Below, piece after piece: positions 1 through 64,000 of a stretch of DNA of 64,000 nucleotides (position 1 is its first letter; every line of letters starts with the position of its first letter). The notes beneath the pieces were generated by a model. It saw nothing but the letters and a program-made list of their open reading frames with translations, ran no database searches and had not been told where the DNA came from. Source of the DNA: an uncultured Clostridium sp. (GTDB lineage Bacteria; Bacillota; Clostridia; TANB77; CAG-508); the NCBI GenBank assembly GCA_900553985.1, contig USFW01000002.1, positions 875-64,874 on the forward strand, read 5' to 3'. Both the position numbers and the translations under genes were made by a program.

Positions 1-513
1 ATAAATAAAAACTTTGAAGATGCATTTAATGACGTTCCAAATGAGTTTGATTTATTATTATCTAATCATTGCATAGATGATATGATAATTTCAGAGTTTA
101 TGCAAAATTATTATAATAAAAATCTAAACAACGATAACTTTAAAGATATGCTAACAGAAGCATGGATAGAACTAGGAAAAGATAAAGCAAAGATTGATGA
201 AATAAGTAATAAAGTATTTTCTACATTTGAAAAATTCTTTTTAGATAAGAAAATAGGCACTATTATTATGAGCCAATATAAAAGTAATCTATATTTTAAA
301 GATGAGTTTAAAGAGATGGATGAAATAACTGAAAGTTGCTTTAACAGAATAAAACAGTTAACATCAATGGATAATGAATATGTTAATAAAATATTAAATT
401 TTTATCCTTTTGGAAATGATGAAAGATATAGAGGAAAATATTTATTAGATAATACTCAAAACGCCAAGAACTGGATTGTTGGAACAATAAATGTAATAAA
501 ACCTCTAAAATAA
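1..513 (+). CDS. 5'-truncated ORF; C-terminal part of a possible class I SAM-dependent methyltransferase-like protein
   Basis: Frame 1 is open from base 1 with no stop before the Met at 82, so the gene begins left of the window. FDLLLSNHCIDDM resembles the strand after motif II of small-molecule SAM methyltransferases. The rest is unrecognised. Confidence 0.3.
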   Translation: MNKNFEDAFNDVPNEFDLLLSNHCIDDMIISEFMQNYYNKNLNNDNFKDMLTEAWIELGKDKAKIDEISNKVFSTFEKFFLDKKIGTIIMSQYKSNLYFKDEFKEMDEITESCFNRIKQLTSMDNEYVNKILNFYPFGNDERYRGKYLLDNTQNAKNWIVGTINVIKPLK

Positions 514-517
514 TTTT

Positions 518-602
518 AATGTGCTTTATAAAATCAAGTCAAGGTTAAAATGAATGTGCGTTTGCACAACCTTGACTAAATTTTAAAAGCACATTATTTT
601 TT
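518..602 (+). terminator. Long imperfect hairpin plus T-run after the truncated ORF
   Basis: The arms AATGTGCTTTATAAAATCAAGTCAAGGTT (518-546) and AACCTTGACTAAATTTTAAAAGCACATT (568-595) are near-complementary. The loop holds a small GTGC..GCAC hairpin and is followed by ATTTTTT. Confidence 0.55.
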
Positions 603-778
603 CGGCTAAGAGGATTTAAGGATAAGTATATTTAATATAGTAAATGCATATACCCCGAAAATACCTCATAAAAAATGAGGGCAGGATAGCGTGCATCACG
701 CAACGCCTATACACATTGAAGGACAAGCCTTCAAGAGTTAATCAAAGAACAAAAATTTTATGCAAAAGTGATGCAGAA

Positions 779-930
779 ATTCACCGAGTGAACCCCAAAA
801 AAATGCCGTTTAGAGTGTGAAAGTTCACTAAATGAACCCTTTTTAAGGAAAAGTTCACCCGGTGTACTAAAATTAGTTCACTAAATGAACAAATGCTGAA
901 TAAATAAATTACAAAGTTCACCGAGTGAAC
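779..930. repeat. Array of five 15-bp dyad-symmetric sites (GTTCAC-N3-GTGAAC / GTTCA-N5-TGAAC)
   Basis: Sites: 779-793 ATTCACCGAGTGAAC, 823-837 GTTCACTAAATGAAC, 853-867 GTTCACCCGGTGTAC, 876-890 GTTCACTAAATGAAC, 916-930 GTTCACCGAGTGAAC. Four are preceded by A/AA. They lie just upstream of a TTGAAT(958)-17-TATAGT(981) promoter-like element for the 1013 gene. Confidence 0.7.
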
Positions 931-1012
931 TTGAATGAAATAACTATAGCATCATTATTGAATATATTTGAATTTTATGATATAGTATATAAAAATATTG
1001 TAGGAGAAGAAT

Positions 1013-2944
1013 ATGAGTAGTGAATATGAACAAGTAACTATATTTGAAGAAGATTATATTCAAAGAACAACAGGTACGGTAACACAGAAACCAGACAATG
1101 CTTTAACAGAGCTTATTGCTAATGCTTGGGATGCAGGAGCTAAAGAAGTAGATATAACGATACCTCTAGAAGAGCATGAAAAAATAATTATTAGAGATGA
1201 CGGAACTGGAATGACTCAAGATGAATTCAATCATAGATGGTTAACATTAAGTTATAATAGATTAAAAAATCAAGGTATTGATGTAGAATTTCCACCAGAA
1301 TCAAAAGGAATGATAAGAAAAGCTTATGGAAGGAATGGAATTGGAAGACACAGTATGTTTTGTTTTTCAAATTCATATCATATAGAAACTTGGAAAAATG
1401 GAAATTGTTTTAGCTGTGATATAGATTTATCTCATGGCGAAAGACCTTTTAAAATATATAATGCAAAAGTATATAAAAAAGAAGGACATGGAACAGAATT
1501 GTCTACATTTCTTACTCAAAATTTACCTGATGTTAAAAGTATTACTGATGTTCTTTCAGCAAGATATTTATTTGATCCTGGATTTGTAGTAAAAATTAAT
1601 AATGTAGTTGTTGATTTATCCAAACATAGTGGTTTGCAAAAAGAAGACGAAATAATACTAAAAAATGGAATAAAATTAAGAATTTATATTATTGATTCAA
1701 ATAAAACTGCCAAAAAATCTGTATATCATGGTATTGCATTTTGGGTAGGAAAAAGGCTAGTGGGAGAACCTTCTTGGGAATTAGGAAATAGAATGATAAG
1801 AGATGGTAGAACACAAATAGCAAAACGATATACGGTAGTAGTTCAAACAGAGGATATGTATGAAGATGTATTGCCAGATTGGACAGCATTCAAAGATAAT
1901 GATAGAACAAACGAAGTATTTGAAGAGGTTGCAAAATATGTAGATAATTATATACGCGAGATTAGTAAAGAAAAAAGGCAAGAAACCAAATTAGAAATTG
2001 TAAGAAATAGAATAGATGAGATAAAAGAGTTAAACAAATCATCACAAAGTGAAGTTGCAGAGTTTATAGATAATATTATTGAAGAAGAGCCAGATTTATC
2101 AATAGAAACAGTAGATTTAGCAGTTGAAACAATGATTAATATACAAAAATTAAGAAACGGACAAGAACTATTAAAAAAATTATCATCATTCTCAGAAGAT
2201 GACATAGATGCTTTAAATACTATTCTTGATAATTGGAATATTAAAGATATTCAATTAACACTTGATACTATAGACAAAAGAGTTTTGGTTGTAGAAGCAA
2301 TAGAAAGGTTGTGTTCGGATAAACATACAGATGAATTACATACACTTCACCCTTTAGTTGCTCAAGCAAGATGGTTATTTGGTCCAGAATACGATTCTGA
2401 AATGTATACATATAATAAAAGGTTAAATACTATAGTTAAAGATGTATTTAAAAATTTAAAATATACTGAACTTGAAGAACCAAATAGAAGACCAGATCTT
2501 GTAGTATTTGAAGAATCAGTTATTGCACCATATGGCTTTGAAGATTGGAATGACAAAGTGAGTTTAAATGAATATAAAAAAATACTGATAATAGAATTAA
2601 AAAAAGGCTTTTTTACAATTGAACAAGATGAAATAAGTCAGGCAATGACATATGTCAATGCACTATATAATTCTACATCACTTCCATCTAAACCTAGCAT
2701 ATGTGCGTATGTAGTTGGAGATAAGGTATCTAATAATATTTCTAGAAGTGTTAGAATGGAAGAAACAAAACAAATATGTGCTTGTACTTATTTAGAATTA
2801 GTTAGTACAGCTAAAAAAAGATTATTTAAATTAAGAGAGACATTAAATGAAAGATACGAAAAGATGTCAACTGAAAGTATAGTAGATAAAGTTTTGAAAG
2901 AACCAAAACAATTAGAAATTACAAAGGAAAATTTAAAAAAATAG
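1013..2944 (+). CDS. GHKL (HATPase_c_3/MORC-like) ATPase fused to a C-terminal PD-(D/E)xK nuclease resembling the Shedu DUF4263 core
   Basis: Bergerat-fold motifs are present: N-box ELIANAWDAGA, G1 IRDDGTGM, G2 GRNGIGRHS. A helical middle region follows. The C-terminus reads HPLVAQARWLFGPEY...RRPDLVVFEE...ILIIELKKG...Q (D...ExK). RBS is GGAGAAG. Terminator hairpins flank the locus (518-602 upstream of the leader, 3014-3066 after the stop). Confidence 0.6.
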   Translation: MSSEYEQVTIFEEDYIQRTTGTVTQKPDNALTELIANAWDAGAKEVDITIPLEEHEKIIIRDDGTGMTQDEFNHRWLTLSYNRLKNQGIDVEFPPESKGMIRKAYGRNGIGRHSMFCFSNSYHIETWKNGNCFSCDIDLSHGERPFKIYNAKVYKKEGHGTELSTFLTQNLPDVKSITDVLSARYLFDPGFVVKINNVVVDLSKHSGLQKEDEIILKNGIKLRIYIIDSNKTAKKSVYHGIAFWVGKRLVGEPSWELGNRMIRDGRTQIAKRYTVVVQTEDMYEDVLPDWTAFKDNDRTNEVFEEVAKYVDNYIREISKEKRQETKLEIVRNRIDEIKELNKSSQSEVAEFIDNIIEEEPDLSIETVDLAVETMINIQKLRNGQELLKKLSSFSEDDIDALNTILDNWNIKDIQLTLDTIDKRVLVVEAIERLCSDKHTDELHTLHPLVAQARWLFGPEYDSEMYTYNKRLNTIVKDVFKNLKYTELEEPNRRPDLVVFEESVIAPYGFEDWNDKVSLNEYKKILIIELKKGFFTIEQDEISQAMTYVNALYNSTSLPSKPSICAYVVGDKVSNNISRSVRMEETKQICACTYLELVSTAKKRLFKLRETLNERYEKMSTESIVDKVLKEPKQLEITKENLKK

Positions 2945-3013
2945 AAATAAGGGAAATAAAAGGGAATTGATTTTATAAAAACAGGGTAATATAATGGTAG
3001 CATGAAAAAGTGA

Positions 3014-3066
3014 GAGCAAGAAAGATTAGTTAAAAAAACTAATTTTTCTTAGCTCTTTTTCTTTTT
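3014..3066 (+). terminator. Rho-independent terminator after the GHKL-nuclease gene
   Basis: GAGCAAGAAAGATTAGTT (3014-3031) pairs with AACTAATTTTTCTTAGCTC (3037-3055), with one bulge. A T-rich run follows. Confidence 0.7.
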
Positions 3067-3094
3067 CAAATTTAAAGAAAAGGAGCAAAATTTC

Positions 3095-3271
3095 ATGCTA
3101 CATAAGTACGAAATAGAAGTTAATAATTCTAACAATTTAAAAGATAATGATATGCTAAATTGTAGCATGGAATTATCACTATTAAATAATTTGTTTAGAG
3201 AAAACTTAATAACAGAAGCAGAATATCAAGAAATAAAAAGAAAAATCTTAAAAGACTACAAACTTTTGTAA
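3095..3271 (+). CDS. 58-aa small protein upstream of the serine recombinase (SHOCT-like C-terminal helix)
   Basis: Below the ORF-track length cutoff. RBS AAAGGAG lies 8 nt before ATG 3095. Translation: MLHKYEIEVNNSNNLKDNDMLNCSMELSLLNNLFRENLITEAEYQEIKRKILKDYKLL. The LITEAEYxxIKxKIL ending resembles SHOCT-type short C-terminal domains. Confidence 0.4.
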   Translation: MLHKYEIEVNNSNNLKDNDMLNCSMELSLLNNLFRENLITEAEYQEIKRKILKDYKLL

Positions 3272-3343
3272 TATCAATTTACTTTTTGTTGAAAAAATGA
3301 TATAAAATATTTAAGTTTTATCTCTAGGCGGAATGGAGGAAAG

Positions 3344-5035
3344 ATGGAAATTCAAGTCATAGAGAAAACAAACGGAAGAATAAATAGAGTAACAGGCACT
3401 ACAATAAGAGAAAGATTAAGAGTATGTGCCTATTGCAGAGTAAGTACAGACAATGAAGAACAATTAAATAGTTATCAATCACAATTAAAGTATTATGATG
3501 AAAAAATAAATAGTAAATCAGAATGGCAGTTTGCAGGAATATATGCAGATGAAGCAATAACAGGAACACTAGATTTTAAAAGAACAGAATTTATGAGAAT
3601 GATAGCTGATGCTATGTCAGGAAAAATTGATATGATATTAACAAAATCAATATCAAGATTTGCTAGAAACACATTAGATACTTTAAAATATGTAAGAATG
3701 CTAAGAGAGAAAAATATTGCAATTCTTTTTGAAGAAGAAAATCTAAATACAACAACAGGTGCAGGAGAACTAATGCTAACAATATTAAGCGCTATGGCAC
3801 AACAAGAAAGTGAAAATATATCTTCACATGTTCTATTAGGTTTAAAAATGAAAAAAGACAGAGGAGAGTTAATTGGTTACAATGGTTGTTATGGATATAA
3901 TTACAATATTGAAACAAAAGAAATAACAATAAATGAAGATGAAGCAAGCATTGTTAGATATATGTTTGAAAGATATGTAGAAGGAATAGGTTCAAGTACA
4001 ATAGCAAAAGAACTAACAGCTAAAGGAATAAAAACTCCAAAAGGTGGAACAAAATGGTGTGAATCAACAATAAGAGGAATCCTAAAAAGCGAAAAATATA
4101 TTGGAGATGTGCTAATGGGAAAAACATTTACAATAGATCCAATATCACATAAAAGATTAAGCAATTTAGGAGAAGTAGACAAACATTATTACAAAGAACA
4201 TCACGAACCAATTATTAGCAAAGAATTATTTGATAGAGTACAAGAAATAAGAACAAAAAGAGCAGGAAATAGAGAAACAGGAAGAAGAAACGATAATTAC
4301 AGTAAAAAATATCCTTTTAGCAGTAAACTATATTGTGCTTTTTGTGGCTCATTACTCACAAGAAGAAATTGGAATGCAAATAGAAGCTGTGAAAAAGCAG
4401 TATGGCAATGCATAAAAAGAGCAAAACAAGGAAAAGAAGAATGCCCACATTGTAAAGCAATAGCAGAAGAAATAATAGAAGATTGTTTTGTACAAGGCTA
4501 TAGAATATTGTGTAATGATAACAGAAAAATAATTGAAACATTTTTAGAAAAGATAGAAAATATCTTAAAAGAAAATACTACAGAAACATTAGTAAGTAAA
4601 TTAGAAAAAGATAAAGAAAAAATAAACAAGAAACTTAATAATTTATTAGAATTAAATTTAGAAGGAAGAATCAATAAAGAACAATATACTTTAAAATTTG
4701 ATGAGTTAGATACAGAACTAATAAAAATTAATTCAAAGATAGAAAACCTACTAAAAGAAACAAACAGGACAGAAAGTATTAAACAGAGATTAAATAAGTT
4801 CAAAAGTTTATTTAAAAATATAGATATAATACCAAAGTTTGATAAAGATGTGTTTGAATGTTTAATTGATAAAGTAATTATTGGAGAAATCCAAGAAGAA
4901 GGAACAATAAATCCATATACAATAAGGTTTATTTGTAAAAACGGTAGTGAGATAAATTGCAAAGATGAATTTACTGCTACAAGCAATAAACAACATTCAA
5001 ATAATACTGCAACCAGAGAGAAACAACGCATGTAG
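3344..5035 (+). CDS. Large serine recombinase (resolvase catalytic domain + recombinase domain + zinc ribbon + coiled coil)
   Basis: N-terminal RVCAYCRVSTDNEEQ carries the catalytic Ser. ISRFARN motif, Cys clusters CAFCG...CIKRAKQGKEECPHC and a K/E-rich coiled coil are present. 563 aa. Confidence 0.85.
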   Translation: MEIQVIEKTNGRINRVTGTTIRERLRVCAYCRVSTDNEEQLNSYQSQLKYYDEKINSKSEWQFAGIYADEAITGTLDFKRTEFMRMIADAMSGKIDMILTKSISRFARNTLDTLKYVRMLREKNIAILFEEENLNTTTGAGELMLTILSAMAQQESENISSHVLLGLKMKKDRGELIGYNGCYGYNYNIETKEITINEDEASIVRYMFERYVEGIGSSTIAKELTAKGIKTPKGGTKWCESTIRGILKSEKYIGDVLMGKTFTIDPISHKRLSNLGEVDKHYYKEHHEPIISKELFDRVQEIRTKRAGNRETGRRNDNYSKKYPFSSKLYCAFCGSLLTRRNWNANRSCEKAVWQCIKRAKQGKEECPHCKAIAEEIIEDCFVQGYRILCNDNRKIIETFLEKIENILKENTTETLVSKLEKDKEKINKKLNNLLELNLEGRINKEQYTLKFDELDTELIKINSKIENLLKETNRTESIKQRLNKFKSLFKNIDIIPKFDKDVFECLIDKVIIGEIQEEGTINPYTIRFICKNGSEINCKDEFTATSNKQHSNNTATREKQRM

Positions 5036-5159
5036 AATGCATTGCTGTGTTATATTTAAAATAAACTCTACATAAGAAAAAATATTAAAATAGATAAATT
5101 CAAGAAATAAAGAGGAGAATTTATATTACGAAAAAAGTTTATATAATTATATAAGTACT

Positions 5160-5206
5160 AAAAAGTAGATATTTTAAAATACTAAATCTAAAATATCTAC
5201 TTTTTT
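5160..5206. terminator. Bidirectional hairpin terminator
   Basis: AAAAAGTAGATATTTTA ... TAAAATATCTACTTTTT forms a perfect stem flanked by A and T runs. Confidence 0.6.
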
Positions 5207-5281
5207 CTAATGTCAATGTTACCTTTATTAAAAAAATGGTAATATATAGTCAGATATCTAAAAAAGGAGCTTTAAAGCGAA

Positions 5282-5847
5282 ATGAGGAATAAGAAAATAA
5301 AGGAGTTTGTTTTTAAAGGAAGTATCAATATAGAAAAAATAATAAAAGAATATGCTCGGATATGTATATATTATTATAAAAAATAGTGGATATTTATTTA
5401 GCAATGAAGATGTAGAAGAAATTGCATCAGATGTATTTCTTACTATATGGAAAAATAAAGAAAAATTAGATATAAATAAGGAAATTTCACCATATATAGC
5501 AGGAATAACAAAAAATTTACTTAGAAAAAAGAAAAGAGATATTAAAAATATAAACGAAAATATTAAAAATATTGACGAATTACAAAATTATTTATCTGAT
5601 AAAATTGATTACACACAATGAAGCAGAGGAACAAGAAAAAATAGATATTGTAACAGAAGAATTAACGAAAATGAAAAAAGAGGATAAGAATATTTTTACA
5701 TATTATTATTACGAGTCAAAAAACATAAAAGAAATAGCCAATATATTAGGAATTACAGAAATAAAAGCAAAATCAAGATTATCAAGAATCAGAAAAAAAT
5801 TAAGAAAAGAATTAGAAAAAAGGGGGTATAGCTATGGAAGAAAATAA
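5282..5847 (+). pseudogene. ECF-type sigma-70 family sigma factor, reading frame broken
   Basis: Region 2 (EDVEEIASDVFLTIWKNKEKL) is in ORF 5352-5621. Region 4 HTH (IKEIANILGITEIKAKSRLSRIRKKL) is in a different frame (5572-5847), with the switch near 5600-5620. A possible second break lies at about 5346-5354, where an upstream ATG (5282) ORF ends ..IEKIIKEY. Confidence 0.65.
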
Positions 5848-6980
5848 AATAATAGAAAGGATAATAAAAAAATCACAGGTAAAAATAGCTATATCCAAAT
5901 TTATAGAGGGGGAAAAATATATGCCAAAGTCAACTAAAATCTTAAAAACGGTAGCAACAATTGTTATTACACTAGGTATAGGAACAGGATTAGTATATGC
6001 GACAGGAACAGTAGTAAGTGAAAAAATATGGAAAGAACCAAAGCAATATAAAATTAATCAAAATTTAACAGACGAAGAAAGAAAAGAATGCATAACACAA
6101 GAAAAAGCAGAAGAAATAGCAAACAATTATTTAAAGAAAATAGGATTAGAAGAAGAAAAAATAAAGGATTTAAATTTGGCAAAGAACTTTTTTAGAAATG
6201 ATAAGATTTGGCATGTGAGTACTGAAAAAGTATCTATGCAAATTGATGCTGAAAGTGGAAAAGTAGAATTTTTAAATATTCCAACTTGGAATTATAAAAT
6301 TCCATACAACTATGGAATTACAAGAGAAGAAGCTAGAAGTGTAGCAAAAGAATTATTAGAAAAATATAGGCCAGAAGGGTATGATGGCGAATATGAGTTG
6401 GTTTGTTTAAGAAGAAATATGGAAACAGATGAAGCATCATATATCTGGTATGCAGATTTTTATAGAAAATATGATAACTTAATAAATAAATCAGAGCAAA
6501 TAAGTATTGGGTGGGTACCAACAATAAATGGACTATATTCTTTAACTTTAAAAAATATACCATATGAAAATAATGAACAGAAAATATCAAAAGAACAAGC
6601 AATAAATATAACAGTCGAAAAAGACAAACAAATAGAAAAGAACAAAACAATAAAAGAAACAAAGGCTGAAATTAGAATAAAAGAAATGAATGAAGATATA
6701 TATTTAAGAGAAAATTTTAAAGAAGAATATGAAAATGGTACACTTAATACAGAAAAGACAGGAGAAAATACATATAAATTAAAAGACGATGCAGTTGCTT
6801 TTGAAACAGAGAAGAGGGCAAGAAAAGTATGGTGTGTTGTCATTAATTATAATGAAAGTTTACGGATATACTTATTATGTTGATGCAACAACAGGAGAAA
6901 TAATAGGTGGGTCACATTCTGATGAATTGATAAATGAAAAAATTTTATTGGAAGATGAAAATAATTTGATTGAAAAATAA
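5834..6980 (+). pseudogene. Membrane-anchored anti-sigma-like protein with PepSY-like repeats, frameshifted near its 3' end
   Basis: Overlaps the sigma gene stop. It has one N-terminal TM (ILKTVATIVITLGIGTGLVYA). The C-terminal PepSY-like ending YYVDATTGEIIGG is in another frame (6789-6980), with the frame change at about 6830-6850. Confidence 0.5.
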
Positions 6981-7162
6981 GAAAAGCAGATTTTTCCTAT
7001 ACAATAAGAAAGGCACTTCATATTTGAGGTGCTTTTTATAATAGCTATTTTAATTTGCAAAAATATCAAAAATATGATATTCTATTAAAGAGTTCTGAAA
7101 AATAAATAATAATCAAAATATAAAATAACAAATAACATAAAAAATAAAGAAAGGCATAAAAT

Positions 7163-8218
7163 ATGGAAAAAAAAGGTAAAGTATTACTTGGAATGAGTGG
7201 AGGAGTAGATAGCTCTGTTTCAGCAATATTATTACAAGAACAAGGATATGAAGTAATAGGTGCAACCTTAGAATTATTTGGAGATAGTTGTAATAATATA
7301 ACTACTGTAAAAGATGCTAAAAAAGTTTGTGAAAAATTAGGTATAAAACATATAACAATAGAATTAAAAAAAGAATTTTACAAGTACGTAATAAAAGATT
7401 TTATAGACAGTTATTCTATATGTGAGACACCAAACCCATGTATAAAATGTAATAGATATATAAAATTTGATATAATGCATAAAAAGGCAAAAGAATTAGG
7501 ATGTGATTATTTAGCAACAGGTCATTATGCTAAAATAGAATATGATGAAAAGTGGAATCAAAAAGTATTAAAAAAATCAGATTCTATAAGAAAAGATCAA
7601 AGTTATGTTTTATACAATGTAAAAAAAGAGATATTACAAGATACAATTTTTCCTTTGGGAGAGTTTGAAAACAAAGATGAAATAAGAGAAATAGCAAGAA
7701 CACACGGATTAGAAGTTGCTAATAAAAAAGATAGTGAAGATATATGCTTTATACCAGATAATAATTATGTACGATTTTTAGAAGAAAATAATTTGAAATC
7801 AAAAAAGGGAAATATTGTTGATACTAAAGGGAATATATTAGGAAAGCATACAGGTCTATATAAATATACAATAGGACAGAGAAAAGGTTTGGGAATATCT
7901 AGTAAGTATCCACTGTATGTAGTTAAACTTGATAAAGATAAAAATGAAGTTATAGTTGGAAAAGAAGAAGAAATTTTCAGCCCAAAAGCAATAATAACAG
8001 ATTTTAATAATTTATTAACAGAAAATAAAATTGAAAATATGAAGGTAAAAGCCAAAGTAAGATATTCAGCAAAAGAAGCAGATGCAATCATCAACCAAAT
8101 TGATAATAAAACTGTTGAAGTTAATTTTTTAGAGCCACAAAGGGCTATTACTCCTGGACAATCATTAGTTTTATATATAGATGATATAGTGTTAGGAGGA
8201 GGAAAAATAGTAAAATAG
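7163..8218 (+). CDS. mnmA: tRNA 2-thiouridine(34) synthase MnmA
   Basis: PP-loop GMSGGVDSSVSA, PNPCIKCNRYIKF and ATGHYA motifs. 351 aa. Confidence 0.9.
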   Translation: MEKKGKVLLGMSGGVDSSVSAILLQEQGYEVIGATLELFGDSCNNITTVKDAKKVCEKLGIKHITIELKKEFYKYVIKDFIDSYSICETPNPCIKCNRYIKFDIMHKKAKELGCDYLATGHYAKIEYDEKWNQKVLKKSDSIRKDQSYVLYNVKKEILQDTIFPLGEFENKDEIREIARTHGLEVANKKDSEDICFIPDNNYVRFLEENNLKSKKGNIVDTKGNILGKHTGLYKYTIGQRKGLGISSKYPLYVVKLDKDKNEVIVGKEEEIFSPKAIITDFNNLLTENKIENMKVKAKVRYSAKEADAIINQIDNKTVEVNFLEPQRAITPGQSLVLYIDDIVLGGGKIVK

Positions 8219-8230
8219 AAATTAACAAAT

Positions 8231-8274
8231 AAAAAAACTGCATAAAGAAATATATTTTTCTTTATGCAGTTTTT
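8231..8274. terminator. Bidirectional terminator between mnmA and the convergent 88-aa ORF
   Basis: AAAAAAACTGCATAAAGAAA ... TTTCTTTATGCAGTTTTT hairpin. Confidence 0.7.
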
Positions 8275-8278
8275 AGAA

Positions 8279-8545
8279 TTATAAGAAAGTTAAAATATCA
8301 TTTGGTAAATATTGCATTAATTCACCGAAATTATTGATATTTTTTCTTTCTAAGACTTCAGGCAAATATGCTTGAAAAAGTCTAAAGAGTTTTTCTTCTT
8401 CTCGAAATTCATAGCGACCACATTTTATGGCAATCTTTTTTGCTTCCTCCCGAAAAGCACTTAATCCTTGAGTAGAACCATTCAAATGTTTATAAATGTC
8501 TTCCACATCAGAAAGTGATAAATAGCATTTATTTGTAATGCTCAT
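8279..8545 (-). CDS. Hypothetical protein, 88 aa
   Basis: Clean ORF with RBS (AAAGGAG) upstream. No recognisable motif. Confidence 0.4.
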   Translation of the reverse strand: MSITNKCYLSLSDVEDIYKHLNGSTQGLSAFREEAKKIAIKCGRYEFREEEKLFRLFQAYLPEVLERKNINNFGELMQYLPNDILTFL

Positions 8546-8806
8546 AGTAACTCCTTTCGAAAATTCATATCTACATGTTACTATATTATTATACTATGTA
8601 TTTTTAGTAAATTCAAGTATTAAACAAGAAAAATTATGTAAAGCTATTTATATGTACTAATTAAAAAATATTTCAACAATAATGATAAATCTGAGAAACA
8701 ATTTATAGGAATGAATTATAAATAATACAAAAGAATCTATATAAGAATTGATATTATTACAAAAATACAATATAATATTAAAAACTATCGAAAAGGAGAC
8801 AACAAA

Positions 8807-9748
8807 ATGTTATCAATATTAGAATTAAAAAACAGATTGCCAAAAGATTTTATAGATGAGTTATATACTAGATTTACACCATTAACAGTAGACAAAATAT
8901 TAGTGGGAATGTTAGGAGATAGAAATACAACCTTAAGAGTAAATAAAATAAAATGTTCTATTCATGAATTAATGAAATATCTAAAAGAAAATAATATAAA
9001 ATTTGATAGAGTTTTATGGTATAATGATGCATTAGTAATTAAAAATGTAAAAGAAAAACAAATAAAAAAATTAGACATATATGATAAAGGATATTTATAT
9101 TTACAAAGTTTATCTAGCATGATACCTCCAGTAATCTTAGATCCAAAAGAAGGAGAAAATGTACTAGATTTAACAGCAGCGCCTGGAAGTAAAACTACTC
9201 AAATGGCTGGAATGATGAATAATAAAGGTTATATTTTAGCAAATGAATTAGATGCTATTAGATGTGAAAGATTAAAATATAATGTAGAAATGCAAGGTGC
9301 TAAAATTATTGAAGTAATAAATAGAAGAGGTGAAAGTATAGGAAAAGAATATAAAGAATATTTTGATAAAGTTTTATTAGATGCACCATGTAGTGGAGAA
9401 GGAAGATTTCTAGGCAATAATGTGCAAACTTATAGAAATTGGTCTAAGAAAACAGTTTTACAGCTTTCAAAATTACAGAAAAGATTGTTTAAAAGTGCAT
9501 ATGACTCATTGAAAAAAGGTGGAATAATGGTATATTCTACTTGTACATTAAATTTACAAGAAAACGAAGAAGTATTAGATTGGGCAATAAAAAATCTTAA
9601 TATTAAGTTATTAGACATTGATATTGAATTTAAAGAAAAAATGCAAGGCTTCACAGAAGATGTAGATTCTAGTATAAAAAAAACAATAAGAATACTACCC
9701 TCAAAAGATAAGGAAGGATTTTTTGTAGCAAAATTAAAAAAGATATAA
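8807..9748 (+). CDS. RsmB/NOP-family SAM-dependent RNA (cytosine-C5) methyltransferase
   Basis: DLTAAPGSKTTQ (SAM motif I), DAPCSGEG and YSTCT catalytic Cys motifs. Confidence 0.8.
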   Translation: MLSILELKNRLPKDFIDELYTRFTPLTVDKILVGMLGDRNTTLRVNKIKCSIHELMKYLKENNIKFDRVLWYNDALVIKNVKEKQIKKLDIYDKGYLYLQSLSSMIPPVILDPKEGENVLDLTAAPGSKTTQMAGMMNNKGYILANELDAIRCERLKYNVEMQGAKIIEVINRRGESIGKEYKEYFDKVLLDAPCSGEGRFLGNNVQTYRNWSKKTVLQLSKLQKRLFKSAYDSLKKGGIMVYSTCTLNLQENEEVLDWAIKNLNIKLLDIDIEFKEKMQGFTEDVDSSIKKTIRILPSKDKEGFFVAKLKKI

Positions 9749-9810
9749 TATAGCAAAAATAAATCTAAAAATATTTATTTAAATACATACTTGAAGGGAA
9801 TAGACTAATA

Positions 9811-10548
9811 ATGGCTAAAATGGTTTTAGAAATAAAAGATAAAAAAGTTAATACAATAATAAGAAGTTATGGTAATACTAAAAATATAAAAATGTATTTT
9901 AATGGAGTAATATTAAATATAAGCAAACCTAAACGAATAAATAATAAAAAGATATTAGAAATAGTAAAACAAAATGAAGAAGAAATATACTCAAAATATT
10001 TAGAAATTAATAGATTAAATAGTGATGAAATAAAACATTGGATAACAGGCGAAAAAATATTATATAGAGGAAAATATTATGAGATAAAAAGGAAAAAAAG
10101 TGAAAATAATAAAATAAAGATATTTATAGATAATGATAATCTAATATTTGATATATGTATTCCAAGAAATATAATAGATGAAGAAATAATTAAATATAAT
10201 GTAGATAAAATCATGAAGAAGATTTTTAAAGAAGAAACAGAAAAATTACTACAAAATAAACTAAAATATTGGAAAGAGATTACAAAAATAGAATATACTT
10301 CTTTTAATGTAAGAGATGCAAAAAGTAAGTATGGTAGCTGCAAACCATTAACGAGACAATTATATTTTAGTTCAAGATTAATAATGTTGCCAGAAGATGT
10401 AATAAATGCTATAATAGTTCACGAATTATGCCATATTATATACAAAAATCATAGCAAAAAATTTTATGATTTAGTAAAAAAATTTATACCTAATTACGAT
10501 GAAATAGACAAATGGTTAAAGAAAAATTCAAAGGAAATCAATTTTTAA
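9811..10548 (+). CDS. YgjP/DUF45-like (M48-type) metal-dependent hydrolase
   Basis: C-terminal zinc motif IVHELCHIIYKNHSKKFYDLV. 245 aa. Confidence 0.65.
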   Translation: MAKMVLEIKDKKVNTIIRSYGNTKNIKMYFNGVILNISKPKRINNKKILEIVKQNEEEIYSKYLEINRLNSDEIKHWITGEKILYRGKYYEIKRKKSENNKIKIFIDNDNLIFDICIPRNIIDEEIIKYNVDKIMKKIFKEETEKLLQNKLKYWKEITKIEYTSFNVRDAKSKYGSCKPLTRQLYFSSRLIMLPEDVINAIIVHELCHIIYKNHSKKFYDLVKKFIPNYDEIDKWLKKNSKEINF

Positions 10549-10558
10549 GAAGGAGAAA

Positions 10559-11728
10559 GTGATGACAGATTTATTGATAAAATTATTCATAAAAGATAAA
10601 GAAAATGTAAAAGATTTAAAAATAAGAGAAAAATATGGAGCTCTTTCTAGTATAACAGGTATTATAGTAAATGTATTGCTATCAATTGTAAAAATAATAA
10701 TAGGTGCTATTTCAAATTCAATGTCAATAATATCTGACGGGTTAAATAATGTTACAGATGCAGGTTCTTCAGTTGTAACAATGATTGGATTTAAATTATC
10801 TCAGAAAAAAGTAGATAAAGATCACCCTTGGGGACATGGAAGAATGGAATATATTACAGCTTTCATTGTAGATGTATTAATAATTTTAGTAGGGTTAGAA
10901 TTATTTAGGTCATCAATAGATAAAATAATAAATCCGTCAATGCCAGATATAAGTAATATAACTCTTATTGTTTTAGGAATAGCAATTGTAACAAAATTAT
11001 GGTTATTTGTTTTTTATAAAAAGATAGCAAAATTAATAGATTCGGAAGCAATAAAAGGGAATGCATATGATAGCATATCAGATGTGATTTCAACATTTGT
11101 AGTATTAGTATCAGCTCTTATTGCAAAATTTGCAGGAATTACTATTGATGGATATGTTAGTATATTAGTTTCTATATTTATATTAGTTACAGGAATAAAA
11201 GCAATGAAAGAAACTTCAGATATATTATTAGGTCAAAAACCTGATGCTGATTTTGTAGAAGCAATTGAAAAATTTACAAGGAAATATGATATGATAGTAG
11301 GAATTCATGATATGATGGTACATGATTATGGACCAGGAAGAAAAATAGTATCATTTCATGCAGAAGTTCCAGAAAACAGTGATATTTGCAAAGCTCATGA
11401 TATAATAGACCAAATGGAACAAGATATATTAAATGAATTTAATTGTATAACTACAATACATATGGACCCAATAGCAGTAGATAATGAAGAAATAATGGAA
11501 ATGAAAGAATTTACAGAGAAAACAGTAAAAGATATTAATAATGAATATTCAATACATGATTTTAGAATGACTGATGGTGGAGATAGGATAAACTTGATTT
11601 TTGATTTAGTGATTCCTAGAGAAGAAAAAATAGATAAAGAAGAGCTAAAAAGAGAAGTTCAACAAAAAATACATGAAAAAGATAAAAAATATTATGCAGT
11701 TCCTAAAATAGAATGTTCTTATATATAA
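10559..11728 (+). CDS. Cation diffusion facilitator family transporter
   Basis: Six N-terminal TM helices with SDGLNNVTDAG and HPWGHGRMEY motifs, plus a cytoplasmic C-terminal domain. The start could be ATG 10562. Confidence 0.8.
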   Translation: MMTDLLIKLFIKDKENVKDLKIREKYGALSSITGIIVNVLLSIVKIIIGAISNSMSIISDGLNNVTDAGSSVVTMIGFKLSQKKVDKDHPWGHGRMEYITAFIVDVLIILVGLELFRSSIDKIINPSMPDISNITLIVLGIAIVTKLWLFVFYKKIAKLIDSEAIKGNAYDSISDVISTFVVLVSALIAKFAGITIDGYVSILVSIFILVTGIKAMKETSDILLGQKPDADFVEAIEKFTRKYDMIVGIHDMMVHDYGPGRKIVSFHAEVPENSDICKAHDIIDQMEQDILNEFNCITTIHMDPIAVDNEEIMEMKEFTEKTVKDINNEYSIHDFRMTDGGDRINLIFDLVIPREEKIDKEELKREVQQKIHEKDKKYYAVPKIECSYI

Positions 11729-11985
11729 AAACATTAATATAATACAAAAATAACAATTGTTAACAGCAAGTAAGAATTTCATTATGTATAGTAAATAGAT
11801 TTATAAATGGCAAATTAAAAAAGAAAGTTATAAAATAAATTTATAAATAAAAGGGTAAAAATAATTGAAATATTATATAAAAAATAGTAAAATGTATATA
11901 TGTTATAAGAAGGATTTTACATGGGATAATAGAAATTTTATAGATATATATCCTTCTAAGAAAAAAGAAAGGAATTGATTTTGAT

Positions 11986-12669
11986 ATGAGAAAAGTTGCT
12001 AATACCCTATGGGGAATAGTATTAATTATTTTAGGAATAATTTGCACTTTAAATGTTTTTGAAATAACACATATAAATTTATTTTTTGATGGTTGGTGGA
12101 CTTTCCTAATTATAATACCAAGTTTTATAGAAATGATAGCAAGAAAAAATAAAACTTGGAGTATCATTTGGTTAATAGTTGGAATTATCCTATTTTTAGC
12201 TTGTATAGATATATTAGACTTTGGAATGATTATGAAATTAATATTTCCAGTAGCATTGATATTGATAGGATTAAATTTAATATTTAAAGATAAATTTGAT
12301 AGAAGACTATCAAATAAGATAAAAGAAATGAAAAATAATAATGAAGATTTAGAAGAATATTGTGCAACATTTGGAGAAGCAAGACCATCATTCAAAGAAA
12401 AGGAATTTAAAGGTGCTAGTTTAGATGCTATATTTGGTAGTGTAGAATTAAACTTAAAAAATGCAATAATAAAAAAAGATCAAATAATTAAAGCTAGTGC
12501 AGTCTTTGGAGGAATTGATATAATTGTACCCGAAAATATTAATATAAAAATTAAATCTACACCAATCTTTGGAGGAGTTAGCAAAAAAGTAAATTTAAAA
12601 TACAGTGAACAATTACCAACAATTTATATAAATGCTTTTTGTATGTTTGGAGGTGTTAGCATAAAATGA
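11986..12669 (+). CDS. LiaF-like cell-wall-active antibiotic response protein (TM region + DUF2154-like C-terminus)
   Basis: N-terminal TMs (WGIVLIILGIICTLNVF...). The C-terminus reads SLDAIFGSVELNL...AVFGGIDIIVPENINI...PIFGGV. Confidence 0.6.
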   Translation: MRKVANTLWGIVLIILGIICTLNVFEITHINLFFDGWWTFLIIIPSFIEMIARKNKTWSIIWLIVGIILFLACIDILDFGMIMKLIFPVALILIGLNLIFKDKFDRRLSNKIKEMKNNNEDLEEYCATFGEARPSFKEKEFKGASLDAIFGSVELNLKNAIIKKDQIIKASAVFGGIDIIVPENINIKIKSTPIFGGVSKKVNLKYSEQLPTIYINAFCMFGGVSIK

Positions 12670-12914
12670 CAGGTTTTCAAAAATGTATAAAAGTAGGTGC
12701 AATAATATTTGGAACATATTTGTCAACAATTATAATAGGAATTATAGTAGTTATAACATTATCAATTATAGGGGGATTTGTAGCACTAAGTAGTGATGAT
12801 TGGATTTTAGAAGAAAAACATTATGAAGAATATAGAGACGATGATTATTATGAGGATATTATGTATAAAGGTTTAGAAGATAAATATTATAAAGATTTTA
12901 CAAATCAATTGTAA
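12666..12914 (+). CDS. Small membrane protein, 82 aa, start overlaps the liaF-like stop
   Basis: ATGA overlap with the upstream gene. One or two TMs are followed by an acidic, Tyr-rich tail. Confidence 0.45.
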   Translation: MTGFQKCIKVGAIIFGTYLSTIIIGIIVVITLSIIGGFVALSSDDWILEEKHYEEYRDDDYYEDIMYKGLEDKYYKDFTNQL

Positions 12915-13014
12915 ATTAGTATTGAACGATTATTGAATTTTAGTCGTTCAGTTTTTGTTGTATACTTGTATGGTATAGTTTTAATAAAAAATTTATTTAC
13001 TATTTTATAAAAAA

Positions 13015-13971
13015 ATGATAAAATATGAAAACGAAATCAATAAAAGGAAGAAGGACAAAAAGTTGAGTATTAAAGTGTTGGCAATAATAAATCCAGCGTC
13101 TGGAAAAGGAAATATAACAGAACATATAGATGAAATAAGAAACAATTTGAAGAATCAAGATATGGAAATGGACTTATATCTTACTAAAAAAGAGTATAAT
13201 GCTAAAAAAATTGTAGAAGATAATATAGAAGGAAAAGATTTAATCCTAGTATGTGGAGGAGATGGAACTTTAAATGAAGTGGTAACTGCATTTATGGAAA
13301 AAGAAATAAAAGATGTAACTGTTGCATATATACCACTTGGAACTACTAATGACTTAGCAAAATCATTGGAAATGCCTATAAAAGATATTTCAATAACAAA
13401 AAGATTATTACAATCAAAAGCAAAAGTAATAGATATAGGAGAATTTAATAATAAAAAGTTTTTTTGCTATGTTGCAGCTTTTGGAATAATGACAGATGTA
13501 TCTTATATGACTTCGCAGAAATTAAAAAATAAATATGGAAGATTTGCATACTATATGAAAGCTATTAAAGAAATAGTAAAAATACCCACATATAAAGTCA
13601 AAATAAAATATGATGACGAGGAGTTAGAAGGAGAGTTTATTTATGGTGGAATTAGTAATTCTGCTTCAATAGCTGGGTTTGAATGGTTTGACAGAAATGA
13701 AATAAGTTTAGAAGATGGGAAGTTTGAATGTATTTTTATCAGAAAACCGAAGAATTTATCAGGATATTTTAAAATATTAACAGCATATAGGGAAAAAGAT
13801 TACAGCTGGAATAGGGATATTGTCTATTTTAAGGCAAATAAAATACAAATTGAAACTGAGGAAGAAGTGGCATGGACATTAGATGGAGAATTTGCTGGAA
13901 GGTTAAATAATGTAAATATACAAAATTGTAATAAAGCACTTGAACTTGCAGTATGTGAAAAAAGCAAATAG
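13015..13971 (+). CDS. YegS/BmrU/DagK-family lipid kinase
   Basis: INPASGKG, VCGGDGTLNEV and PLGTTNDLAKSL motifs. The start codon is uncertain. Confidence 0.8.
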   Translation: MIKYENEINKRKKDKKLSIKVLAIINPASGKGNITEHIDEIRNNLKNQDMEMDLYLTKKEYNAKKIVEDNIEGKDLILVCGGDGTLNEVVTAFMEKEIKDVTVAYIPLGTTNDLAKSLEMPIKDISITKRLLQSKAKVIDIGEFNNKKFFCYVAAFGIMTDVSYMTSQKLKNKYGRFAYYMKAIKEIVKIPTYKVKIKYDDEELEGEFIYGGISNSASIAGFEWFDRNEISLEDGKFECIFIRKPKNLSGYFKILTAYREKDYSWNRDIVYFKANKIQIETEEEVAWTLDGEFAGRLNNVNIQNCNKALELAVCEKSK

Positions 13972-14055
13972 GTGCGAATAATATATAGAGTTAAGAAAAA
14001 ACATTTTGCATACAATAAAAATGAGGAAATAGATGAAAAATGAAAGGAATTACAA

Positions 14056-15078
14056 ATGCTGAAAAGAATTATAGAAAAAAATTATAAATGGATAACAATT
14101 TTATTATGTGTAATAATTGTATTAATGATGTTAGAAGATATTTTTAACAGTCAACAATTAACAATAGATACAGTAATTTATAAAAATGTAATATTAAATT
14201 TAAGGTCAGAACCACTTACTGCAATAATGAAAATCATAACTAATTTAGCATCTGCATATACACTGATAGCAATAACGATAGCATCATTTGTTTTTATAAA
14301 AAATAAAAAAATAGGAAAATGCATTACTGTTAACTTAGTATTATCTACTTTATTAAATCAAATATTAAAATATACAGTTCAAAGACCAAGACCAGAAGGA
14401 TATATGATAATAAATGAAAATGGATATAGTTTTCCTTCTGGACATTCAATGATAAGTATGGCATTTTACGGACTAATAATTTATTTAATATGGAAAAAGA
14501 TGAAAAATGTGAAGTTGAAATATATATTATGTGGATTTCTTTCAATATTAATACCTTTAATAGGATTTAGTAGAATATATTTAGGAGTACATTATGCAAG
14601 TGATGTAATAGGAGGATTTGCAATATCAATAGCATATTTGGTACTTTACATAGGAGCAGTAAAAACATATTTAAATATAGAAAAGGAAGAAAAAATGAAT
14701 AAGCGTGAAATGGTTAAATTAAGAAAGAAAAGAAAAAAACTAAGAAATAGTTTCAAATATGCTTTTGAGGGGATAGGAGAGGCTTTGAAAACAGAACAAA
14801 ATTTAAAAATTCATTTTTTTATAATGATAGTTGTTATAACAGCTGGATTAGTTTTTAAAATAAATGCAATGGAATGGATTGCATGTATTATATTGTTTGG
14901 TTTAGTTATATCATTAGAATTAATAAATACTGCAATAGAAACAACTGTGGATATTGCAATGCCTGAAAAAAATGAGAAAGCTAAATTAGCAAAAGATGTA
15001 GCAGCTGGTGCCGTATTAATGTCAGCTATAATGGCAATAGTAGTTGGATTAATAATATTTTTACCGAAAATATTTTAA
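14056..15078 (+). CDS. Fusion protein: PAP2 phosphatase (N-terminal) + DgkA-type diacylglycerol/undecaprenol kinase (C-terminal)
   Basis: PAP2 motifs KYTVQRPRP, PSGHS and SRIYLGVHYASDV, followed by a K/R linker. The DgkA-like part reads NSFKYAFEGIGEALKTEQN...ELINTAIETTVD...AKDVAAGAVL. Confidence 0.75.
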   Translation: MLKRIIEKNYKWITILLCVIIVLMMLEDIFNSQQLTIDTVIYKNVILNLRSEPLTAIMKIITNLASAYTLIAITIASFVFIKNKKIGKCITVNLVLSTLLNQILKYTVQRPRPEGYMIINENGYSFPSGHSMISMAFYGLIIYLIWKKMKNVKLKYILCGFLSILIPLIGFSRIYLGVHYASDVIGGFAISIAYLVLYIGAVKTYLNIEKEEKMNKREMVKLRKKRKKLRNSFKYAFEGIGEALKTEQNLKIHFFIMIVVITAGLVFKINAMEWIACIILFGLVISLELINTAIETTVDIAMPEKNEKAKLAKDVAAGAVLMSAIMAIVVGLIIFLPKIF

Positions 15079-15169
15079 ATAGAAAAAAGTACAAGTTTTT
15101 TTAAAAAAGAACTTGTACTTTTTTGATTATACCGATATAATGAGAGTACAAAAAGGAGGTTATATAAAA

Positions 15170-16171
15170 ATGTCTTTTATAGAAGAAATAAAAACAAGAG
15201 CAAAAGAAAACATAAAAACAATAATACTTCCAGAAGCAGATGACATACGAATATTAGAAGCAACTCAAAAAATAAATAAAGAAGGGTTTGCAAAAATAAT
15301 TTTAATAGGAAATGATGAAGAAATTTTAAAAAAAGCAAAGGAAAATAACCTAGATATAAGTGGAGCAAAAATAATAAATCCATCATCTTCTGAAGATTAT
15401 GATAACTATGTTAATTTATTGTATGAACTAAGAAAAAATAAAGGAATGACTGAAGAAAAAGCAAAGGAATTAGTGCTAAATCCAGTATATTATGGAATGT
15501 TAATGGTAAAAGAAGGAAAAGCAGATGGATTAGTATCTGGTGCAGCACATTCTACATCTGATACTTTAAGACCAGCACTTCAAATATTAAAAACAGCACC
15601 AAATACAAAATTAGTTTCAGCATTTTTTGTAATGGTAGTTCCAAATTGTGAGTTAGGTGAAAATGGTGTATTTATTTTTGGAGATAGTGGTTTAAACGAA
15701 AACCCAGACATGGATCAATTATCAGAAATAGCAATATCTTCTGCAAAAAGTTTTAGACAATTAGTAGAAAAAGAACCTAAAGTAGCAATGCTTTCATATT
15801 CAACACATGGAAGTGCACATTCAGAGTTAACAGAAAAAGTAATTGGGGCGACTAAATTAGTAAAGGAAAAAGATAAAGATTTATTAGTAGATGGAGAATT
15901 ACAACTAGATGCTGCAATAATTCCAGAAATAGCAAAATCAAAAGCACCTACAAGTCCTATAAAAGGAGAAGCAAATACATTAATATTTCCAAATTTAGAT
16001 GCAGGAAATATAGGATATAAATTAGTACAAAGATTAGGAAAAGCAGAAGCATATGGACCATTATGTCAAGGAATAGCTAAACCAGTAAATGATTTATCAA
16101 GAGGATGTAATAGTGATGATATAGTAGGAGTCGTAGCAATTACAGCAGTTCAAGCAAATACTAATTTTTAA
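15170..16171 (+). CDS. pta: Phosphate acetyltransferase
   Basis: MSFIEEIKTRAK...ILPEADD...GLVSGAAHSTSDTLRPALQI. I chose the start at 15170 behind RBS AAAGGAGG rather than the track Met at 15113. Confidence 0.9.
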   Translation: MSFIEEIKTRAKENIKTIILPEADDIRILEATQKINKEGFAKIILIGNDEEILKKAKENNLDISGAKIINPSSSEDYDNYVNLLYELRKNKGMTEEKAKELVLNPVYYGMLMVKEGKADGLVSGAAHSTSDTLRPALQILKTAPNTKLVSAFFVMVVPNCELGENGVFIFGDSGLNENPDMDQLSEIAISSAKSFRQLVEKEPKVAMLSYSTHGSAHSELTEKVIGATKLVKEKDKDLLVDGELQLDAAIIPEIAKSKAPTSPIKGEANTLIFPNLDAGNIGYKLVQRLGKAEAYGPLCQGIAKPVNDLSRGCNSDDIVGVVAITAVQANTNF

Positions 16172-16257
16172 TGAGGGGATTTTAGTTTGAAAGGAATAAA
16201 AAACTTTCACTACTAGGGAAGGCCTTTTAGAAAAATAAGAAAGGAATGGATTTATAT

Positions 16258-17457
16258 ATGAAAATTTTAGTTTTAAACTCTGGAAGTTCATCTTTAAAAT
16301 ATCAAGTAATTGATATGGATACTGAAGAAATGTTAGTAAAAGGAAATTATGAAAGAATAGGACAAGGAAATTCATTTTTGACACATAAAGTTAATGGAGA
16401 AAAACATAAATTTGAGCATCCAGCAAAAGACCATGAGCAAGCAATAAAATTTGTTTTAACCAGATTAGTAAATCCTCATTATGGAGTTTTAGAAAACTTA
16501 GAAGAATTAGCTGGTATAGGGCATAGAGTGGTTCATGGTGGAGAAAAATTTGCAGAACCAGTACTTATAACAGATGAAGTGATGGACGAAATAGAAAAAT
16601 GTAGTGAATTAGCACCATTACACAATCCAGCAGCTATATTAGGAATGAAAGCTTGTAAAAAACTTGCACCAAATATTAAAATGGTAGCAGTTTTTGATAC
16701 AGCATTTCACCAAACTTTAAGTAAAGAAAGATATATTTATCCAATACCTTATGAATATTATAAAAAATATGGAATAAGAAAATACGGATTTCATGGGACT
16801 TCTCATGAATATGTGGCATATAGAGTAGCAGAATTATTAGGAAAAGATGTAAAAGATTTAAAAATAGTAAACTGTCATTTAGGACAAGGAGCTAGTATAT
16901 GTGCAATTAATAAAGGAGTTTCAGTAGAAACAAGTATGGGATTAACACCTTTAGGAGGAATTCCTATGGGAACAAGAAGTGGAGATTTAGATCCATCTGT
17001 TGTTACATATATAATGAAAAAAGAAAATCTTTCACCAGATGAAATGGAAAAGATATTAAACAAACAATCAGGAGTTTTTGGAATATCACAAGTTTCAGTA
17101 GATTTTAGAGACATAGAAAATGATGCAGCAGCAGGAGGAACACATGCACAATTAGCATTAGATAATTTCCATTATCAAGTTGCAAGTTATGTATCTAGAT
17201 GTATTGTTGCTATGAATGGAATAGATGTCTTGACATTTACAGCAGGAGTAGGAGAAAAAGGAGAGCTTTCAAGAGAAGCTATATGTAATTATTTTGAATT
17301 TATGGGATTGAAAATAAATAAAGAATATAATAGAACATTAAAAGGTGTTGAAACAGAAATTTCAACAAAAGATTCTAAAATTAAAGTGTTTATAATTCCT
17401 ACAAATGAGGAATTGATGATAGCAAGACAAACACTAAAAACTATTTGTAATAAATAA
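16258..17457 (+). CDS. ackA: Acetate kinase
   Basis: MKILVLNSGSSSLKYQ, GHRVVHGG, FDTAFHQT, YGFHGTSH and EELMIA motifs. Confidence 0.9.
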   Translation: MKILVLNSGSSSLKYQVIDMDTEEMLVKGNYERIGQGNSFLTHKVNGEKHKFEHPAKDHEQAIKFVLTRLVNPHYGVLENLEELAGIGHRVVHGGEKFAEPVLITDEVMDEIEKCSELAPLHNPAAILGMKACKKLAPNIKMVAVFDTAFHQTLSKERYIYPIPYEYYKKYGIRKYGFHGTSHEYVAYRVAELLGKDVKDLKIVNCHLGQGASICAINKGVSVETSMGLTPLGGIPMGTRSGDLDPSVVTYIMKKENLSPDEMEKILNKQSGVFGISQVSVDFRDIENDAAAGGTHAQLALDNFHYQVASYVSRCIVAMNGIDVLTFTAGVGEKGELSREAICNYFEFMGLKINKEYNRTLKGVETEISTKDSKIKVFIIPTNEELMIARQTLKTICNK

Positions 17458-17584
17458 TAGTAATTAAAAATTGTATAATATTATTGAATGTGAAGGTTTA
17501 TAGGGATTTGACCTTATTTGAATACAACATATATTATATTCAATAAAAAAACCTAAATATATTAAACAAGGAAGAATATAAAAA

Positions 17585-18775
17585 ATGAAAATTTTAGTTT
17601 TAAATTGTGGTAGCTCATCACTTAAATACCAATTAATTAATATGGAAAATGAAGAAGTAGTTGCTTCAGGAAAATATGAAAGAATAGGAGAAAAAGAAGC
17701 TTTTTTAACACATAAAGCTTGTGGTAAAAAAGTGGAAATAAAAAAATCAGCATATAATCATAAAGAAGCAATAGAAATTACTTTAAAAGAATTTACAAAT
17801 CCAGAATATAAAGTTATAGAAAGTTTAGATGAAATAAATGCAATAGGGCATAGATTAGTACATGGAGGAGAAAAGATTTCAAAATCAGTATTAATCGATG
17901 ATGAAGTTAAAAATGTTTTAAAAGAATATACAGATTTAGCACCATTACATAATCCAGCATGTTTATTAGGAATAGAAGCATGTGAAGAAGTATTTCCAAG
18001 TAAACCTATGGTTGGTGTTTTTGATACAGCATTTCATCAAACAGTTCCAAAGGAAAAATATATTTATCCAATACCATATGAATATTATAAAAAGTATAGT
18101 GTAAGAAAGTATGGATTCCATGGTACATCTCATATGTATGTTTCTAATAGGCTTGCAGAATTAGAAAATAAAAATATAGAAGATTTAAAGATTGTTACTT
18201 GTCATTTAGGACAAGGATCTAGTATATGTGCTATTCAAGGTGGAAAATCAATTGATACAAGTATGGGATTAACTCCACTTGGAGGAATATCAATGGTTAC
18301 TAGAAGTGGAGATTTAGATCCATCTGTTGTTACATATATAATGAAAAAAGAAAATTTAACACCAGAAGAAATGGAAAATATCTTAAATAAAGAAGCAGGA
18401 ATATCTGCAATTTCAGGATTAGCTCCTGACTTTAGAGTTATAGAAGAAGAATCAAATAATGGAAGTGAAATGGCTAAAATAGCAATTGAAGAATTTAATT
18501 ATTCAGTAGCAACATATATTGCAAAATATGCTATGGCAATGAATGGAGTAGACTATATAGTATTTACAGGAGGAATTGGAGAAAATCAAATAAATATAAG
18601 AAAAGGCATTTGCGAAAAGTTAGGATTTATGGGAGTAAATTTAGATTTAGATAAAAATAATATTAGAGGAGAAGAAAGAGTAATTTCAACAGAAGATTCA
18701 TCAATTAAAGTATATTTAATTCCAACAAATGAAGAATTAATGATAGCTAAAGAAACAGAAAAACTAATTAAATAG
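17585..18775 (+). CDS. Second acetate/propionate-family kinase paralogue
   Basis: It has the same motif set (MKILVLNCGSSSLKYQ, GHRLVHGG, FDTAFHQT, YGFHGTSH) but is clearly diverged from the upstream copy. Confidence 0.85.
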   Translation: MKILVLNCGSSSLKYQLINMENEEVVASGKYERIGEKEAFLTHKACGKKVEIKKSAYNHKEAIEITLKEFTNPEYKVIESLDEINAIGHRLVHGGEKISKSVLIDDEVKNVLKEYTDLAPLHNPACLLGIEACEEVFPSKPMVGVFDTAFHQTVPKEKYIYPIPYEYYKKYSVRKYGFHGTSHMYVSNRLAELENKNIEDLKIVTCHLGQGSSICAIQGGKSIDTSMGLTPLGGISMVTRSGDLDPSVVTYIMKKENLTPEEMENILNKEAGISAISGLAPDFRVIEEESNNGSEMAKIAIEEFNYSVATYIAKYAMAMNGVDYIVFTGGIGENQINIRKGICEKLGFMGVNLDLDKNNIRGEERVISTEDSSIKVYLIPTNEELMIAKETEKLIK

Positions 18776-19006
18776 ATAAATTATTAATCTAATAGTTTTA
18801 CTAAGTTTGTGTGAATGAGTATGGGAGTACAAGAGAGCTGATTTTTGTCTCCGACCCCAAAATCTGCAAAAAAATTAAAAATCCTAAAAAATTATTTACA
18901 TAAATAAATTTATATGTTAAAATATAATATACATAAATCGGAGCAACTAATGAGTATCTAAACTTATTAGTTGCTAATATTATTAATTAAAATTAAGGAG
19001 GAAATT

Positions 19007-20512
19007 ATGGCAAAAATATTAGAAGACATATCTAGAACATTTAATGAATTTTTATTATTACCAAATTTAACAGATGAAAGATGTATACCAAGTAAAGTAT
19101 CTTTAAAGACTCCACTTGTAAAATTTAAAAAAGGAGAAGAAGCTAAATATTATGCAAATGTACCTATGGTATCTGCAATAATGCAATCAGTTTCAGGAGA
19201 AGAAATGGGAATAGCTCTTGCTCGTGAGGGTGGAGTTGCATTCATTTATGGTTCACAATCAATAGAATCACAAGCTAAAATGGTTAAACATGTAAAAAAA
19301 CATAAAGCAGGTTTCATCATAAGTGATTCAAATGTAAAATCAGGAACACCATTAAAAGATGTAATTGAATTAGTAAAAGAAACAGGACACTCAACAGTTA
19401 TGATAACTGAAGATGGAACAGCAAATGGTAAATTTTTAGGATTAGTTACAGACAAGGATTATAGAATTTCAAGAGAAGATATGAATACTCCTATTGATAA
19501 TTTCATGACACCACTTGAAAAAGCAGTTGTAGCACATGAGGGAATAAACCTATCAGAAGCAAATGATATAATATGGGAAAATAAAATAGCGTGTTTACCT
19601 ATTTTAACAGATGAAGGAAATCTAAAATATTTAGTGTTTAGAAAAGATTATGAAGAAAGAAAAAATAATCCAGATTCTTTATTAGATGAAAATAAAAGAT
19701 ATATTGTAGGTGCAGGAATTAATACAAGAGACTATGAAGAAAGAATACCAGCATTAGTTGAAGCAGGAGTCGACATGATATGTATGGATTCATCAGATGG
19801 ATATTCTGTATGGCAAAAAAATACAATTGATTTTGTTAGAAAAACATATGGTGATAGTGTAAAAATTGGAGCAGGAAATGTAGTAGATAAAGAAGGCTTC
19901 AGATATTTAGCCGAAGCAGGAGCTGATTTCATAAAAGTAGGTGTTGGAGGAGGTTCTATTTGTATCACTCGTGAAACAAAAGGAATTGGTAGAGGACAAG
20001 CTTCAGCCCTTATAGATGTAGTTGCAGCAAGAGATGAATATTTTGAAGAAACAGGAGTATATATTCCAATTTGTTCAGATGGAGGAATAGTTCATGACCA
20101 TCATATAACAATAGCTTTAGCATTAGGAGCCGATTTTGTTATGATGGGAAGATATTTTGCTAGATTTGATGAAAGCCCAACAAGAGTTGTTAGAAAAGGA
20201 AACGGATATGTAAAAGAATATTGGGGAGAAGGTTCAAACAGAGCTAGAAACTGGCAAAGATATGATATGGGAGGAGATAAAAAACTTTCATTTGAAGAAG
20301 GTGTTGATTCATATATTCCATATGCAGGAAAATTAAAAGACAACTTAGCTGTAACTTGTGCTAAAATAAAATCTACAATGTGCAATTGTGGAAGTATAAC
20401 AATACAAGAGTTGCATGAAAAAGCGAGATTAACTTTAGTTTCTAATGTTAGTATCGCAGAAGGTAGTGCACATGATGTAATTTTAAAAGAAATTGATAAC
20501 CAATATAAATAA
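19007..20512 (+). CDS. guaB: IMP dehydrogenase
   Basis: Catalytic loop [15 protein letters not shown]-pair insert and [12 protein letters not shown]. Start 19007 lies behind RBS AAGGAGG. Confidence 0.85.
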
Positions 20513-20533
20513 GAAAGTTTATTGTATACAGGG

Positions 20534-20575
20534 AATTATCCTAAAATATCAAGAATATTTTAGGATAATTTTTTG
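20534..20575 (+). terminator. Terminator after guaB
   Basis: AATTATCCTAAAATAT / ATATTTTAGGATAATT perfect stem followed by TTTT. Confidence 0.7.
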
Positions 20576-20660
20576 TATTAAAATATAAAGTTATATCATT
20601 ATTAATTTTATTAAAATAATAAAAAGATTAAATTTTAAACATTAAATATCTTGATTTATA

Positions 20661-21419
20661 ATGCTATTTAATGATAAAATCAATGTGAAAATAAAATATA
20701 AAGGATGTAATAATATGAGTACTAATGAAATTAGACAAGAATTTATGAAAAAATATAAAGTAGAAGGAATAAAACTTTGGGAATATCCTCCTAGCATAGA
20801 TAGATTTTTTACACATGAATTTGAGAATATGCAAGATGCTATTAATGGAATAATATTTTATACAAACCATGATATACATCAAAAAGAAGCATTATTAAAT
20901 ACTCATAAAATAGAAACAGAAATAAAAATTAAGAATCTAAAAGATGAAACTTTAAATAATTGTGTACATTTTTTTAGATTCACTGAAGTATTAAATAATT
21001 CTGATTTTAATGAGGATTATAGTAATATAAAAAATGGAGTAAAAGTATATAAAAAAATAAATATTGATGAAATACAAAAACTAGTCCAAAATAGAATAGA
21101 TGAATTAATAGAAAAAGAAAAAATTCAAGTTTGGAGAGCTGGATTATATTTTACTAGACAGGAAGAAGCATATTATAAAAGATCATATGCATATCAAACA
21201 AATTTACAGGAACATAATAGTGCTTGGTGGACAGAAGATTTATTTTCAACAATAAAATATTTAAAGAATTTAGAGGAAAACGATGAAAATACTTATTATG
21301 ACACTTGGGTGCATTGCAAAATTGAAAGAGAAAAAAATAAAAAAGGTTATATGCAGAAAAACAATGAAAATGCAAAATTATTAGAAAAAGCTTATTCAGA
21401 ATATAAACGGTATTACTAA
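20661..21419 (+). CDS. Hypothetical cytosolic protein (start may be Met at 20715)
   Basis: Long ORF with coding-like composition. No motif recognised. Confidence 0.4.
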   Translation: MLFNDKINVKIKYKGCNNMSTNEIRQEFMKKYKVEGIKLWEYPPSIDRFFTHEFENMQDAINGIIFYTNHDIHQKEALLNTHKIETEIKIKNLKDETLNNCVHFFRFTEVLNNSDFNEDYSNIKNGVKVYKKINIDEIQKLVQNRIDELIEKEKIQVWRAGLYFTRQEEAYYKRSYAYQTNLQEHNSAWWTEDLFSTIKYLKNLEENDENTYYDTWVHCKIEREKNKKGYMQKNNENAKLLEKAYSEYKRYY

Positions 21420-21465
21420 TAATAAAAGGGAAATAGAAGAAAAAGAAATATAAAAGAGGGATTAA

Positions 21466-22761
21466 ATGAAAAATACAAAAGAACATATAGTAAGACATAG
21501 AAAGAAAAACGTACGCATATTTCCAATATATAAGATGTTATCATGGGATTTATTATTTTATTTTCCAATAATATTTTTATTTTTAACACAAGTAAAAGGA
21601 TTTACAGCATCAGAAGTATTATTGGCAGATGCATTTTATACATTATCAAATACTTTTTGGCAAATACCAATAACAAGATTAGTAGATAGAATTGGAAAAA
21701 AGAATAGTCTAATATTAGGAAATATATTATATTCATTGAGTATTTTGGCTATGATATTCATGACAAAATATTATGAATTGCTTATAACTCAATTTATATA
21801 TGCATTAGGATATTCAATAAAAGGAATCTGTGAGTCAAACATATTATATGATTCATTACCAGGTAGTAAAAAAAGAGGAAAAGTTTTTTCTGTGATTGAT
21901 GGAAAATCCTCTTCTTATTTTTATATTTTTGATTCATTAGCTTCTGTAGTTGCTGGCTTCTCATTTGTAATAAATGGATACATTCCAATGATTTTATGTT
22001 TTATTTGTTGTGTAATATCAACAATAATTTCATTTAGATTTAGACATACAACAATATTACAAGAAAAAATTAAACCTGTAACATTTACAGAATATAAGAA
22101 ACAGTTAAAAGATTCATTTAAATTTTTTATAAAATCTAAACGAATGCGAAATTTGATTTTATTTAATGCAGTTTTTATAGGAACGTTATATGGAATCGTA
22201 AATTTGAGAAGTAGTATGCTAAGTGAAATGAATGTACCAGAGCAATATTTTGGAATTATATTTGCAATATTGCAATTGGTAGCAGCATTAGCAACAAGAC
22301 AAACTGATAAGATACATAATAGTTTTAGAAATAAGACTCTAACATACTTAGGAGTACCATTAGTCTTATCTTGCATATGTATTGGATTTATAGGCCAAGA
22401 TAAATTATCACAATCATCTTTGATATTAATAGTATTATTATTTGCTATACAGTTTGCAATAAAAGGTCCATATTTAGGATTAATGACTAGATATTTGAAC
22501 AACTTTACTAATAGAGGTATTAGACCTAAAATTTCAGCATTAAGATATTTAACTGCAAATTTAGCTATAGCTATTATATCTTTACTGTGTTCAGGATTAT
22601 TAGCTATAACAAGTACGGCAAATACTTTTATAATTGTAGGATGTATATCTACTATAATTATGATTATATTATTAGATCATATGAGAGATAAAGTAGGATT
22701 AAAACCAGAAGAATACAAAAAAGAAGATATACGATATAGTATTAATAGACCTAAAAAATAA
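21466..22761 (+). CDS. MFS transporter
   Basis: About 12 hydrophobic segments and the loop motif DRIGKKN between TM2 and TM3. Confidence 0.7.
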   Translation: MKNTKEHIVRHRKKNVRIFPIYKMLSWDLLFYFPIIFLFLTQVKGFTASEVLLADAFYTLSNTFWQIPITRLVDRIGKKNSLILGNILYSLSILAMIFMTKYYELLITQFIYALGYSIKGICESNILYDSLPGSKKRGKVFSVIDGKSSSYFYIFDSLASVVAGFSFVINGYIPMILCFICCVISTIISFRFRHTTILQEKIKPVTFTEYKKQLKDSFKFFIKSKRMRNLILFNAVFIGTLYGIVNLRSSMLSEMNVPEQYFGIIFAILQLVAALATRQTDKIHNSFRNKTLTYLGVPLVLSCICIGFIGQDKLSQSSLILIVLLFAIQFAIKGPYLGLMTRYLNNFTNRGIRPKISALRYLTANLAIAIISLLCSGLLAITSTANTFIIVGCISTIIMIILLDHMRDKVGLKPEEYKKEDIRYSINRPKK

Positions 22762-22853
22762 TAGACACATTATAAAAAAAGTGGTATAATTATATAGATA
22801 GGCTAAAAAGTCTTATGCAACTAATAAACTTTTATTTTGAAAGAGGTATCATT

Positions 22854-23285
22854 ATGAACAAGAAGAGGAATCAAACAGTAACTTTATCAATTTACACAAA
22901 TCCTTTAGAAGATTTAGGAACACCTACTCGGGAGGAGCAAGAAGTCTTTGAGTATGTTAAAGAAAAGGAACAGTTATTCTTAGGATTTTTTAATGAATTC
23001 AAGAGATATGAAGAAAGACTCAGACAGGCATACAGGATGTTTGGATGTGAACTAGACTTACCAACTTTTGACTACAAAGATCACAAATTATTTTCAGATG
23101 GTGAAAATGGGATGATTCCATTACTGGAAACTTCAAAAGAAGTATCAGATAAGCTATTTGATGATAGATATTGGAAAGTAGATATGAGGCTAGTATCAAT
23201 TATCAAAAAATACATATCATCTTTAAGAATTCTTTCAATAGAATATTATAAAATGGAAGAAGAATTGAGAGATCTTTTAGAGTAA
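22854..23285 (+). CDS. Hypothetical protein, about 143 aa
   Basis: ORF followed by the hairpin AAGATGAATCTAG..CTAGATTCATCTT. Locally higher GC than its neighbours. No motif recognised. Confidence 0.4.
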   Translation: MNKKRNQTVTLSIYTNPLEDLGTPTREEQEVFEYVKEKEQLFLGFFNEFKRYEERLRQAYRMFGCELDLPTFDYKDHKLFSDGENGMIPLLETSKEVSDKLFDDRYWKVDMRLVSIIKKYISSLRILSIEYYKMEEELRDLLE

Positions 23286-23576
23286 GAGGAACAAAGATGA
23301 ATCTAGGATAATTACTAGATTCATCTTTTAATTATAATGGTTTCAATAATTAATAAAATATTAATAAATGTTAAAAAAATTTTTAATAAATAACTGTTAA
23401 AATAATATTACAAAAATGTAATGTTGTAACACTAGAAAAAGGATATATTATGTTATATAATATTAACCACTTAAAAAATAAAATAAAAATTTTAATAAAA
23501 AAATATTGCATACAAACTTAGTAATATGTGGTATAATATATATGTTTAGTCTTGTTACAATTAGAAAGGAAGCAAA

Positions 23577-24309
23577 ATGAGTAGGAAAAATAAAGTGAAG
23601 ATTTTTAAAATTGTGATGATGATAATTGCCTTATTATTAATAGTAGGAATAGTAGTTAATTTAGTTCCTGTTATGGCAAATTTAAGTACGATTGAAGGTC
23701 AACTGGAATTTAAAGAAAAAGTTAGTAACTCACGGTATATGGGGACTTCTTACATTATTTGGACTTCAATTTGCCCAAATATTTCTAATTATATTACCAG
23801 GTGAACCAATTGAGATACTTGCAGGAATGTGCTATGGAGGATTGGGAGGACTAATTTTTGTAACTGCTTCTGCATTTATAATATCATCTGTGATATTTTT
23901 TATGGTAAGGAAACTAGGCAAAAAATTTGTTTATGATTTTTGTGATGAAGAAAAAGTAAAAAAAATAGAAGAGAGTAAGATATTTAAAAATCCTAAAAAA
24001 ATAGAATGGATAATGATAATATTATTCTTAATACCAGGAACACCAAAAGATTTATTAGTATATATAGCAGCATTATTACCAATAAAACCACTTAGATTTA
24101 TATTAATATCAACTTTTGCAAGATTCCCTTCAGTTGTATCATCAACTTTTGCAGGAGATAACTTATTAGAAGGAAATTGGCAAAATAGTATAATAATATA
24201 TGCTGTTACATTTTTACTTGTAGGAATATCAATATTTATAGTGAATAAACTTGATAAATCCAAAACAACTGAAGAAGCTTTAAGAAGTTTTCAAAAAGAA
24301 ATAAAGTAA
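23577..24309 (+). pseudogene. TVP38/TMEM64 (DedA-related) membrane protein, frameshifted near the 5' end
   Basis: The N-terminal TM is in ORF 23577-23804. The rest (LIILPGEPIEILAGMCYGG...IPGTPKDLL) is in ORF 23692-24309, with the frame change at about 23725-23745. Confidence 0.6.
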
Positions 24310-24323
24310 GAAAAGGGGAAAAT

Positions 24324-24881
24324 ATGGAAAAGGAAATTACATTGAACAAGACTACAAAAGATAAAATTATAGACTACATAACATATTTTTTTATATATGC
24401 GTTTTTAGGTTGGTGTATGGAAACAATTTACGCAATTTTTATACATGGATTCTTTGTAAAAAGAGGATTTTTATATGGTCCAATTTGTCCTATATATGGT
24501 TTTGGAGCTATTATATTAATAATGATAACTAAAAATATGTATGGAAAGCCAATAAAGAAATTTTTGATTGCAACAATTGCCTTTACTGCATTTGAATATT
24601 TTGTATCACTTATTTTAGAAACACTTTTTGGATTGAGATGGTGGGATTATTCTAATGATTTTCTAAATATACAAGGAAGAGTTAGTTTATTATATTCCAT
24701 TGCATGGGGAGTTATAGGAGTAATTTTATTAGAAAAATTACATCCATTAATAGAAAACATAATTCAAAAATTTAGTGTAAAGGTTAATAGAAAATATAGT
24801 ATACAAAATATAATGGTTATTGTATTTTTAGTCTTAATTTTAGTAGATACAGTATTTTCTACATTGAGATATTTGAATTAA
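24324..24881 (+). CDS. Polytopic membrane protein of the 'putative ABC-transporter type IV' (PF06541-like) family
   Basis: FFIYAFLGWCMETIYA...KRGFLYGPICPIYGFGAI...RWWDYS signature. It is a paralogue of 26969-27877. Confidence 0.55.
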   Translation: MEKEITLNKTTKDKIIDYITYFFIYAFLGWCMETIYAIFIHGFFVKRGFLYGPICPIYGFGAIILIMITKNMYGKPIKKFLIATIAFTAFEYFVSLILETLFGLRWWDYSNDFLNIQGRVSLLYSIAWGVIGVILLEKLHPLIENIIQKFSVKVNRKYSIQNIMVIVFLVLILVDTVFSTLRYLN

Positions 24882-24946
24882 GGTCGATATAAAATAAATA
24901 TCGAAATACATATGAACAGATAGTAATTTATAATGGAGATATAAAT

Positions 24947-25693
24947 ATGGAAATTACATATAAAGTAAAATTGAAAAAATTAAAATTAGATGTAGATACA
25001 CAAAGAAAATATAACCAAGATTATAATTTAGATAATATGATTAGAAATACAGAAAAATGGAAATATGGGGATCCTATGATATTAGATGATGAAAATTTAT
25101 TATTTAGTCTATTATATTTTTATGTTGGAGATATTGCAGAAAGAAAAGATGGAAAAGATTGGTATGGGAACAATAATTTTATTTTTCATATAGTTGAAAA
25201 GAATGATAAAATATTTATAAAATATGTGAATTTATATAGAATAGAAGATATAGTGGAAAAATATGCAATAATGAAAATAAATAATTTAGGACAGTATCAA
25301 GTAAAACAGCAAGGGCTTATACAAAAAGAATATAGAGAGTATATAAGAAATGAGGCTATGAAGATTATAGAAATTGATAAAAATGAATTTGAAAAAAGAA
25401 TAAATAGACTAAAAAAAATACAATATGACGAATTAGAATTTTTTACATGTAAAACAGCTTATGAAAGCATAGATTATTTTGATTATATAAATAGAATTAA
25501 CTTTTACTGCGATAGATATTACCCTGAAAAATATGAAGAATGTATAAAATTTGTAAATTATATTTTAAGTGAATGTAAAATCTTAAATATGGAAGAGGTC
25601 ATAATGAAGTCATTTAAAGAAGAAGAAAGAAAAAATATAATGATAGACCTGATAAAAGAAAAAATTGAACTAGAGGGAGGATATATTACATAA
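24947..25693 (+). CDS. Hypothetical protein, 248 aa
   Basis: Long ORF with an RBS. No motif recognised, and no Rossmann GxGxxG motif, so it is not DpaA. Confidence 0.4.
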   Translation: MEITYKVKLKKLKLDVDTQRKYNQDYNLDNMIRNTEKWKYGDPMILDDENLLFSLLYFYVGDIAERKDGKDWYGNNNFIFHIVEKNDKIFIKYVNLYRIEDIVEKYAIMKINNLGQYQVKQQGLIQKEYREYIRNEAMKIIEIDKNEFEKRINRLKKIQYDELEFFTCKTAYESIDYFDYINRINFYCDRYYPEKYEECIKFVNYILSECKILNMEEVIMKSFKEEERKNIMIDLIKEKIELEGGYIT

Positions 25694-25908
25694 TTATTAT
25701 GTGATAGTCTTTGTAGAGAAAAGATAAAAACATACAAATTTATGTTGAGGAATTACTTGCAATAGAGTAGTTCTTTTTTATTGAATATTTTTTTAATTTT
25801 ATTTAGAAATTTAAACTATATTTTTAAATTAACATAATATATATAATAAGGTTATAGGTAAAACCACTTTAAAACCTAAATAATTTAATAAGGAGGTAAG
25901 GAATAAAA

Positions 25909-26487
25909 TTGAGTTTTGAAGGAGTAAAAATAGGATTTGTTTTTACAGGTTCTTTTTGTACTTTCAGCAAAGTAATTCCTAAAATGAAATTATTAGTGAA
26001 ATCAGGAGCAAAAATAATTCCAATAATGTCTTTTAACAGTTATAACTTAGATACTAAATTTGGAAAAGCAAAAGATTTTATTGAAAAAATAGAAAACATA
26101 ACAGGGAATAGCATAATACATTCAATTACAGATGCAGAACCAATAGGGCCAAAAAATATGACTGATATTATGATAATAGCACCTTGTTCAGGTAATACAA
26201 TGGCTAAATTATCATATGATATTATTGATACACCTGCTACAATGGCTGCAAAATCGCATTTGAGAAACAATAGGCCACTTGTAATAGCGCCGTCAACCAA
26301 TAATGGATTAAGTGGAAATGCTGAAAATATAGGAAGATTATTAAATAGAAAAAATTATTATTTTGTACCATTTAGGCAAGATAATCCAATAACAAAACCT
26401 CGTTCAATAGTTTTTGATGAGGAATATATTATCAAGACATTAGAGTATGCTCTTAATAATGAACAAATTAGTCCTATATTGATTTAA
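25909..26487 (+). CDS. dpaB: Dipicolinate synthase subunit B (flavoprotein)
   Basis: The TTG start lies behind AAGGAGG. IGFVFTGSFCTF...IIAPCSGNTMAKL...MAAKSHLRNNRPLVIAPSTNNGL...FVPFRQDNP is collinear with SpoVFB as I recall it. Confidence 0.8.
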   Translation: MSFEGVKIGFVFTGSFCTFSKVIPKMKLLVKSGAKIIPIMSFNSYNLDTKFGKAKDFIEKIENITGNSIIHSITDAEPIGPKNMTDIMIIAPCSGNTMAKLSYDIIDTPATMAAKSHLRNNRPLVIAPSTNNGLSGNAENIGRLLNRKNYYFVPFRQDNPITKPRSIVFDEEYIIKTLEYALNNEQISPILI

Positions 26488-26523
26488 AAACAATGAAAAA
26501 GAAAACATTTTTTCGTAAAAGCC

Positions 26524-26574
26524 CTTGACAAAGAATATATGTTCGTATATAATTCGATAAACGAACAAAATTTC
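26524..26574 (+). promoter_or_regulatory. Consensus sigma-A promoter with overlapping LexA (Cheo-type) box or boxes
   Basis: TTGACA (26524-26529), a 17-nt spacer, then TATAAT (26547-26552). The spacer contains AGAATATATGTTCG (26531-26544), one mismatch from CGAAC-N4-GTTCG. A weaker second site, CGAACAAAATTTCT, lies at 26561-26574. Confidence 0.6.
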
Positions 26575-26595
26575 TTTTGATAAGGAGGAGCAAAT

Positions 26596-26892
26596 ATGAA
26601 AATAGTAAATAAAACAAAATTTTTTAGAATGATAGTTATATTATTAATATCAATAAGTGTTATGCTAATTGTATGTATCAATAAATCTTATTCAAATAGT
26701 AATGAAAACTATAAAACAGAAATTGTACTTAATGGAGAATCTTTATGGAGTATTGCAAAGAGTGAAATAGAGAAAAATAAATATTTCGAAAATAAAGATA
26801 TAAGAGATGTTATTTTTGAAATAAAAAAGATAAATAATTTAGAAAAAAGTGATTTAAGTGAAGGAATGAAGTTAAAAATTCCTATTTATTAA
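26596..26892 (+). CDS. YneA-like small membrane-anchored LysM protein (probable SOS-induced division inhibitor)
   Basis: It has an N-terminal TM (FFRMIVILLISISVMLIVCI) and a C-terminal LysM domain (GESLWSIAKSE...GMKLKIPIY). At 98 aa it matches YneA architecture, and a LexA-box promoter lies upstream. Confidence 0.6.
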   Translation: MKIVNKTKFFRMIVILLISISVMLIVCINKSYSNSNENYKTEIVLNGESLWSIAKSEIEKNKYFENKDIRDVIFEIKKINNLEKSDLSEGMKLKIPIY

Positions 26893-26968
26893 AAATAGTT
26901 AATCTTCCTATTGAATATAAAATTCAAATATGTTAGAATTTTATTCGTGATAAGGAGGATTAATAAAT

Positions 26969-27877
26969 ATGGAAGAAAATGCAGAAATAATAAATGAAAA
27001 AGGCACAGAAAAAAATAAAAAAGAAAAAAACAATGCTAAAAGAAAGACATTAACAATAAATGGTATAAGTATATGGAGAATTTTAGCATATTTTATTATA
27101 TATAGTGTAGCTGGATATATAATAGAAACGGTGTATGGAATGATAACAAAAGGCGTTTGGGAAAGTAGACAGAGTTTTTTATACGGACCATTTTGTGGAA
27201 TATATGGATTAGGTGCAGTAGTAATGATTATATTCCTTCATAAATTTCCTAAAAAATATAATGCATTATTTATTGGAGGATTTATAGTTGGTTCTATTAC
27301 AGAATATTTAGTTAGTTTATTTGGAGAATTAATTTTAGGAGTAAAATGGTGGGACTATTCAAATATGCCATTTAATATTAATGGTAGAATATGTATGTTA
27401 TTTTCACTATTTTGGGGATTTCTTGCAATTTACTTAATTGCATCTTTAAATCCTAAAGTAGACAAATTAATTAATTGGGTAAAAAGTAAATTCAAAACAT
27501 ATAAATCTTTAAAGGCTTTTATAATTACTGTTACAGTATTACTACTATTAGATTGTGTAGCAACAGGATTTGCATTAGATTTCTTTAAAATAAGAATGAT
27601 AGAAAAAAATAATATAAATGTACCAAATAAAGAACTTATATCAAAAAGATATGATGAAATATATAATCAAAATCCTAAACTAGCAGATTTTATATACAAA
27701 TTCTGGGGAGATAAAAAAATGATAAAAACTTTCCCTAATTTAAAAACACAAGATGTAAATGGAAATATCGTTTATATGGATAGCTTTTTAGACATTCAGC
27801 CATATTACATGAAAGTACATGATATACACCTAAAAAATAATAAAGAAGTTGAAGATAATATAAAAGGTGAAGAATAA
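26969..27877 (+). CDS. PF06541-like polytopic membrane protein with a C-terminal extension
   Basis: YFIIYSVAGYIIETVYG...RQSFLYGPFCGIYGLGAV...KWWDYSN. Confidence 0.55.
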   Translation: MEENAEIINEKGTEKNKKEKNNAKRKTLTINGISIWRILAYFIIYSVAGYIIETVYGMITKGVWESRQSFLYGPFCGIYGLGAVVMIIFLHKFPKKYNALFIGGFIVGSITEYLVSLFGELILGVKWWDYSNMPFNINGRICMLFSLFWGFLAIYLIASLNPKVDKLINWVKSKFKTYKSLKAFIITVTVLLLLDCVATGFALDFFKIRMIEKNNINVPNKELISKRYDEIYNQNPKLADFIYKFWGDKKMIKTFPNLKTQDVNGNIVYMDSFLDIQPYYMKVHDIHLKNNKEVEDNIKGEE

Positions 27878-27891
27878 AAAGGAATATAATG

Positions 27892-27929
27892 AAAAGATAT
27901 TATTCAAATATTTGAATAATATCTTTTTT
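27892..27929. terminator. Perfect palindromic bidirectional terminator
   Basis: AAAAGATATTATTCAAATATTTGAATAATATCTTTTTT. Confidence 0.75.
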
Positions 27930-28026
27930 GTTACTAATCCTATTATTTTAAGTTCTAATTTTTATAATTAAAGAATTACAACAATTATATCTTCAAAATA
28001 TATAATATATATGTTTAAAACCTCTT

Positions 28027-28155
28027 CTTATTGTATAGGAAAAATCGACTTTTATCTTGACCCTATATAGGATTTTTCCGTATACAACAAGTAAAAGTTA
28101 CCTTTAAAAAGACTCGCGATAGCTTTTCTTATGTAGATTCGCTACGTTTCTTATT
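28027..28155 (+). repeat. Intergenic repeat family 1, copy 1 (~130 nt, two hairpins)
   Basis: About 17 differences in ~130 nt against 34056-34185 by hand alignment. It contains TTGTATAGGAAAAATC ... GATTTTTCCGTATACAA and GCGATAGC...GCTACG inverted repeats. Confidence 0.8.
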
Positions 28156-28185
28156 AAAAATAAGCATAATTAAGAATATAAAATA

Positions 28186-29178
28186 TTAAATATCAGCAAG
28201 AGGATTACTTTCAACTGCATTTCTAACTTGTGAATTATCAACATGAGTATATATTTCAGTTGTAGAAATGCTTTCATGACCTAATAATTCTTGCAAAGCT
28301 CTAATATCAACATTACCATATTGATACATTAAAGTAGCTGCCGTATGTCTTAGTTTATGAACAGAGAACTTAGAAGTATCAAAACCTGCAATTTTCAATT
28401 CTTTATCAACAATATATTGAACTGTTCTTCTACTAATTCGTTCTCGTCGTTCACTTAAAAATAAAGCTTTATGTGAGTTTTGTTTATCAACTTTCACGCC
28501 TTCCTTTGGGCGAACTTCTAAATATTCATGAATAGCCTTTAAACAAGCTTTATTTAAGTATATAGTTCTCTCTTTATTTCCTTTACCTATAACTGATAAT
28601 CTAGCTTCACTAAAATCAATATCTTTTATATTTATATTTACTAATTCAGATAAACGCAAGCCACAATTTAAAAATAAGGTAATTATAGCATAGTCTCTTT
28701 GAAAATTCCTGTTATCTTCATTTGCTGTAACTTCTAAAAGCTTTTTACTTTGGTCTAAGTTTAAATATTTAGGTAGTCGTTTATCAGATTTTGGAGTTTC
28801 CAAGTTTTGGGCAGGATTTATTTCTATTAAATTTGCTTTTTGACTTAAATAATTAAAAAATATCCTTATAGTAGAGCATTTTCTTGCTCTAGTTGCAGCC
28901 TTACTACGCAATTCAATGGCCATATAACTTAAAAATGAATGTATATCTTCTAAGGTAATCTTTTTTATAACTTCAATAGAAATATCTTTAATTTCTATTT
29001 TTGAAAAATCACTTTCATTTGTCAAGTTATAATGTATTTTTATAAATCTTAAGAACATCATTAAGTCATAGTTATATTCTTTAATACTATTTGGTGATTT
29101 ATTTAAAATAGTAGCACTATAATCTAAAAAAGAATTAAGGTAGTCTGGGTTTTCATCTTTTCTTATCATCTGTTTCAC
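28186..29178 (-). CDS. XerC/XerD-like tyrosine recombinase
   Basis: N-terminal SAM-like core-binding domain. Catalytic signature ...GLRLSEL..., HKLRHTAAT, LLGHESISTTEIYTHV. Confidence 0.85.
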   Translation of the reverse strand: MKQMIRKDENPDYLNSFLDYSATILNKSPNSIKEYNYDLMMFLRFIKIHYNLTNESDFSKIEIKDISIEVIKKITLEDIHSFLSYMAIELRSKAATRARKCSTIRIFFNYLSQKANLIEINPAQNLETPKSDKRLPKYLNLDQSKKLLEVTANEDNRNFQRDYAIITLFLNCGLRLSELVNINIKDIDFSEARLSVIGKGNKERTIYLNKACLKAIHEYLEVRPKEGVKVDKQNSHKALFLSERRERISRRTVQYIVDKELKIAGFDTSKFSVHKLRHTAATLMYQYGNVDIRALQELLGHESISTTEIYTHVDNSQVRNAVESNPLADI

Positions 29179-29287
29179 TCTCCTTGTATCCTATATATTA
29201 TACATGAATATCTACTGAAAGTGAATAGTTTTTTTATGCAAACATAATTTTTTATTGTTTTTTGTTGCAGGATAATGTTCTTTATTG

Positions 29288-29337
29288 TAGAGAAGCTGGA
29301 AATAGTTGATAATTATTTCCAGCGTCTAATTTGTAAA
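29288..29337. repeat. Intergenic repeat family 2, copy A (truncated palindrome)
   Basis: TAGAGAAGCTGGAAATAGTTGATAATTATTTCCAGCGTCTAATTTGTAAA matches 36504-36566 but lacks 13 nt of the right arm. Confidence 0.75.
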
Positions 29338-29439
29338 ATCTATTATATATTTCACATAATATATAGAGATATAGAATTTTAATAAAATATCAAAAATTAG
29401 ATTTAAAATAACTAAATTTAATTATAAGGAGGAATATCT

Positions 29440-29949
29440 ATGTGTTGTAATAAACCTATAATACTAATTGTATCTTTACTTATTCTTTTCATTATAGTTA
29501 ATATTTTTCTATTTTGTTTTTGCATTACTTCTTATAAACAGCCAAATATATTACAAGCTCTCAACTCTCAGATTCAAGTAGGAAATAGTTTCACCCCACT
29601 TGTTTTAGATACTAATAAAATTCAAGTAGGAAATGCAATTTCACATGATAATAGTAACCCTGAAATAATTATTTCGCAATCTGGCATTTATTTAGTAAAT
29701 TATTCTGTAACTGGCTCTTTAGAAACTGGAGGCCCCCCTACTTTTTTTGAAGTTTTATTAAATCAAAATAATACTTTAGTGCCTAATTCAACTTTATCTA
29801 GCCTTGTTGTTCCTAGTGGTCAATTAAATACTTTATCTGGTTCTACTATAATAGAAGTAAGTGATTCTTCTGTTATATCATTAGTTGGTAACTCTAGTTC
29901 TGATATCATTTATCAAGATGTTAGTATTTCAGTTATAAAAATTGATTAA
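29440..29949 (+). CDS. Membrane-anchored protein with a BclA-C-terminal/C1q-like domain (possible spore surface protein)
   Basis: N-terminal TM, then IIISQSGIYLVNYSVTGS...FFEVLLNQN...LSGSTIIEVSDSSVISLV, a beta-rich pattern typical of the exosporium BclA CTD/TNF-like fold. Confidence 0.4.
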   Translation: MCCNKPIILIVSLLILFIIVNIFLFCFCITSYKQPNILQALNSQIQVGNSFTPLVLDTNKIQVGNAISHDNSNPEIIISQSGIYLVNYSVTGSLETGGPPTFFEVLLNQNNTLVPNSTLSSLVVPSGQLNTLSGSTIIEVSDSSVISLVGNSSSDIIYQDVSISVIKID

Positions 29950-30127
29950 ATTTAACTGAATTTTTATTTATAAAATTTTAAAATATTAATATTACTTTTC
30001 ATTAAGGTAGTATTAATATTTTTATTGTAAAATAAGTTAAAATAGTAAATAATAATTTTAGATTATTATCTAGCCTATTCTTTAATTTTGTGATACTATT
30101 ATTATATATATATGGGAGGATAATAAT

Positions 30128-30634
30128 ATGGAAAAAAATTTTAATATTCATAATCTAAAAGTTGCATTAATTTATGGAAATTCTGATACTGATGGAATAA
30201 ATAAAGATGGACATATAGAATTAATATTAAAAGATGATGATGATACTGCACATTATTTTTACATGAAAGAATTTTTGAAAAATAATTTTACTAACGAACC
30301 CTCTGTTCAAAATATTATCGCAAAACATGATGTTAATAGTATATTCTTTGAACTACAAAAACTTGGACATATTGCATTTGCTGAAAATACATCTTTTGAG
30401 AATCATCCTAGTGGATTATTATATATTCCAAAGTCTATTTCTAAAAATCAAAAGGAATCTCTATTTAAGTTTCAAAATCAATTAAATAAAGAAAATTACA
30501 ATGTTACTGTTTTATTTAATCTATTCAGATCTGAAGATGGTATAATAATGGGAAATCAATTATCAGGTAATTCATCTATATTAGATAAATTTACAGGATT
30601 CGAAAAATCCGATGATAGAGAATTAGAGTTATAA
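30128..30634 (+). CDS. Hypothetical protein, 168 aa
   Basis: ORF with RBS GGGAGGA. No motif recognised. Confidence 0.4.
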   Translation: MEKNFNIHNLKVALIYGNSDTDGINKDGHIELILKDDDDTAHYFYMKEFLKNNFTNEPSVQNIIAKHDVNSIFFELQKLGHIAFAENTSFENHPSGLLYIPKSISKNQKESLFKFQNQLNKENYNVTVLFNLFRSEDGIIMGNQLSGNSSILDKFTGFEKSDDRELEL

Positions 30635-30782
30635 GCTTAGTTTTAATTTTATTATATTGAAAAAGAAGAAAACATAATAATCTTATTTATACTATGTTTT
30701 CTTCTTTATTTAAATTTCCATTGCCTCTAATCTTATTAGATTCAAAGCTTCTCTTATATATCTTAATTTTAGAATTCTATAT

Positions 30783-31391
30783 TTATTTACAATTATTCAT
30801 ATTTTTAATGTTGTTCATATAAAACTTCTTTTCTGCTAATTTATCTTGAACTCCTCTAAGTGCTTCTCCAAATCTTTGGAAGTGAACAACTTCTCTTTCT
30901 CTTAAATATCTTAGTGGGTCTATTACATCTGGATTATCTCTACATAAATCAATTAATTTTTCATAAGTTGCTCTAGCTTTTTGTTCTGCTGCTAAGTCTT
31001 CTTGCAAGTTTGCTATTGGGTCTCCTTTACATGCAAGTACTGCTGCATTAAATGGATATCCTGCTGCTGCTTGTGGATATACATCTACACCATGGTCTGT
31101 GTAGTATGCCCCTAATCCTGCTTTTTCTATTTCTTCTATACTTGCATCTTTGGTTAATTGATGAACAATTGCTCCTACCATTTCTAAGTGAGCTAATTCT
31201 TCTGTACCAATATCATTTAAAACTGCTTTTGCTTTTTGATCTGGCATTCCAAATCTTTGTGATAAATATCTCAAAGATGCTGCAAGTTCTCCATCTGGTC
31301 CTCCATATTGAGAAATAATTACTTTTGCAAGACGAGGGTCTGTGCATTTTATATTTATTGGATATTGTAATGTTTTATTATAAGTCCACAT
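30783..31391 (-). CDS. cotJC: Spore coat protein CotJC (manganese-catalase family)
   Basis: MWTYNKTLQYPI...GGPDGELAASLRYLSQR...ELAHLEMVG...REREVVHFQRF. Its start overlaps the cotJB stop (ATG 31391). Confidence 0.85.
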   Translation of the reverse strand: MWTYNKTLQYPINIKCTDPRLAKVIISQYGGPDGELAASLRYLSQRFGMPDQKAKAVLNDIGTEELAHLEMVGAIVHQLTKDASIEEIEKAGLGAYYTDHGVDVYPQAAAGYPFNAAVLACKGDPIANLQEDLAAEQKARATYEKLIDLCRDNPDVIDPLRYLREREVVHFQRFGEALRGVQDKLAEKKFYMNNIKNMNNCK

Positions 31392-31756
31392 TAATAATTC
31401 CCCCTTTCCCATGGCCATGGTTCTTCTAGCCATCTCCATTTATTACATGGATAATTTATAGTTAATGGACCATACACTCTTTGATATTTATCTTTTAATT
31501 CTTTTACTTCTTTACAATATTTTCTATGCAAACATAGTGCTTTTTGATCTTCTGGGTGTGTATCAAGGTATAATGCCAATTCATTAATTGAAAATTCATA
31601 TGCTCTTATTTGTTGCATCATTTCCCTTCTTAAATCACAGTCTACTCTTCTTTCTGTCTCTTTACATTTCATGCATTCTTGTTCTTCTCTTTCTTCTACT
31701 GAATTCATTTGGCAGCTACAATTACAGTTACAATTTCTATTTTCTTCTATTGACAT
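31391..31756 (-). CDS. cotJB: Spore coat protein CotJB
   Basis: MQQIRAYEFSINELALYLDTHPEDQKAL signature. Confidence 0.8.
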   Translation of the reverse strand: MSIEENRNCNCNCSCQMNSVEEREEQECMKCKETERRVDCDLRREMMQQIRAYEFSINELALYLDTHPEDQKALCLHRKYCKEVKELKDKYQRVYGPLTINYPCNKWRWLEEPWPWERGNY

Positions 31757-32106
31757 TTATTACACCCCTTTCCTATCTTATTCATAGATTCAATATATCT
31801 TATTTCTTCCATTGATTGACAAGGTGCATATGGACTAACTAACTCTGGAAAAATTGTTCCCATTTTTAATCCCACTGCTGGCTTAAATACTCTATCCATA
31901 TATTGAATTGGTACATAACTCTGTGCTAACATTGGATTGTCAGGAAATACATTCATTTCTTCATCAAATCCACAGTCACAAGAATCGTTATAATTTTCAT
32001 ATGATATTACATTTTGACATTTATCTTCCATGATTTCTCTTTGTAATTCACATGAATTGTTTTTATAATTATTGTTCATACAATAACATTTTCTTCTATT
32101 AAACAT
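31747..32106 (-). CDS. cotJA: Spore coat-associated protein CotJA
   Basis: MLAQSYVPIQYMDRVFKPAVGLKMGTIFPELVSPY signature. It overlaps the cotJB start. Confidence 0.75.
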   Translation of the reverse strand: MFNRRKCYCMNNNYKNNSCELQREIMEDKCQNVISYENYNDSCDCGFDEEMNVFPDNPMLAQSYVPIQYMDRVFKPAVGLKMGTIFPELVSPYAPCQSMEEIRYIESMNKIGKGCNKCQ

Positions 32107-32411
32107 TTTTATTCCTCCTTTTTATACATTATATGTATTTTATTTATGAAATTGACACTTTTTAGAGATTTTCTTTAAAATTCAACTTTATTTAGGCAAA
32201 TTTTATGATAGTAAATTCATATATATTTAAATAAAAAGTTATAAATCTAAAATTCAATATTTTCTTTTTTAAATAAATTTTAATCTGAATTTATTCTTAC
32301 TTTGTTTAAAAAAATTAAGGCTTTCATATTATTTCCTATAATAAAAAAACATATCTGCAAAACTATAAATTTAGTTTCACAAATATGTTTTTTATTTATA
32401 TTTATTAAAAA

Positions 32412-33857
32412 TTATACTCTTGCAACTCCACCAATAACTTTGTTTTCTGCTGCATCTGGTAATATTTTAGAACCTCCTGCTAGAACTATTTTATCTCCTT
32501 TTTCTAACATAGAAGTTTTTTCTAATTCAGCAATTCCTTTTTGAATTGTATCTTCTATTGTTTTTCCATCTTTAACTAAGATTGGAGTTACATTCCATGC
32601 AACTGATAATTGATAGAAAGTTGATTCATTATCTGTTATTGCAAATATTGGACATCCAGGTCCCATACCAGCAATGTATCTTACTGAATCTCCTTTGTGT
32701 GTATATGCAACTATTGCATCTGCTTTTACTTGTTCAGCTGTTACACATGTAGTATATGCTATGTTTCTTTCTAAGTCTTCTGAATCTATTTTTTTGAAAT
32801 CTTTTTTGTTAAATCTTTTCCAGTAATTTACTGTTCCTTCAATTGCTTTAGATATTTTTACCATTGTTTCAACACATTCTACTGGATATTTTCCCATTGC
32901 ACATTCTCCTGAAAGCATTATGCAACTTGTTACATCATATACTGCATTTGCAACATCACTTACTTCTGCTCTTGTTGGTCTTGGACTTGATGTCATTGAT
33001 TCTAACATTTGTGTTGCTGTTACAACTGGTTTACCAACTTGATTACATCTTTTAATAAAATGTTTTTGAACAATTGGAACTTGTTCCATTGGTATTTCAA
33101 CACCCATATCTCCACGAGCTACCATTATTCCATCAGATAATTCTAATATTTCTTCAAAATTATCTATACCTTCTTGGCTTTCTATTTTTGATATTATTTT
33201 TATGTGTTCTCCACCGTTTTTATTTAATAATTCTCTTATAGCTTCAACATCTGATGCTCTTCTTACAAATGATGCAGCTATGAAATCAAATCCTGCTTTT
33301 ACTCCATTTGTTATATCTTCTATATCTTTTGGTGCTAATGCTGGTAAGTTTAATTTTAAACCTGGAACATTCATTGTTTTTCTGCTTCCTAATTTAGCTG
33401 TATTTAAAGCTTTACATTTTATGTCTTTTCCTTCTACTGAAACAACTTCAAATTCTATTGCTCCATCATCAACTAATATTTTAGCTCCTGGTTTTACATC
33501 TTTATATAAGTCTTTATATGTAACTGTTGTTTTTGTATTATTCCCAATTATATCATCATGTATAAATGTGAATTCTTGTCCTTCTTCTATTGTTACTTTT
33601 TCATCTCCACTTTCTAATTTTCCAGTTCTTATTTCTGGACCTTTTGTGTCTAATAATAAAGCAACTGGTTTATTTAATTTTTCTCTTACTCTTTTTATTG
33701 TTGCTATTTTTTCAGCGTTTTCTTCATATCCACCATGTGAAAAGTTGATTCTTGCTACATTTAGGCCTGCTTCTACTAATTTTGTAAACATTTCTTCACT
33801 TTCACTTGCTGGTCCTATTGTTCCTATTATGTTTGTTTTTCTTAAAACTTCTTTCAT
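32412..33857 (-). CDS. pyk: Pyruvate kinase
   Basis: TNIIGTIGPAS, NFSHG, LLDTKGPEIR, MVARGDMGVEIP and ATQMLESM motifs. Confidence 0.9.
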   Translation of the reverse strand: MKEVLRKTNIIGTIGPASESEEMFTKLVEAGLNVARINFSHGGYEENAEKIATIKRVREKLNKPVALLLDTKGPEIRTGKLESGDEKVTIEEGQEFTFIHDDIIGNNTKTTVTYKDLYKDVKPGAKILVDDGAIEFEVVSVEGKDIKCKALNTAKLGSRKTMNVPGLKLNLPALAPKDIEDITNGVKAGFDFIAASFVRRASDVEAIRELLNKNGGEHIKIISKIESQEGIDNFEEILELSDGIMVARGDMGVEIPMEQVPIVQKHFIKRCNQVGKPVVTATQMLESMTSSPRPTRAEVSDVANAVYDVTSCIMLSGECAMGKYPVECVETMVKISKAIEGTVNYWKRFNKKDFKKIDSEDLERNIAYTTCVTAEQVKADAIVAYTHKGDSVRYIAGMGPGCPIFAITDNESTFYQLSVAWNVTPILVKDGKTIEDTIQKGIAELEKTSMLEKGDKIVLAGGSKILPDAAENKVIGGVARV

Positions 33858-34055
33858 TTTTATTCCTCCCTTTCAAAACCGGTTTTTATTATATCACAAA
33901 ATACTACTATAATTCAATATTTTTTTCAAATTTTGTATTTATTTCCGGTTTTAACTAAAAATTAAAAAACTAGTCAAATATATTAAATGCTGTATAATAA
34001 TATAAAAAGACTACTTTTTAATATAAAGCTTTTTATATTATCAAGTAATCTTTAT

Positions 34056-34185
34056 TTTATTGTATAGGAAAAATCAACTTTTATCTTGACATTATATAAG
34101 ATTTTTTCCGTATCTAACAAGCAAACGTGACCTTTAAAAAGACCCGCGATAGCTTTACTAGTGTAGCTTCGCTACTTTTCTTATT
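34056..34185 (+). repeat. Intergenic repeat family 1, copy 2
   Basis: See 28027-28155. Same orientation, located between the thioesterase stop and the pyk start. Confidence 0.8.
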
Positions 34186-34197
34186 TTGATTAACCTA

Positions 34198-34923
34198 TTA
34201 ATACAATTCGATTATTGAATGTAAAACTTTTCCATCCTCACTTTGAATTACTACTACATTTTTACCTTCAACATTAGAATATTTTCCCACAACTTTTTCA
34301 CCTAATTTAGTTTCTTTTTTATACATTATCCTAACATTATCAAAAGGTCTTTCTTCGTAAATATCTTTAGGAAGAGCTTCATATGCAATATCTAAATAAT
34401 ATAAATTATGCATATGACCTATTACATCTATATCTCTTCTTTGAACTTGATATATTATTTCATTTTCAAAGTTTTCTGGAATATTCATTTTTGTAATTTC
34501 TTCATTTTCAAAAACCATCTTATCTATTTCAGATTGGTACTTCTCGGCCATTTCAGAATCCACCCTAGAAATTTTTCCTGTTTTACTATTTACTAATAAC
34601 CATTTTGATGTTGCTATTGCACATAAATTCATTTGCTCATCATATATTTCAAAATCACGATATGCATAAAATTTTTCTATTTTCCTTGACCATGTATGTA
34701 TTTCCAATTCTTGTCCATATTTAGGTCTTTTTAAAACTTTTACTTTCCAATCTAGTAATAACCAATTCAAATTTGTTTGTTTTGTAGTATTTACACCATA
34801 GCCTACACTATCAGAGTGATATGCTGCAATGTTTTCTAGATATTCTAGTATTGCAATATTACTTATCTCTTCACCTTTCCAAACATCTTTTAATCCTATT
34901 TTAAATTTTTCTTTATATATCAT
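34198..34923 (-). CDS. Acyl-ACP thioesterase
   Basis: Double hot-dog pattern: IAILEYLENIAAYHS...WLLLDWKVKVLKRPKYGQELEIHTW...DVIGHMHNLYYLD. I preferred the start MIYKEKF at 34923. Confidence 0.7.
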   Translation of the reverse strand: MIYKEKFKIGLKDVWKGEEISNIAILEYLENIAAYHSDSVGYGVNTTKQTNLNWLLLDWKVKVLKRPKYGQELEIHTWSRKIEKFYAYRDFEIYDEQMNLCAIATSKWLLVNSKTGKISRVDSEMAEKYQSEIDKMVFENEEITKMNIPENFENEIIYQVQRRDIDVIGHMHNLYYLDIAYEALPKDIYEERPFDNVRIMYKKETKLGEKVVGKYSNVEGKNVVVIQSEDGKVLHSIIELY

Positions 34924-35093
34924 TTTATATTGTGCCTCTTTTTCTATTAAATTTTTCCTATAAATTAAGATAATTCTTTGCAAGAAAATTGCATATATTT
35001 TTATTTATAAGTAACTTTATTTTTTAATAACATTTAATAATTCTTATTTTTATATTATAAAATTTAAAACATCCTATTTTCATGCAATAATAA

Positions 35094-36407
35094 TTAATAT
35101 CCTGGCTTCTTTAATAACTTAAACATGTTCTTTTTATATTTTTCTACTCCTGGTTGATTAAATGGATTTACTCCAAGTATCATTCCTGATACACTACATG
35201 CTTTCTCAAAGAAATATATTAATTCTCCTATATTTTCTTCATCTAATTTTTCTAATTCTATAACTATATTAGGTACATCTCCTGATACATGTGCTTTTAT
35301 AGTACCTTCCATAGCTTTTTTATTTACATAATCTAATCCTTTTCCAGCTAAATAATTTAATCCATCTAGATTATCTTCATCTACATTTATTGTTATATCT
35401 GAACTTGGATTTTTTATTGATATAACTGTTTCAAATAAATTTCTTCTACCTTCTTGTATATATTGTCCCATTGAATGTAAATCTGTTGTAAAATCAACTC
35501 CTGCTGGGAATATTCCTTTTTGCTCTTTTCCTTCACTTTCGCCATATAATTGTTTCCACCATTCTGTAAAATAGTGCATTTTAGGTTCATAATTTACTAA
35601 TATTTCTATATTTTTATATAGTTTATTTAAAATATTCCTTGCAACTGCATATTGATAACATTCATTATATTTCAAGTTTGAGTCATTATATCTTTCTTGT
35701 GCTATTCGTGCACCTTCCATTAATTTATCTATATCTATCCCTGCTGTTGCTATTGGTAATAATCCTACTGCTGTTAATACTGAATATCTTCCCCCTATAT
35801 TATCTGGAACAACAAATTGTTCATATCCTTCATTATCAGCTAATGTCTTTAATGCTCCTTTTTGTTTATCTGTCGTTGCATATATTCTGCTTCTAGCTTC
35901 TTCTATTCCATATTTATTTTCTAATATTTCTCTAAAAATTCTAAAAGCAACTGCTGGCTCTGTTGTTGTTCCCGATTTTGAAATTACATTTACTGAAAAA
36001 TCTTTATCTCCAATATATTCTATCAATTCGTTTATATAATTAGAACTTAAATTATTTCCCACATATAATACTTGAGGATATTTTCTTTGCTTGTTTGGTA
36101 ACATATTATAAAAAGAACTTGTTAAAGCCTCAATAACTGCTCTAGCTCCTAAATAAGACCCCCCTATTCCTATTACTACCAATATATCTGATTCTTTTTT
36201 TATCTTCTTTGCTGCTTTTTTTATTCTATCAAATTCTTTTTTATCATAATTGGTTGGTAATTCAAGCCATCCCACAAAATCATTTTCATCATTTGCTCTT
36301 CTATGTAAATCTTTATGTATATTTTCAACTTGTGCTTTATACTCTAAAATACTTTTTTGACTAATACCTGTTTCTTTCAAATTTAATTTAATATTCATCC
36401 TTTGCAT
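35094..36407 (-). CDS. pgi: Glucose-6-phosphate isomerase
   Basis: [28 protein letters not shown] and LYGESEGK motifs. Confidence 0.9.
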
Positions 36408-36503
36408 ACCTCTTTTCTACTTTATTCTAAGTTATTATATACAACTAGATAATTTATTTCAATAGAATTTTTGATTTTATTTAACAAGTTAATGTTGTTC
36501 GTT

Positions 36504-36566
36504 ATAGAGTAGCTGGAAATAGTTGATAATTATAATTATCAACTATTTCCAGTGGCTAACTTGCAA
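36504..36566. repeat. Intergenic repeat family 2, copy B (contains a perfect 40-bp palindrome)
   Basis: CTGGAAATAGTTGATAATTATAATTATCAACTATTTCCAG (36512-36551). The flanks TAGAGTAG.. and ..TGGCTAACTTGCAAA match copy A. Confidence 0.8.
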
Positions 36567-36573
36567 AGCCCCC

Positions 36574-37843
36574 TTATTTACTCGCAATAACTTCATCTAT
36601 GACTTTTGCCAAATATTTCATACTAGTCAAACACTGCTCCATTGTATTTCCTGTCGCCCCAACTTCTATTATACTTGCATATTTCCCAGCATGCTGATTA
36701 TATCTAGAAGTTGTAAGCATTATAGGTTTAAAAAGTCCAGGATACATCTCTTCTGCTTTTTCTTGTATCTTTATTGCAAATTTTAAATTTTGATTCCAAT
36801 TAGGATGCCATAATCCCCCGTTATTAGTACCTATTACAAACATTATTTGTGCTGCTACATCATTTTCCCCTATTTTTACTATCGGTGCATAATCACTTCT
36901 ACTGCCTATTGCATCTCTATGTAAGTCTATTATTATGTCTGATGGATTTGTCTTTAATAAGCTTTCTACTGTTTTTAATGATTTAGTATATGAACCATTA
37001 TATGAAGGATAATCATTATAACTTGTATCATGAATTACATTATAGCCATATTGTTGCAACTGATTTGTAAGTTCTGTACCTACTCTTGTTACTGTGAAAT
37101 TTAAGTCTGTTGTTCTAAAATTTCCTGTTTGAGTATATTGATAATTTGGACTTGGAGTATAACTTTCACAACTATGTGTATGAAATAACATTATATTTTT
37201 ATTTTCTATTGTAATGTCTGGCGTTAACATTTCTTGTGTTAATTTATAGTCTGTTTGATTTTTTATTTTTACTTTTCCATATTCTACATTATAACTTTCT
37301 TTTATAGGATTATTAGTAATAATTTCAGTTTTTAGTCCTGTTCCGAGCTACTTCAACATTTTCTTCTTTTTTCTCTTCTTGATTATTTTTGTTTTCTTCT
37401 TGTTTCTCCATATTTTCTTGCTTATTATCTTTACTATCTTGTTTATCATCTTTCTCTTTTTCTTTATCATTAATTTTATTGTTTTCTTCTTTTTCTAATC
37501 CATTTATTAAACTTATTTGAGTTCCTATTATACTGTGCAAAATATTTTTATTGTCATTTTCTTTTATATCATCCTCACTCGATACTTTTTTATATTCTTC
37601 ATTAACTTGTGCCATTACTGGTATAGAAGTATCTAAACAAGCAAGTAGATTTTTACTAAAAAAACTACTTGCTGTGTTTTGAACATTTTGTTCTATTTTT
37701 TTTACATTTTCTTTTGTACTTGCAACATATTTAGTTGTTACAAATACTACTAAAATTAATACGAATATGCACATTATGTACTTGATAATATCTTTCATTT
37801 TTAAAACAGCTACATTAAACATATATTTTTCTCCTTGTCCCAA
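36574..37843 (-). pseudogene. spoIIP: Stage II sporulation protein P, split by a frameshift
   Basis: The N-terminal TM and K/E-rich linker are in ORF 37325-37843. The amidase-like part (IMLFHTHSCESYTP...DLHRDA...) is in ORF 36574-37230, whose frame stays open upstream to about 37305 (LGTGLKTEIITNNP...). The break is at an A-run near 37290-37300. Confidence 0.7.
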
Positions 37844-38015
37844 CTTCTCCTATATATATGTATATGCTATTTTAAAAATTTTATTACTATTTTTTTATTA
37901 ATTTCATTTTATATATTAACTCAATCATTAACTATAAAATCTTTTTTTGTCTTAATTTTATATATTAATTTGTTTTTTAACTTTCATAAATAAATTTTAG
38001 ATATTTCTTAAAATT

Positions 38016-41000
38016 TTAAAAAACTTTTTCTTCTACCCTTACATTTGTTTTACCAATTATGTCTTCAAAAACTTTTAAAATCTCATCATTACAATATATT
38101 GCCCCACATGATGCATTATCTTCTCCTACTTTTACAAATACATTTATATTATTTCTATCTCCCTTGAAATATTTTATAGCTCCTCGTAATTTTGCTTTTT
38201 CCTCTTCTGGAGTTTCTGTTATATCAAGCATTAATACTTTTTGCTTTTGATCTCCAAATTCTTTTATTTCATTAGCTACAATTTTTGTTTCTTCATCTTC
38301 TCTGATACTCAACCTTCCTTCTACAATAACAATGTTTTCTTCTACCAAACTACTACCAGAATTTATATATGCATTTTCAAACACAATTACCTCTGCCTGT
38401 CCATATAAATCTTCTATTGTAACAAATGCCATAATTTTATTATTTTTTGTATATTTTTTCTTTATTGATGTTATTATTCCTGCATATTTTACTTTTTGCC
38501 CATCTATATATTTGCTTTTTTCTTGACTCATATTTTCCATATCAAATTGTGATGAATTTTGCTCATCTATTTTTTTCATTTCTAATGTATTTATATTTGT
38601 TTGCATTTCTATTTGATGTCTTATTTTTTTCAATGGATGTCCTGATATATATATTCCTAGCATTTCTTTTTCAATAGATAGTAATTCTTTACTTGATAGT
38701 TCTTCATGTTCATCAAACTTGTACTTTATCTCTTCCATCTCTTCTTTATCTTCACTAGACCCTAAATCAAACATTGATACTTGTCCTGCAAATCCTTTTT
38801 TCTTACTAGATTGTATTACATCTATAATATTTTCAAATGATGCTAATAATGTGCTTCTGGTTTGCTCAAAATTATCAAATACTCCCGCTTTTATAAGACT
38901 TTCTACACATTTTTTATTAACAGCTTCATCTGCTATTCTTTCACAGAAGTCTGTAAAACTTTTATATTTACCATTTTCTTTTCTTTCTCTTACAATATTA
39001 TCAACTGGTACAGTTCCTACATTTTTAATACTTCCTAAACCAAATCTAATTTTCCCATCTTCAACAGTAAATTTTGTGATACTTTTGTTTATATCTGGTT
39101 TTAATATTTCTATTCCTAAGGCTTTACATTCATCTATATATTGTGGAATTTTATCTAAATTTCCTAAAAAACTGTTTAAAGTAGCTGCCATAAATTCTGC
39201 TGGATAATATGCTTTTAAATAAGCTGTTCTATATGCTACAACAGCATAACAAGCTGCATGAGATTTATTAAATGCATATTTAGCAAACTCTGCCATCTCG
39301 TCAAAAATCTTATCTGCTGATTTTTCGTCTATTCCATTTCTAACACATCCTGGTACTACTACATTTCCATTTTCATCTTCTTGTCCATGTATAAAAACTT
39401 CTCTTTCTTTTGCCATTACATCTAGTTTCTTTTTTCCCATAGCTCTTCTAACTAGATCAGCTCTTCCTAAAGAATAACCAGCTAAATCTCTAACTATTTG
39501 CATAACTTGTTCTTGATATACCATACATCCATATGTTACATTTAAAATTGGCTCTAAGCTTGGATGAGTATATTCATTATGTCCTGGATTTTGTTTTCCT
39601 CTTATATATCTTGGAATTTGGTCCATTGGTCCTGGTCTATATAAAGATACTCCAGCTATTATATCTTCTAAACAGTCTGGTTTTAACTCTTTCATAAAGT
39701 TTGTCATACCTTGTGACTCGAACTGGAATATTCCACATGATTTACCTTCTTGCCATAGTTTATATACCTTAGGGTCTGCCATTTCCTTATCAAATTCTAC
39801 ATCTATACCCCTATTTTGTTTTACTAAATTTATTGTATCTTGAATTACAGTTAAAGTTCTTAGTCCCAAAAAGTCCATTTTTAATAATCCAAGTTCTTCT
39901 AATGTGGTCATAATATATTGTGTTGATATCTGGTTATCTCTAACATATAAAGGTACATATGTATCTACTGGGTCTTTTGTAATTACTATACCACATGCAT
40001 GTGTTGAAGCCTGTCTTGGCATTCCTTCTAAGCCCATTGCTATATCTAAAATATTTTTTACTTGTGCATCATTTTCATATTGCTCTTTTAATTCTTTGTT
40101 TTGTTCTAGAGCCTTTTTTATTGTTATATGCAATTCATTTGGTATCATTTTTGCAAGGCTATCTGCTTGTGCATATGGAATATCTAAAACTCTTGAAACA
40201 TCTCTTATTACCATCCTTGCTGACATAGTTCCAAAAGTTATTATCTGTGAAACATGATCATGTCCATATTTTCTTGATACATAATCAATAACCTCTTGTC
40301 TTCTTTCATAACAAAAATCAACATCAAAATCTGGCATACTTACTCTTTCAGGATTTAAAAATCTTTCAAAGATAAGTCCATATTTTATTGGATCTATATC
40401 TGTAATTCCTATTGAATATGCTAAAATAGAACCTGCGCCAGAACCACGCCCTGGTCCTACTGGGATTCCTACTGATTTAGCATAATGAATAAAATCCCAT
40501 ACAATAAGATAGTAGTCTACATATCCCATCTTTTTTATTACACCTAATTCATATTCTGCTCTATCTAAAATTTCTTTAGATGGATTTTCTCCATATCTTT
40601 CAATAAGACCATCATCACATAGTTTCTTCAAGTAATCGTAGTGTGTTTCAAATTCTTCTGGTACATCATAATTAGGTAATATAGTATGACCAAATTCAAA
40701 TTCCACATTACATTTCTCTGCAATTTTTACTGTATTTTCAATCGCATCAGGAAAATTCGCAAAATATTCTATCATTTCTTCTGGAGATTTTACATATAAC
40801 TCATCTGTTTCAAATTTCATTCTATCAGGGTCACTCATTCTTTTTCCTGTTTGAATACACAATAATACCTCATGATTATATGCATATTCTCTTTTTAAAT
40901 AATGTGCATCATTTGTGGCAACTAATGGAATATCTAATTTTCTAGCTAGTTTTATTAATTTTTGGTTTGCCAATACTTGCTCTTTTATACCATTGTTTTG

Positions 41001-41522
41001 GATTTCAATATAATAATCTTCTCCAAATACTTTTTTATGCCATAATGCTATTTCCTCTGCTTTTTCTTCTTGTCCATTAAGTAATGCTTGGTTTACTGCT
41101 CCTGCTAGACATGCACTTAAGCAGATTAGTCCTTCACTATATTTTTCTAAAATTTCTAAATCTATTCTAGGTTTATAATAATATCCATCTACAAATCCTA
41201 ATGATACTAATTTACTTAGGTTTTTATATCCTTGATTATTTTTTGCTAATAATATAAGGTGATTATATCTATTGTCAATATTAGGTTCTTTGTCAAATCT
41301 CGAACGTGGTGCAACATATACTTCACATCCTATTATTGGTTTTATTCCTTCTTTTTTACAAGCTTTATAAAAATCTATTGCACCATACATTACTCCATGG
41401 TCTGTAAGAGCAATTGCTTTCATTCCTAGCTCTTTTGCTCTTATTGGTAAATCTTTTATTCTATTTGCTCCATCTAATAAACTAAACTCACTATGTATAT
41501 GTAAATGCACGAAATCTGACAT
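38016..41522 (-). CDS. dnaE: DNA polymerase III alpha subunit (DnaE type)
   Basis: PHP domain MSDFVHLHIHSEFSLLDGA, palm/fingers PDFDVDF...GLLKMDFLGL, and a C-terminal OB fold. 1168 aa. Confidence 0.92.
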   Translation of the reverse strand: MSDFVHLHIHSEFSLLDGANRIKDLPIRAKELGMKAIALTDHGVMYGAIDFYKACKKEGIKPIIGCEVYVAPRSRFDKEPNIDNRYNHLILLAKNNQGYKNLSKLVSLGFVDGYYYKPRIDLEILEKYSEGLICLSACLAGAVNQALLNGQEEKAEEIALWHKKVFGEDYYIEIQNNGIKEQVLANQKLIKLARKLDIPLVATNDAHYLKREYAYNHEVLLCIQTGKRMSDPDRMKFETDELYVKSPEEMIEYFANFPDAIENTVKIAEKCNVEFEFGHTILPNYDVPEEFETHYDYLKKLCDDGLIERYGENPSKEILDRAEYELGVIKKMGYVDYYLIVWDFIHYAKSVGIPVGPGRGSGAGSILAYSIGITDIDPIKYGLIFERFLNPERVSMPDFDVDFCYERRQEVIDYVSRKYGHDHVSQIITFGTMSARMVIRDVSRVLDIPYAQADSLAKMIPNELHITIKKALEQNKELKEQYENDAQVKNILDIAMGLEGMPRQASTHACGIVITKDPVDTYVPLYVRDNQISTQYIMTTLEELGLLKMDFLGLRTLTVIQDTINLVKQNRGIDVEFDKEMADPKVYKLWQEGKSCGIFQFESQGMTNFMKELKPDCLEDIIAGVSLYRPGPMDQIPRYIRGKQNPGHNEYTHPSLEPILNVTYGCMVYQEQVMQIVRDLAGYSLGRADLVRRAMGKKKLDVMAKEREVFIHGQEDENGNVVVPGCVRNGIDEKSADKIFDEMAEFAKYAFNKSHAACYAVVAYRTAYLKAYYPAEFMAATLNSFLGNLDKIPQYIDECKALGIEILKPDINKSITKFTVEDGKIRFGLGSIKNVGTVPVDNIVRERKENGKYKSFTDFCERIADEAVNKKCVESLIKAGVFDNFEQTRSTLLASFENIIDVIQSSKKKGFAGQVSMFDLGSSEDKEEMEEIKYKFDEHEELSSKELLSIEKEMLGIYISGHPLKKIRHQIEMQTNINTLEMKKIDEQNSSQFDMENMSQEKSKYIDGQKVKYAGIITSIKKKYTKNNKIMAFVTIEDLYGQAEVIVFENAYINSGSSLVEENIVIVEGRLSIREDEETKIVANEIKEFGDQKQKVLMLDITETPEEEKAKLRGAIKYFKGDRNNINVFVKVGEDNASCGAIYCNDEILKVFEDIIGKTNVRVEEKVF

Positions 41523-41590
41523 TAGTTTTTCCTCCCAAATCTTTATTTTTTCGTTATTATATCATTTATTTTTTATATAATCTACTAGTT

Positions 41591-41632
41591 AAAGAAATAA
41601 AAAGGTAACTTTCGTTACCTTTTTATTTCTTT
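41591..41632 (-). terminator. Terminator downstream of the 103-aa ORF
   Basis: AAAGAAATAAAAAGGTAAC tttc GTTACCTTTTTATTTCTTT forms a perfect 19-bp stem. Confidence 0.7.
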
Positions 41633-41642
41633 AATTATCTAG

Positions 41643-41954
41643 CTAACACCCAAACCATTTATTTATAATTGCCCACATAATAGTATGAGTACGCCTTACA
41701 GGTATATCTTCCAGATTACCATTTTCTAAGTAGCATTGAATACTTGGTATATCTTTCGAATTGTTTCTTGTAACATCAAGTTGAATTTTTACTGTCTGTG
41801 GTAAATATTGGCTAAGTTTTGTAGAAACTTCATTATCATTTTTATAAAAATCTTTAATGAAATTCATTAGTTCAGCTTGAGATTCCCTTAGTATTTTTCC
41901 TTGAAAAACTATCTTCCCATTTTCTTTCCGTTCTACTTTAATAGTCTCTTTCAT
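41643..41954 (-). CDS. Hypothetical protein, 103 aa
   Basis: ORF with RBS AGGAGG. No motif recognised. Confidence 0.4.
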   Translation of the reverse strand: MKETIKVERKENGKIVFQGKILRESQAELMNFIKDFYKNDNEVSTKLSQYLPQTVKIQLDVTRNNSKDIPSIQCYLENGNLEDIPVRRTHTIMWAIINKWFGC

Positions 41955-42099
41955 TTAACATACCTCCTAAAAAAACTATATTTACAGTTCTCTTTTAGCA
42001 ATTTTCTTGCTAAAATACACAAAAGCTTTTTGCTTTCTTGAAGTATTATATCAAAATTACCAAATAAAAACAACTATTTTTTTCACTTTGAAAATATTT

Positions 42100-42147
42100 A
42101 ATAAAAAGAACTATGCTAGAATCTAAAAACTTTCTAGTATAGTTCTT
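42100..42147 (-). terminator. Terminator after rubrerythrin
   Basis: AAGAACTATGCTAGAA / TTCTAGTATAGTTCTT stem, with a T-run on the minus strand. Confidence 0.6.
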
Positions 42148-42193
42148 AATTAATTTTATACCAATTTAAAATCTTTATTTACTAATAAGATTA

Positions 42194-42733
42194 TTAATAA
42201 TTTTCTGCTTTTATTTCAAAAAATGCTTTTGGATGGCTACATACTGGGCATATTTCTGGTGCTGATTTTCCAATTACTATATGTCCACAATTTCTACATT
42301 TCCATATTCTATCACCATCACGGCTGAATACTAATCCACCTTCTACATTTTCTATTAATTTTTTATATCTTTCTTCATGTTCTTTTTCTATTTTTGCAAC
42401 TTCTGAGAATAAATATGCAATATGGTCAAATCCTTCTTCTTTTGCTTCTTTTGCCATTCTATCATACATATCTGTCCATTCATAATTTTCTCCTTCAGCA
42501 GCTGCTTGTAAGTTTTCTACTGTTGATTTTATTTCTCCACCTTGTAATAATTTAAACCACATTTTTGCATGTTCTTTTTCATTATCAGCTGTTTCTTGGA
42601 ATATTGCTGCTATTTGCTCATATCCTTCTTTTTTTGCTTTTGCTGCAAAATATGTATATTTATTTCTTGCTTGTGATTCTCCTGCAAATGCCTCCATTAA
42701 ATTTTTTTCTGTTTTTGTTCCTTTTAAATCCAT
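42194..42733 (-). CDS. rbr: Rubrerythrin
   Basis: Ferritin-like diiron domain (two ExxH motifs: [16 protein letters not shown]) plus a C-terminal rubredoxin CRNCGH...CPVCSHP. Start 42733 lies behind AAGGAGG. Confidence 0.85.
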
Positions 42734-42752
42734 TATAAATTCCTCCTTAAAT

Positions 42753-43139
42753 TTATTTTTCTGATTTACAATCTTCACATATTCCATATATAGTTATGCT
42801 ATGTACTTCCATTTCCATACCTATTTGTTTTTGTAGTTCTTTTGATATTTCTTTATCATTAAAATGATATTTAAAATCAAAAACTTTGCCACATTTATCA
42901 CATATTGCATGGTAATGCTTTTCATGTAAATAGTCATATCTATCTGGTCCAATTGCCATTTTTAGTTGTTTTATTTTTCCTTGTTCTACTAGAATATTTA
43001 TATTTCTGTATACTGTGCTTTTACTTATCTGAGGTTCTTTTTTTATTACTATATTGTATATTTCCTCAGCTGTTGGATGTATACGATTTTCTTTTATAAC
43101 TTCTAGTATTATTTCTCTTTGCTTGGAATAGTTATTCAT
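42753..43139 (-). CDS. perR: Fur-family peroxide-responsive repressor (PerR-like)
   Basis: Winged helix [10 protein letters not shown], metal site [15 protein letters not shown]...CEDC, and an operon with rubrerythrin. Confidence 0.7.
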
Positions 43140-43152
43140 AAATCTCTCCTTT

Positions 43153-43175
43153 AAATTAGGAATTATTCCTAATTT
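43153..43175 (-). promoter_or_regulatory. Perfect 11-1-11 palindrome between the promoter and RBS of perR (Fur/PerR-box-like)
   Basis: AAATTAGGAAT-T-ATTCCTAATTT contains a 7-1-7 core TTAGGAAT.ATTCCTAA and lies immediately upstream of the RBS. Confidence 0.5.
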
Positions 43176-43207
43176 CGTATTTATAATATATTAACTTTTC
43201 ATTTTTG

Positions 43208-43693
43208 TCAATAGAATTTTACATTTTTTTCTTTTTTATTCTCACTATCATATTTTAAAGAACTATTTTTAGGAATACCATATTCTCTCTCCATAGCATC
43301 AATTGAAACTACCCATTGTTTTCCATATTTGCATACATCTATTCCATCTATTAATTTTCCATATGATATTGCTTTTCTAAGTGTACTTTCGTTTAACCCC
43401 CAAATCAATGTTGCATCACTAAAAGCCATTAATCCATCAAATGGTGTTTCTATAATTTTACCATTTTCAAATAACTCATCACAAGAAATATCTATATCAT
43501 CACTCCATATTATTCCATAACCTCCAATATCTACTTGAACACTATAAAATAATTCTTCATTTCTTAATATTTTAAACATTGAATTATTTTCTATTAATTG
43601 TTTTACATTATATATTTTAGTAATTCCTTCGGAAAATTGAACTAATATTTTATAATCAGGATAAGCCGTTACATTTTTTATTTTATGAAACAT
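43208..43693 (-). CDS. DUF2442-like domain fused to a C-terminal helix-turn-helix
   Basis: The N-terminal part (IKNVTAYPDYKILVQFSEG...GGYGIIWSDDIDIS) looks like DUF2442. The C-terminal part (ATLIWGLNESTLRKAISYGKL) looks like an HTH. Confidence 0.5.
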   Translation of the reverse strand: MFHKIKNVTAYPDYKILVQFSEGITKIYNVKQLIENNSMFKILRNEELFYSVQVDIGGYGIIWSDDIDISCDELFENGKIIETPFDGLMAFSDATLIWGLNESTLRKAISYGKLIDGIDVCKYGKQWVVSIDAMEREYGIPKNSSLKYDSENKKEKNVKFY

Positions 43694-43705
43694 AAGTATC
43701 CCCCC

Positions 43706-43946
43706 TTATTCTAATGGTTTTATTTTTTTAAAGTTTTGAGTATCCCATATTTCTTTTAACTCTTCTTCATGAATTGAAATCCATTCTGTTACTAATTCTA
43801 AAGCTTTTTTCTATTATTTTCTTCTCTTGAAAATCTATTGCAGCAACATTCTCACCATAAATTGCATGTATATGTGGTGGATTATGCTCACTTTGTTGAA
43901 AATACATTCTTATTATAATTCCATAAAATCTCGATAAAACTGGCAT
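43706..43946 (-). pseudogene. DUF4160-like small protein, frameshifted in an A-run
   Basis: MPVLSRFYGIIIRMYFQQSEHNPPHIHAIYGENVAAIDF is the family signature. The expected C-terminus KALELVTEWISIHEEELKEIWDTQNFKKIKPLE continues in another frame after AGAAAAAAGC. Missed by the ORF track. Confidence 0.55.
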
Positions 43947-44070
43947 TTTTACCTCCTTACTATATATAGTATATCACATTTCTTATACTATCATATAATG
44001 TATTATCTCTACATTTACATATTAGTATTATTTATATTATCTAACTTTATTATAATATTTGGAGGATTTT

Positions 44071-44220
44071 ATGGGTTCTTATGAATTTATTACTTTTATC
44101 TCTACTCTTGCTTACAGTATTTCTCAAAATAAAACTCAAGAAGAAGTTGAGTTACTAGCTTTGTTTTTTACTCAATTAGGGGATACTTTGGCAACTTTAT
44201 CTAATATAAATTTTAAATGA
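44071..44220 (+). CDS. 49-aa small protein (FFTQLGDTLATL motif)
   Basis: RBS GGAGGA lies 5 nt before ATG 44071. Translation: MGSYEFITFISTLAYSISQNKTQEEVELLALFFTQLGDTLATLSNINFK. It resembles a small conserved clostridial family. Confidence 0.45.
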   Translation: MGSYEFITFISTLAYSISQNKTQEEVELLALFFTQLGDTLATLSNINFK

Positions 44221-44469
44221 TATACTATAAAAAAAAGACTATAATAGAATTATTTTTAACTATCATAGCCTTTTGATATTTATTTATGGTACCATCGAAG
44301 TAGTTATCTACAACTTTTTTGGCTCTCTTGACGATTGATACAAATATCAATCAATTTATTATTAATTTAACATAACTTTTATAATATTGCAAGAGATAAT
44401 TTTATTTTTTGAACTTTATATTTATAAACTATAATATAACTGTCAAAACTATTGTATTATTTACTTTTC

Positions 44470-45237
44470 CTATATAATGTCTTTACTTATTTGATTCCAC
44501 AGCTTTTCCAATCCTTCTTTTTCTTTATCAAATATAGAATTGGGTAATATTATATGAGAATAACTTTTTAAGCATTCATACTCCATAACATATTCAATAA
44601 TTATAGGAATATCTTTTTCTTGATATCCATCAGTCAGAAATATTTTATAAAAATTGTCATATAATATTTTTACATTTATATGATAGTATATTATTTTTAT
44701 TAAATCTAGCAAAATATCTGCTGAAAAAATTATTTGTGTTAATAATGCTATTATTTCTATATTATCTATTTGTGTTATAACTATGATCCACATTACTACA
44801 ATAAAAAGCATTTTTATAACTTTCTTTAAAATCATCTTTTCTGTAATCTTATTAGTATATAATACACTTTCAAAATTATTTACTCCAAGTCTTTTTATCG
44901 AAGGTTCTACTTTATTAGTATAATATCCTTCGCTTCTAGTAGTAGTAATATTTATACCAAAAGAGTTTGATATCATTGTTTTTCTTAATTCACTTTCCGC
45001 CTTATTTTTTAATATAATATCTGTATATCCACTAATAACAATGTAAATAATATTTACTATTATTAATCCATAATTCAATATACTTGATATAGAACTGTCT
45101 TTACAAAAACAAATTAATAACATTAAAATTATATTAACAACATAAATACTCAACATTATATTTTCATTATTGGAACATTTATCAAATAACTTATGAGATT
45201 CATTTTTATATTTATCTGCCATACTTACCTCATTCAA
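44470..45237 (-). CDS. Four-TM membrane protein, candidate S-4TM-type effector partnered with the SMODS gene
   Basis: Two pairs of TM helices (IMLSIYVVNIILMLLICF / LIIVNIIYIVISGY and MLFIVVMWIIVITQ / IIALLTQIIFSADILLDLI). Its start overlaps the upstream stop by 8 nt. Confidence 0.5.
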   Translation of the reverse strand: MNEVSMADKYKNESHKLFDKCSNNENIMLSIYVVNIILMLLICFCKDSSISSILNYGLIIVNIIYIVISGYTDIILKNKAESELRKTMISNSFGINITTTRSEGYYTNKVEPSIKRLGVNNFESVLYTNKITEKMILKKVIKMLFIVVMWIIVITQIDNIEIIALLTQIIFSADILLDLIKIIYYHINVKILYDNFYKIFLTDGYQEKDIPIIIEYVMEYECLKSYSHIILPNSIFDKEKEGLEKLWNQISKDII

Positions 45238-46033
45238 ATATCTTCTTTATTTGTTCTTCTGCTAATGAAGAAAATCCACTATTTTCGTAACCTTTTGCAC
45301 TTTGTATACACTCTTTAGCTTTTTCTATTCTTGATGTAACATATTGATCAATATATTTATATTGTCCAATAAAATAGAAAGCCCAATCTAAATAATCAAA
45401 ACTAGATTTACAGTTAGAATAAGAATATTGAAATTTATCTGTCAAAAATGTTTCAAGCTCATAGGAACTATATTTCCTATAGTTCTTTTTAATATTCCAA
45501 TATTTCATAATCCTTACTATTCTTTTAAATTCATATAATGTATCGTTATTAACATCTAACATCTTATCATTCAATTCTTTTGGATTCGTATATTGCCAAC
45601 TTGAAGAATCTAAAGCAATATATTTAGTTCCCCACAATGTTTCATATGCAGGAACTAATTCAAATTTAATATTTTCCAGTTCTATAACTATTGTAGGAAG
45701 AGATTGCTTAACAATAGATGTTGAATACCTATACTCTGCAAATCCTTTTAACCAATTCAAACATGTTTGTGGAGTAAATTGATTAGCATCTTCGAAAATA
45801 ATCATATAATCCACATCTGATTTTTCATCGTATCTTCTTGAAAGCATAGTGTCTCTACTATACGAACCAAATATTTCCTTTTTTACAATTTTATGCTCAC
45901 AATTTTTGCCTCTGCCAAAGTACATATTCAATCTTGAAGATATTGCATCAATAGATTTTCTTATTTTTTCTCTTTCAGTACCATTAACATATAATTCATT
46001 TTGTAAATTTGCTAAATAACTATTAATAGACAT
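45230..46033 (-). CDS. SMODS/CD-NTase-like pol-beta nucleotidyltransferase
   Basis: FGSYSRDT (G-S motif), SDVDYMIIF (DxD) and KFELVPAY (third acidic strand). 267 aa. Confidence 0.6.
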   Translation of the reverse strand: MSINSYLANLQNELYVNGTEREKIRKSIDAISSRLNMYFGRGKNCEHKIVKKEIFGSYSRDTMLSRRYDEKSDVDYMIIFEDANQFTPQTCLNWLKGFAEYRYSTSIVKQSLPTIVIELENIKFELVPAYETLWGTKYIALDSSSWQYTNPKELNDKMLDVNNDTLYEFKRIVRIMKYWNIKKNYRKYSSYELETFLTDKFQYSYSNCKSSFDYLDWAFYFIGQYKYIDQYVTSRIEKAKECIQSAKGYENSGFSSLAEEQIKKIFE

Positions 46034-46400
46034 ATTTTTCTCCTATAAAAATTTTTTAGTAAATTATATCATGTTTTGTCCCAAAAATCCACTAATTTTA
46101 TAATTTACAGGATAAAATGTAGGTTTGTCAAACATATTTCTCTACGATAACTGTAACTATTCAGTGGCAAAATGATTTAGAACTTAAAGCATTTTTTGTA
46201 TAATTAGAATTAAATCATATTAAATACAACAATAATTCGGATTAATTCTGAATAATTACAATATTTTTCAAAATTTTGTTTTGTTCGCTTGTATTTTGCT
46301 AAATATTGTTGTATATTAGTATTCATAGGAAATGAGAATAAGCAGATGTGGTTTGCCACTTTTAATCCACAACGTTAGTTGTGAGTGAGGAGGTGGTACT

Positions 46401-46511
46401 ATGATAGAAGTTGTTTTATTAGAAATAATATACTTACTTTTATTTGTTATAGTTGTCGAAACTATTATAGTATTTGCCTTAATTATACTGGTTATAATTT
46501 TAAGCAAATAG
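46401..46511 (+). CDS. 36-aa hydrophobic peptide, type-I-toxin-like
   Basis: The strong RBS GAGGAGGTGG lies 6 nt before ATG 46401. Translation: MIEVVLLEIIYLLLFVIVVETIIVFALIILVIILSK. A bidirectional terminator follows. Below the ORF-track cutoff. Confidence 0.5.
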   Translation: MIEVVLLEIIYLLLFVIVVETIIVFALIILVIILSK

Positions 46512-46516
46512 ACAAT

Positions 46517-46557
46517 AAAAAAACACATCTGTACTTGACGGTTAGGTGTGTTTTTTT
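46517..46557. terminator. Bidirectional terminator after the 36-aa ORF
   Basis: AAAAAAACACATCT ... AGGTGTGTTTTTTT forms an 8-bp stem (one G-U pair) flanked by A and T runs. Confidence 0.65.
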
Positions 46558-46639
46558 ACATATATAACTGGCAAACCACGTTTGTGGTTTCTCCATTTCC
46601 TATTTTTATTATAATCAAATTTATTGAAAAAGTCAATAT

Positions 46640-46689
46640 AAATTGCAATTTATTATTTTTTTCTAAATTGCAATTTATTATTTTTTTCT
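46640..46689. repeat. Perfect 2 x 25-bp tandem direct repeat
   Basis: AAATTGCAATTTATTATTTTTTTCT occurs at 46640-46664 and 46665-46689. The second copy overlaps the stop codon of ORF 46688-47500. Confidence 0.85.
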
Positions 46690-47500
46690 AATATTCTAAT
46701 TGTTGTTTCTTTCTAACATATAATACTTTCATTTTATATTGAACTCTCAATGGAATAGGCATAGTAGACCAACCTGTAATAAATTCATTAACTTTTAAAG
46801 GCAAATCTATTTTGTTTTTTTCTTCTGTAACTTTTGGTTGAATTTTGCTTAATTCTATTGTATTATCTGTTCTTAATACAATCTCATCTTTTGTTATATT
46901 TATTATTTCTGCTTCACTATAATTAAAGTGAAAAACACTTCCTTTAGGAATATCATATAAATTCAGCTGTTCAACTGTTCCTCCTACATAATTAGTTTCA
47001 ATCCTTATTCCACATACTAAATCATAATCTTCCGTTTCATCATCAGTTATATTTAAATTGTTAAAATCTGTAAAGTTGAGATATTGTTCTATCTCATATT
47101 CATTATTGAGCTGTTGTTGAATTTCTTCATTTCTTATATTAGTTACAATTTCTTTATTTTTAACAAAAGCAACGAAATTATTATAAAATTCTTGCCAGTT
47201 ATTCGGACAATATTCTATTCCAGCATATCTTTTTGCTCCATTATTGTTTGTTTTTATTAAAATAGACCACCCTGATTCAGGACTAATACTTTTTACAAAA
47301 AAATTTTTCCACTCGTTAGATATTGATACTAAATATGTTACGAATTTATAAAATGCTTCACTATCTATATTGTGCTTTTCAACAAGCTTTGTTCCATTTA
47401 TAAAATGTTTAATTTCGTTTTCATTTATTCTAAATTTATCGTTACCTATGACTATCACTAATTCATTAACATCTTGTTCAAAATATACTGGATTATTCAT
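46688..47500 (-). CDS. Hypothetical protein, 270 aa (element cargo)
   Basis: Long ORF, first of a same-strand run. No motif recognised. Confidence 0.45.
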   Translation of the reverse strand: MNNPVYFEQDVNELVIVIGNDKFRINENEIKHFINGTKLVEKHNIDSEAFYKFVTYLVSISNEWKNFFVKSISPESGWSILIKTNNNGAKRYAGIEYCPNNWQEFYNNFVAFVKNKEIVTNIRNEEIQQQLNNEYEIEQYLNFTDFNNLNITDDETEDYDLVCGIRIETNYVGGTVEQLNLYDIPKGSVFHFNYSEAEIINITKDEIVLRTDNTIELSKIQPKVTEEKNKIDLPLKVNEFITGWSTMPIPLRVQYKMKVLYVRKKQQLEY

Positions 47501-47522
47501 TTCTATGTTCTCCTAATATTCA

Positions 47523-47972
47523 TTATTTTTTAAATATACATTTTATCTTATTGAATATTTTTGTAAATAAAGACTCTTTATATTCAACCATTGCTACATT
47601 ATCACTAGTATTATCAGTTTCAATATTAATTTGTTTTTTGTTTTTAAAAATATCATTTGGATTATATTTTTCATATTTTTCTTTTTCAAGTTTTTCCATA
47701 TCATATTTTTCTTTTTCTTCAATTCGTTGTTTTTGATAGTCAGTAGCCCAGTATTCTTTAAAAACATTAGCTAAAATCGCTTTTGCCTCTTTTGAAATAT
47801 TTTGTTCCGACAATGGCTTTTCTTCATCTATTTCAAAGTTATAATCTTCTTTCATATTATCTAGCCACAATAATAATTTTTCACTTGGGATTTTATTTAC
47901 ATCATCTTGATTTGTATATTTTAGTATTTCTACTACTTCTCTATATGCACAAGCATAATTTTCAGCTACCAT
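47523..47972 (-). CDS. Hypothetical protein, 149 aa
   Basis: ORF with a K/E-rich C-terminal half. No motif recognised. Confidence 0.45.
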   Translation of the reverse strand: MVAENYACAYREVVEILKYTNQDDVNKIPSEKLLLWLDNMKEDYNFEIDEEKPLSEQNISKEAKAILANVFKEYWATDYQKQRIEEKEKYDMEKLEKEKYEKYNPNDIFKNKKQINIETDNTSDNVAMVEYKESLFTKIFNKIKCIFKK

Positions 47973-47991
47973 ATTTATATTCTCCTTTGTT

Positions 47992-48369
47992 TTATTTATC
48001 TAATTCATCTAATGATGATTCTCTTAGGGCTTCTAATTCATCCTCTACTCTTCGAGCTTCTTTCTTATCTTGAGTAGGTGTATTTATAGTTGCCTTTCCA
48101 ATATCTATTGCAGTAAATCTTGGTTTTGGCAGAGGTTCTGCAAAAGCTTTTGAAAAACTGAATCCGCCTAATCCACCAAATCGCATATCTAGTGTTTCTC
48201 GTGCTTTTCTTTCTTGATCTCTCTTCCTTGTTTGTTCTGTCAAATCCCAACTATCAATCTTAGTTTCACTTGATTCGCTTTTATCTATATATGTTCCTTC
48301 TAAATTTTTCTTTTCAATATTTGCATCTAATGGTTGTGTTCCTTCGATACTTTTACTCATTTTTTTCAC
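47992..48369 (-). CDS. Hypothetical protein, 125 aa
   Basis: ORF with charged, low-complexity sequence. No motif recognised. Confidence 0.4.
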   Translation of the reverse strand: MKKMSKSIEGTQPLDANIEKKNLEGTYIDKSESSETKIDSWDLTEQTRKRDQERKARETLDMRFGGLGGFSFSKAFAEPLPKPRFTAIDIGKATINTPTQDKKEARRVEDELEALRESSLDELDK

Positions 48370-48428
48370 CTCATAATAATTATAACATTTCTAATTTTTA
48401 TTGTAAACAGTAACAGAACAATAAAATG

Positions 48429-48728
48429 CTAAATTTTCAAATTATTGAACAAATACAATGCAACTTTATTTTGTGATGTTGTTTCCATCTCCATAAGTTT
48501 AGCCATTGCAAACATTACAAGTTTATATTTTGCAAAGTTTATTAAAGTAGTTCTATATTCTTCGTCAATATCCTTTAACATTTTATCAAATTTTTCATAG
48601 TTTTCTCTAGTGTTGTATATAAGACCTGACCATTTACTTTGGCTCATACATATTGCTAGTCTTAATTTATCTTTTATATCCATATCATTTATCATATTTA
48701 TTAAATATTCAACTTTTTCGTTTTCCAT
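48429..48728 (-). CDS. Hypothetical protein, 99 aa
   Basis: ORF directly downstream of the relaxase gene. No motif recognised. Confidence 0.4.
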   Translation of the reverse strand: MENEKVEYLINMINDMDIKDKLRLAICMSQSKWSGLIYNTRENYEKFDKMLKDIDEEYRTTLINFAKYKLVMFAMAKLMEMETTSQNKVALYLFNNLKI

Positions 48729-48746
48729 ATTCTAATTACCTCCATA

Positions 48747-50132
48747 TTAAAATCTTGTATTATTTTTCTTTCTATTTTTCTCAGTTTTGTTTTCATTTGG
48801 CATAGTTACTTTTCTATAAATATTATTGGCTATTTCATTATCGTTGTCATCAAATATTCCGTTTTTATATAAATCATCACTAACTATTTTATAATTTTCA
48901 TTTTTATCATAGCATATTCGCTTGTGGAAATGGCTCATAATATTATGCCAAAAGTCTTTAAATTTTTTCAGCTCTTGTTTTATTTTTTCCTTTTCAGCCT
49001 GTAATTTGTTTATAATTTTATCTTTAGTTGATAATTTATTTTTTAGATTACTAATTTCATCATCTTTTAACTCTAACTGATATTTAAGAGAACGATTTTC
49101 TTGTGCTATCTCAAAAGAATTATGCTCAAAATCCTTAATTGCTATATTTAAGTCATTTACACTTCTAACAGTTTTAGTAATATCTTTTACGTCTTTAGTA
49201 TAATTTTTAAGTTTCTGGACATCCTCGTTTGAAATAATCATATTATTTTTGTTTAGCTTAGTAGGTTTTAAATTATCTAATATTGCATTAACATCTTTAC
49301 TATAATTATCAAGTTGTTTTGTTTGATTATTAGCTTTTGCAAGTTTTTGTTCTTTCTGTTCTAGTTGTTTCTTTATTTTTCTATAATCTTCCATATCCTT
49401 AACATTTATATCTTGATTTCTGCCTTTTTGTTTTTCTTTTAATTTTGTATCAACTTCATAAAACTTGTTATAGGACTTAATACAAGCATTTCTCATTTTA
49501 TCTTGTATTTCAGTTAATGAGTTTTTAGTAAATACTTGTGATTTTCCAACTTGTTTTTTCATTCCTCTTTTGCAATTCTCAATAATCGGTACTCCAACAA
49601 TGTGTAAATGAGGAGATGTTTCATCAAAATGTATTGTAGCATTTGCTATTTTAAAAGTTGGCACAATTTTGGTTAAGTCCTTTATTTGTTCATTATATAC
49701 ATCAATCATTTTTAATCTATATTCTTGGTCTTTATCATTCCAAAAATCCATATCTCCAAGTTCTATTATAATTTCACAAGCTATATCATTTTGTGAATCG
49801 CATACTTTTGTAAAATAATTATTTATTTTCCTATCATCTCTAGTTTGTTTATTGTTATATTCAATACGAGATTTTTCAAATTCTCTTAAATATAGTTCTT
49901 GCACATCATTTACAATATTTTCTGTACCATAAATAACTCTAATCAATTCTTTTTCATTATCATAATCTCTTAAATTATGCTTATTAATTCTAGATAAATC
50001 GTTTGCATTTTGAATCGCATTATTTGATAGAGAAGTAGTACCAGATACATTATCTTTTGATACTCTTTTGGCTAATTTGCTTTTGTTTTTATCACTACCT
50101 AAGTGAAATGAATATGCTAGTTCTTGTTCCAT
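48747..50132 (-). CDS. MobV (Pre/Mob) family relaxase
   Basis: HFDETSPHLHIVGVP (HxDE...PHxH) signature and a long C-terminal coiled coil. Start 50132 lies behind RBS AAGGGGGTG. Confidence 0.8.
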   Translation of the reverse strand: MEQELAYSFHLGSDKNKSKLAKRVSKDNVSGTTSLSNNAIQNANDLSRINKHNLRDYDNEKELIRVIYGTENIVNDVQELYLREFEKSRIEYNNKQTRDDRKINNYFTKVCDSQNDIACEIIIELGDMDFWNDKDQEYRLKMIDVYNEQIKDLTKIVPTFKIANATIHFDETSPHLHIVGVPIIENCKRGMKKQVGKSQVFTKNSLTEIQDKMRNACIKSYNKFYEVDTKLKEKQKGRNQDINVKDMEDYRKIKKQLEQKEQKLAKANNQTKQLDNYSKDVNAILDNLKPTKLNKNNMIISNEDVQKLKNYTKDVKDITKTVRSVNDLNIAIKDFEHNSFEIAQENRSLKYQLELKDDEISNLKNKLSTKDKIINKLQAEKEKIKQELKKFKDFWHNIMSHFHKRICYDKNENYKIVSDDLYKNGIFDDNDNEIANNIYRKVTMPNENKTEKNRKKNNTRF

Positions 50133-50198
50133 CAAAAGCACCCCCTTGAAGATTCTTTTTAAGCCGAAGGCTCTATAAAAATACGAAGTATTTTTCAC

Positions 50199-50265
50199 AG
50201 GACTTTGGCTCTGTCATAAGTCCTAACCCCCTATGAGTTTTGACATACTATCAAAACTCGGGGGG
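50199..50265 (-). other. Candidate oriT (two adjacent inverted repeats upstream of mobV)
   Basis: Two inverted repeats: AGGACTT..AAGTCCT (50199-50226) and CCCCCTATGAGTTTTGA ... TCAAAACTCGGGGGG (50227-50265). Confidence 0.45.
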
Positions 50266-50416
50266 CTCTGCAAGGCAATAAAATTTACTTTTTCAAAGAT
50301 AAATTTTATCCAAATTAACTATCGCCACTTTCATTTTTGCTAATTGCAAAAACAAAACGTGCCACGTTAATTTGATTGTTGCAACAAAGAAAATTTATAA
50401 GTAATAGTTGCAACAA

Positions 50417-52351
<1,935 letters not shown>

Positions 52352-52515
52352 CTAACAAAAAAGACATCAAAAGTACAAACTAATACTAATGACATCTCTG
52401 TAAAATTTCTATTTTAAAATGCAATTTTTTCAAAATCATATAATCATCTCCATAAACATAATTGGTTTACTTTGATTATTATATCATAATTTGTAAAAAT
52501 GTCAAATACTGGTAT

Positions 52516-52785
52516 TTATATGTTTTTTATATATTCTTCTAATTCTGATAATTTAATCTTTTTAGTTAAATTTGAAATATATACATCATTTGAATAATTA
52601 AAAACTAAGAATGCAATATTTTTAATTATTACTCTATGTGGTTCAATATATGTGAGATTAGTTTTTTCAATTTTTCTAATACTACCATTAATAAAAGTAG
52701 GAGTAACTTTAGAAAATTCACATATAAATTCTAGTCTTTGCTTTAGACTTTCTTCAAATTGTAGTTCTTGCTTAATTATCTTCAT
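52516..52785 (-). CDS. Hypothetical protein, 89 aa, between the recombinase and the right element end
   Basis: ORF only. Confidence 0.35.
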   Translation of the reverse strand: MKIIKQELQFEESLKQRLEFICEFSKVTPTFINGSIRKIEKTNLTYIEPHRVIIKNIAFLVFNYSNDVYISNLTKKIKLSELEEYIKNI

Positions 52786-53299
52786 TTACTTGCACCATCC
52801 TTTCGATTGGATGATTTTAATATTGTTTATAGACAACAAAAAAATCAACCAGATTTTATTTTCTGATTGATTTTGTATCAATTCTGTTCTATTAGTTCGA
52901 ACAGATACGTCATTGGTACCGATGGTGGATTACTCATATCTTTTGTATTATGCTATTTTCAATAGTTTTACTTGTCGTTTTTCTAATTTGGGTAAATTTT
53001 GGGTAATCTACGATACAATTATATTTCTATAGCATTTTATTTATAATTTTTATTCTAGCAACATTCACTACTTTAATAAAAGTCTTTCTAAATATCCTTA
53101 CTACAATTCTTTCTTTCCAATTTAATTCTTTTACTATTTCTTCTACTACTGCATCTTTCATATAAATTTCTCCTTTTATTAATCTAAAGAGCTCTTCTGT
53201 TTTGTATTTTATAATAAATTTTATAAAAATGAGAAAAAATTATACGAAAGTGCCTTTACATTTTACAAAACGACATTTTTCGACAAGAGTTGTACAATT

Positions 53300-53533
53300 T
53301 TAGGGTATTTTTTTAATTATTTCGATTTCTCCTGTTTCGTACAAATCTGTAATTTTTTCCTTTAATGTATCTGCTATTACTAGCATTTCTATAAATAATA
53401 TCTTGTCTGTTTCTATTTTGTTATTCTCTAAGTCTTGTAGCCTTCTTCTGTCTATTCCTGTTTCTTCTGCTAAGTAATTTAAACTTAACCCAGATTTTTC
53501 TCTTGCTTCTTTTATTTTTAATTTTACTATCAT
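53300..53533 (-). CDS. XRE-family HTH transcriptional regulator
   Basis: IKEAREKSGLSLNYLAEETGIDRRRLQDLENN. I preferred start 53533 behind AGAGGTGG. Confidence 0.75.
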   Translation of the reverse strand: MIVKLKIKEAREKSGLSLNYLAEETGIDRRRLQDLENNKIETDKILFIEMLVIADTLKEKITDLYETGEIEIIKKIP

Positions 53534-53572
53534 AAAACCACCTCTGCTTATTGTTTGCAAAGGTGGTTACTG

Positions 53573-53746
53573 TTATACTTTTTTTGCTAGTTTTATTATT
53601 TTTCTAAAACTCCTTGTTTGTGACATTGCTTTTAAACTTTCTCCAGATAAAATTAAATAATAATTCGTTAGTTTTCTATATTCTTTTTCATTCTTTATTT
53701 TCATTAGTTTTATCATTTGCAGGGATTTTTTATACATTTCTTGCAT
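53573..53746 (-). CDS. Hypothetical small protein, 57 aa
   Basis: RBS AAAGGAG lies before Met 53746. No motif recognised. Confidence 0.35.
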   Translation of the reverse strand: MQEMYKKSLQMIKLMKIKNEKEYRKLTNYYLILSGESLKAMSQTRSFRKIIKLAKKV

Positions 53747-53827
53747 ACTATCATCTCCTTTTAAATAGTATAACATTTTATGTTGACTTTGTCGCAAGAA
53801 ATTTGTCGAAAAGAAAAAGAACTATTG

Positions 53828-54187
53828 CTAGTTCTCTTTTAAATAATTTTCGAAAGCATTTAAAAATCTTACTAAATCTTCTTCCTCTACTTCTCCTATT
53901 TTTTTATTTATATTATCACTTGGTATTTGCATTAATTGGTCGCATTTCACAATACTATCTACCATTAAATTATTGCTACTGTCTTTTTTTATTTCTTCAT
54001 TATATTTAAATATAGAATTTTCTTTGCTTTTGCTTAAATTAGAAGATACCACAAATCCAAAATAATCTGCTGGTACTACATTTCCATCATCATCTATTAT
54101 TACAAATAAATGACTTTTCACTGTATTGTTTTCTTCTCTTTTTATTGCTTCTGATGCAAAAACTATATCTCCCATTTGGTACTGCAT
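53828..54187 (-). CDS. PemK/MazF-like toxin-fold protein
   Basis: MGDIVFA...HLFVIIDDD...FGFVVSSN...SIVKCDQLMQIPSDNINKKIGEVEEEDLVRFLNAF follows the MazF/PemK strand pattern. Confidence 0.45.
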   Translation of the reverse strand: MQYQMGDIVFASEAIKREENNTVKSHLFVIIDDDGNVVPADYFGFVVSSNLSKSKENSIFKYNEEIKKDSSNNLMVDSIVKCDQLMQIPSDNINKKIGEVEEEDLVRFLNAFENYLKEN

Positions 54188-54213
54188 TCTTACTACATCT
54201 CCTTTTGCTTATT

Positions 54214-54366
54214 TTAACTATAATTCTCTGATTTTCCTTTGTGGATTTCTTTTTCAACAGGGAACTCCTTGAAAGCAATAGTATGAGATTTTATAAGACC
54301 TTTTTCTTTTGCAAGTAAAACTAATCTCTTAGCATTTTTTTGAATTTCACTAGTATTTGTTTTCAT
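54214..54366 (-). CDS. 50-aa ORF upstream of the MazF-like gene (candidate antitoxin)
   Basis: RBS AAGGAGGGGG precedes ATG 54366. Translation: MKTNTSEIQKNAKRLVLLAKEKGLIKSHTIAFKEFPVEKEIHKGKSENYS. Its stop is 27 nt before the MazF-like start. Below the ORF-track cutoff. Confidence 0.4.
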   Translation of the reverse strand: MKTNTSEIQKNAKRLVLLAKEKGLIKSHTIAFKEFPVEKEIHKGKSENYS

Positions 54367-54672
54367 AGTACCCCCTCCTTTTTTATTTATACATTATTAT
54401 ATCACAAAAAATATATAATTTCAAATATATATTTTGTACTTCTTTATTATTATATATACTTATTTTTTTTAATTGTCAATATTTTATTAAGTTTTTTTAT
54501 TATTTTATACACTTTTTTCTCTATTATACTTTTTTGCTAAAAAGCTAAAAAAATTGACTCTTCAAAACCTATTTTAAGCCGTTTTTATTTTATTCTAATA
54601 TACTTACATCCCTTAATTTTAAGCCTTTTTTCATAATTTTAAAATATTTTTAACTTTTTTTTGAAAAAAGTA

Positions 54673-54701
54673 TTGACATACTATGCATAGTATAGTACAA
54701 T
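54673..54701 (+). promoter_or_regulatory. Promoter TTGACA-17-TACAAT with a 16-bp palindromic operator in the spacer (copy 1)
   Basis: Part of the 62-bp repeat 54664-54725. The palindrome ATACTATGCATAGTAT lies at 54678-54693. Confidence 0.65.
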
Positions 54702-54734
54702 ATATTTAAGTTAAGAGAGAAAGGAGGAAAATAA

Positions 54735-54851
54735 ATGATTAATAAAATAAAAAGAGCATTGCTAAATACTAGATTAGCAGCCAAACTAATAGATAAGTAT
54801 TTAAGCAAACGCCCTATAATCCAAATTGCTAACTCTATTAATAAAGATTAG
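54735..54851 (+). CDS. 38-aa small ORF
   Basis: RBS AAAGGAGG. Translation: MINKIKRALLNTRLAAKLIDKYLSKRPIIQIANSINKD. The hairpin AGAGAGG..CCTCTCT follows. Confidence 0.35.
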   Translation: MINKIKRALLNTRLAAKLIDKYLSKRPIIQIANSINKD

Positions 54852-54928
54852 CACGAGAGAGGTTACTTCCTCTCTTGTATAAATAATTATATAATATATA
54901 ATAAAAAAAATCAAGGGAGGTATTTTTG

Positions 54929-55102
54929 ATGGCAAGAAATTATGAAAAAGAAAGAGAATGGCAATTAAAAAAATATGACCAAATACGAGCTAATATAGAC
55001 AAAGATCTTGGAACAGCATTAAGAAAAAAAATAAAAAGTGAAGGAAAAAGTATTGCTAGTTGGGTTACAGAGAATGCAAAAAAATATTTAAAAGAAAATT
55101 AA
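54929..55102 (+). CDS. 57-aa small basic protein
   Basis: RBS GGGAGG. Translation: MARNYEKEREWQLKKYDQIRANIDKDLGTALRKKIKSEGKSIASWVTENAKKYLKEN, possibly ribbon-helix-helix-like. Confidence 0.4.
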   Translation: MARNYEKEREWQLKKYDQIRANIDKDLGTALRKKIKSEGKSIASWVTENAKKYLKEN

Positions 55103-55110
55103 AAAAAGTA

Positions 55111-55139
55111 TTGACATACTATGCATAGTATAGTATAAT
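55111..55139 (+). promoter_or_regulatory. Promoter TTGACA-17-TATAAT with the same palindromic operator (copy 2)
   Basis: Part of the 62-bp repeat 55102-55163, which is 61/62 identical to copy 1. The palindrome lies at 55116-55131. Confidence 0.65.
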
Positions 55140-55164
55140 ATATTTAAGTTAAGAGAGAAAGGAA

Positions 55165-55368
55165 ATGATTATTATGGTAAAAACAATTTATTATACAGTA
55201 GAAAATGGAATAAAAAATTTAGAATGGATAGCAAGAGATATAGAAACTAAAGAAGTTGTAAAAGAATTTGAAGATATGCAACAAGCTTTAAAATTTGTAA
55301 ACGAAAATGAAAATACAGAATTATATGATAGAACAACAAAACAAGTTTTTGAATTTATAAGAAGATAA
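55165..55368 (+). CDS. Hypothetical phage protein, 67 aa
   Basis: ORF downstream of promoter copy 2. Confidence 0.4.
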   Translation: MIIMVKTIYYTVENGIKNLEWIARDIETKEVVKEFEDMQQALKFVNENENTELYDRTTKQVFEFIRR

Positions 55369-55404
55369 AATGTAAATAATTTATTATAAAAGGAGGAATT
55401 TAAA

Positions 55405-55647
55405 ATGAGAAAAGTAGAAGAAAATTTAACACAAGAAGAATTTAATAGTTATTGTGAGGATGTTAGAAATAGAATGGAAAGTGAAACAACATATTATGGG
55501 CAAATAGACGAAACAGTTGCTTATTCTGGAGATTTAAAAGTAAAACATATTTATGGGGATGAAAATGATGAACATGAATCTGTTTTATACGAAGAAAAAT
55601 ACAATGAAGAAAATGACACTGTAACTTATGATATTTGGGAAGATTAA
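55405..55647 (+). CDS. Hypothetical acidic phage protein, 80 aa
   Basis: RBS AGGAGG. Strongly acidic. Confidence 0.4.
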   Translation: MRKVEENLTQEEFNSYCEDVRNRMESETTYYGQIDETVAYSGDLKVKHIYGDENDEHESVLYEEKYNEENDTVTYDIWED

Positions 55648-56150
55648 TTATGGGAACTTTTAAAGATTTAACAGGTAAAAAATTTAATAGATTAACCGTA
55701 TTAGGTTTAGCAGAAAGAAATTCTAGTGGGCAAATACAATGGAAATGTAAATGTGATTGTGGTAACATTGTATTTGCTACTACAACTTATCTAAAAACAG
55801 GACATACAAAATCCTGTGGTTGCTTAAATAGAGAGTCTGCATCCAAAAGGTTAAAAAGCAAAACATTTGTAGAAGCAAGAAATAATTATAGAAAAAATAA
55901 CTTTTTAATAGAAGGAACTTCTTTAGCTTTAATCTCTTCTGCTAATTTAAGAAAAAACAACAAAACTGGCATTAATGGTGTTTATTGGGATAAAAAATTA
56001 AAAAAATATAGAGTTTCTATATGTTTACAAAGACAAAAAATTAACTTAGGTGCTTTCGAAACATTGGAAGAAGCTAAAAAAGTTAGACTAGACGCAGAAG
56101 AAAAATACTACAAGCCAATTATAGAAAAATATAAAGACAGTAGCAACTAA
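55635..56150 (+). CDS. AP2-domain DNA-binding protein with an N-terminal Cys cluster
   Basis: CKCDCGN...SCGC zinc-like cluster. TGINGVYWDKKLKKYRVSICLQRQKINLGAFETLEEAKKVR matches the AP2/integrase DNA-binding domain pattern. Confidence 0.6.
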   Translation: MGRLIMGTFKDLTGKKFNRLTVLGLAERNSSGQIQWKCKCDCGNIVFATTTYLKTGHTKSCGCLNRESASKRLKSKTFVEARNNYRKNNFLIEGTSLALISSANLRKNNKTGINGVYWDKKLKKYRVSICLQRQKINLGAFETLEEAKKVRLDAEEKYYKPIIEKYKDSSN

Positions 56151-56366
56151 TAATCTACTGTCTTATATTTATATCTTTTTTACACCTTGTATTATAGTTA
56201 AGCTTGTTTTTAAATATTAGAAAACTAATATTTATTTAAAATTATAAAATAATTTTAATACATCTCATGTTATAGTTAAACTAAATAAGTTATATTTTTT
56301 ATATCATAATTGCTAAATATTGTCAATATTTTTTTAAAATTAAAAATTAAAAACTCCTATTAGAAT

Positions 56367-57164
56367 TTATAATCCACCATTATATTTAACAAATCCTACT
56401 TTTCTGTTTAAAACTTTTCCTTCTGAATCCGTAATATAATATGCTACTATGTATTTGCCTTGCATTATCCCAAAACATTCTGCATATTCTTGTGGATATA
56501 TTGTTCCTATTTTTTTTGTACAATTAACATCTCCATATACTATTTCTGGTTTTGTTCCATTTTTCCATGTTTTTGGCATATTAAATTCCTCCCAATTATT
56601 ATTATTTGTATTTCCAACTTCATTAGAGTTACAACTTCCTTCTTTTAATCCAAAGCCTTCTGCTACTCCATCTGCTATCGCTTGGCAAATTGCATCTTTA
56701 TTGTTTTGGTATGTTTGTATATCTTCTGCATTATCTATAAAACATACTTCCAGTAAAGCAGAACTTACACCTTTTTTCTTAGCAGAATAGATTACATTAA
56801 AATTCTTTTCTTTTACTCCTCTAACTGTGAAGAATTGTGATAATTTATTCATTATTTTTTCTTCTACTGTTTTTGCATTTTCTATTCTTGTTGTGTATAT
56901 CTCTGCTCCTTTTGCACTGCCGTTAAAGCTATTAAAATGGATTTCTAGCACATAATTATAGTTAGCAAAGTTAACTTGTATATTTCCATTATTAACATCT
57001 TTAAAAGCGTCCCTAGTTTGATTATACACATCTATATCTGCATATCTTTTAAGTTTTTCTTTTAGCATATTTACCACTTCTCTAGTTAAGTCTGCTTCTT
57101 TATATCCATTTGCACAAGCTCCATTATCTCCTGCACCATGGCCACTAATTAATAATATTTTCAT
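56367..57164 (-). CDS. Endolysin: N-acetylmuramoyl-L-alanine amidase (Amidase_3) with a C-terminal binding domain
   Basis: MKILLISGHGAGDNGA...EIHFNS...ALLEVCFIDN. It lies directly downstream of the holin. Confidence 0.85.
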   Translation of the reverse strand: MKILLISGHGAGDNGACANGYKEADLTREVVNMLKEKLKRYADIDVYNQTRDAFKDVNNGNIQVNFANYNYVLEIHFNSFNGSAKGAEIYTTRIENAKTVEEKIMNKLSQFFTVRGVKEKNFNVIYSAKKKGVSSALLEVCFIDNAEDIQTYQNNKDAICQAIADGVAEGFGLKEGSCNSNEVGNTNNNNWEEFNMPKTWKNGTKPEIVYGDVNCTKKIGTIYPQEYAECFGIMQGKYIVAYYITDSEGKVLNRKVGFVKYNGGL

Positions 57165-57168
57165 TCCT

Positions 57169-57441
57169 TTATTTCTCCTTATTAATTAAATTTCTAAACA
57201 TTTCGTATAGCCCTGTACTAGCAAGACCACTAATCATTCCGCCTAAAATTACTTCTGCATTAATTCCATTTATATTTATTAGAATATTTGTTATAGTTCC
57301 TAAAATTAGCATTATTAAAGGTATGTATTTATTTGGTATAAAATCCAAACTATTTTTTATTACAAATCCTACGCATAAGCAAATTCCTAAAACTACAATA
57401 TTTACATAGTTTAATAAAACTGTTATATCCATTTCATTCAC
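57169..57441 (-). CDS. Phage holin
   Basis: 90 aa with 2-3 TMs and a charged C-terminus (FRNLINKEK). YIPLIMLILGTI...GGMISGLASTGLYE motif. Confidence 0.75.
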   Translation of the reverse strand: MNEMDITVLLNYVNIVVLGICLCVGFVIKNSLDFIPNKYIPLIMLILGTITNILININGINAEVILGGMISGLASTGLYEMFRNLINKEK

Positions 57442-57444
57442 TCC

Positions 57445-57879
57445 TTAATTTAAAAATTTTGATAATCCTAAAGCACCAGCAATAAGTGCTAAGGCTCCTG
57501 TTAGAATCCAAGAAAATACTTTACTTTTAGAATTTCTCCAATTATTAGCGTCTTTTATTACTGTTTCTTGTTGCAGTTTTACATCTAATTTTTCGTATTT
57601 CTTTTCTAATTCGTTGTATTTTTCTTTTAATATTTCTGTTTCTTTACTATTTGCAGTATTGCTTCTCATTATCGCTTCTTTAAAATTTAAGCTTGTTGTT
57701 TTTAAATCTTCTGCAATATTTTTAATTTGTTCTACAGTAACAGAAAGAGACTTATCTATATTGCTTAACACTTCTTCGTTTTTTTCTATTCTTGTCTCTA
57801 TTTCATTCAATCTTTTTGTGTTAGACTTAGCTCTTTCTTCTACTGCAACTAATCTTTCTATTATCTTATTGTTTTCCAT
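57445..57879 (-). CDS. XhlA-like haemolysin/lysis accessory protein
   Basis: N-terminal coiled coil (ERLVAVEERAKSNTKRLNEIETRI) and a single C-terminal TM. Confidence 0.6.
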   Translation of the reverse strand: MENNKIIERLVAVEERAKSNTKRLNEIETRIEKNEEVLSNIDKSLSVTVEQIKNIAEDLKTTSLNFKEAIMRSNTANSKETEILKEKYNELEKKYEKLDVKLQQETVIKDANNWRNSKSKVFSWILTGALALIAGALGLSKFLN

Positions 57880-58066
57880 CTGCTATTTCCTCCACTTCTA
57901 AATCAGGAATTGTGTATACTTCTTCTACTTTTAAAGTTAAAGCTGTATATTCTTCATCGTTTATTTGGTTAACTGCATAAAATACTGCTAATTTAGCATT
58001 TGCTTCTTCTTTATTTTTGTAGAATTTTTTGTTTATTAAATTCTCTAATAATTTTGATATTTGCAT
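57866..58066 (-). CDS. Small protein in the XkdX-like position after the tail fibre
   Basis: 66 aa. NQINDEEYTALTLKVEE resembles the XkdX ending. Assigned by position. Confidence 0.4.
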   Translation of the reverse strand: MQISKLLENLINKKFYKNKEEANAKLAVFYAVNQINDEEYTALTLKVEEVYTIPDLEVEEIADGKQ

Positions 58067-60262
58067 TTATAACACCTCTCTTTCTATATCTGTTTGTAAA
58101 TTATCTAATAATACAGAGCTTGTCTTTGTTGTGCTTAACAATTGGTTAATTACATTTACTTGTTGCTCTAAATTACTTGTTTTATTATCTATATATGTTT
58201 TTGTATCTGCTATGTATTTTAGCTTTAATTTTGCTATGCTATCTGTTGTTATATTTGTTACTGGTTTGTAGGTTGGGAAATTGTCTAATTGGTCTAAGAC
58301 TTCTGCTTGTTCTGGGGTGCAAGGTATTTTTGTTGGAATTTCTCTTTTATAATCTACATATACTGGATTTCCTAAATTATTTTTACTTTTTAGCCAGTTT
58401 TTAAATAATTCTAAATTTTCGCAAAATTTGTTATTTATTCTAATACCTATGGAACCATTTTCAGCATATATAAAATTTTGAGCAACTAATTTGTGCCAAT
58501 CTTCAGCTTGCCTTTTTTTAAAATAATTACAGTATAATTCAGTGTTTTTTGGTACATCTTGTATTTTTAGATATGTTCCAAAATATCCTGCTACAATCAA
58601 AGTACTAGCTGTCCAATTTTCTGTACCTGTTAATTTAACTTCTCCCCACCCATGCACTTCTTTCCAACCATCTGCTTCTTTAATAAAGTAGTCTCCTTCT
58701 AGCATTGGTTGTTGGATTGGTAATATTTTAGTTTCTTCTTGGTGTTCTACGAATCCCCCCGTTTCTTTATCTTCTTCTACCATAACTCCTATTTCTAAAT
58801 TATTAAATGTAATGTCTTTATTGAATGCCATATATAATTCTACTTTTCCAGCATTTGTTGTCATAGATTTCCCCGTTAATTTGGATCCAGTTTTTGTTAT
58901 GTTAAAGTCTGCTGTTAAGCCTATTGTATTAAAATTAGCATTAAATCCTAATCCATTTACTTTGTTTGTTATAGAAAGTATATAATTCCTGTTTTCTCTA
59001 GTATTAAATGTTCCTATTTTATATTTATCATTTTGCTTTGTTGTAGTTCCATTTAATACTATTTTTCCACTGTTTTTATTTACTGTTATTCCGTCTATAG
59101 TTGCTGGTAATTCTGTTAAACTTAATATGTTTTGTGTTTGTTTCTTTATCCCTACACTACCTTGTCCGAATTTAGAATAACTTGTTGCTTCTGTACCTTT
59201 TTCTAGTTTAGGGGAAAATATTTTATTATTAACTGTTTCCCCTTGTTTTACTTGTATATATACATTTTTTAATAAAACCTCTGTATTAAAAGTTAATGTA
59301 GATGGATTATTAAGTCCATCAAACCAGTCATTAAATTCTGTACTTTCAACATAAGCTTTTCCGTCTTTTATTGTATATGTCCCTGCTGGTAATTTTACAT
59401 TTGCTACTAAAGATATTTGTGCTAAACTAGTTGCAGTTCCATTTGCTGTTACTGTCCCATCTGTATTTACTGTGAATGTTATTCCGTTTGTTGTTAATGT
59501 TTTAGCAGTATTTTCTAATAAATTAATGTTATCTCCTACTGCTCTTATTTCAGATGGATATTCTGGACTTGGACTTACTCCGTATTGTTCGTATGATTTT
59601 GCCACAGTTCCTTTATTTATTTGTGGCTTTATCATTGCATTTGTTATATTTGTTCCTGCATAAATATATATTCTAACCTTTACATTGTCTTTCGGCTGTA
59701 AAACTTGTGGGGTAGAATTTGGAATATTAACATTATAATCGCTCCCTTGTATTTGTATAAGCATTTTGTTATATCCATATCCATCACACATTCCGCTAAA
59801 AATAGATTGTTCAGTAATTGCAAAATTCCCCGTAATGTCTAGTGACGTATTTGATGTTGCTGTTCCATTTAATGTTATAGATTTGTCCTTATTTATTTTT
59901 ACAGTTATTCCATTTACAGTCCTATCTGTTAATATGTTTTCTAATATGTTATATCCTTCTCTTACATCTTGCTCCACATTCCCCAAAACTTCTAGTTTTC
60001 CTTCTAAATCACTACTGTCTTCTACATGTATGCTTTGTCCTTCTACCTCCAAATTTATCATGTTTTCTCTGTCTTTTTTTATTTGGGCTTCTAATTTAGT
60101 GTTTTGTTCTTGGAGATTTGTTACTTTATCATCAACTGTATCAGCAAATTTATCTATCTTGTCCCAGTTTTGATTTAATGCTAAGTCTATATCAAATTTA
60201 TTTTCGTTTGTCTCTAGAGGTTCATCATGTTTAAATAGTTTTAAGTTTTTTGTTTCGCTCAT
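58067..60262 (-). CDS. Tail fibre / receptor-binding protein with three internal repeats
   Basis: N-terminus LKLFKHDEPLE...FDIDLALNQNWDKIDKF. The repeats are NGITVKINKDKSITLNGTATS, NGITFTVNTDGTVTANGTATS and DGITVNKNSGKIVLNGTTTK. Confidence 0.7.
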   Translation of the reverse strand: MSETKNLKLFKHDEPLETNENKFDIDLALNQNWDKIDKFADTVDDKVTNLQEQNTKLEAQIKKDRENMINLEVEGQSIHVEDSSDLEGKLEVLGNVEQDVREGYNILENILTDRTVNGITVKINKDKSITLNGTATSNTSLDITGNFAITEQSIFSGMCDGYGYNKMLIQIQGSDYNVNIPNSTPQVLQPKDNVKVRIYIYAGTNITNAMIKPQINKGTVAKSYEQYGVSPSPEYPSEIRAVGDNINLLENTAKTLTTNGITFTVNTDGTVTANGTATSLAQISLVANVKLPAGTYTIKDGKAYVESTEFNDWFDGLNNPSTLTFNTEVLLKNVYIQVKQGETVNNKIFSPKLEKGTEATSYSKFGQGSVGIKKQTQNILSLTELPATIDGITVNKNSGKIVLNGTTTKQNDKYKIGTFNTRENRNYILSITNKVNGLGFNANFNTIGLTADFNITKTGSKLTGKSMTTNAGKVELYMAFNKDITFNNLEIGVMVEEDKETGGFVEHQEETKILPIQQPMLEGDYFIKEADGWKEVHGWGEVKLTGTENWTASTLIVAGYFGTYLKIQDVPKNTELYCNYFKKRQAEDWHKLVAQNFIYAENGSIGIRINNKFCENLELFKNWLKSKNNLGNPVYVDYKREIPTKIPCTPEQAEVLDQLDNFPTYKPVTNITTDSIAKLKLKYIADTKTYIDNKTSNLEQQVNVINQLLSTTKTSSVLLDNLQTDIEREVL

Positions 60263-60272
60263 TTTTTACCTC

Positions 60273-60812
60273 CTACTTAAGAATCATTACCTGTAAATAT
60301 CCTTCTAATATTTCAGTTTCCCCTGCATTTTGACTTTCTAACACAATACTTATCTTATCTCCATTGTTTGCTGATAAATATGTACTTATACATACTGTAT
60401 TATAGCCAGTGTCGTTTGATTGATAGCTTGCTTCAACTGTCTTTCCATTTTTTTGGAGCATTACAGCCTTATCTCCAGCATTGCCGAAGAATCCTATTCC
60501 TCCAGTAAAAACGTCAACTTTTACTAATTTTGCCTCGCCAGAAATTGTTATTGCGTTATTGTTTAATGCTAAATATTCCTTTTCATTGTCATTGTTAATA
60601 TCAACTGTCCCAAGCGATATTGTTGCTTTTCCGTAGCTACCACTAGTTTGCAATTTCTGTCTATTAATTCTTGCTTTTAATATTGGTTTCTTTTCTACTT
60701 CTGTAATAGCTTCTTGTGTGTTGTTTTCCATTTGCTTTAGATTTCCACTGTCAATAGGAGTATCTTCACTAGGTTCATCTTTCCACCCTATTCTTTTCAA
60801 CTCTACTGCCAT
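60273..60812 (-). CDS. Phage tail-associated protein, 179 aa
   Basis: MAVELKRIGWKDEPSEDTPIDSGNLKQMENN is typical of short tail-fibre module proteins. Assigned by position. Confidence 0.45.
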   Translation of the reverse strand: MAVELKRIGWKDEPSEDTPIDSGNLKQMENNTQEAITEVEKKPILKARINRQKLQTSGSYGKATISLGTVDINNDNEKEYLALNNNAITISGEAKLVKVDVFTGGIGFFGNAGDKAVMLQKNGKTVEASYQSNDTGYNTVCISTYLSANNGDKISIVLESQNAGETEILEGYLQVMILK

Positions 60813-63520
60813 TTTTATTCCCTCCTTGTAATTCTTTTATTATTAATTCTTGTTCTTTGCTTTGTTCTGATAATTCTTGAATTGCTTTTATTAGTGTCGC
60901 TATAATGGGCAATTCGTTTATATAATATTTATTGTCTATTACTTCATTTTTTTTATTTATTATTGGTTTTTTTAATACAAAATTATTGTTTATTTTTTCT
61001 ACTTGTTGTGCAATAATTCCAACATCTATATGTTCTTTACTCTCTTTCCAATCAAAGCTTTTAATTTCAATTTTCTTTAATGTTTCTACTGCATTTATAT
61101 CAGCATCTAATATATTTTCTTTTAATCTCTCATCAGAGGCAATATTGTTCGCATAAACATTTCCTTCAACAGATACAAAGCCATTACCACTAGCCATATC
61201 TACTCCAATTTGTGCTACATTTCTATCTAAATTACTATTAAAGTTTAATAAACTAGCACTTAATTCTGAATTTAATCTATCAGTTGATGTATCCGTTACT
61301 GAAAAACTGCTATTCCCTCCTGTTGATTTAAGTTCTATAAATCCCTCTTGGATTGTAGAATTTTTTATTGTAAAGTTTTCACAAGTTATATTATTCATTA
61401 TAGAATCACTACATTTTATATTTTCCATCGTAGCACTCTTACAAGTCATATTTCCTTCTTCATCTATTGAAAATTTTTCTCCATTTGCAATTACTGCTCC
61501 GTTTATTTTTGCATCGTTACAAGTCATGTTTCCTTTTTCATCTATTGTAAAGTTTCCGTTAATACTAGTAAAACCTTCTAATTGCAAGTTTTTAGCTAAA
61601 ATCTTGATTTGTTCAGGACTTAAATTTATGCTTGCTATTACTTCATCTTGATTTACCTTTTTGCTTACTTCTAAGCTTATTTCATCAGATAATCGTTTTA
61701 GTTTAGAATTTGTCTCTACTCTAGGTGCATATTCTTTGTTTAATTCGTTGTTGAAGATATATGTAGCTTTCATTTCCCAATCTTTAAATTCTTTAATGTA
61801 TACATAGTTAGTTCCTTTATATAGCATTATATTTGTTTCTTTTATTATTTCTTCCTTTGGTTCATCATATATTGTTGTAATTCCATTTTCATATTTTATA
61901 TATCTTAAAACTTTAGCTATACATGTGCCTTTTTCTTCATCAATTTCAATTACAAATTTATCATTTACATCATTAAAATTTCTTAATGGTTTTGAAATAT
62001 GAAATTCATACTCTTGCTTATAATATCCATTGCTTCTAGGAAAGAGTTTTTTGCTTGGAAATAATTTTTTACTTGGAAGTATTGGCTTTGGAGATACAAA
62101 TCTACTTGTTCTTCCTACCACTACTGTAATTGTTGTTCCACCCTTTTTTGGAAATAACTTTATACTAGGAAACAGTTTCTTGCTTGGATAAATTCCTTTA
62201 ACAGTCTTTGCTTTTGCCTCAAATTTTAATATATTGGTTGGTAATGCATCTTCTAGCATTAATTCATTTATACCTGTTACACTTTTATCAAATTCATATA
62301 TCTTTTTTACTTCATCTGTTATGCTATCTATGTCTTGAGAATGTTCTGTTAATTTATTACTAAAGTCTGTTTGTTCTTCTACTAATTGTGTTATCTTTCC
62401 TTCTGCCTCATCAATTCTGCTTTGTACTCTTCGATTAATTACCTTCTGAGATGGTTCTTTAACTGTTGTTTCTTGTTTTTGCTTTATTTCTATTTTACTT
62501 GTAATTTCTGCTATAAATCTTCCCTGAAAATCTAATTCTCCTTGGTACACAATAGTTTTTCCATCAACAATTATTTTATCTCCAACATCTAGAGCTGGGT
62601 CTATTATCGTTTTTCCTTCAAAACTATTGGCAGTCAAATCTTTTAAATTGTCATATATAGCTTTTACTTGTTGTTCGTCTACAATATACATATTTTCTTG
62701 ATTTATCCATAAAGTATTGCCTGTTTCATTTCCGAATTTAAAACTTTCTATCCCATTTTCATAATTTACTTTTGTAATTTTATATTGTTCTCCCCATTTA
62801 TAACTAGCAAATAATTCTAATGGAATAGTTTGTTCATCTTGGTATATTTTTCTTATATACAACTTTCCATCTCTGCCTATAAAAGCAAAACCTCCCGCGC
62901 TTTCAGATATGTAGCTTAAATATTCTCTTGCAGTTACTGTATTATCATACACAGATATTTCCTTGTCAGAATTAAGAAAAGAAGTAGAACCGCAATTCTA
63001 CTCCTGCTTTTTTGCATATGTCTTTCAATACATCTAATAAAGTTGCTGGATATATTAATTTACTTCCATCATATTTAAACTCAAATTTAGACATATTGTC
63101 TATACATTTTATTGTTAATGTATTGTCATCATTATCTTCAAAATCGTCTATATTAAATATTCCGATTGGTAATATTTCAAAACTTTTATTATTTTTTGAT
63201 AAGCTTTTTACTTTTATTCCATTTAAAGTTCCTACTAGCATTCTATTTACTTCTGCAACAGTTAATCCATGGTTTATTAGTATTCCATAATCTACTTTGA
63301 CAGTTTTCATATCTTTGTATACTTTATCTTTATATATTTTAAATTCTATATATTTACTACTTACACTACCTAATTTTAATTCTTCATCAAATAATGTTTG
63401 TCCTACTTTAAAATCAAGTATGTAGTCAGGATTTATTAAAACTCCATCAATGTATATATTTAAAACATTTTGAGCATTTTTATATATATTTTCTTTCCAT
63501 TTTTGACTTGTATTATACAT
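60775..63520 (-). pseudogene. Tail-associated (Tal/prophage-tail family) protein with a C-terminal S74 intramolecular chaperone domain; frame broken near 62975-62995
   Basis: ORF 62972-63520 ends ..KKAGVELRFYFFS*. The frame of ORF 60775-62952 is open upstream as GSTSFLNSDKEISVYDNTVTAREYL, so this is one gene with a 1-nt shift. The C-terminus ASDERLKENI...VGIIAQQVEKI matches the Peptidase_S74 pattern. Confidence 0.65.
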
Positions 63521-63522
63521 TT

Positions 63523-63939
63523 CTAACCTCCTGCATTTAATACAGTTTGTTTCTGTTGTTCTGTCAATTCTTTTTGCATTAAATTAAAAGACACTTTCCA
63601 TTTAGATTTGGAAGTGTCTTCATCATTTCCTGTTAAATGCATTTCGCTTGTTCTTTTACTTACTCTAAATTTAGCATTTTCTAACATCCCACCTTTAACA
63701 GCTGGACATTTTACAGTAATTATAAGAGGATTTCTATAAGTTAGTTGTAGTAATTTTTCTGCTTCCTCTTCCGTCAGATAATCCCAACTCATTTCTAATT
63801 TTAACATTCCTACTGCTATTGGGTTATCTATTAATGCACCTGTTACTTTACTAGTATAACTATCGTTATCTGTATCTTCTATATTGTCTTTATATGTGCT
63901 TGGAGTTTTTTGTACTACTCCATCTACTTTCCATAACAT
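63523..63939 (-). CDS. Phage tail component, 138 aa (distal-tail position)
   Basis: It sits between the end of the upstream long gene and the Tal-like gene. No motif recognised. Confidence 0.4.
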   Translation of the reverse strand: MLWKVDGVVQKTPSTYKDNIEDTDNDSYTSKVTGALIDNPIAVGMLKLEMSWDYLTEEEAEKLLQLTYRNPLIITVKCPAVKGGMLENAKFRVSKRTSEMHLTGNDEDTSKSKWKVSFNLMQKELTEQQKQTVLNAGG

Positions 63940-63942
63940 ATT

Positions 63943-64000
63943 TTATCCTCCTACTAAAGCTTCTATTCCACTTCCGATTCTTCTTTTTTTATCTTTTAAA
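63943..64000 (-). CDS. 3' end of a phage gene running off the window (tape-measure position)
   Basis: The open frame ...LKDKKRRIGSGIEALVGG ends at stop 63943-63945. Only 19 codons are visible. Confidence 0.3.
   Translation of the reverse strand, partial: LKDKKRRIGSGIEALVGG

Follow-up and report, generated by a model that had tools for sequence, protein, structure and literature searches.

The gene at positions 1013..2944 (+) of the window, the whole 64,000 nucleotide stretch of an uncultured Clostridium sp. contig analysed here, is probably a self-contained and horizontally mobile GHKL-ATPase–Shedu nuclease (Type 1D Shedu; "paraMORC3"), directed most likely against phages or invading DNA. 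The GHKL–Shedu architecture has already been described and validated in another bacterium, and the 643 aa product of this gene is a divergent, unannotated member of that class. Its domain order, as predicted from the sequence and an AF2 model, runs from a GHKL ATPase through a GHKL middle domain and a helical linker to a PD-(D/E)xK nuclease whose catalytic motifs are all conserved.

The complete CDS, taken from the ORF list and supported by its homologues, is intact and lies where the initial annotation had placed it. More than 2,400 full-length homologues are 630–650 aa long, and a 100% identical protein (P0001) is encoded on an independent metagenomic contig, L013. The peptides quoted in that annotation are all present in the translation: ELIANAWDA (aa 33–41), DDGTGM (62–67), GRNGIGRHS (106–114), HPLVAQARWLFGPEY (446–460), RRPDLVVFEE (492–501), ILIIELKKG (524–532) and Q543. 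Residues are called invariant below on the basis of the A1 alignment, which comprises 21 sequences reaching down to 43% identity.

The GHKL (Bergerat-fold) ATPase domain occupies aa ~1–190 (1013..1582, +). Pfam HATPase_c_3 matches aa 28–150 (E=1.6e-17), which settles the ATPase half of the Pfam comparison proposed earlier. Motifs I (E33/N37/D40), II (D62-G64-G66), III (G106/G109/G111) and IV (G160-T161) are all invariant in A1, so that the ExxxNxxD, DxGxG, GxxGxG and GT signatures of GHKL proteins are found together within a significant HATPase_c-type profile match. A sequence search of the PDB returned the N-terminal part of MutL for this domain, and the AF2 model covers it with a pLDDT of 83–94. 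The complete Bergerat ATP-binding fold that had been read from the translation is thus upheld by Pfam, NCBIfam and PDB matches, by the motifs and by Foldseek; use of ATP is a prediction.

Between the ATPase and the nuclease the initial annotation had seen about 250 aa of helical or coiled sequence. This is correct for about 140 aa of helices, the linker at aa ~296–435 (1898..2317, +), defined from AF2 secondary structure and pLDDT, but about 100 aa before it belong, according to AF2 and Foldseek, to a GHKL-associated middle (transducer/S5-like) alpha/beta domain at aa ~191–295 (1583..1897, +). The model (pLDDT 77) is rich in beta structure over aa 190–295, and conservation also marks the domain: G240, A242-F243-W244, P253, W255, D264, R266, A270-K271 and D289-W290 are invariant. 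Foldseek alignments of the model extend over 360–430 columns of the N and M domains of Hsp90/TRAP1, the ATPase modules of MORC2/MORC4 and the 43K fragment of GyrB. Searched in full against PDB and BFVD, the model matches generic GHKL proteins only (Hsp90, MORC, GyrB, rIIA). AF2 confidence in the linker region is lowest at aa 381–412; in the A5 subfamily introduced below, PADLOC SduA models match the corresponding stretch (P0241, aa 312–459).

The putative C-terminal PD-(D/E)xK (Shedu-type) nuclease domain spans aa ~436–620 (2318..2872, +), as delimited by invariant columns and hhalign. Its invariant motifs are D440-E441, H446-P447, R493-P494-D495, E528-x-K530-G532 and Q543...Y547 (in A1, D440, E441, H446, R493, P494, D495, E528, K530, G532, Q543 and Y547 do not vary). 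When the domain was assigned directly with Pfam, PADLOC and NCBIfam profiles, HSDR_N_2 of the PD-(D/E)xK clan matched weakly in the C-terminal domains of 11 out of 15 family members, and there was one NucS_C match. Foldseek comparison of the isolated C-terminal AF2 model (pLDDT 82) with the PDB gave MspJI (E=0.023), McrC and EndoMS as the top matches (E 0.02–0.2), none with E<0.001. The proposed D...ExK core is supported by the invariance of E441, D495, E528 and K530 and by the HSDR_N_2 matches; fold comparison of the isolated domain was non-significant.

Pfam, PADLOC and Foldseek, which the initial annotation had suggested, did not directly identify the protein as Shedu. PF14082 (SduA_C, DUF4263) gave no match at E<=1 for the protein, nor at E<=10 for the 15 C-terminal domains. 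PADLOC SduA models did not match the protein either, the best PADLOC matches being the REase_II models (PDLC03419). SduA structures were absent from the best 50 Foldseek matches of the isolated C-terminal model, nor was any Shedu or nuclease structure reached when the sequences in the PDB were searched with the C-terminal profile, a bridge protein and the profile of the Vibrio cholerae Shedu protein VcSduA.

Homology to Shedu becomes visible through an intermediate. We aligned a subfamily of ~586 aa proteins from S. meliloti and Martelella which carry both HATPase_c_3 and SduA_C (alignment A5), and the C-terminal domains of the family of the 643 aa protein (A2). The family aligns with A5 in full length (hhalign 100%, E=2.2e-44 over 554 columns), while A2 aligns with A5 columns 461–603, i.e., the SduA_C region (98.3%, E=1.9e-14). 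A pairwise match to an SduA_C-positive homologue (E=7e-29) is collinear and has its motifs in register, the nuclease motifs of our protein falling on KRPDLLL, LIEFKRP and QAEQY. This homologue itself reaches PF14082 with 27.9 bits against a cutoff of 27 (aa 440–530), precomputed PF14082 matches exist for about 14 out of 120 relatives, an NCBI name of the form "Shedu ... SduA domain-containing" occurs as well, and PADLOC SduA matches A5 members weakly. Profile comparison thus indicates, transitively, that the nuclease domain is homologous to bona fide SduA_C domains, and it is because of this evidence via A5 that the "Shedu-like" label can be kept.

The best NCBIfam match of the protein is NF050001, "BbrUII/HgiDII family restriction enzyme" (E=7.8e-30), and this raises another reading, in which the gene encodes a solitary endonuclease of the BbrUII/HgiDII (SalI-isoschizomer) lineage. 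Unlike a Shedu-style sensor, such an enzyme would depend on a particular sequence or on modification (Type IV-like), and its methyltransferase would be unlinked, lost or unnecessary; the enzyme would still serve defence, but with another logic of self and non-self. The REase_II models that come first in PADLOC point in the same direction, as do full-length relatives that are true restriction-modification genes. L009, a protein from a Pantoea plasmid, aligns over 92% of the 643 aa protein at 22% identity, matches NF050001 from end to end (304 bits), and its gene overlaps an upstream m5C methyltransferase gene. A second relative, the "ParaMORC3" of an E. coli P2-like phage (L158), is also of the restriction-modification type: it adjoins Dcm and scores 305 bits on REase_II. 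We nevertheless consider this reading unlikely. On NF050001, whose family cutoff is 550 bits, our protein scores 104, nearly all of the match falling in the GHKL domain (best stretch aa 31–144); separate scans of its middle and C-terminal thirds gave no match to this model. Likewise, the phage ParaMORC3 fits the family profile only over aa 26–207, the GHKL domain. No methyltransferase gene adjoins the gene in the window, and none is a conserved neighbour in the 72 homologue loci: N6_Mtase accounts for six of 136 immediate neighbours, there as part of other complete restriction-modification systems, and no m5C methylase occurs among the 25 commonest families. The family is also far closer to the stand-alone SduA_C subfamily (E=2e-44).

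Upstream of the gene, a ribosome-binding site AGGAGAA can be read from the sequence at 1002..1008 (+), ~5–7 nt before the ATG. A consensus scan located a promoter-like element at 958..986 (+): TTGAAT, a 17 nt spacer and TATAGT preceded by TG (extended -10). The initial annotation had credited the gene with such an element of its own. It is plausible, and a similar TG-extended -10 box precedes 68% identical copies (L001 and L002) in unrelated contexts, but promoter-like matches in this AT-rich region are not above chance (40 found, 35 expected from shuffles).

Two strong terminator hairpins had been described, one on either side of the gene. The downstream one is real: RNA folding predicts an intrinsic terminator at 3012..3068 (+), ~70 nt past the stop codon, in which a long hairpin is followed by a T-run (3012–3057/3068; dG -29.5 kcal/mol, z=-6.9, none out of 200 shuffles as stable). 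The upstream hairpin at 914–932 has no T-run on the plus strand and is the fifth of five iterons, while the array is absent at the other homologues, so it was rejected both as a terminator and as a gene-specific operator. These iterons are 15 bp palindromes GTTCAC-N3-RTGAAC of the phage-origin type, located at 779..930 (no strand assigned) outside the gene module; five sites were counted against 0.27 expected in 64 kb. In 27 IMG/VR phages the same arrays are found within genes for HTH_36/DnaD-like replication initiators, and upstream of the other homologue loci no such array is present. The "unusual upstream DNA" of the initial annotation is this array too, which stands outside the regulation of the gene itself.

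Downstream of the gene lie a small SHOCT-domain ORF of 58 aa (3095..3271, +; Pfam SHOCT_2, E=3.5e-6), also present on contig L013, and a large serine recombinase (3344..5035, +). The adjacency to the latter, noted before, is supported by Pfam matches to Resolvase, Recombinase and Zn_ribbon_recom (E=6e-31, 5e-26 and 2e-10); similarity to CcrB, CcrC and XisF models stays below their cutoffs. The recombinase marks an integrative mobile element. A split ECF sigma gene downstream of it was considered as the attachment site of the element and rejected: the gene is simply frameshifted, because its N-terminus is present in another frame. A scan of positions 1–8000 of the window with Rfam found no credible RNA.

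Of 185,579 species genomes, at least 284 contain the family; they are scattered over many phyla and include many gut Clostridia. At 90% identity the family falls into more than 2,400 clusters. The nuclease subtype (730 clusters at 50%) occurs essentially only in the GHKL fusion, the matches listed being proteins of 620–690 aa or fragments. In comparisons with relatives of 81–82% identity, nucleotide similarity does not reach beyond the ORF on either side, so the gene is transferred by itself, as a cassette of one. Relatives with 81–86% identity are located in entirely different, non-element contexts, e.g., beside Type I restriction-modification genes, with only the ORF kept.

Tyrosine integrases, Type I and Type III restriction-modification systems, Mrr, Cas12a, Fic and a prophage tail module with HicAB surround the homologues. 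No family occurs more than six times among the 136 immediate neighbours at the 72 loci, and there is no conserved partner gene among them, antitoxin-like ones included. Families present among the neighbours include N6_Mtase, ResIII, MmeI/Eco57I, Schlafen, KwaB, SIR2, Vsr, AbiEii-like, BrxL, PglZ/PglX, DrmMI and pAgo. Overall, homologues lie close to restriction-modification, BREX, DISARM, Kiwa, SIR2, pAgo and CRISPR loci and to integrase genes, and they also occupy moron slots of prophages. With similarity ending at the ORF borders, neighbours not conserved, and defence and mobile genes around, the view of the gene as a single-gene defence candidate is strengthened; the conserved housekeeping contexts which were named as an argument against it were not found, neighbourhoods being variable and, in a qualitative assessment, rich in defence genes.

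The position of the gene between the origin-type iteron array and the pair of SHOCT ORF and large serine recombinase, together with relatives that adjoin integrases or sit in a prophage tail module with HicAB, could mean that it mainly serves the carrying element, by excluding rival phages and plasmids or as an addiction module, and not the immunity of the host. This is improbable: the gene is tied to no one element, because close relatives sit in entirely different contexts with the ORF alone conserved, and an addiction module would go poorly with the lack of a conserved antitoxin-like partner among the neighbours. Service to the element would in any case overlap with defence, not exclude it. 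Hardly credible is a housekeeping role in DNA repair or chromosome organisation like that of MutL or MORC, which the N-terminal similarity to MutL and the fold shared with MORC, GyrB and Hsp90 ATPase modules might suggest, given that similarity to MutL is limited to ~55 residues at the ATP-binding site (40 bits, with cutoffs at 180–937), the MutL C-terminal domain is absent, and distribution across phyla is patchy, with cassette-like transfer and variable neighbourhoods free of repair-gene partners.

For the preferred reading, a mobile GHKL–Shedu defence nuclease, the following mechanism can be proposed by analogy with MutL, MORC, GyrB, Hsp90 and VcSduA. ATP binding would dimerise the N-terminal GHKL domains, and dimerisation would close a clamp formed by the GHKL, middle and linker domains. 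Through this cycle of the clamp, the C-terminal nuclease (E441/D495/E528/K530) may be licensed for direct cleavage of foreign DNA. The cell's own DNA would escape through what the sensor or clamp recognises (for instance DNA ends, structures or modification state) and not through a cognate methylase. In the window, the gene is probably cargo of a phage-like integrative element with an orphan origin-type iteron array, the SHOCT ORF and the large serine recombinase. An ATP-driven sensor or clamp coupled to a Shedu-type nuclease had been suggested in the initial annotation; in VcSduA, the ATPase mutation E27A and the nuclease mutation K557A each abolish protection (PMC12137116), which lends the idea support by analogy.

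As the architecture and its role in defence are already established, no new category is opened. A sizeable clade with the GHKL–Shedu architecture escapes the Pfam SduA_C, PADLOC SduA and published VcSduA models, and censuses of defence genes in Firmicutes and in the gut probably under-count it. Stand-alone GHKL–Shedu proteins and BbrUII/HgiDII Type II enzymes become linked as one superfamily, offering a natural comparison of the same ATPase-nuclease chassis with and without a methylase, and the 643 aa protein can serve as a Gram-positive representative for studying the gating of a PD-(D/E)xK nuclease by a GHKL clamp. We also put forward, as a rather doubtful speculation, that the Bacillota-centred clade is a functionally distinct branch of a superfamily including A5, VcSduA, BbrUII/HgiDII and the phage ParaMORC3 with Dcm; that its stand-alone form tells foreign DNA apart by an ATP-gated clamp new for Shedu, which might for instance sense hypomodification, DNA ends or topology with no methylase involved; and that it is a widespread immune gene of gut Clostridia missed by Pfam SduA_C, PADLOC v2 SduA and the VcSduA model.

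Whether this GHKL fusion had been characterised was left open in the initial annotation. The class is in fact known: as paraMORC3 since 2008, as Type 1D Shedu since 2023 and through VcSduA since 2025. A functional-metagenomics preprint on human faeces mentions neither GHKL, Shedu nor MORC. paraMORC3 was defined by GHKL, S5-like and C-terminal restriction endonuclease-fold domains, the last with E-D-ExK motifs, and described as sporadic, laterally mobile, often stand-alone and prevalent in Proteobacteria and Bacteroidetes (Iyer, Abhiman & Aravind 2008; PMC2292703). The 643 aa protein corresponds to this definition with its GHKL domain, its S5/transducer-like middle domain (in the predicted structure) and C-terminal E441, D495, E528 and K530, whereas its family is mostly found in Bacillota. 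BbrUII and HgiDII share its length and N-terminal GHKL domain, but the restriction-modification relatives L009 and L158 have an adjacent methyltransferase, which the gene at 1013–2944 lacks.

VcSduA (A1552VC_00276, 673 aa), from the WASA lineage of Vibrio cholerae, is the only experimentally tested member of the GHKL–Shedu class. It was validated against phage in 2025, guards against T1-like phages in a non-abortive manner and is predicted to form a dimeric clamp (PMC12137116). Both proteins are single-gene GHKL ATPase and PD-(D/E)xK nuclease fusions of similar length (673 and 643 aa), while their hosts differ, Gammaproteobacteria for VcSduA and mostly Bacillota for our family. BLASTP between the two was non-significant. 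The hhalign comparison (E=0.0054, 6.7% probability) is nonetheless collinear, with DxGxG, GxxGxG, PD, ExK, Q..Y and the C-terminal helix in register. The ANAWDAGA motif of our family occurs in none of the 543 published VcSduA-model matches (preprint tables, first 400 aa of the sequences). An orthologous relationship was therefore rejected, and at the sequence level the family appears to be only very remotely related to VcSduA, which itself has no Pfam or PADLOC match by hmmscan.

Like canonical Shedu (SduA of B. cereus and E. coli; PF14082, DUF4263), the protein would act in defence as a single nuclease that combines a PD-(D/E)xK core with an N-terminal sensor part of the variable kind. Homology is transitive through A5; a direct match in sequence or fold was not obtained. 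The N-terminal region is an ATPase here but a nucleic-acid-binding sensor in canonical Shedu, which is tetrameric through its nuclease domain (bioRxiv 10.1101/2023.08.10.552793), whereas GHKL proteins are typically dimers. Closest is the A5 subfamily, representing Type 1D Shedu (GHKL, HATPase_c_3-type), described in 2023 (Gu et al.; bioRxiv 10.1101/2023.08.10.552793). A5 members come from Alphaproteobacteria and reach Pfam SduA_C and PADLOC SduA, whereas our family, mostly from Bacillota and gut Clostridia, falls below detection; identity is ~23%, and the 643 aa protein is ~55 aa longer. The domain order is the same in both, HATPase_c_3, GHKL middle ("N24"), helical linker and PD-(D/E)xK nuclease, and both occur as stand-alone genes on plasmids and islands.

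The window is AT-rich (G+C about 26%), and 1013-2944 (+) is an unbroken ORF of 643 aa whose translation contains every peptide quoted in the initial annotation, which proposed a single-gene defence system made of a GHKL ATPase fused to a Shedu-like nuclease. The N-terminus of the product is matched by Pfam HATPase_c_3 (aa 28-150, E=1.6e-17) and by MutL N-terminal domains (NCBIfam, PDB). From 5.8 billion proteins searched, more than 2,400 homologues were retrieved, almost all of them full length (630-650 aa) and carrying at most the annotation 'ATP-binding protein'. Across 21 aligned family members (43-86% identity) there is no variation in the four GHKL motifs (E33/N37/D40, D62-G64-G66, G106/G109/G111, G160-T161) or in a group of C-terminal residues (D440-E441, H446-P447, R493-P494-D495, E528-x-K530-G532, Q543...Y547) recognisable as a classical E-PD-ExK-Q..Y nuclease core. 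The motifs, profile matches and invariance put the GHKL/nuclease observation far beyond chance, establishing the domain composition and the conserved catalytic residues of both enzymatic domains; assignment as GHKL ATPase plus Shedu-type nuclease is nearly certain.

The Shedu relationship is visible only through intermediates. PF14082 (SduA_C/DUF4263) matches neither the window protein nor, even at E≤10, any of 15 isolated C-terminal domains, for which the sole Pfam signal is a recurrent weak match to HSDR_N_2, a member of the PD-(D/E)xK clan. The PADLOC SduA models do not match the window protein, a C-terminal profile found nothing in the PDB, and the C-terminal domain modelled on its own (pLDDT 82) gave only non-significant Foldseek matches, to MspJI, McrC and EndoMS. 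Full-length Proteobacteria homologues (22-31% identity) were, however, found on plasmids by tblastn, and one of them, a 586-aa S. meliloti protein, is collinear with the window protein (E=7e-29); the pairs RRPDLVV/KRPDLLL, IIELKKG/LIEFKRP and QAMTY/QAEQY fall in register. Its aa 440-530 score above the Pfam SduA_C gathering threshold. The family of this protein has 2,178 matches, with precomputed PF14082 on about 14 among the 120 listed; one member is named 'Shedu anti-phage system protein SduA domain-containing protein' by NCBI, and members match the PADLOC SduA models weakly. Profile-profile comparison of the 21-sequence alignment with that of the ~586-aa S. meliloti/Martelella subfamily (HATPase_c_3 + SduA_C) gave a probability of 100% (E=2.2e-44, 554 columns), and the C-terminal domain alone aligned to columns 461-603 of the latter, the SduA_C region (98.3%, E=1.9e-14). 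Homology to Shedu-annotated GHKL proteins is therefore established through these intermediates and the Shedu-like label is correct, the clade of the window protein being too divergent for current models. When the C-terminal profile was run exhaustively with HMMER against 1.84 billion representatives, it retrieved 730 clusters, 411 of them at E≤1e-10. The matches listed are all proteins of 620-690 aa with the domain at about 430-640, or gene fragments, so this nuclease subtype occurs essentially only in GHKL fusion.

The AF2 model built on the family alignment (mean pLDDT 77) consists of an alpha/beta GHKL domain (aa ~1-190), a beta-rich second domain (~190-295), a helical region (~296-435, of low confidence at 381-412) and an alpha/beta C-terminal domain (~436-620). 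Foldseek aligned 360-430 columns to the two-domain ATPase modules of Hsp90/TRAP1, MORC2, MORC4 and GyrB-43K in the PDB. Hence, by the predicted structure, the part right after the Bergerat fold, initially described as helical/coiled, is the usual GHKL 'middle/transducer' domain and not simply coiled coil.

Between the window and relatives with 81-82% identity, nucleotide similarity is confined to the ORF (1002/1012 to 2945/2950), with unrelated DNA on either side, which establishes single-gene mobility. The family was detected in at least 284 of 185,579 species (one genome per species), including Clostridia, Bacilli, Paenibacillus, Desulfobacterota, Acidobacteriota, Bacteroidota, Verrucomicrobiota, Betaproteobacteria, Chloroflexota and one archaeal MAG. 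At individual loci the gene adjoins tyrosine integrases with Type I or Type III R-M and Mrr, Cas12a-CRISPR with Fic, or a Type I R-M system. The 136 ORFs immediately adjacent at 72 loci were surveyed with Pfam and PADLOC; none of the Pfam families among them exceeds six occurrences, so there is no conserved partner, and the gene does stand alone as proposed. Pfam neighbours are mostly defence-related (N6_Mtase, ResIII, MmeI/Eco57I, Schlafen/AlbA_2, KwaB, SIR2_2, Vsr, AbiEii-like AAA_21, BrxL, PglZ, FokI), and PADLOC adds Type I/IIG/III R-M, PglX, DrmMI, mad2 and pAgo. This establishes a defence/MGE context; for enrichment in defence islands, suggested as a check, the evidence is qualitative: by a rough count over the 25 commonest families, defence-type genes make up about one fifth of immediate neighbours. 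On a 2.39-Mb contig of a Clostridia MAG, a 46%-identical member (8001-9935 of locus L005, = L023) and a HicA/HicB toxin-antitoxin pair lie in the tail module of a myovirus-like prophage, flanked by the tape-measure and the baseplate genes, in a typical 'moron' defence slot.

The main competing explanation is a solitary, sequence- or modification-specific restriction enzyme of the BbrUII/HgiDII lineage, whose true members have the same architecture. The BbrUII/HgiDII Type II REase model is the best NCBIfam match of the window protein, but it covers the GHKL part only and scores 104 bits, where the cutoff is 550 bits. True members are paired with an m5C methylase, whereas the survey of adjacent ORFs established that the window family has no conserved methylase partner; we consider this explanation unlikely. 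Two distant, full-length relatives are m5C-methyltransferase-paired R-M-type enzymes inside prophage or P2-like hotspot regions. On Pantoea agglomerans plasmid pPagL15_1 (plasmid/prophage; L009 4902-7920) the upstream methyltransferase gene overlaps the REase gene (304 bits on the BbrUII/HgiDII model, full length), and in the E. coli P2-like Escherichia phage PhiR44_1 (L158 3920-6968) a gene annotated 'ParaMORC3' adjoins Dcm (PADLOC REase_II, 305 bits). Because of these relatives, stand-alone GHKL-Shedu proteins and BbrUII/HgiDII REases appear to form one superfamily.

The gene is preceded by a ribosome-binding site, AGGAG, and by a TG-extended -10-type promoter match at 958-986; the promoter proposed initially is thus present as a match, but this DNA shows no excess of such matches. 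Gene copies with 68% identity in unrelated contexts do, however, have a similar TG-extended -10 box upstream. The terminator suggested past the stop codon corresponds to a very stable hairpin with a T-run at 3012-3068 (dG -29.5 kcal/mol, z=-6.9), a convincing intrinsic terminator. A SHOCT ORF (3095-3271) and the large serine recombinase already noticed (3344-5035) follow, an arrangement repeated with 99.9% identity on the independent metagenomic contig L013. The unusual upstream DNA proved to be an array of five 15-bp palindromes GTTCAC-N3-RTGAAC at 779-930 (0.27 expected in the window). Paired copies occur in 64 IMG/VR viral contigs; in 31 the array lies within an ORF, and 27 of these 31 ORFs are mutually homologous HTH_36 + DnaB_2/DnaD-like replication initiators in which the palindromes encode a repeated linker peptide, V-H-x-M/V-N. 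The palindromes are therefore phage-origin iterons, in the classic initiator-embedded arrangement. No intact initiator gene surrounds the array in the window, so the origin is orphan or relic, suggesting a relic or satellite-type origin within a recombinase-bearing element. No such array was seen upstream of the other members of the family, so it is a feature of the carrier element rather than of the nuclease gene. That the gene selfishly serves this element is quite improbable, and a housekeeping role even more so.

Other features of the window were also recorded. The ORF just upstream of the island (82-513) is cut by the window start; its full 180-aa version (L013 778-1320) has no significant Pfam match, with weak sub-threshold PMSR similarity only. 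Non-coding DNA at 600-780, after the hairpin-rich 526-600 and before the iteron array, is locally richer in G+C (e.g., CCCCGAAAATACCTCATAAAAAATGAGGGCAGGATAGCGTGCATCACGCAACGCC) and had no Rfam match at E≤1. An ECF-type sigma-70 gene (5283-5847) is split over three reading frames (N-terminal part from 5283, Sigma70_r2 at 5352-5618, Sigma70_r4 at 5572-5844), being either a pseudogene or a product of assembly frameshifts in A-runs; next comes a PepSY-like membrane protein (5834-6880) that could be an anti-sigma factor. At ~27000-29000 GC and AT skew turn from positive to negative, with a cumulative peak near 28 kb, where gene orientation also turns from + to -, a pattern expected of a replication terminus, or of a large inversion or assembly boundary.

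A defence role is probable, and a GHKL-Shedu defence nuclease with clamp gating is, as a whole, the likely best explanation. The GHKL enzymology of MutL, GyrB, MORC and Hsp90 is the source for the proposed ATP-clamp cycle. By analogy with it and with the genetics of VcSduA, the tested Vibrio cholerae GHKL-Shedu protein (PMC12137116), the N-terminal GHKL domains would dimerise in an ATP-dependent manner and close a clamp made with the middle and linker domains; the closed clamp may permit direct cleavage of invading DNA by the PD-(D/E)xK domain. We give this specific mechanism about even weight. The gene is of value mainly as a case of an annotation gap, a clade missed by current models, as a link to BbrUII/HgiDII restriction enzymes and as a Gram-positive model for how a GHKL clamp gates a nuclease.

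The known class starts with paraMORC3, defined by GHKL, S5 and a C-terminal RE-fold domain with E-D-ExK motifs and portrayed as laterally mobile and frequently stand-alone (Iyer, Abhiman and Aravind 2008; PMC2292703). Type 1D Shedu takes in DUF4263 proteins that combine a HATPase_c_3 fold with a middle domain called 'N24' (Gu et al.; bioRxiv 10.1101/2023.08.10.552793). VcSduA (GHKL + DUF4263) wards off T1-like phages, loses protection with either E27A (ATPase) or K557A (nuclease), protects at all MOIs and is thus non-abortive, and is predicted to form a dimeric clamp (Adams et al., Nat Microbiol 2025; PMC12137116). We took its sequence from the preprint tables and the full-length members of its family from the protein database. 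VcSduA itself has no Pfam or PADLOC match, its BLASTP similarity to the window protein is non-significant, and hhalign places it collinear with the window family so that all motifs line up, but E is 0.005 and the probability 7%. The ANAWDAGA motif of the window family occurs in 0 of 543 published VcSduA-model matches, and the S. meliloti/Martelella subfamily is likewise distant from VcSduA (48%, E=1.8e-4). Judged by these alignments, VcSduA and the window protein are remote kin only. The window gene is not new in kind: it belongs, as a divergent member that current models miss, to the GHKL-Shedu/paraMORC3 class, which was predicted in 2008 (PMC2292703), classified in 2023 (bioRxiv 10.1101/2023.08.10.552793) and experimentally validated in 2025 (PMC12137116).

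Follow-up and report, generated by a model that had tools for sequence, protein, structure and literature searches.

In CBASS, operons are sorted according to a classification that is said to go back to Millman and colleagues in 2020 and that is used here as implemented in PADLOC; the SMODS-associated four-transmembrane (four-TM) effector known as S_4TM was reportedly described by Burroughs and colleagues in 2015. The closest experimental precedent for the operon described below is EcCdnD12-4TM, a type I CBASS assigned to the 4TM class, which restricts phages at least 10,000-fold in E. coli in a manner requiring the catalytic aspartates of its cyclase, and in which a phage protein induces toxicity provided that the cyclase is active (Richmond-Buccola et al., bioRxiv 10.1101/2023.05.21.541620). 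Among the other TM effectors of CBASS, Cap15 acts on the membrane (PMC10419184) and Cap14 is an ion channel at the membrane (PMC10402079), and effectors of this type kill or arrest the cell via the membrane (PMC10419184, PMC10402079). A search of the literature and of solved structures retrieved a mechanism or a structure for no 4TM effector. An earlier reading of this DNA made from the letters alone (hereafter the sequence-only reading) had called 4TM systems largely uncharacterised; this is right as regards mechanism and structure, but not as regards phenotype, which has been published for EcCdnD12-4TM. For cyclases of clades C and D, rules have been proposed that relate the nucleotide product to the first residue of the X-G-S-X motif and to a His or Gln in Lid 2, and the third-ligand motif of clade D is quoted as L-D-L (PMC13424991).

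The window analysed here is the whole stretch of 64,000 nucleotides from an uncultured Clostridium sp. It carries, as cargo of an integrative mobilisable element, a cyclase gene followed by the gene of a four-TM protein, and judging from their sequences these two genes very probably constitute an accessory-free two-gene type I CBASS, a predicted anti-phage system.

The cyclase and its membrane partner

The operon comprises the following features:

45230..46033, minus strand: CD-NTase (SMODS) cyclase, clade-D-like, 267 aa (Pfam, PADLOC, AF2, Foldseek)
45223..45229, minus strand: spacer of 7 nt between the cyclase stop TGA at 45230-45232 and the effector ATG (read from the sequence)
44470..45222, minus strand: 4TM CBASS effector of 250 aa, starting at ATG 45222 (PADLOC, alignment, hydropathy, AF2)
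46102..46131, minus strand: promoter-like TTGACA-18-TAAATT, about 70 nt 5' of the cyclase ATG (consensus match only)

The sequence-only reading had proposed two adjoining open reading frames (ORFs), the first encoding a 267-aa nucleotidyltransferase of the SMODS/CD-NTase group. Both ORFs are indeed intact and lie on the minus strand, and the motifs FGSYSRDT, SDVDYMIIF and FELVPAY follow one another as proposed, with the catalytic residues G56-S57, D73, D75 and E125 in the order expected of a polymerase-beta active site; a ribosome-binding site (RBS), AGGAG, lies 6 nt 5' of the cyclase ATG. Membership of the group was corroborated by Pfam SMODS PF18144 (E 9.8e-32; 110.9 bits, the cut-off being 26.5; all 164 profile positions covered) and by the PADLOC Cyclase model PDLC00769 (1.9e-75, residues 1-267, the full length). 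Structure prediction pointed the same way: the AF2 model (pLDDT 93.6), compared with the PDB by Foldseek, had CD-NTases as all 50 of its top 50 matches (TMq 0.51-0.82), PaCdnD giving the best E-value (1.4e-11) and BfCdnB the best TM-score (TMq 0.82). A profile built from 53 homologues ranked the clades by E-value in the order D, C, B, with BcCdnD (9sa4) at 4.2e-16, PaCdnD at 2.3e-14 and Se/EcCdnD at 1e-9 to 7e-8, followed by EcCdnC at 1.4e-4 and BfCdnB at 1.2e-3. Clade D enzymes thus appear to be the nearest solved structures, with the motifs SDVDY and FEL of the window cyclase departing from PDVDI and LDL. As for an MNT/KNTase-type enzyme, the sole sequence match of that kind was a streptomycin adenylyltransferase at E 0.73, and HMM, profile and fold all place the protein with the CD-NTases.

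In an alignment of 53 cyclases, every sequence with a residue at the relevant columns (52 of them) keeps FGS and SD[V/I]D, and the third acidic residue is Glu in 49 and Asp in the remaining 4. The Lid 1 Thr (T149) is conserved, and the Lid 2 position holds Leu or Phe rather than His or Gln, so that the product of the cyclase is not predictable; the clade C/D rules are inapplicable to an enzyme having Phe as the first residue of X-G-S-X and Leu in Lid 2. Against the NCBIfam equivalog CBASS_cyclase_b (NF041117) the protein scored 83.1 bits, below the cut-off of 200, and so falls outside NCBI's curated cyclase families. By its sequence and its model, the protein is a small CD-NTase whose active site is intact, and synthesis of a cyclic oligonucleotide is predicted.

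The sequence-only reading had given the second protein 255 aa and let its gene overlap the cyclase gene by 8 nt, because a TTG start at 45237 was chosen. This has to be corrected: the start corresponds to the ATG at 45222 in 19 of 19 aligned homologues (M-x-x-K-Y-K-N-E), which yields 250 aa and a 7-nt gap. A GAGG RBS lies 5 nt 5' of this ATG and overlaps the cyclase stop codon, and in related operons the two genes are separated by gaps of 2-8 nt, none of them overlapping. The two pairs of TM helices foreseen in that reading are recovered as four hydrophobic segments (about 23-40, 48-68, 137-152 and 157-178; Kyte-Doolittle 19-residue maxima 2.1-2.7) that form two hairpins. The hairpins are joined by a TM2-TM3 insert that is conserved and cytoplasmic (A-E-x-x-R-R-K ... 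G-Y-Y-N-N ... P-S ... N-x-F-E-S), the loop 69-136 being enriched in Lys and Arg, and a C-terminal helical region follows (E-Y-E-x-x-K ... W); all family-invariant residues are present. The AF2 model (pLDDT 80.2) is all-helical, with seven helices, the long ones running across the TM segments.

Two PADLOC Effector 4TM models match the protein over nearly its full length, PDLC00719 at 7.5e-48 (residues 15-254 when the protein is read as 255 aa, and positions 9-254 of the 256 in the profile) and PDLC00726 at 6.9e-28. The family profile gathers 619 clusters at 50% identity, nearly all of about 250 aa. The sequence-only reading had looked to S_4TM; however, Pfam S_4TM PF18159 does not match the effector at E values up to 1, and neither it nor any other Pfam family matches a single one of 66 family members (the effector and 65 relatives) at E up to 0.01. 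By sequence, the family appears to be separate from Pfam S_4TM, or at least to lie beyond the reach of that model. Among PDB chain sequences there was one chance-level match, to a transporter (E 0.91); no transporter family was matched. Foldseek searches of the effector model against the PDB and BFVD gave no match better than E 0.2; SLATT proteins of giant viruses, a few of which came up at E ~1, are given no evidential weight. Comparison of the N-terminal and C-terminal halves by hhalign found no internal duplication, the protein had no match in the phage collection, and no sensor domain of the SAVED, STING, Cap15-type beta-barrel or CARF kind was recognisable in it. On these sequence data we regard the effector as a predicted inner-membrane protein with two TM hairpins, belonging to the family that CBASS classifiers term '4TM effectors'.

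The two genes lie on one strand, adjacent across the 7-nt spacer, and both products match PADLOC CBASS models. No Cap2, Cap3, HORMA/TRIP13 or other PADLOC-recognised gene was found among the neighbouring ORFs, in agreement with the sequence-only reading. The ORFs at 46688-48728 were considered as accessory genes and discarded, since neither PADLOC nor Pfam recognises any of them and a sibling element (L104) has them without the pair. Rfam searches of the whole window at the gathering threshold, and of 44200-46750 at E up to 1, gave no credible family and no CBASS-linked riboswitch. The promoter-like sequence has to be read against the AT-richness of the DNA, in which the promoter scan found 33 matches where 25 were expected from shuffled sequences, that is, no enrichment.

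The pairing of cyclase and effector is conserved over very divergent relatives and different mobile elements, being kept in all divergent relatives with a readable upstream gene, namely five independent loci and the Lactococcus lactis plasmid pMRC01. The pair adjoins a tyrosine integrase in L140/L141 (effector 65% identical) and a UvrD helicase in L142 (47% identical), and in L144 and L146, whose cyclases are 41-44% identical, the downstream genes are recognised by the effector profile (4.6e-24 and 1.1e-39). In P0135, which holds a distant effector relative (37% identical), the upstream fragment is cut by the contig end and has no detectable similarity to the window cyclase. The pMRC01 pair (NC_001949, 21584-23131) consists of proteins of 261 and 252 aa, an unannotated NTase and a hypothetical protein, which are 44% and 28% identical, respectively, to their counterparts in the window and match PDLC00769 at 2.9e-82 and PDLC00719 at 9.7e-47. 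pMRC01 is reportedly a phage-resistance plasmid (Coakley et al. 1997); that this resistance is owed to its pair is a lead, not evidence.

The carrier element and its cargo slot

The element and its parts are, from left to right:

44287-52929: integrative mobilisable element, 8.6 kb, with serine recombinase, Mob_Pre relaxase and oriT-like site
44287..44392: left end of the element, conserved, its core TGGTACCA at 44287-44294 adjoining host DNA (alignment)
44393..46323: CBASS cassette, about 1.9 kb, in the window and in L069, missing from the otherwise collinear sibling L104
46324..46640: type I toxin-antitoxin-like module, in the element and outside CBASS, z = -7.09, no Rfam match
46401-46511, plus strand: hydrophobic 36-aa peptide ORF of this module, RBS at 46389-46396
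46688..48369, minus strand: three cargo ORFs of 270, 149 and 125 aa, no Pfam or PADLOC match
48429..48728, minus strand: backbone ORF of 99 aa, conserved (18 sibling copies in cluster 0), no Pfam or PADLOC match
48747..50198, minus strand: Mob_Pre (MOBV-type) relaxase, 483 aa (PF01076, 37.8 bits, cut-off 25.5)
50195..50290, minus strand: oriT-like region, two DNA hairpins directly 5' of the relaxase gene (fold -17.5 kcal/mol, z = -4.63)
50417..52336, minus strand: large serine recombinase, 639 aa (Pfam Resolvase 2e-32, Recombinase 5e-19)
52516..52785, minus strand: conserved backbone ORF, 89 aa (about 75 loci), no Pfam or PADLOC match
52786..52913, minus strand: conserved right end, beginning ATGACGTATCTGTTCGAAC..., with a hairpin followed by a T-run (about 77 loci match)
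52914..52929, minus strand: tRNA-Leu(caa) 3'-end remnant, 16 nt, TCCACCATCGGTACCA, with the second TGGTACC core (alignment)

The two ends are delimited by several observations. Within 44000-53100, TGGTACC occurs at 44287 and 52914 only; about 40 of the 139 compared loci match 44300-44400, host synteny with the compared locus L002 stops at 44224, and DNA from 52930 onward is prophage-like. The window holds no complete tRNA, and the 16-nt remnant was defined by aligning it to tRNA-Leu genes from L054 and L002. A DUF2442-HTH/DUF4160 pair at 43208-43946 was considered as part of the element and rejected, the host synteny with L002 at 43968-44224 intervening before the element end. Among 49 right ends, 37 adjoin the 3' end of a tRNA gene, with 10 anticodons represented: the element family inserts directly after the CCA end of tRNA genes. 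Its recombinase has 410 relatives in genome contigs, the 80 retrieved being 83-97% identical; there are several copies per MAG, and 38 complete sibling elements measure 3.4-12 kb. Of the 139 loci, about 53 retain the relaxase, and the oriT-like region is kept even in the degraded copy L054. The element DNA had no match in the phage collection. As far as sequence comparison can tell, the family appears to move between species of uncultured gut Clostridia, and its excision and mobilisation are predicted.

The CBASS operon is a cassette in the variable cargo slot of the element. The sibling L104 retains all the other ORFs of the element and runs from the equivalent of window positions 46324-52925 through about 80 nt to the left end at 44392-44281, so that the pair is simply missing from it. 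What the slot contains differs in nearly every copy; across the family the cargo includes the present CBASS, restriction-modification systems and candidate defence genes, together with a Tad4-like anti-Thoeris gene, a phosphotransferase and acetyltransferases. The stretch 46688-48369 is whole in L069 and L104 only, pieces of the 149-aa ORF matching L060 and L054, and in the toxin-antitoxin-like module a predicted antisense RNA, with a near-consensus promoter at 46636..46608 (minus strand), overlaps the 36-aa ORF. In L069, which belongs to a second species, the cassette is 99.2-99.3% identical to that of the window, compared with 94% for the element and about 83% for housekeeping genes of the MAGs; this near-identity implies a probable recent transfer of the cassette intact. 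The two copies differ by 6 substitutions per gene, too few for a meaningful dN/dS. Overall, the view of the sequence-only reading that a minimal CBASS-like pair is carried as cargo of a mobilizable element agrees with the HMM, profile and fold results, with the lack of accessory genes nearby and with the element ends.

Proposed mode of action and rival readings

The two genes would be co-transcribed. From established CBASS biology, the cyclase would be expected to stay idle until phage infection and then, in the infected cell, to produce a cyclic di- or tri-nucleotide, a trinucleotide being the favoured guess in view of the affinity to clade D. This signal would bind the cytoplasmic part of the effector, with the TM2-TM3 insert and the C-terminal helices as its likely site and R80, Y100/Y101, N103, E118, Y215/E216, K219 and W242 as candidate sensor residues, direct binding being an assumption of ours; the ligand-bound effector would oligomerise or open, the membrane would be breached or depolarised, and the infected cell would halt or die before the release of phage progeny, as in abortive infection. 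It is conceivable, at somewhat less than even odds in our estimation, that the insert and the C-terminal helices form a new cyclic-oligonucleotide receptor that directly gates the four-helix membrane module; that such a candidate receptor would be unrelated to SAVED, STING, Cap15 beta-barrel and CARF sensors is a similarly tentative suggestion.

The same two genes could be wired the opposite way, as a Panoptes-like guard in which the product of an always-on cyclase keeps the effector shut until a phage sponge or nuclease frees it. A cyclase of minimal size (267 aa) with neither an accessory regulator nor a visible sensor domain would suit such inverted logic, which, together with TM effectors, is reportedly found in Panoptes (PMC12657218); moreover, BcCdnD has an unusual resting state with ATP inhibition (PMC13424991), and the profile of the closest BcCdnD relatives matches the window cyclase. 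However, the Panoptes cyclase is an mCpol and not a SMODS CD-NTase, the one characterised 4TM-class type I CBASS, EcCdnD12-4TM, acts conventionally, and the window sequence offers no pointer to constitutive activity. We therefore judge an inverted guard to be very unlikely. Slightly less probable still is that the pair serves as an addiction or stabilisation module with no anti-phage role, the membrane protein being a toxin that the nucleotidyltransferase neutralises, or the reverse. The pair is always found on mobile DNA (the element in the window, the tyrosine-integrase element of L140, plasmids such as pMRC01), and nucleotidyltransferase toxin-antitoxin pairs do exist, AbiE and MenT being reported examples. 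Yet the enzyme shows neither a DUF1814 nor an MNT fold but the CD-NTase fold and SMODS motifs, both proteins are covered over their full length by PADLOC models derived from CBASS operons, the element already possesses its separate type I toxin-antitoxin-like module, and L104 and 37 other siblings persist without the pair. Just as improbable is decaying cargo, intact in sequence and silent or functionless in its present host: the weak promoter match and the uninformative dN/dS would allow for it, but both ORFs are full length with good RBSs, all catalytic and family-invariant effector residues are in place, and the nearly identical copy in another species implies a recent intact transfer.

Read as a conventional type I CBASS, the locus as such changes little, since defence-finder models already make this call and a 4TM-class phenotype has been published. 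Its interest lies rather in the effector family, which is large (the 619 clusters above) and has neither a Pfam model nor a significant match among solved structures. With its two proteins of 267 and 250 aa and its homologue in Lactococcus, the pair offers a small system for asking how such an effector senses its signal and damages the membrane, and with pMRC01 a cultivable host with known phages is at hand in which the new-receptor reading is directly testable. The carrier belongs to a very abundant serine-recombinase/Mob_Pre family that, in uncultured gut Clostridia, resides at the CCA ends of tRNA genes. With core genes of the two MAGs only about 83% identical, the cassette that they share documents, on the sequence evidence, that defence genes have recently been exchanged in the gut.

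Comparison with known systems

The Tn4451/Tn4453 elements of Clostridium are mobilisable transposons that encode a large serine recombinase together with a Mob/Pre relaxase. The window element resembles this type in its small size, the placement of its large serine recombinase at one end, its Mob_Pre gene with an oriT-like site and its possession of cargo; it differs in its target, the CCA end of tRNA genes, and in carrying defence and accessory cargo instead of catP. Membership of Tn4451 is not claimed, relatives of the recombinase in the plasmid collection being only distant (below 60% identity in all 1691 matches, the best among those listed at 23-30%).

The S_4TM proteins (PF18159) share with the window effector a four-TM build and a gene beside that of a SMODS nucleotidyltransferase, but not an HMM match. 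Cap14 and Cap15 are likewise embedded in the membrane and encoded beside a CD-NTase in type I operons (PMC10402079, PMC10419184); in contrast to them, the window effector lacks a SAVED or beta-barrel sensor, is modelled as helical throughout with four helices in the membrane, and has no significant match in the PDB.

Among the solved cyclases, BcCdnD (9sa4), PaCdnD (6p8j) and EcCdnD02 (7d4u) have in common with the window enzyme G-S, D-x-D and the Lid 1 Thr (T149 in the window), and its X-G-S-Y motif also resembles the SGSY/TGSY of cA3 makers (PMC13424991). These three enzymes measure 300-390 aa against 267 aa, have PDVDI, LDL and a Lid 2 His or Gln where the window cyclase has SDVDY, FEL and Leu/Phe, and come from type II or III systems, in which Cap2/Cap3 or HORMA and nuclease effectors accompany the cyclase.

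The pMRC01 pair has the same gene order as that of the window, similar protein sizes and a location on mobile DNA; its neighbours there are an IS6-family transposase and a recombinase, and it sits on a conjugative plasmid, whereas the window pair sits on an integrative element. EcCdnD12-4TM was studied in E. coli and not in low-GC gut Clostridia, the two effectors are alike in their assigned class, and the window cyclase differs from it by a Glu as third metal ligand and by scoring below the NCBIfam CBASS cyclase cut-offs. In both systems, nevertheless, a CD-NTase gene is followed by that of a four-TM protein with no Cap2, Cap3 or HORMA gene, and clade D, to which EcCdnD12 belongs, is also the clade of the solved cyclases nearest to that of the window.

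Operon structure and identity of the cyclase

The minus strand of the window carries two intact ORFs arranged head to tail, at the site where the sequence-only reading had placed a minimal CBASS-like pair consisting of an SMODS nucleotidyltransferase (the cyclase) and a four-TM membrane protein (the effector):

45230-46033, minus strand: cyclase ORF, 267 aa; AGGAG before the ATG; FGSYSRDT, SDVDYMIIF and FELVPAY in this order
44470-45222, minus strand: effector ORF, 250 aa from the ATG at 45222

The pol-beta nucleotidyltransferase motifs noticed in that reading are thus present in the right order, but its 255-aa effector overlapping the cyclase by 8 nt has to be corrected, as it starts from a TTG at 45237, whereas 19/19 aligned homologues begin five codons later, at ATG 45222. 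As GAGG also sits 5 nt upstream of this ATG, the effector is assigned 250 aa and is separated from the cyclase stop codon by a spacer of 7 nt; the gaps between the two genes in related operons are 2-8 nt.

The proposed SMODS and CD-NTase affinities were both confirmed. The Pfam SMODS model (PF18144) is covered completely at 110.9 bits (cut-off 26.5), and the confident AlphaFold model of the cyclase (pLDDT 93.6, pTM 0.89) has CD-NTases as 50/50 of its best Foldseek matches in the PDB (TMq up to 0.82). The PADLOC CBASS cyclase model PDLC00769 covers residues 1-267 (1.9e-75), and about 30 further PADLOC cyclase models fit more weakly; against the curated NCBIfam CBASS cyclase equivalogs the protein scores 83 bits, below the cut-off of 200. 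When a profile of 53 homologues was compared with PDB sequences, only CD-NTases were found, including BcCdnD (4.2e-16), PaCdnD (2.3e-14), the Salmonella and Enterobacter CdnD enzymes (1e-9 to 7e-8), EcCdnC (1.4e-4) and BfCdnB (1.2e-3). The cyclase probably belongs to clade D. Grouping with MNT/KNTase enzymes was considered and ruled out because the SMODS and PADLOC models, the PDB profile and the fold all point to CD-NTases, the sole antibiotic-nucleotidyltransferase match being streptomycin adenylyltransferase at E 0.73 in a single-sequence search.

The CD-NTase active site is intact. FGS and SD[V/I]D occur in 52/52 sequences with a residue at those columns of the 53-sequence cyclase alignment, where Glu serves as third acidic ligand in 49 sequences and Asp in four, and the Lid 1 threonine (T149) is invariant. 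Work on BcCdnD offers rules that tell cAAA from cAAG producers by the residue opening the X-G-S-X motif and by a Lid 2 His or Gln (PMC13424991). These rules yield no product prediction here, since the first of these positions is Phe and the second Leu or Phe; a cyclic trinucleotide, by analogy with clade D, would be only a guess.

The membrane effector and its family

Hydropathy gives four hydrophobic segments in the effector (approximately residues 23-40, 48-68, 137-152 and 157-178), forming two hairpins, in agreement with the two pairs of TM helices described earlier. Lys and Arg are abundant in the loop 69-136, which suggests that it is cytoplasmic. The PADLOC CBASS "4TM" effector models PDLC00719 (7.5e-48) and PDLC00726 (6.9e-28) match nearly end to end. 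The S_4TM family (PF18159) suggested for this protein was not recovered: no Pfam model matches it at E up to 1, and among 66 spread-out family members none fits S_4TM or any consistent Pfam family. An exhaustive search of 1.84 billion cluster representatives with the effector-family profile returned 619 proteins at E up to 1e-3, of which 444 have E no higher than 1e-10; nearly all are of about 250 aa. Judged by these profiles, the effector is a member of a sizeable family that is covered by CBASS classifiers and lies outside Pfam.

The AlphaFold model of the effector consists entirely of helices, seven in number (pLDDT 80.2, pTM 0.76). Neither the PDB (best E 0.2, TM at most 0.4) nor the viral BFVD library contains a significant structural neighbour, the effector sequence matches no PDB chain, and a search for internal duplication found none. 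Across the 66 divergent members, conserved residues are found in the TM2-TM3 insert (A75, E76, R80, Y100, Y101, N103, S108, N115, E118), in TM4 (Q163, F166, S167) and in the C-terminal helices (Y215, E216, K219, W242). The insert and the C-terminal helices form a candidate nucleotide-binding surface, and the TM4 motif may be part of a membrane-active core. Among the papers searched, none dealt with the mechanism or structure of a 4TM effector.

The carrier element, its target and its cargo

The genome of a relative (L002, the closest syntenic one; nucleotide identity ~89%) stays collinear with the window as far as 43240 and once more from 43968 to 44224, after which it diverges; a tRNA-Leu(caa) gene lies 265 bp further along L002. 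A DUF2442-HTH gene (43208-43693) and a DUF4160 gene (43767-43946) mark a ~0.7-kb indel (43241-43967) relative to L002; this indel was rejected as part of the element, being situated between a Fur-family regulator gene and the element, with collinearity resuming after it. Comparison with other recombinase loci divides the 8.6-kb element (44287-52929) into a backbone, a left end and a variable region between them:

44287-44392: conserved left end
48430-52928: conserved backbone with a 99-aa ORF, Mob_Pre relaxase, oriT-like hairpin region (z = -4.6), recombinase and 89-aa ORF
50417-52336, minus strand: large serine recombinase, Resolvase and Recombinase domains
52914-64000: prophage-like region adjoining the element, including
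53300-53560: XRE-type HTH protein
53828-54187: PemK/MazF-family toxin
56367-57164: Amidase_3 endolysin
57169-57441: Hol44-type holin
58067-62952: tail-fibre-like proteins, one of them carrying a Peptidase_S74 chaperone domain

Read along the minus strand, the element begins ATGACGTATCTG..., immediately preceded by ...CCACCATCGGTACCA, and ends with ...CTTCGATGGTACCA; TGGTACC occurs only twice within 44000-53100 (44287 and 52914). The element family is very abundant: the species-representative genome collection holds 410 relatives of the recombinase, and the 80 examined are 83-97% identical, with several per metagenome-assembled genome (MAG). Of 49 right ends located in other loci, 37 adjoin a tRNA gene called by ARAGORN, at its 3' end (10 anticodons; Leu, Tyr, Gly, Thr, Cys, Arg and Phe), most of the remainder having tRNA-like flanks that end in CACCA. 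The apparent target of the recombinase is the CCA 3' end of a wide range of tRNA genes, a preference for tRNA genes being more typical of tyrosine integrases. Only a 16-nt remnant of a tRNA-Leu 3' end (52914-52929) lies beside the prophage-like DNA, which suggests that a prophage and the element have both integrated, one behind the other, in a single tRNA-Leu gene; the far end of the prophage lies beyond the window. A degraded relative of the element is found at tRNA-Leu(caa) in another MAG (L054, 3940-6100), where the right-end sequence is joined straight to the oriT-like region; this copy has lost recombinase and relaxase but keeps a homologue of the 149-aa ORF (window 47523-47972).

The proposal that the pair is element cargo can be refined to a cassette at 44393-46323, absent from a collinear sibling element (L104) that keeps all other ORFs. 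The 38 complete siblings (3.4-12 kb) nearly all carry unique cargo, including an AlwI restriction enzyme, a D12-class methyltransferase, type I/IIG methyltransferase and specificity subunits, two PADLOC candidate systems (PDC-S13, PDC-S05), a SLOG protein of the LDcluster4 type, a protein resembling the Thoeris inhibitor Tad4, HD proteins, metallophosphoesterases (one of 985 aa), GNAT acetyltransferases, an APH-family phosphotransferase and an ABC transporter. These examples come from the cargo regions of loci L060-L138 taken together (for instance L062:14169-17126, L108:14082-18779 and L131:5106-8222). In the L069 MAG, housekeeping genes are ~83% identical to those of the window, the whole element 94% and the two CBASS genes 99.2-99.3%.

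Beside the cassette and within the element, 46324-46640 looks like a type I toxin-antitoxin locus. A 36-aa hydrophobic peptide ORF (MIEVVLLEIIYLLLFVIVVETIIVFALIILVIILSK; 46401-46511, plus strand) with a strong RBS is fully spanned by an antisense transcript whose promoter (TTGACT-17-TATAAT; 46636..46608, minus strand) is close to consensus, and in the 283-nt minus-strand RNA the 5' and 3' parts pair over a long range (z = -7.09). No Rfam family matches this locus, which is conserved in 11 other loci; L104 has it without CBASS. Directly upstream of this strong antisense promoter, a 25-nt unit (TAAATTGCAATTTATTATTTTTTTC) is perfectly duplicated in tandem (46639-46688), and could be an operator or iteron-like site.

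Pairing in relatives and proposed mode of action

The SMODS-then-4TM order recurs in divergent relatives and unrelated contexts:

L140/L141: effector 65% identical; tyrosine integrase, replication and MobC genes adjoin
L142: effector 47% identical; UvrD helicase adjoins
Two loci found from cyclases 41-44% identical: downstream no-Pfam protein on the effector profile at 4.6e-24 and 1.1e-39
pMRC01 (Lactococcus lactis plasmid, NC_001949, 21584-23131): "nucleotidyltransferase domain-containing protein" and "hypothetical protein", 44% and 28% identity to the two window proteins; same PADLOC models

The plasmid pMRC01 is a classic Lactococcus phage-resistance and lacticin plasmid; its pair is unannotated as CBASS and lies between an IS6-family transposase gene and a recombinase gene. 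According to its title, Fallico et al. (2009) found that pMRC01 raises cell permeability and autolysis. In another genome (L145, CP019046.1 489519-498343), a cyclase homologue 36% identical pairs with a SLATT 2TM effector (3498-4825; PADLOC 2TM, 7e-68), between hsdS and hsdR of a type I R-M operon.

The remaining ORFs of the element match no PADLOC model and are retained by L104 without the pair, which upholds the earlier statement that Cap2, Cap3 and HORMA genes are absent. As accessory genes are absent, the system is type I, and, judged on the testable criteria, the pair is a 4TM-class type I CBASS.

Direct support extends to the intact CD-NTase active site, a CBASS 4TM-family membrane protein, tight operon linkage, conserved pairing and mobility. 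Infection would switch on the cyclase, its cyclic oligonucleotide would bind the cytoplasmic face of the effector, the bound effector would compromise the membrane, and the cell would thereby abort the infection. Set beside this abortive CBASS reading, a Panoptes-like inverted logic is highly improbable, the chance that the pair acts as an addiction module for the element is very slight, and silent cargo is scarcely to be expected.

The pair would not surprise a specialist, since an automatic call by DefenseFinder or PADLOC is to be expected. What interest is left lies in how a large effector family outside Pfam, with a tractable homologue on pMRC01, senses its signal and acts, and also in the carrier element family. 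Among known systems, the type I CBASS EcCdnD12-4TM, assigned to the 4TM class, restricts phages of five families by a factor of at least 10,000, and its toxicity is induced by the scaffold domain of a phage prohead protease and depends on the catalytic aspartates (bioRxiv 10.1101/2023.05.21.541620); the effector Cap14 is an ion channel gated by cGAMP (PMC10402079).
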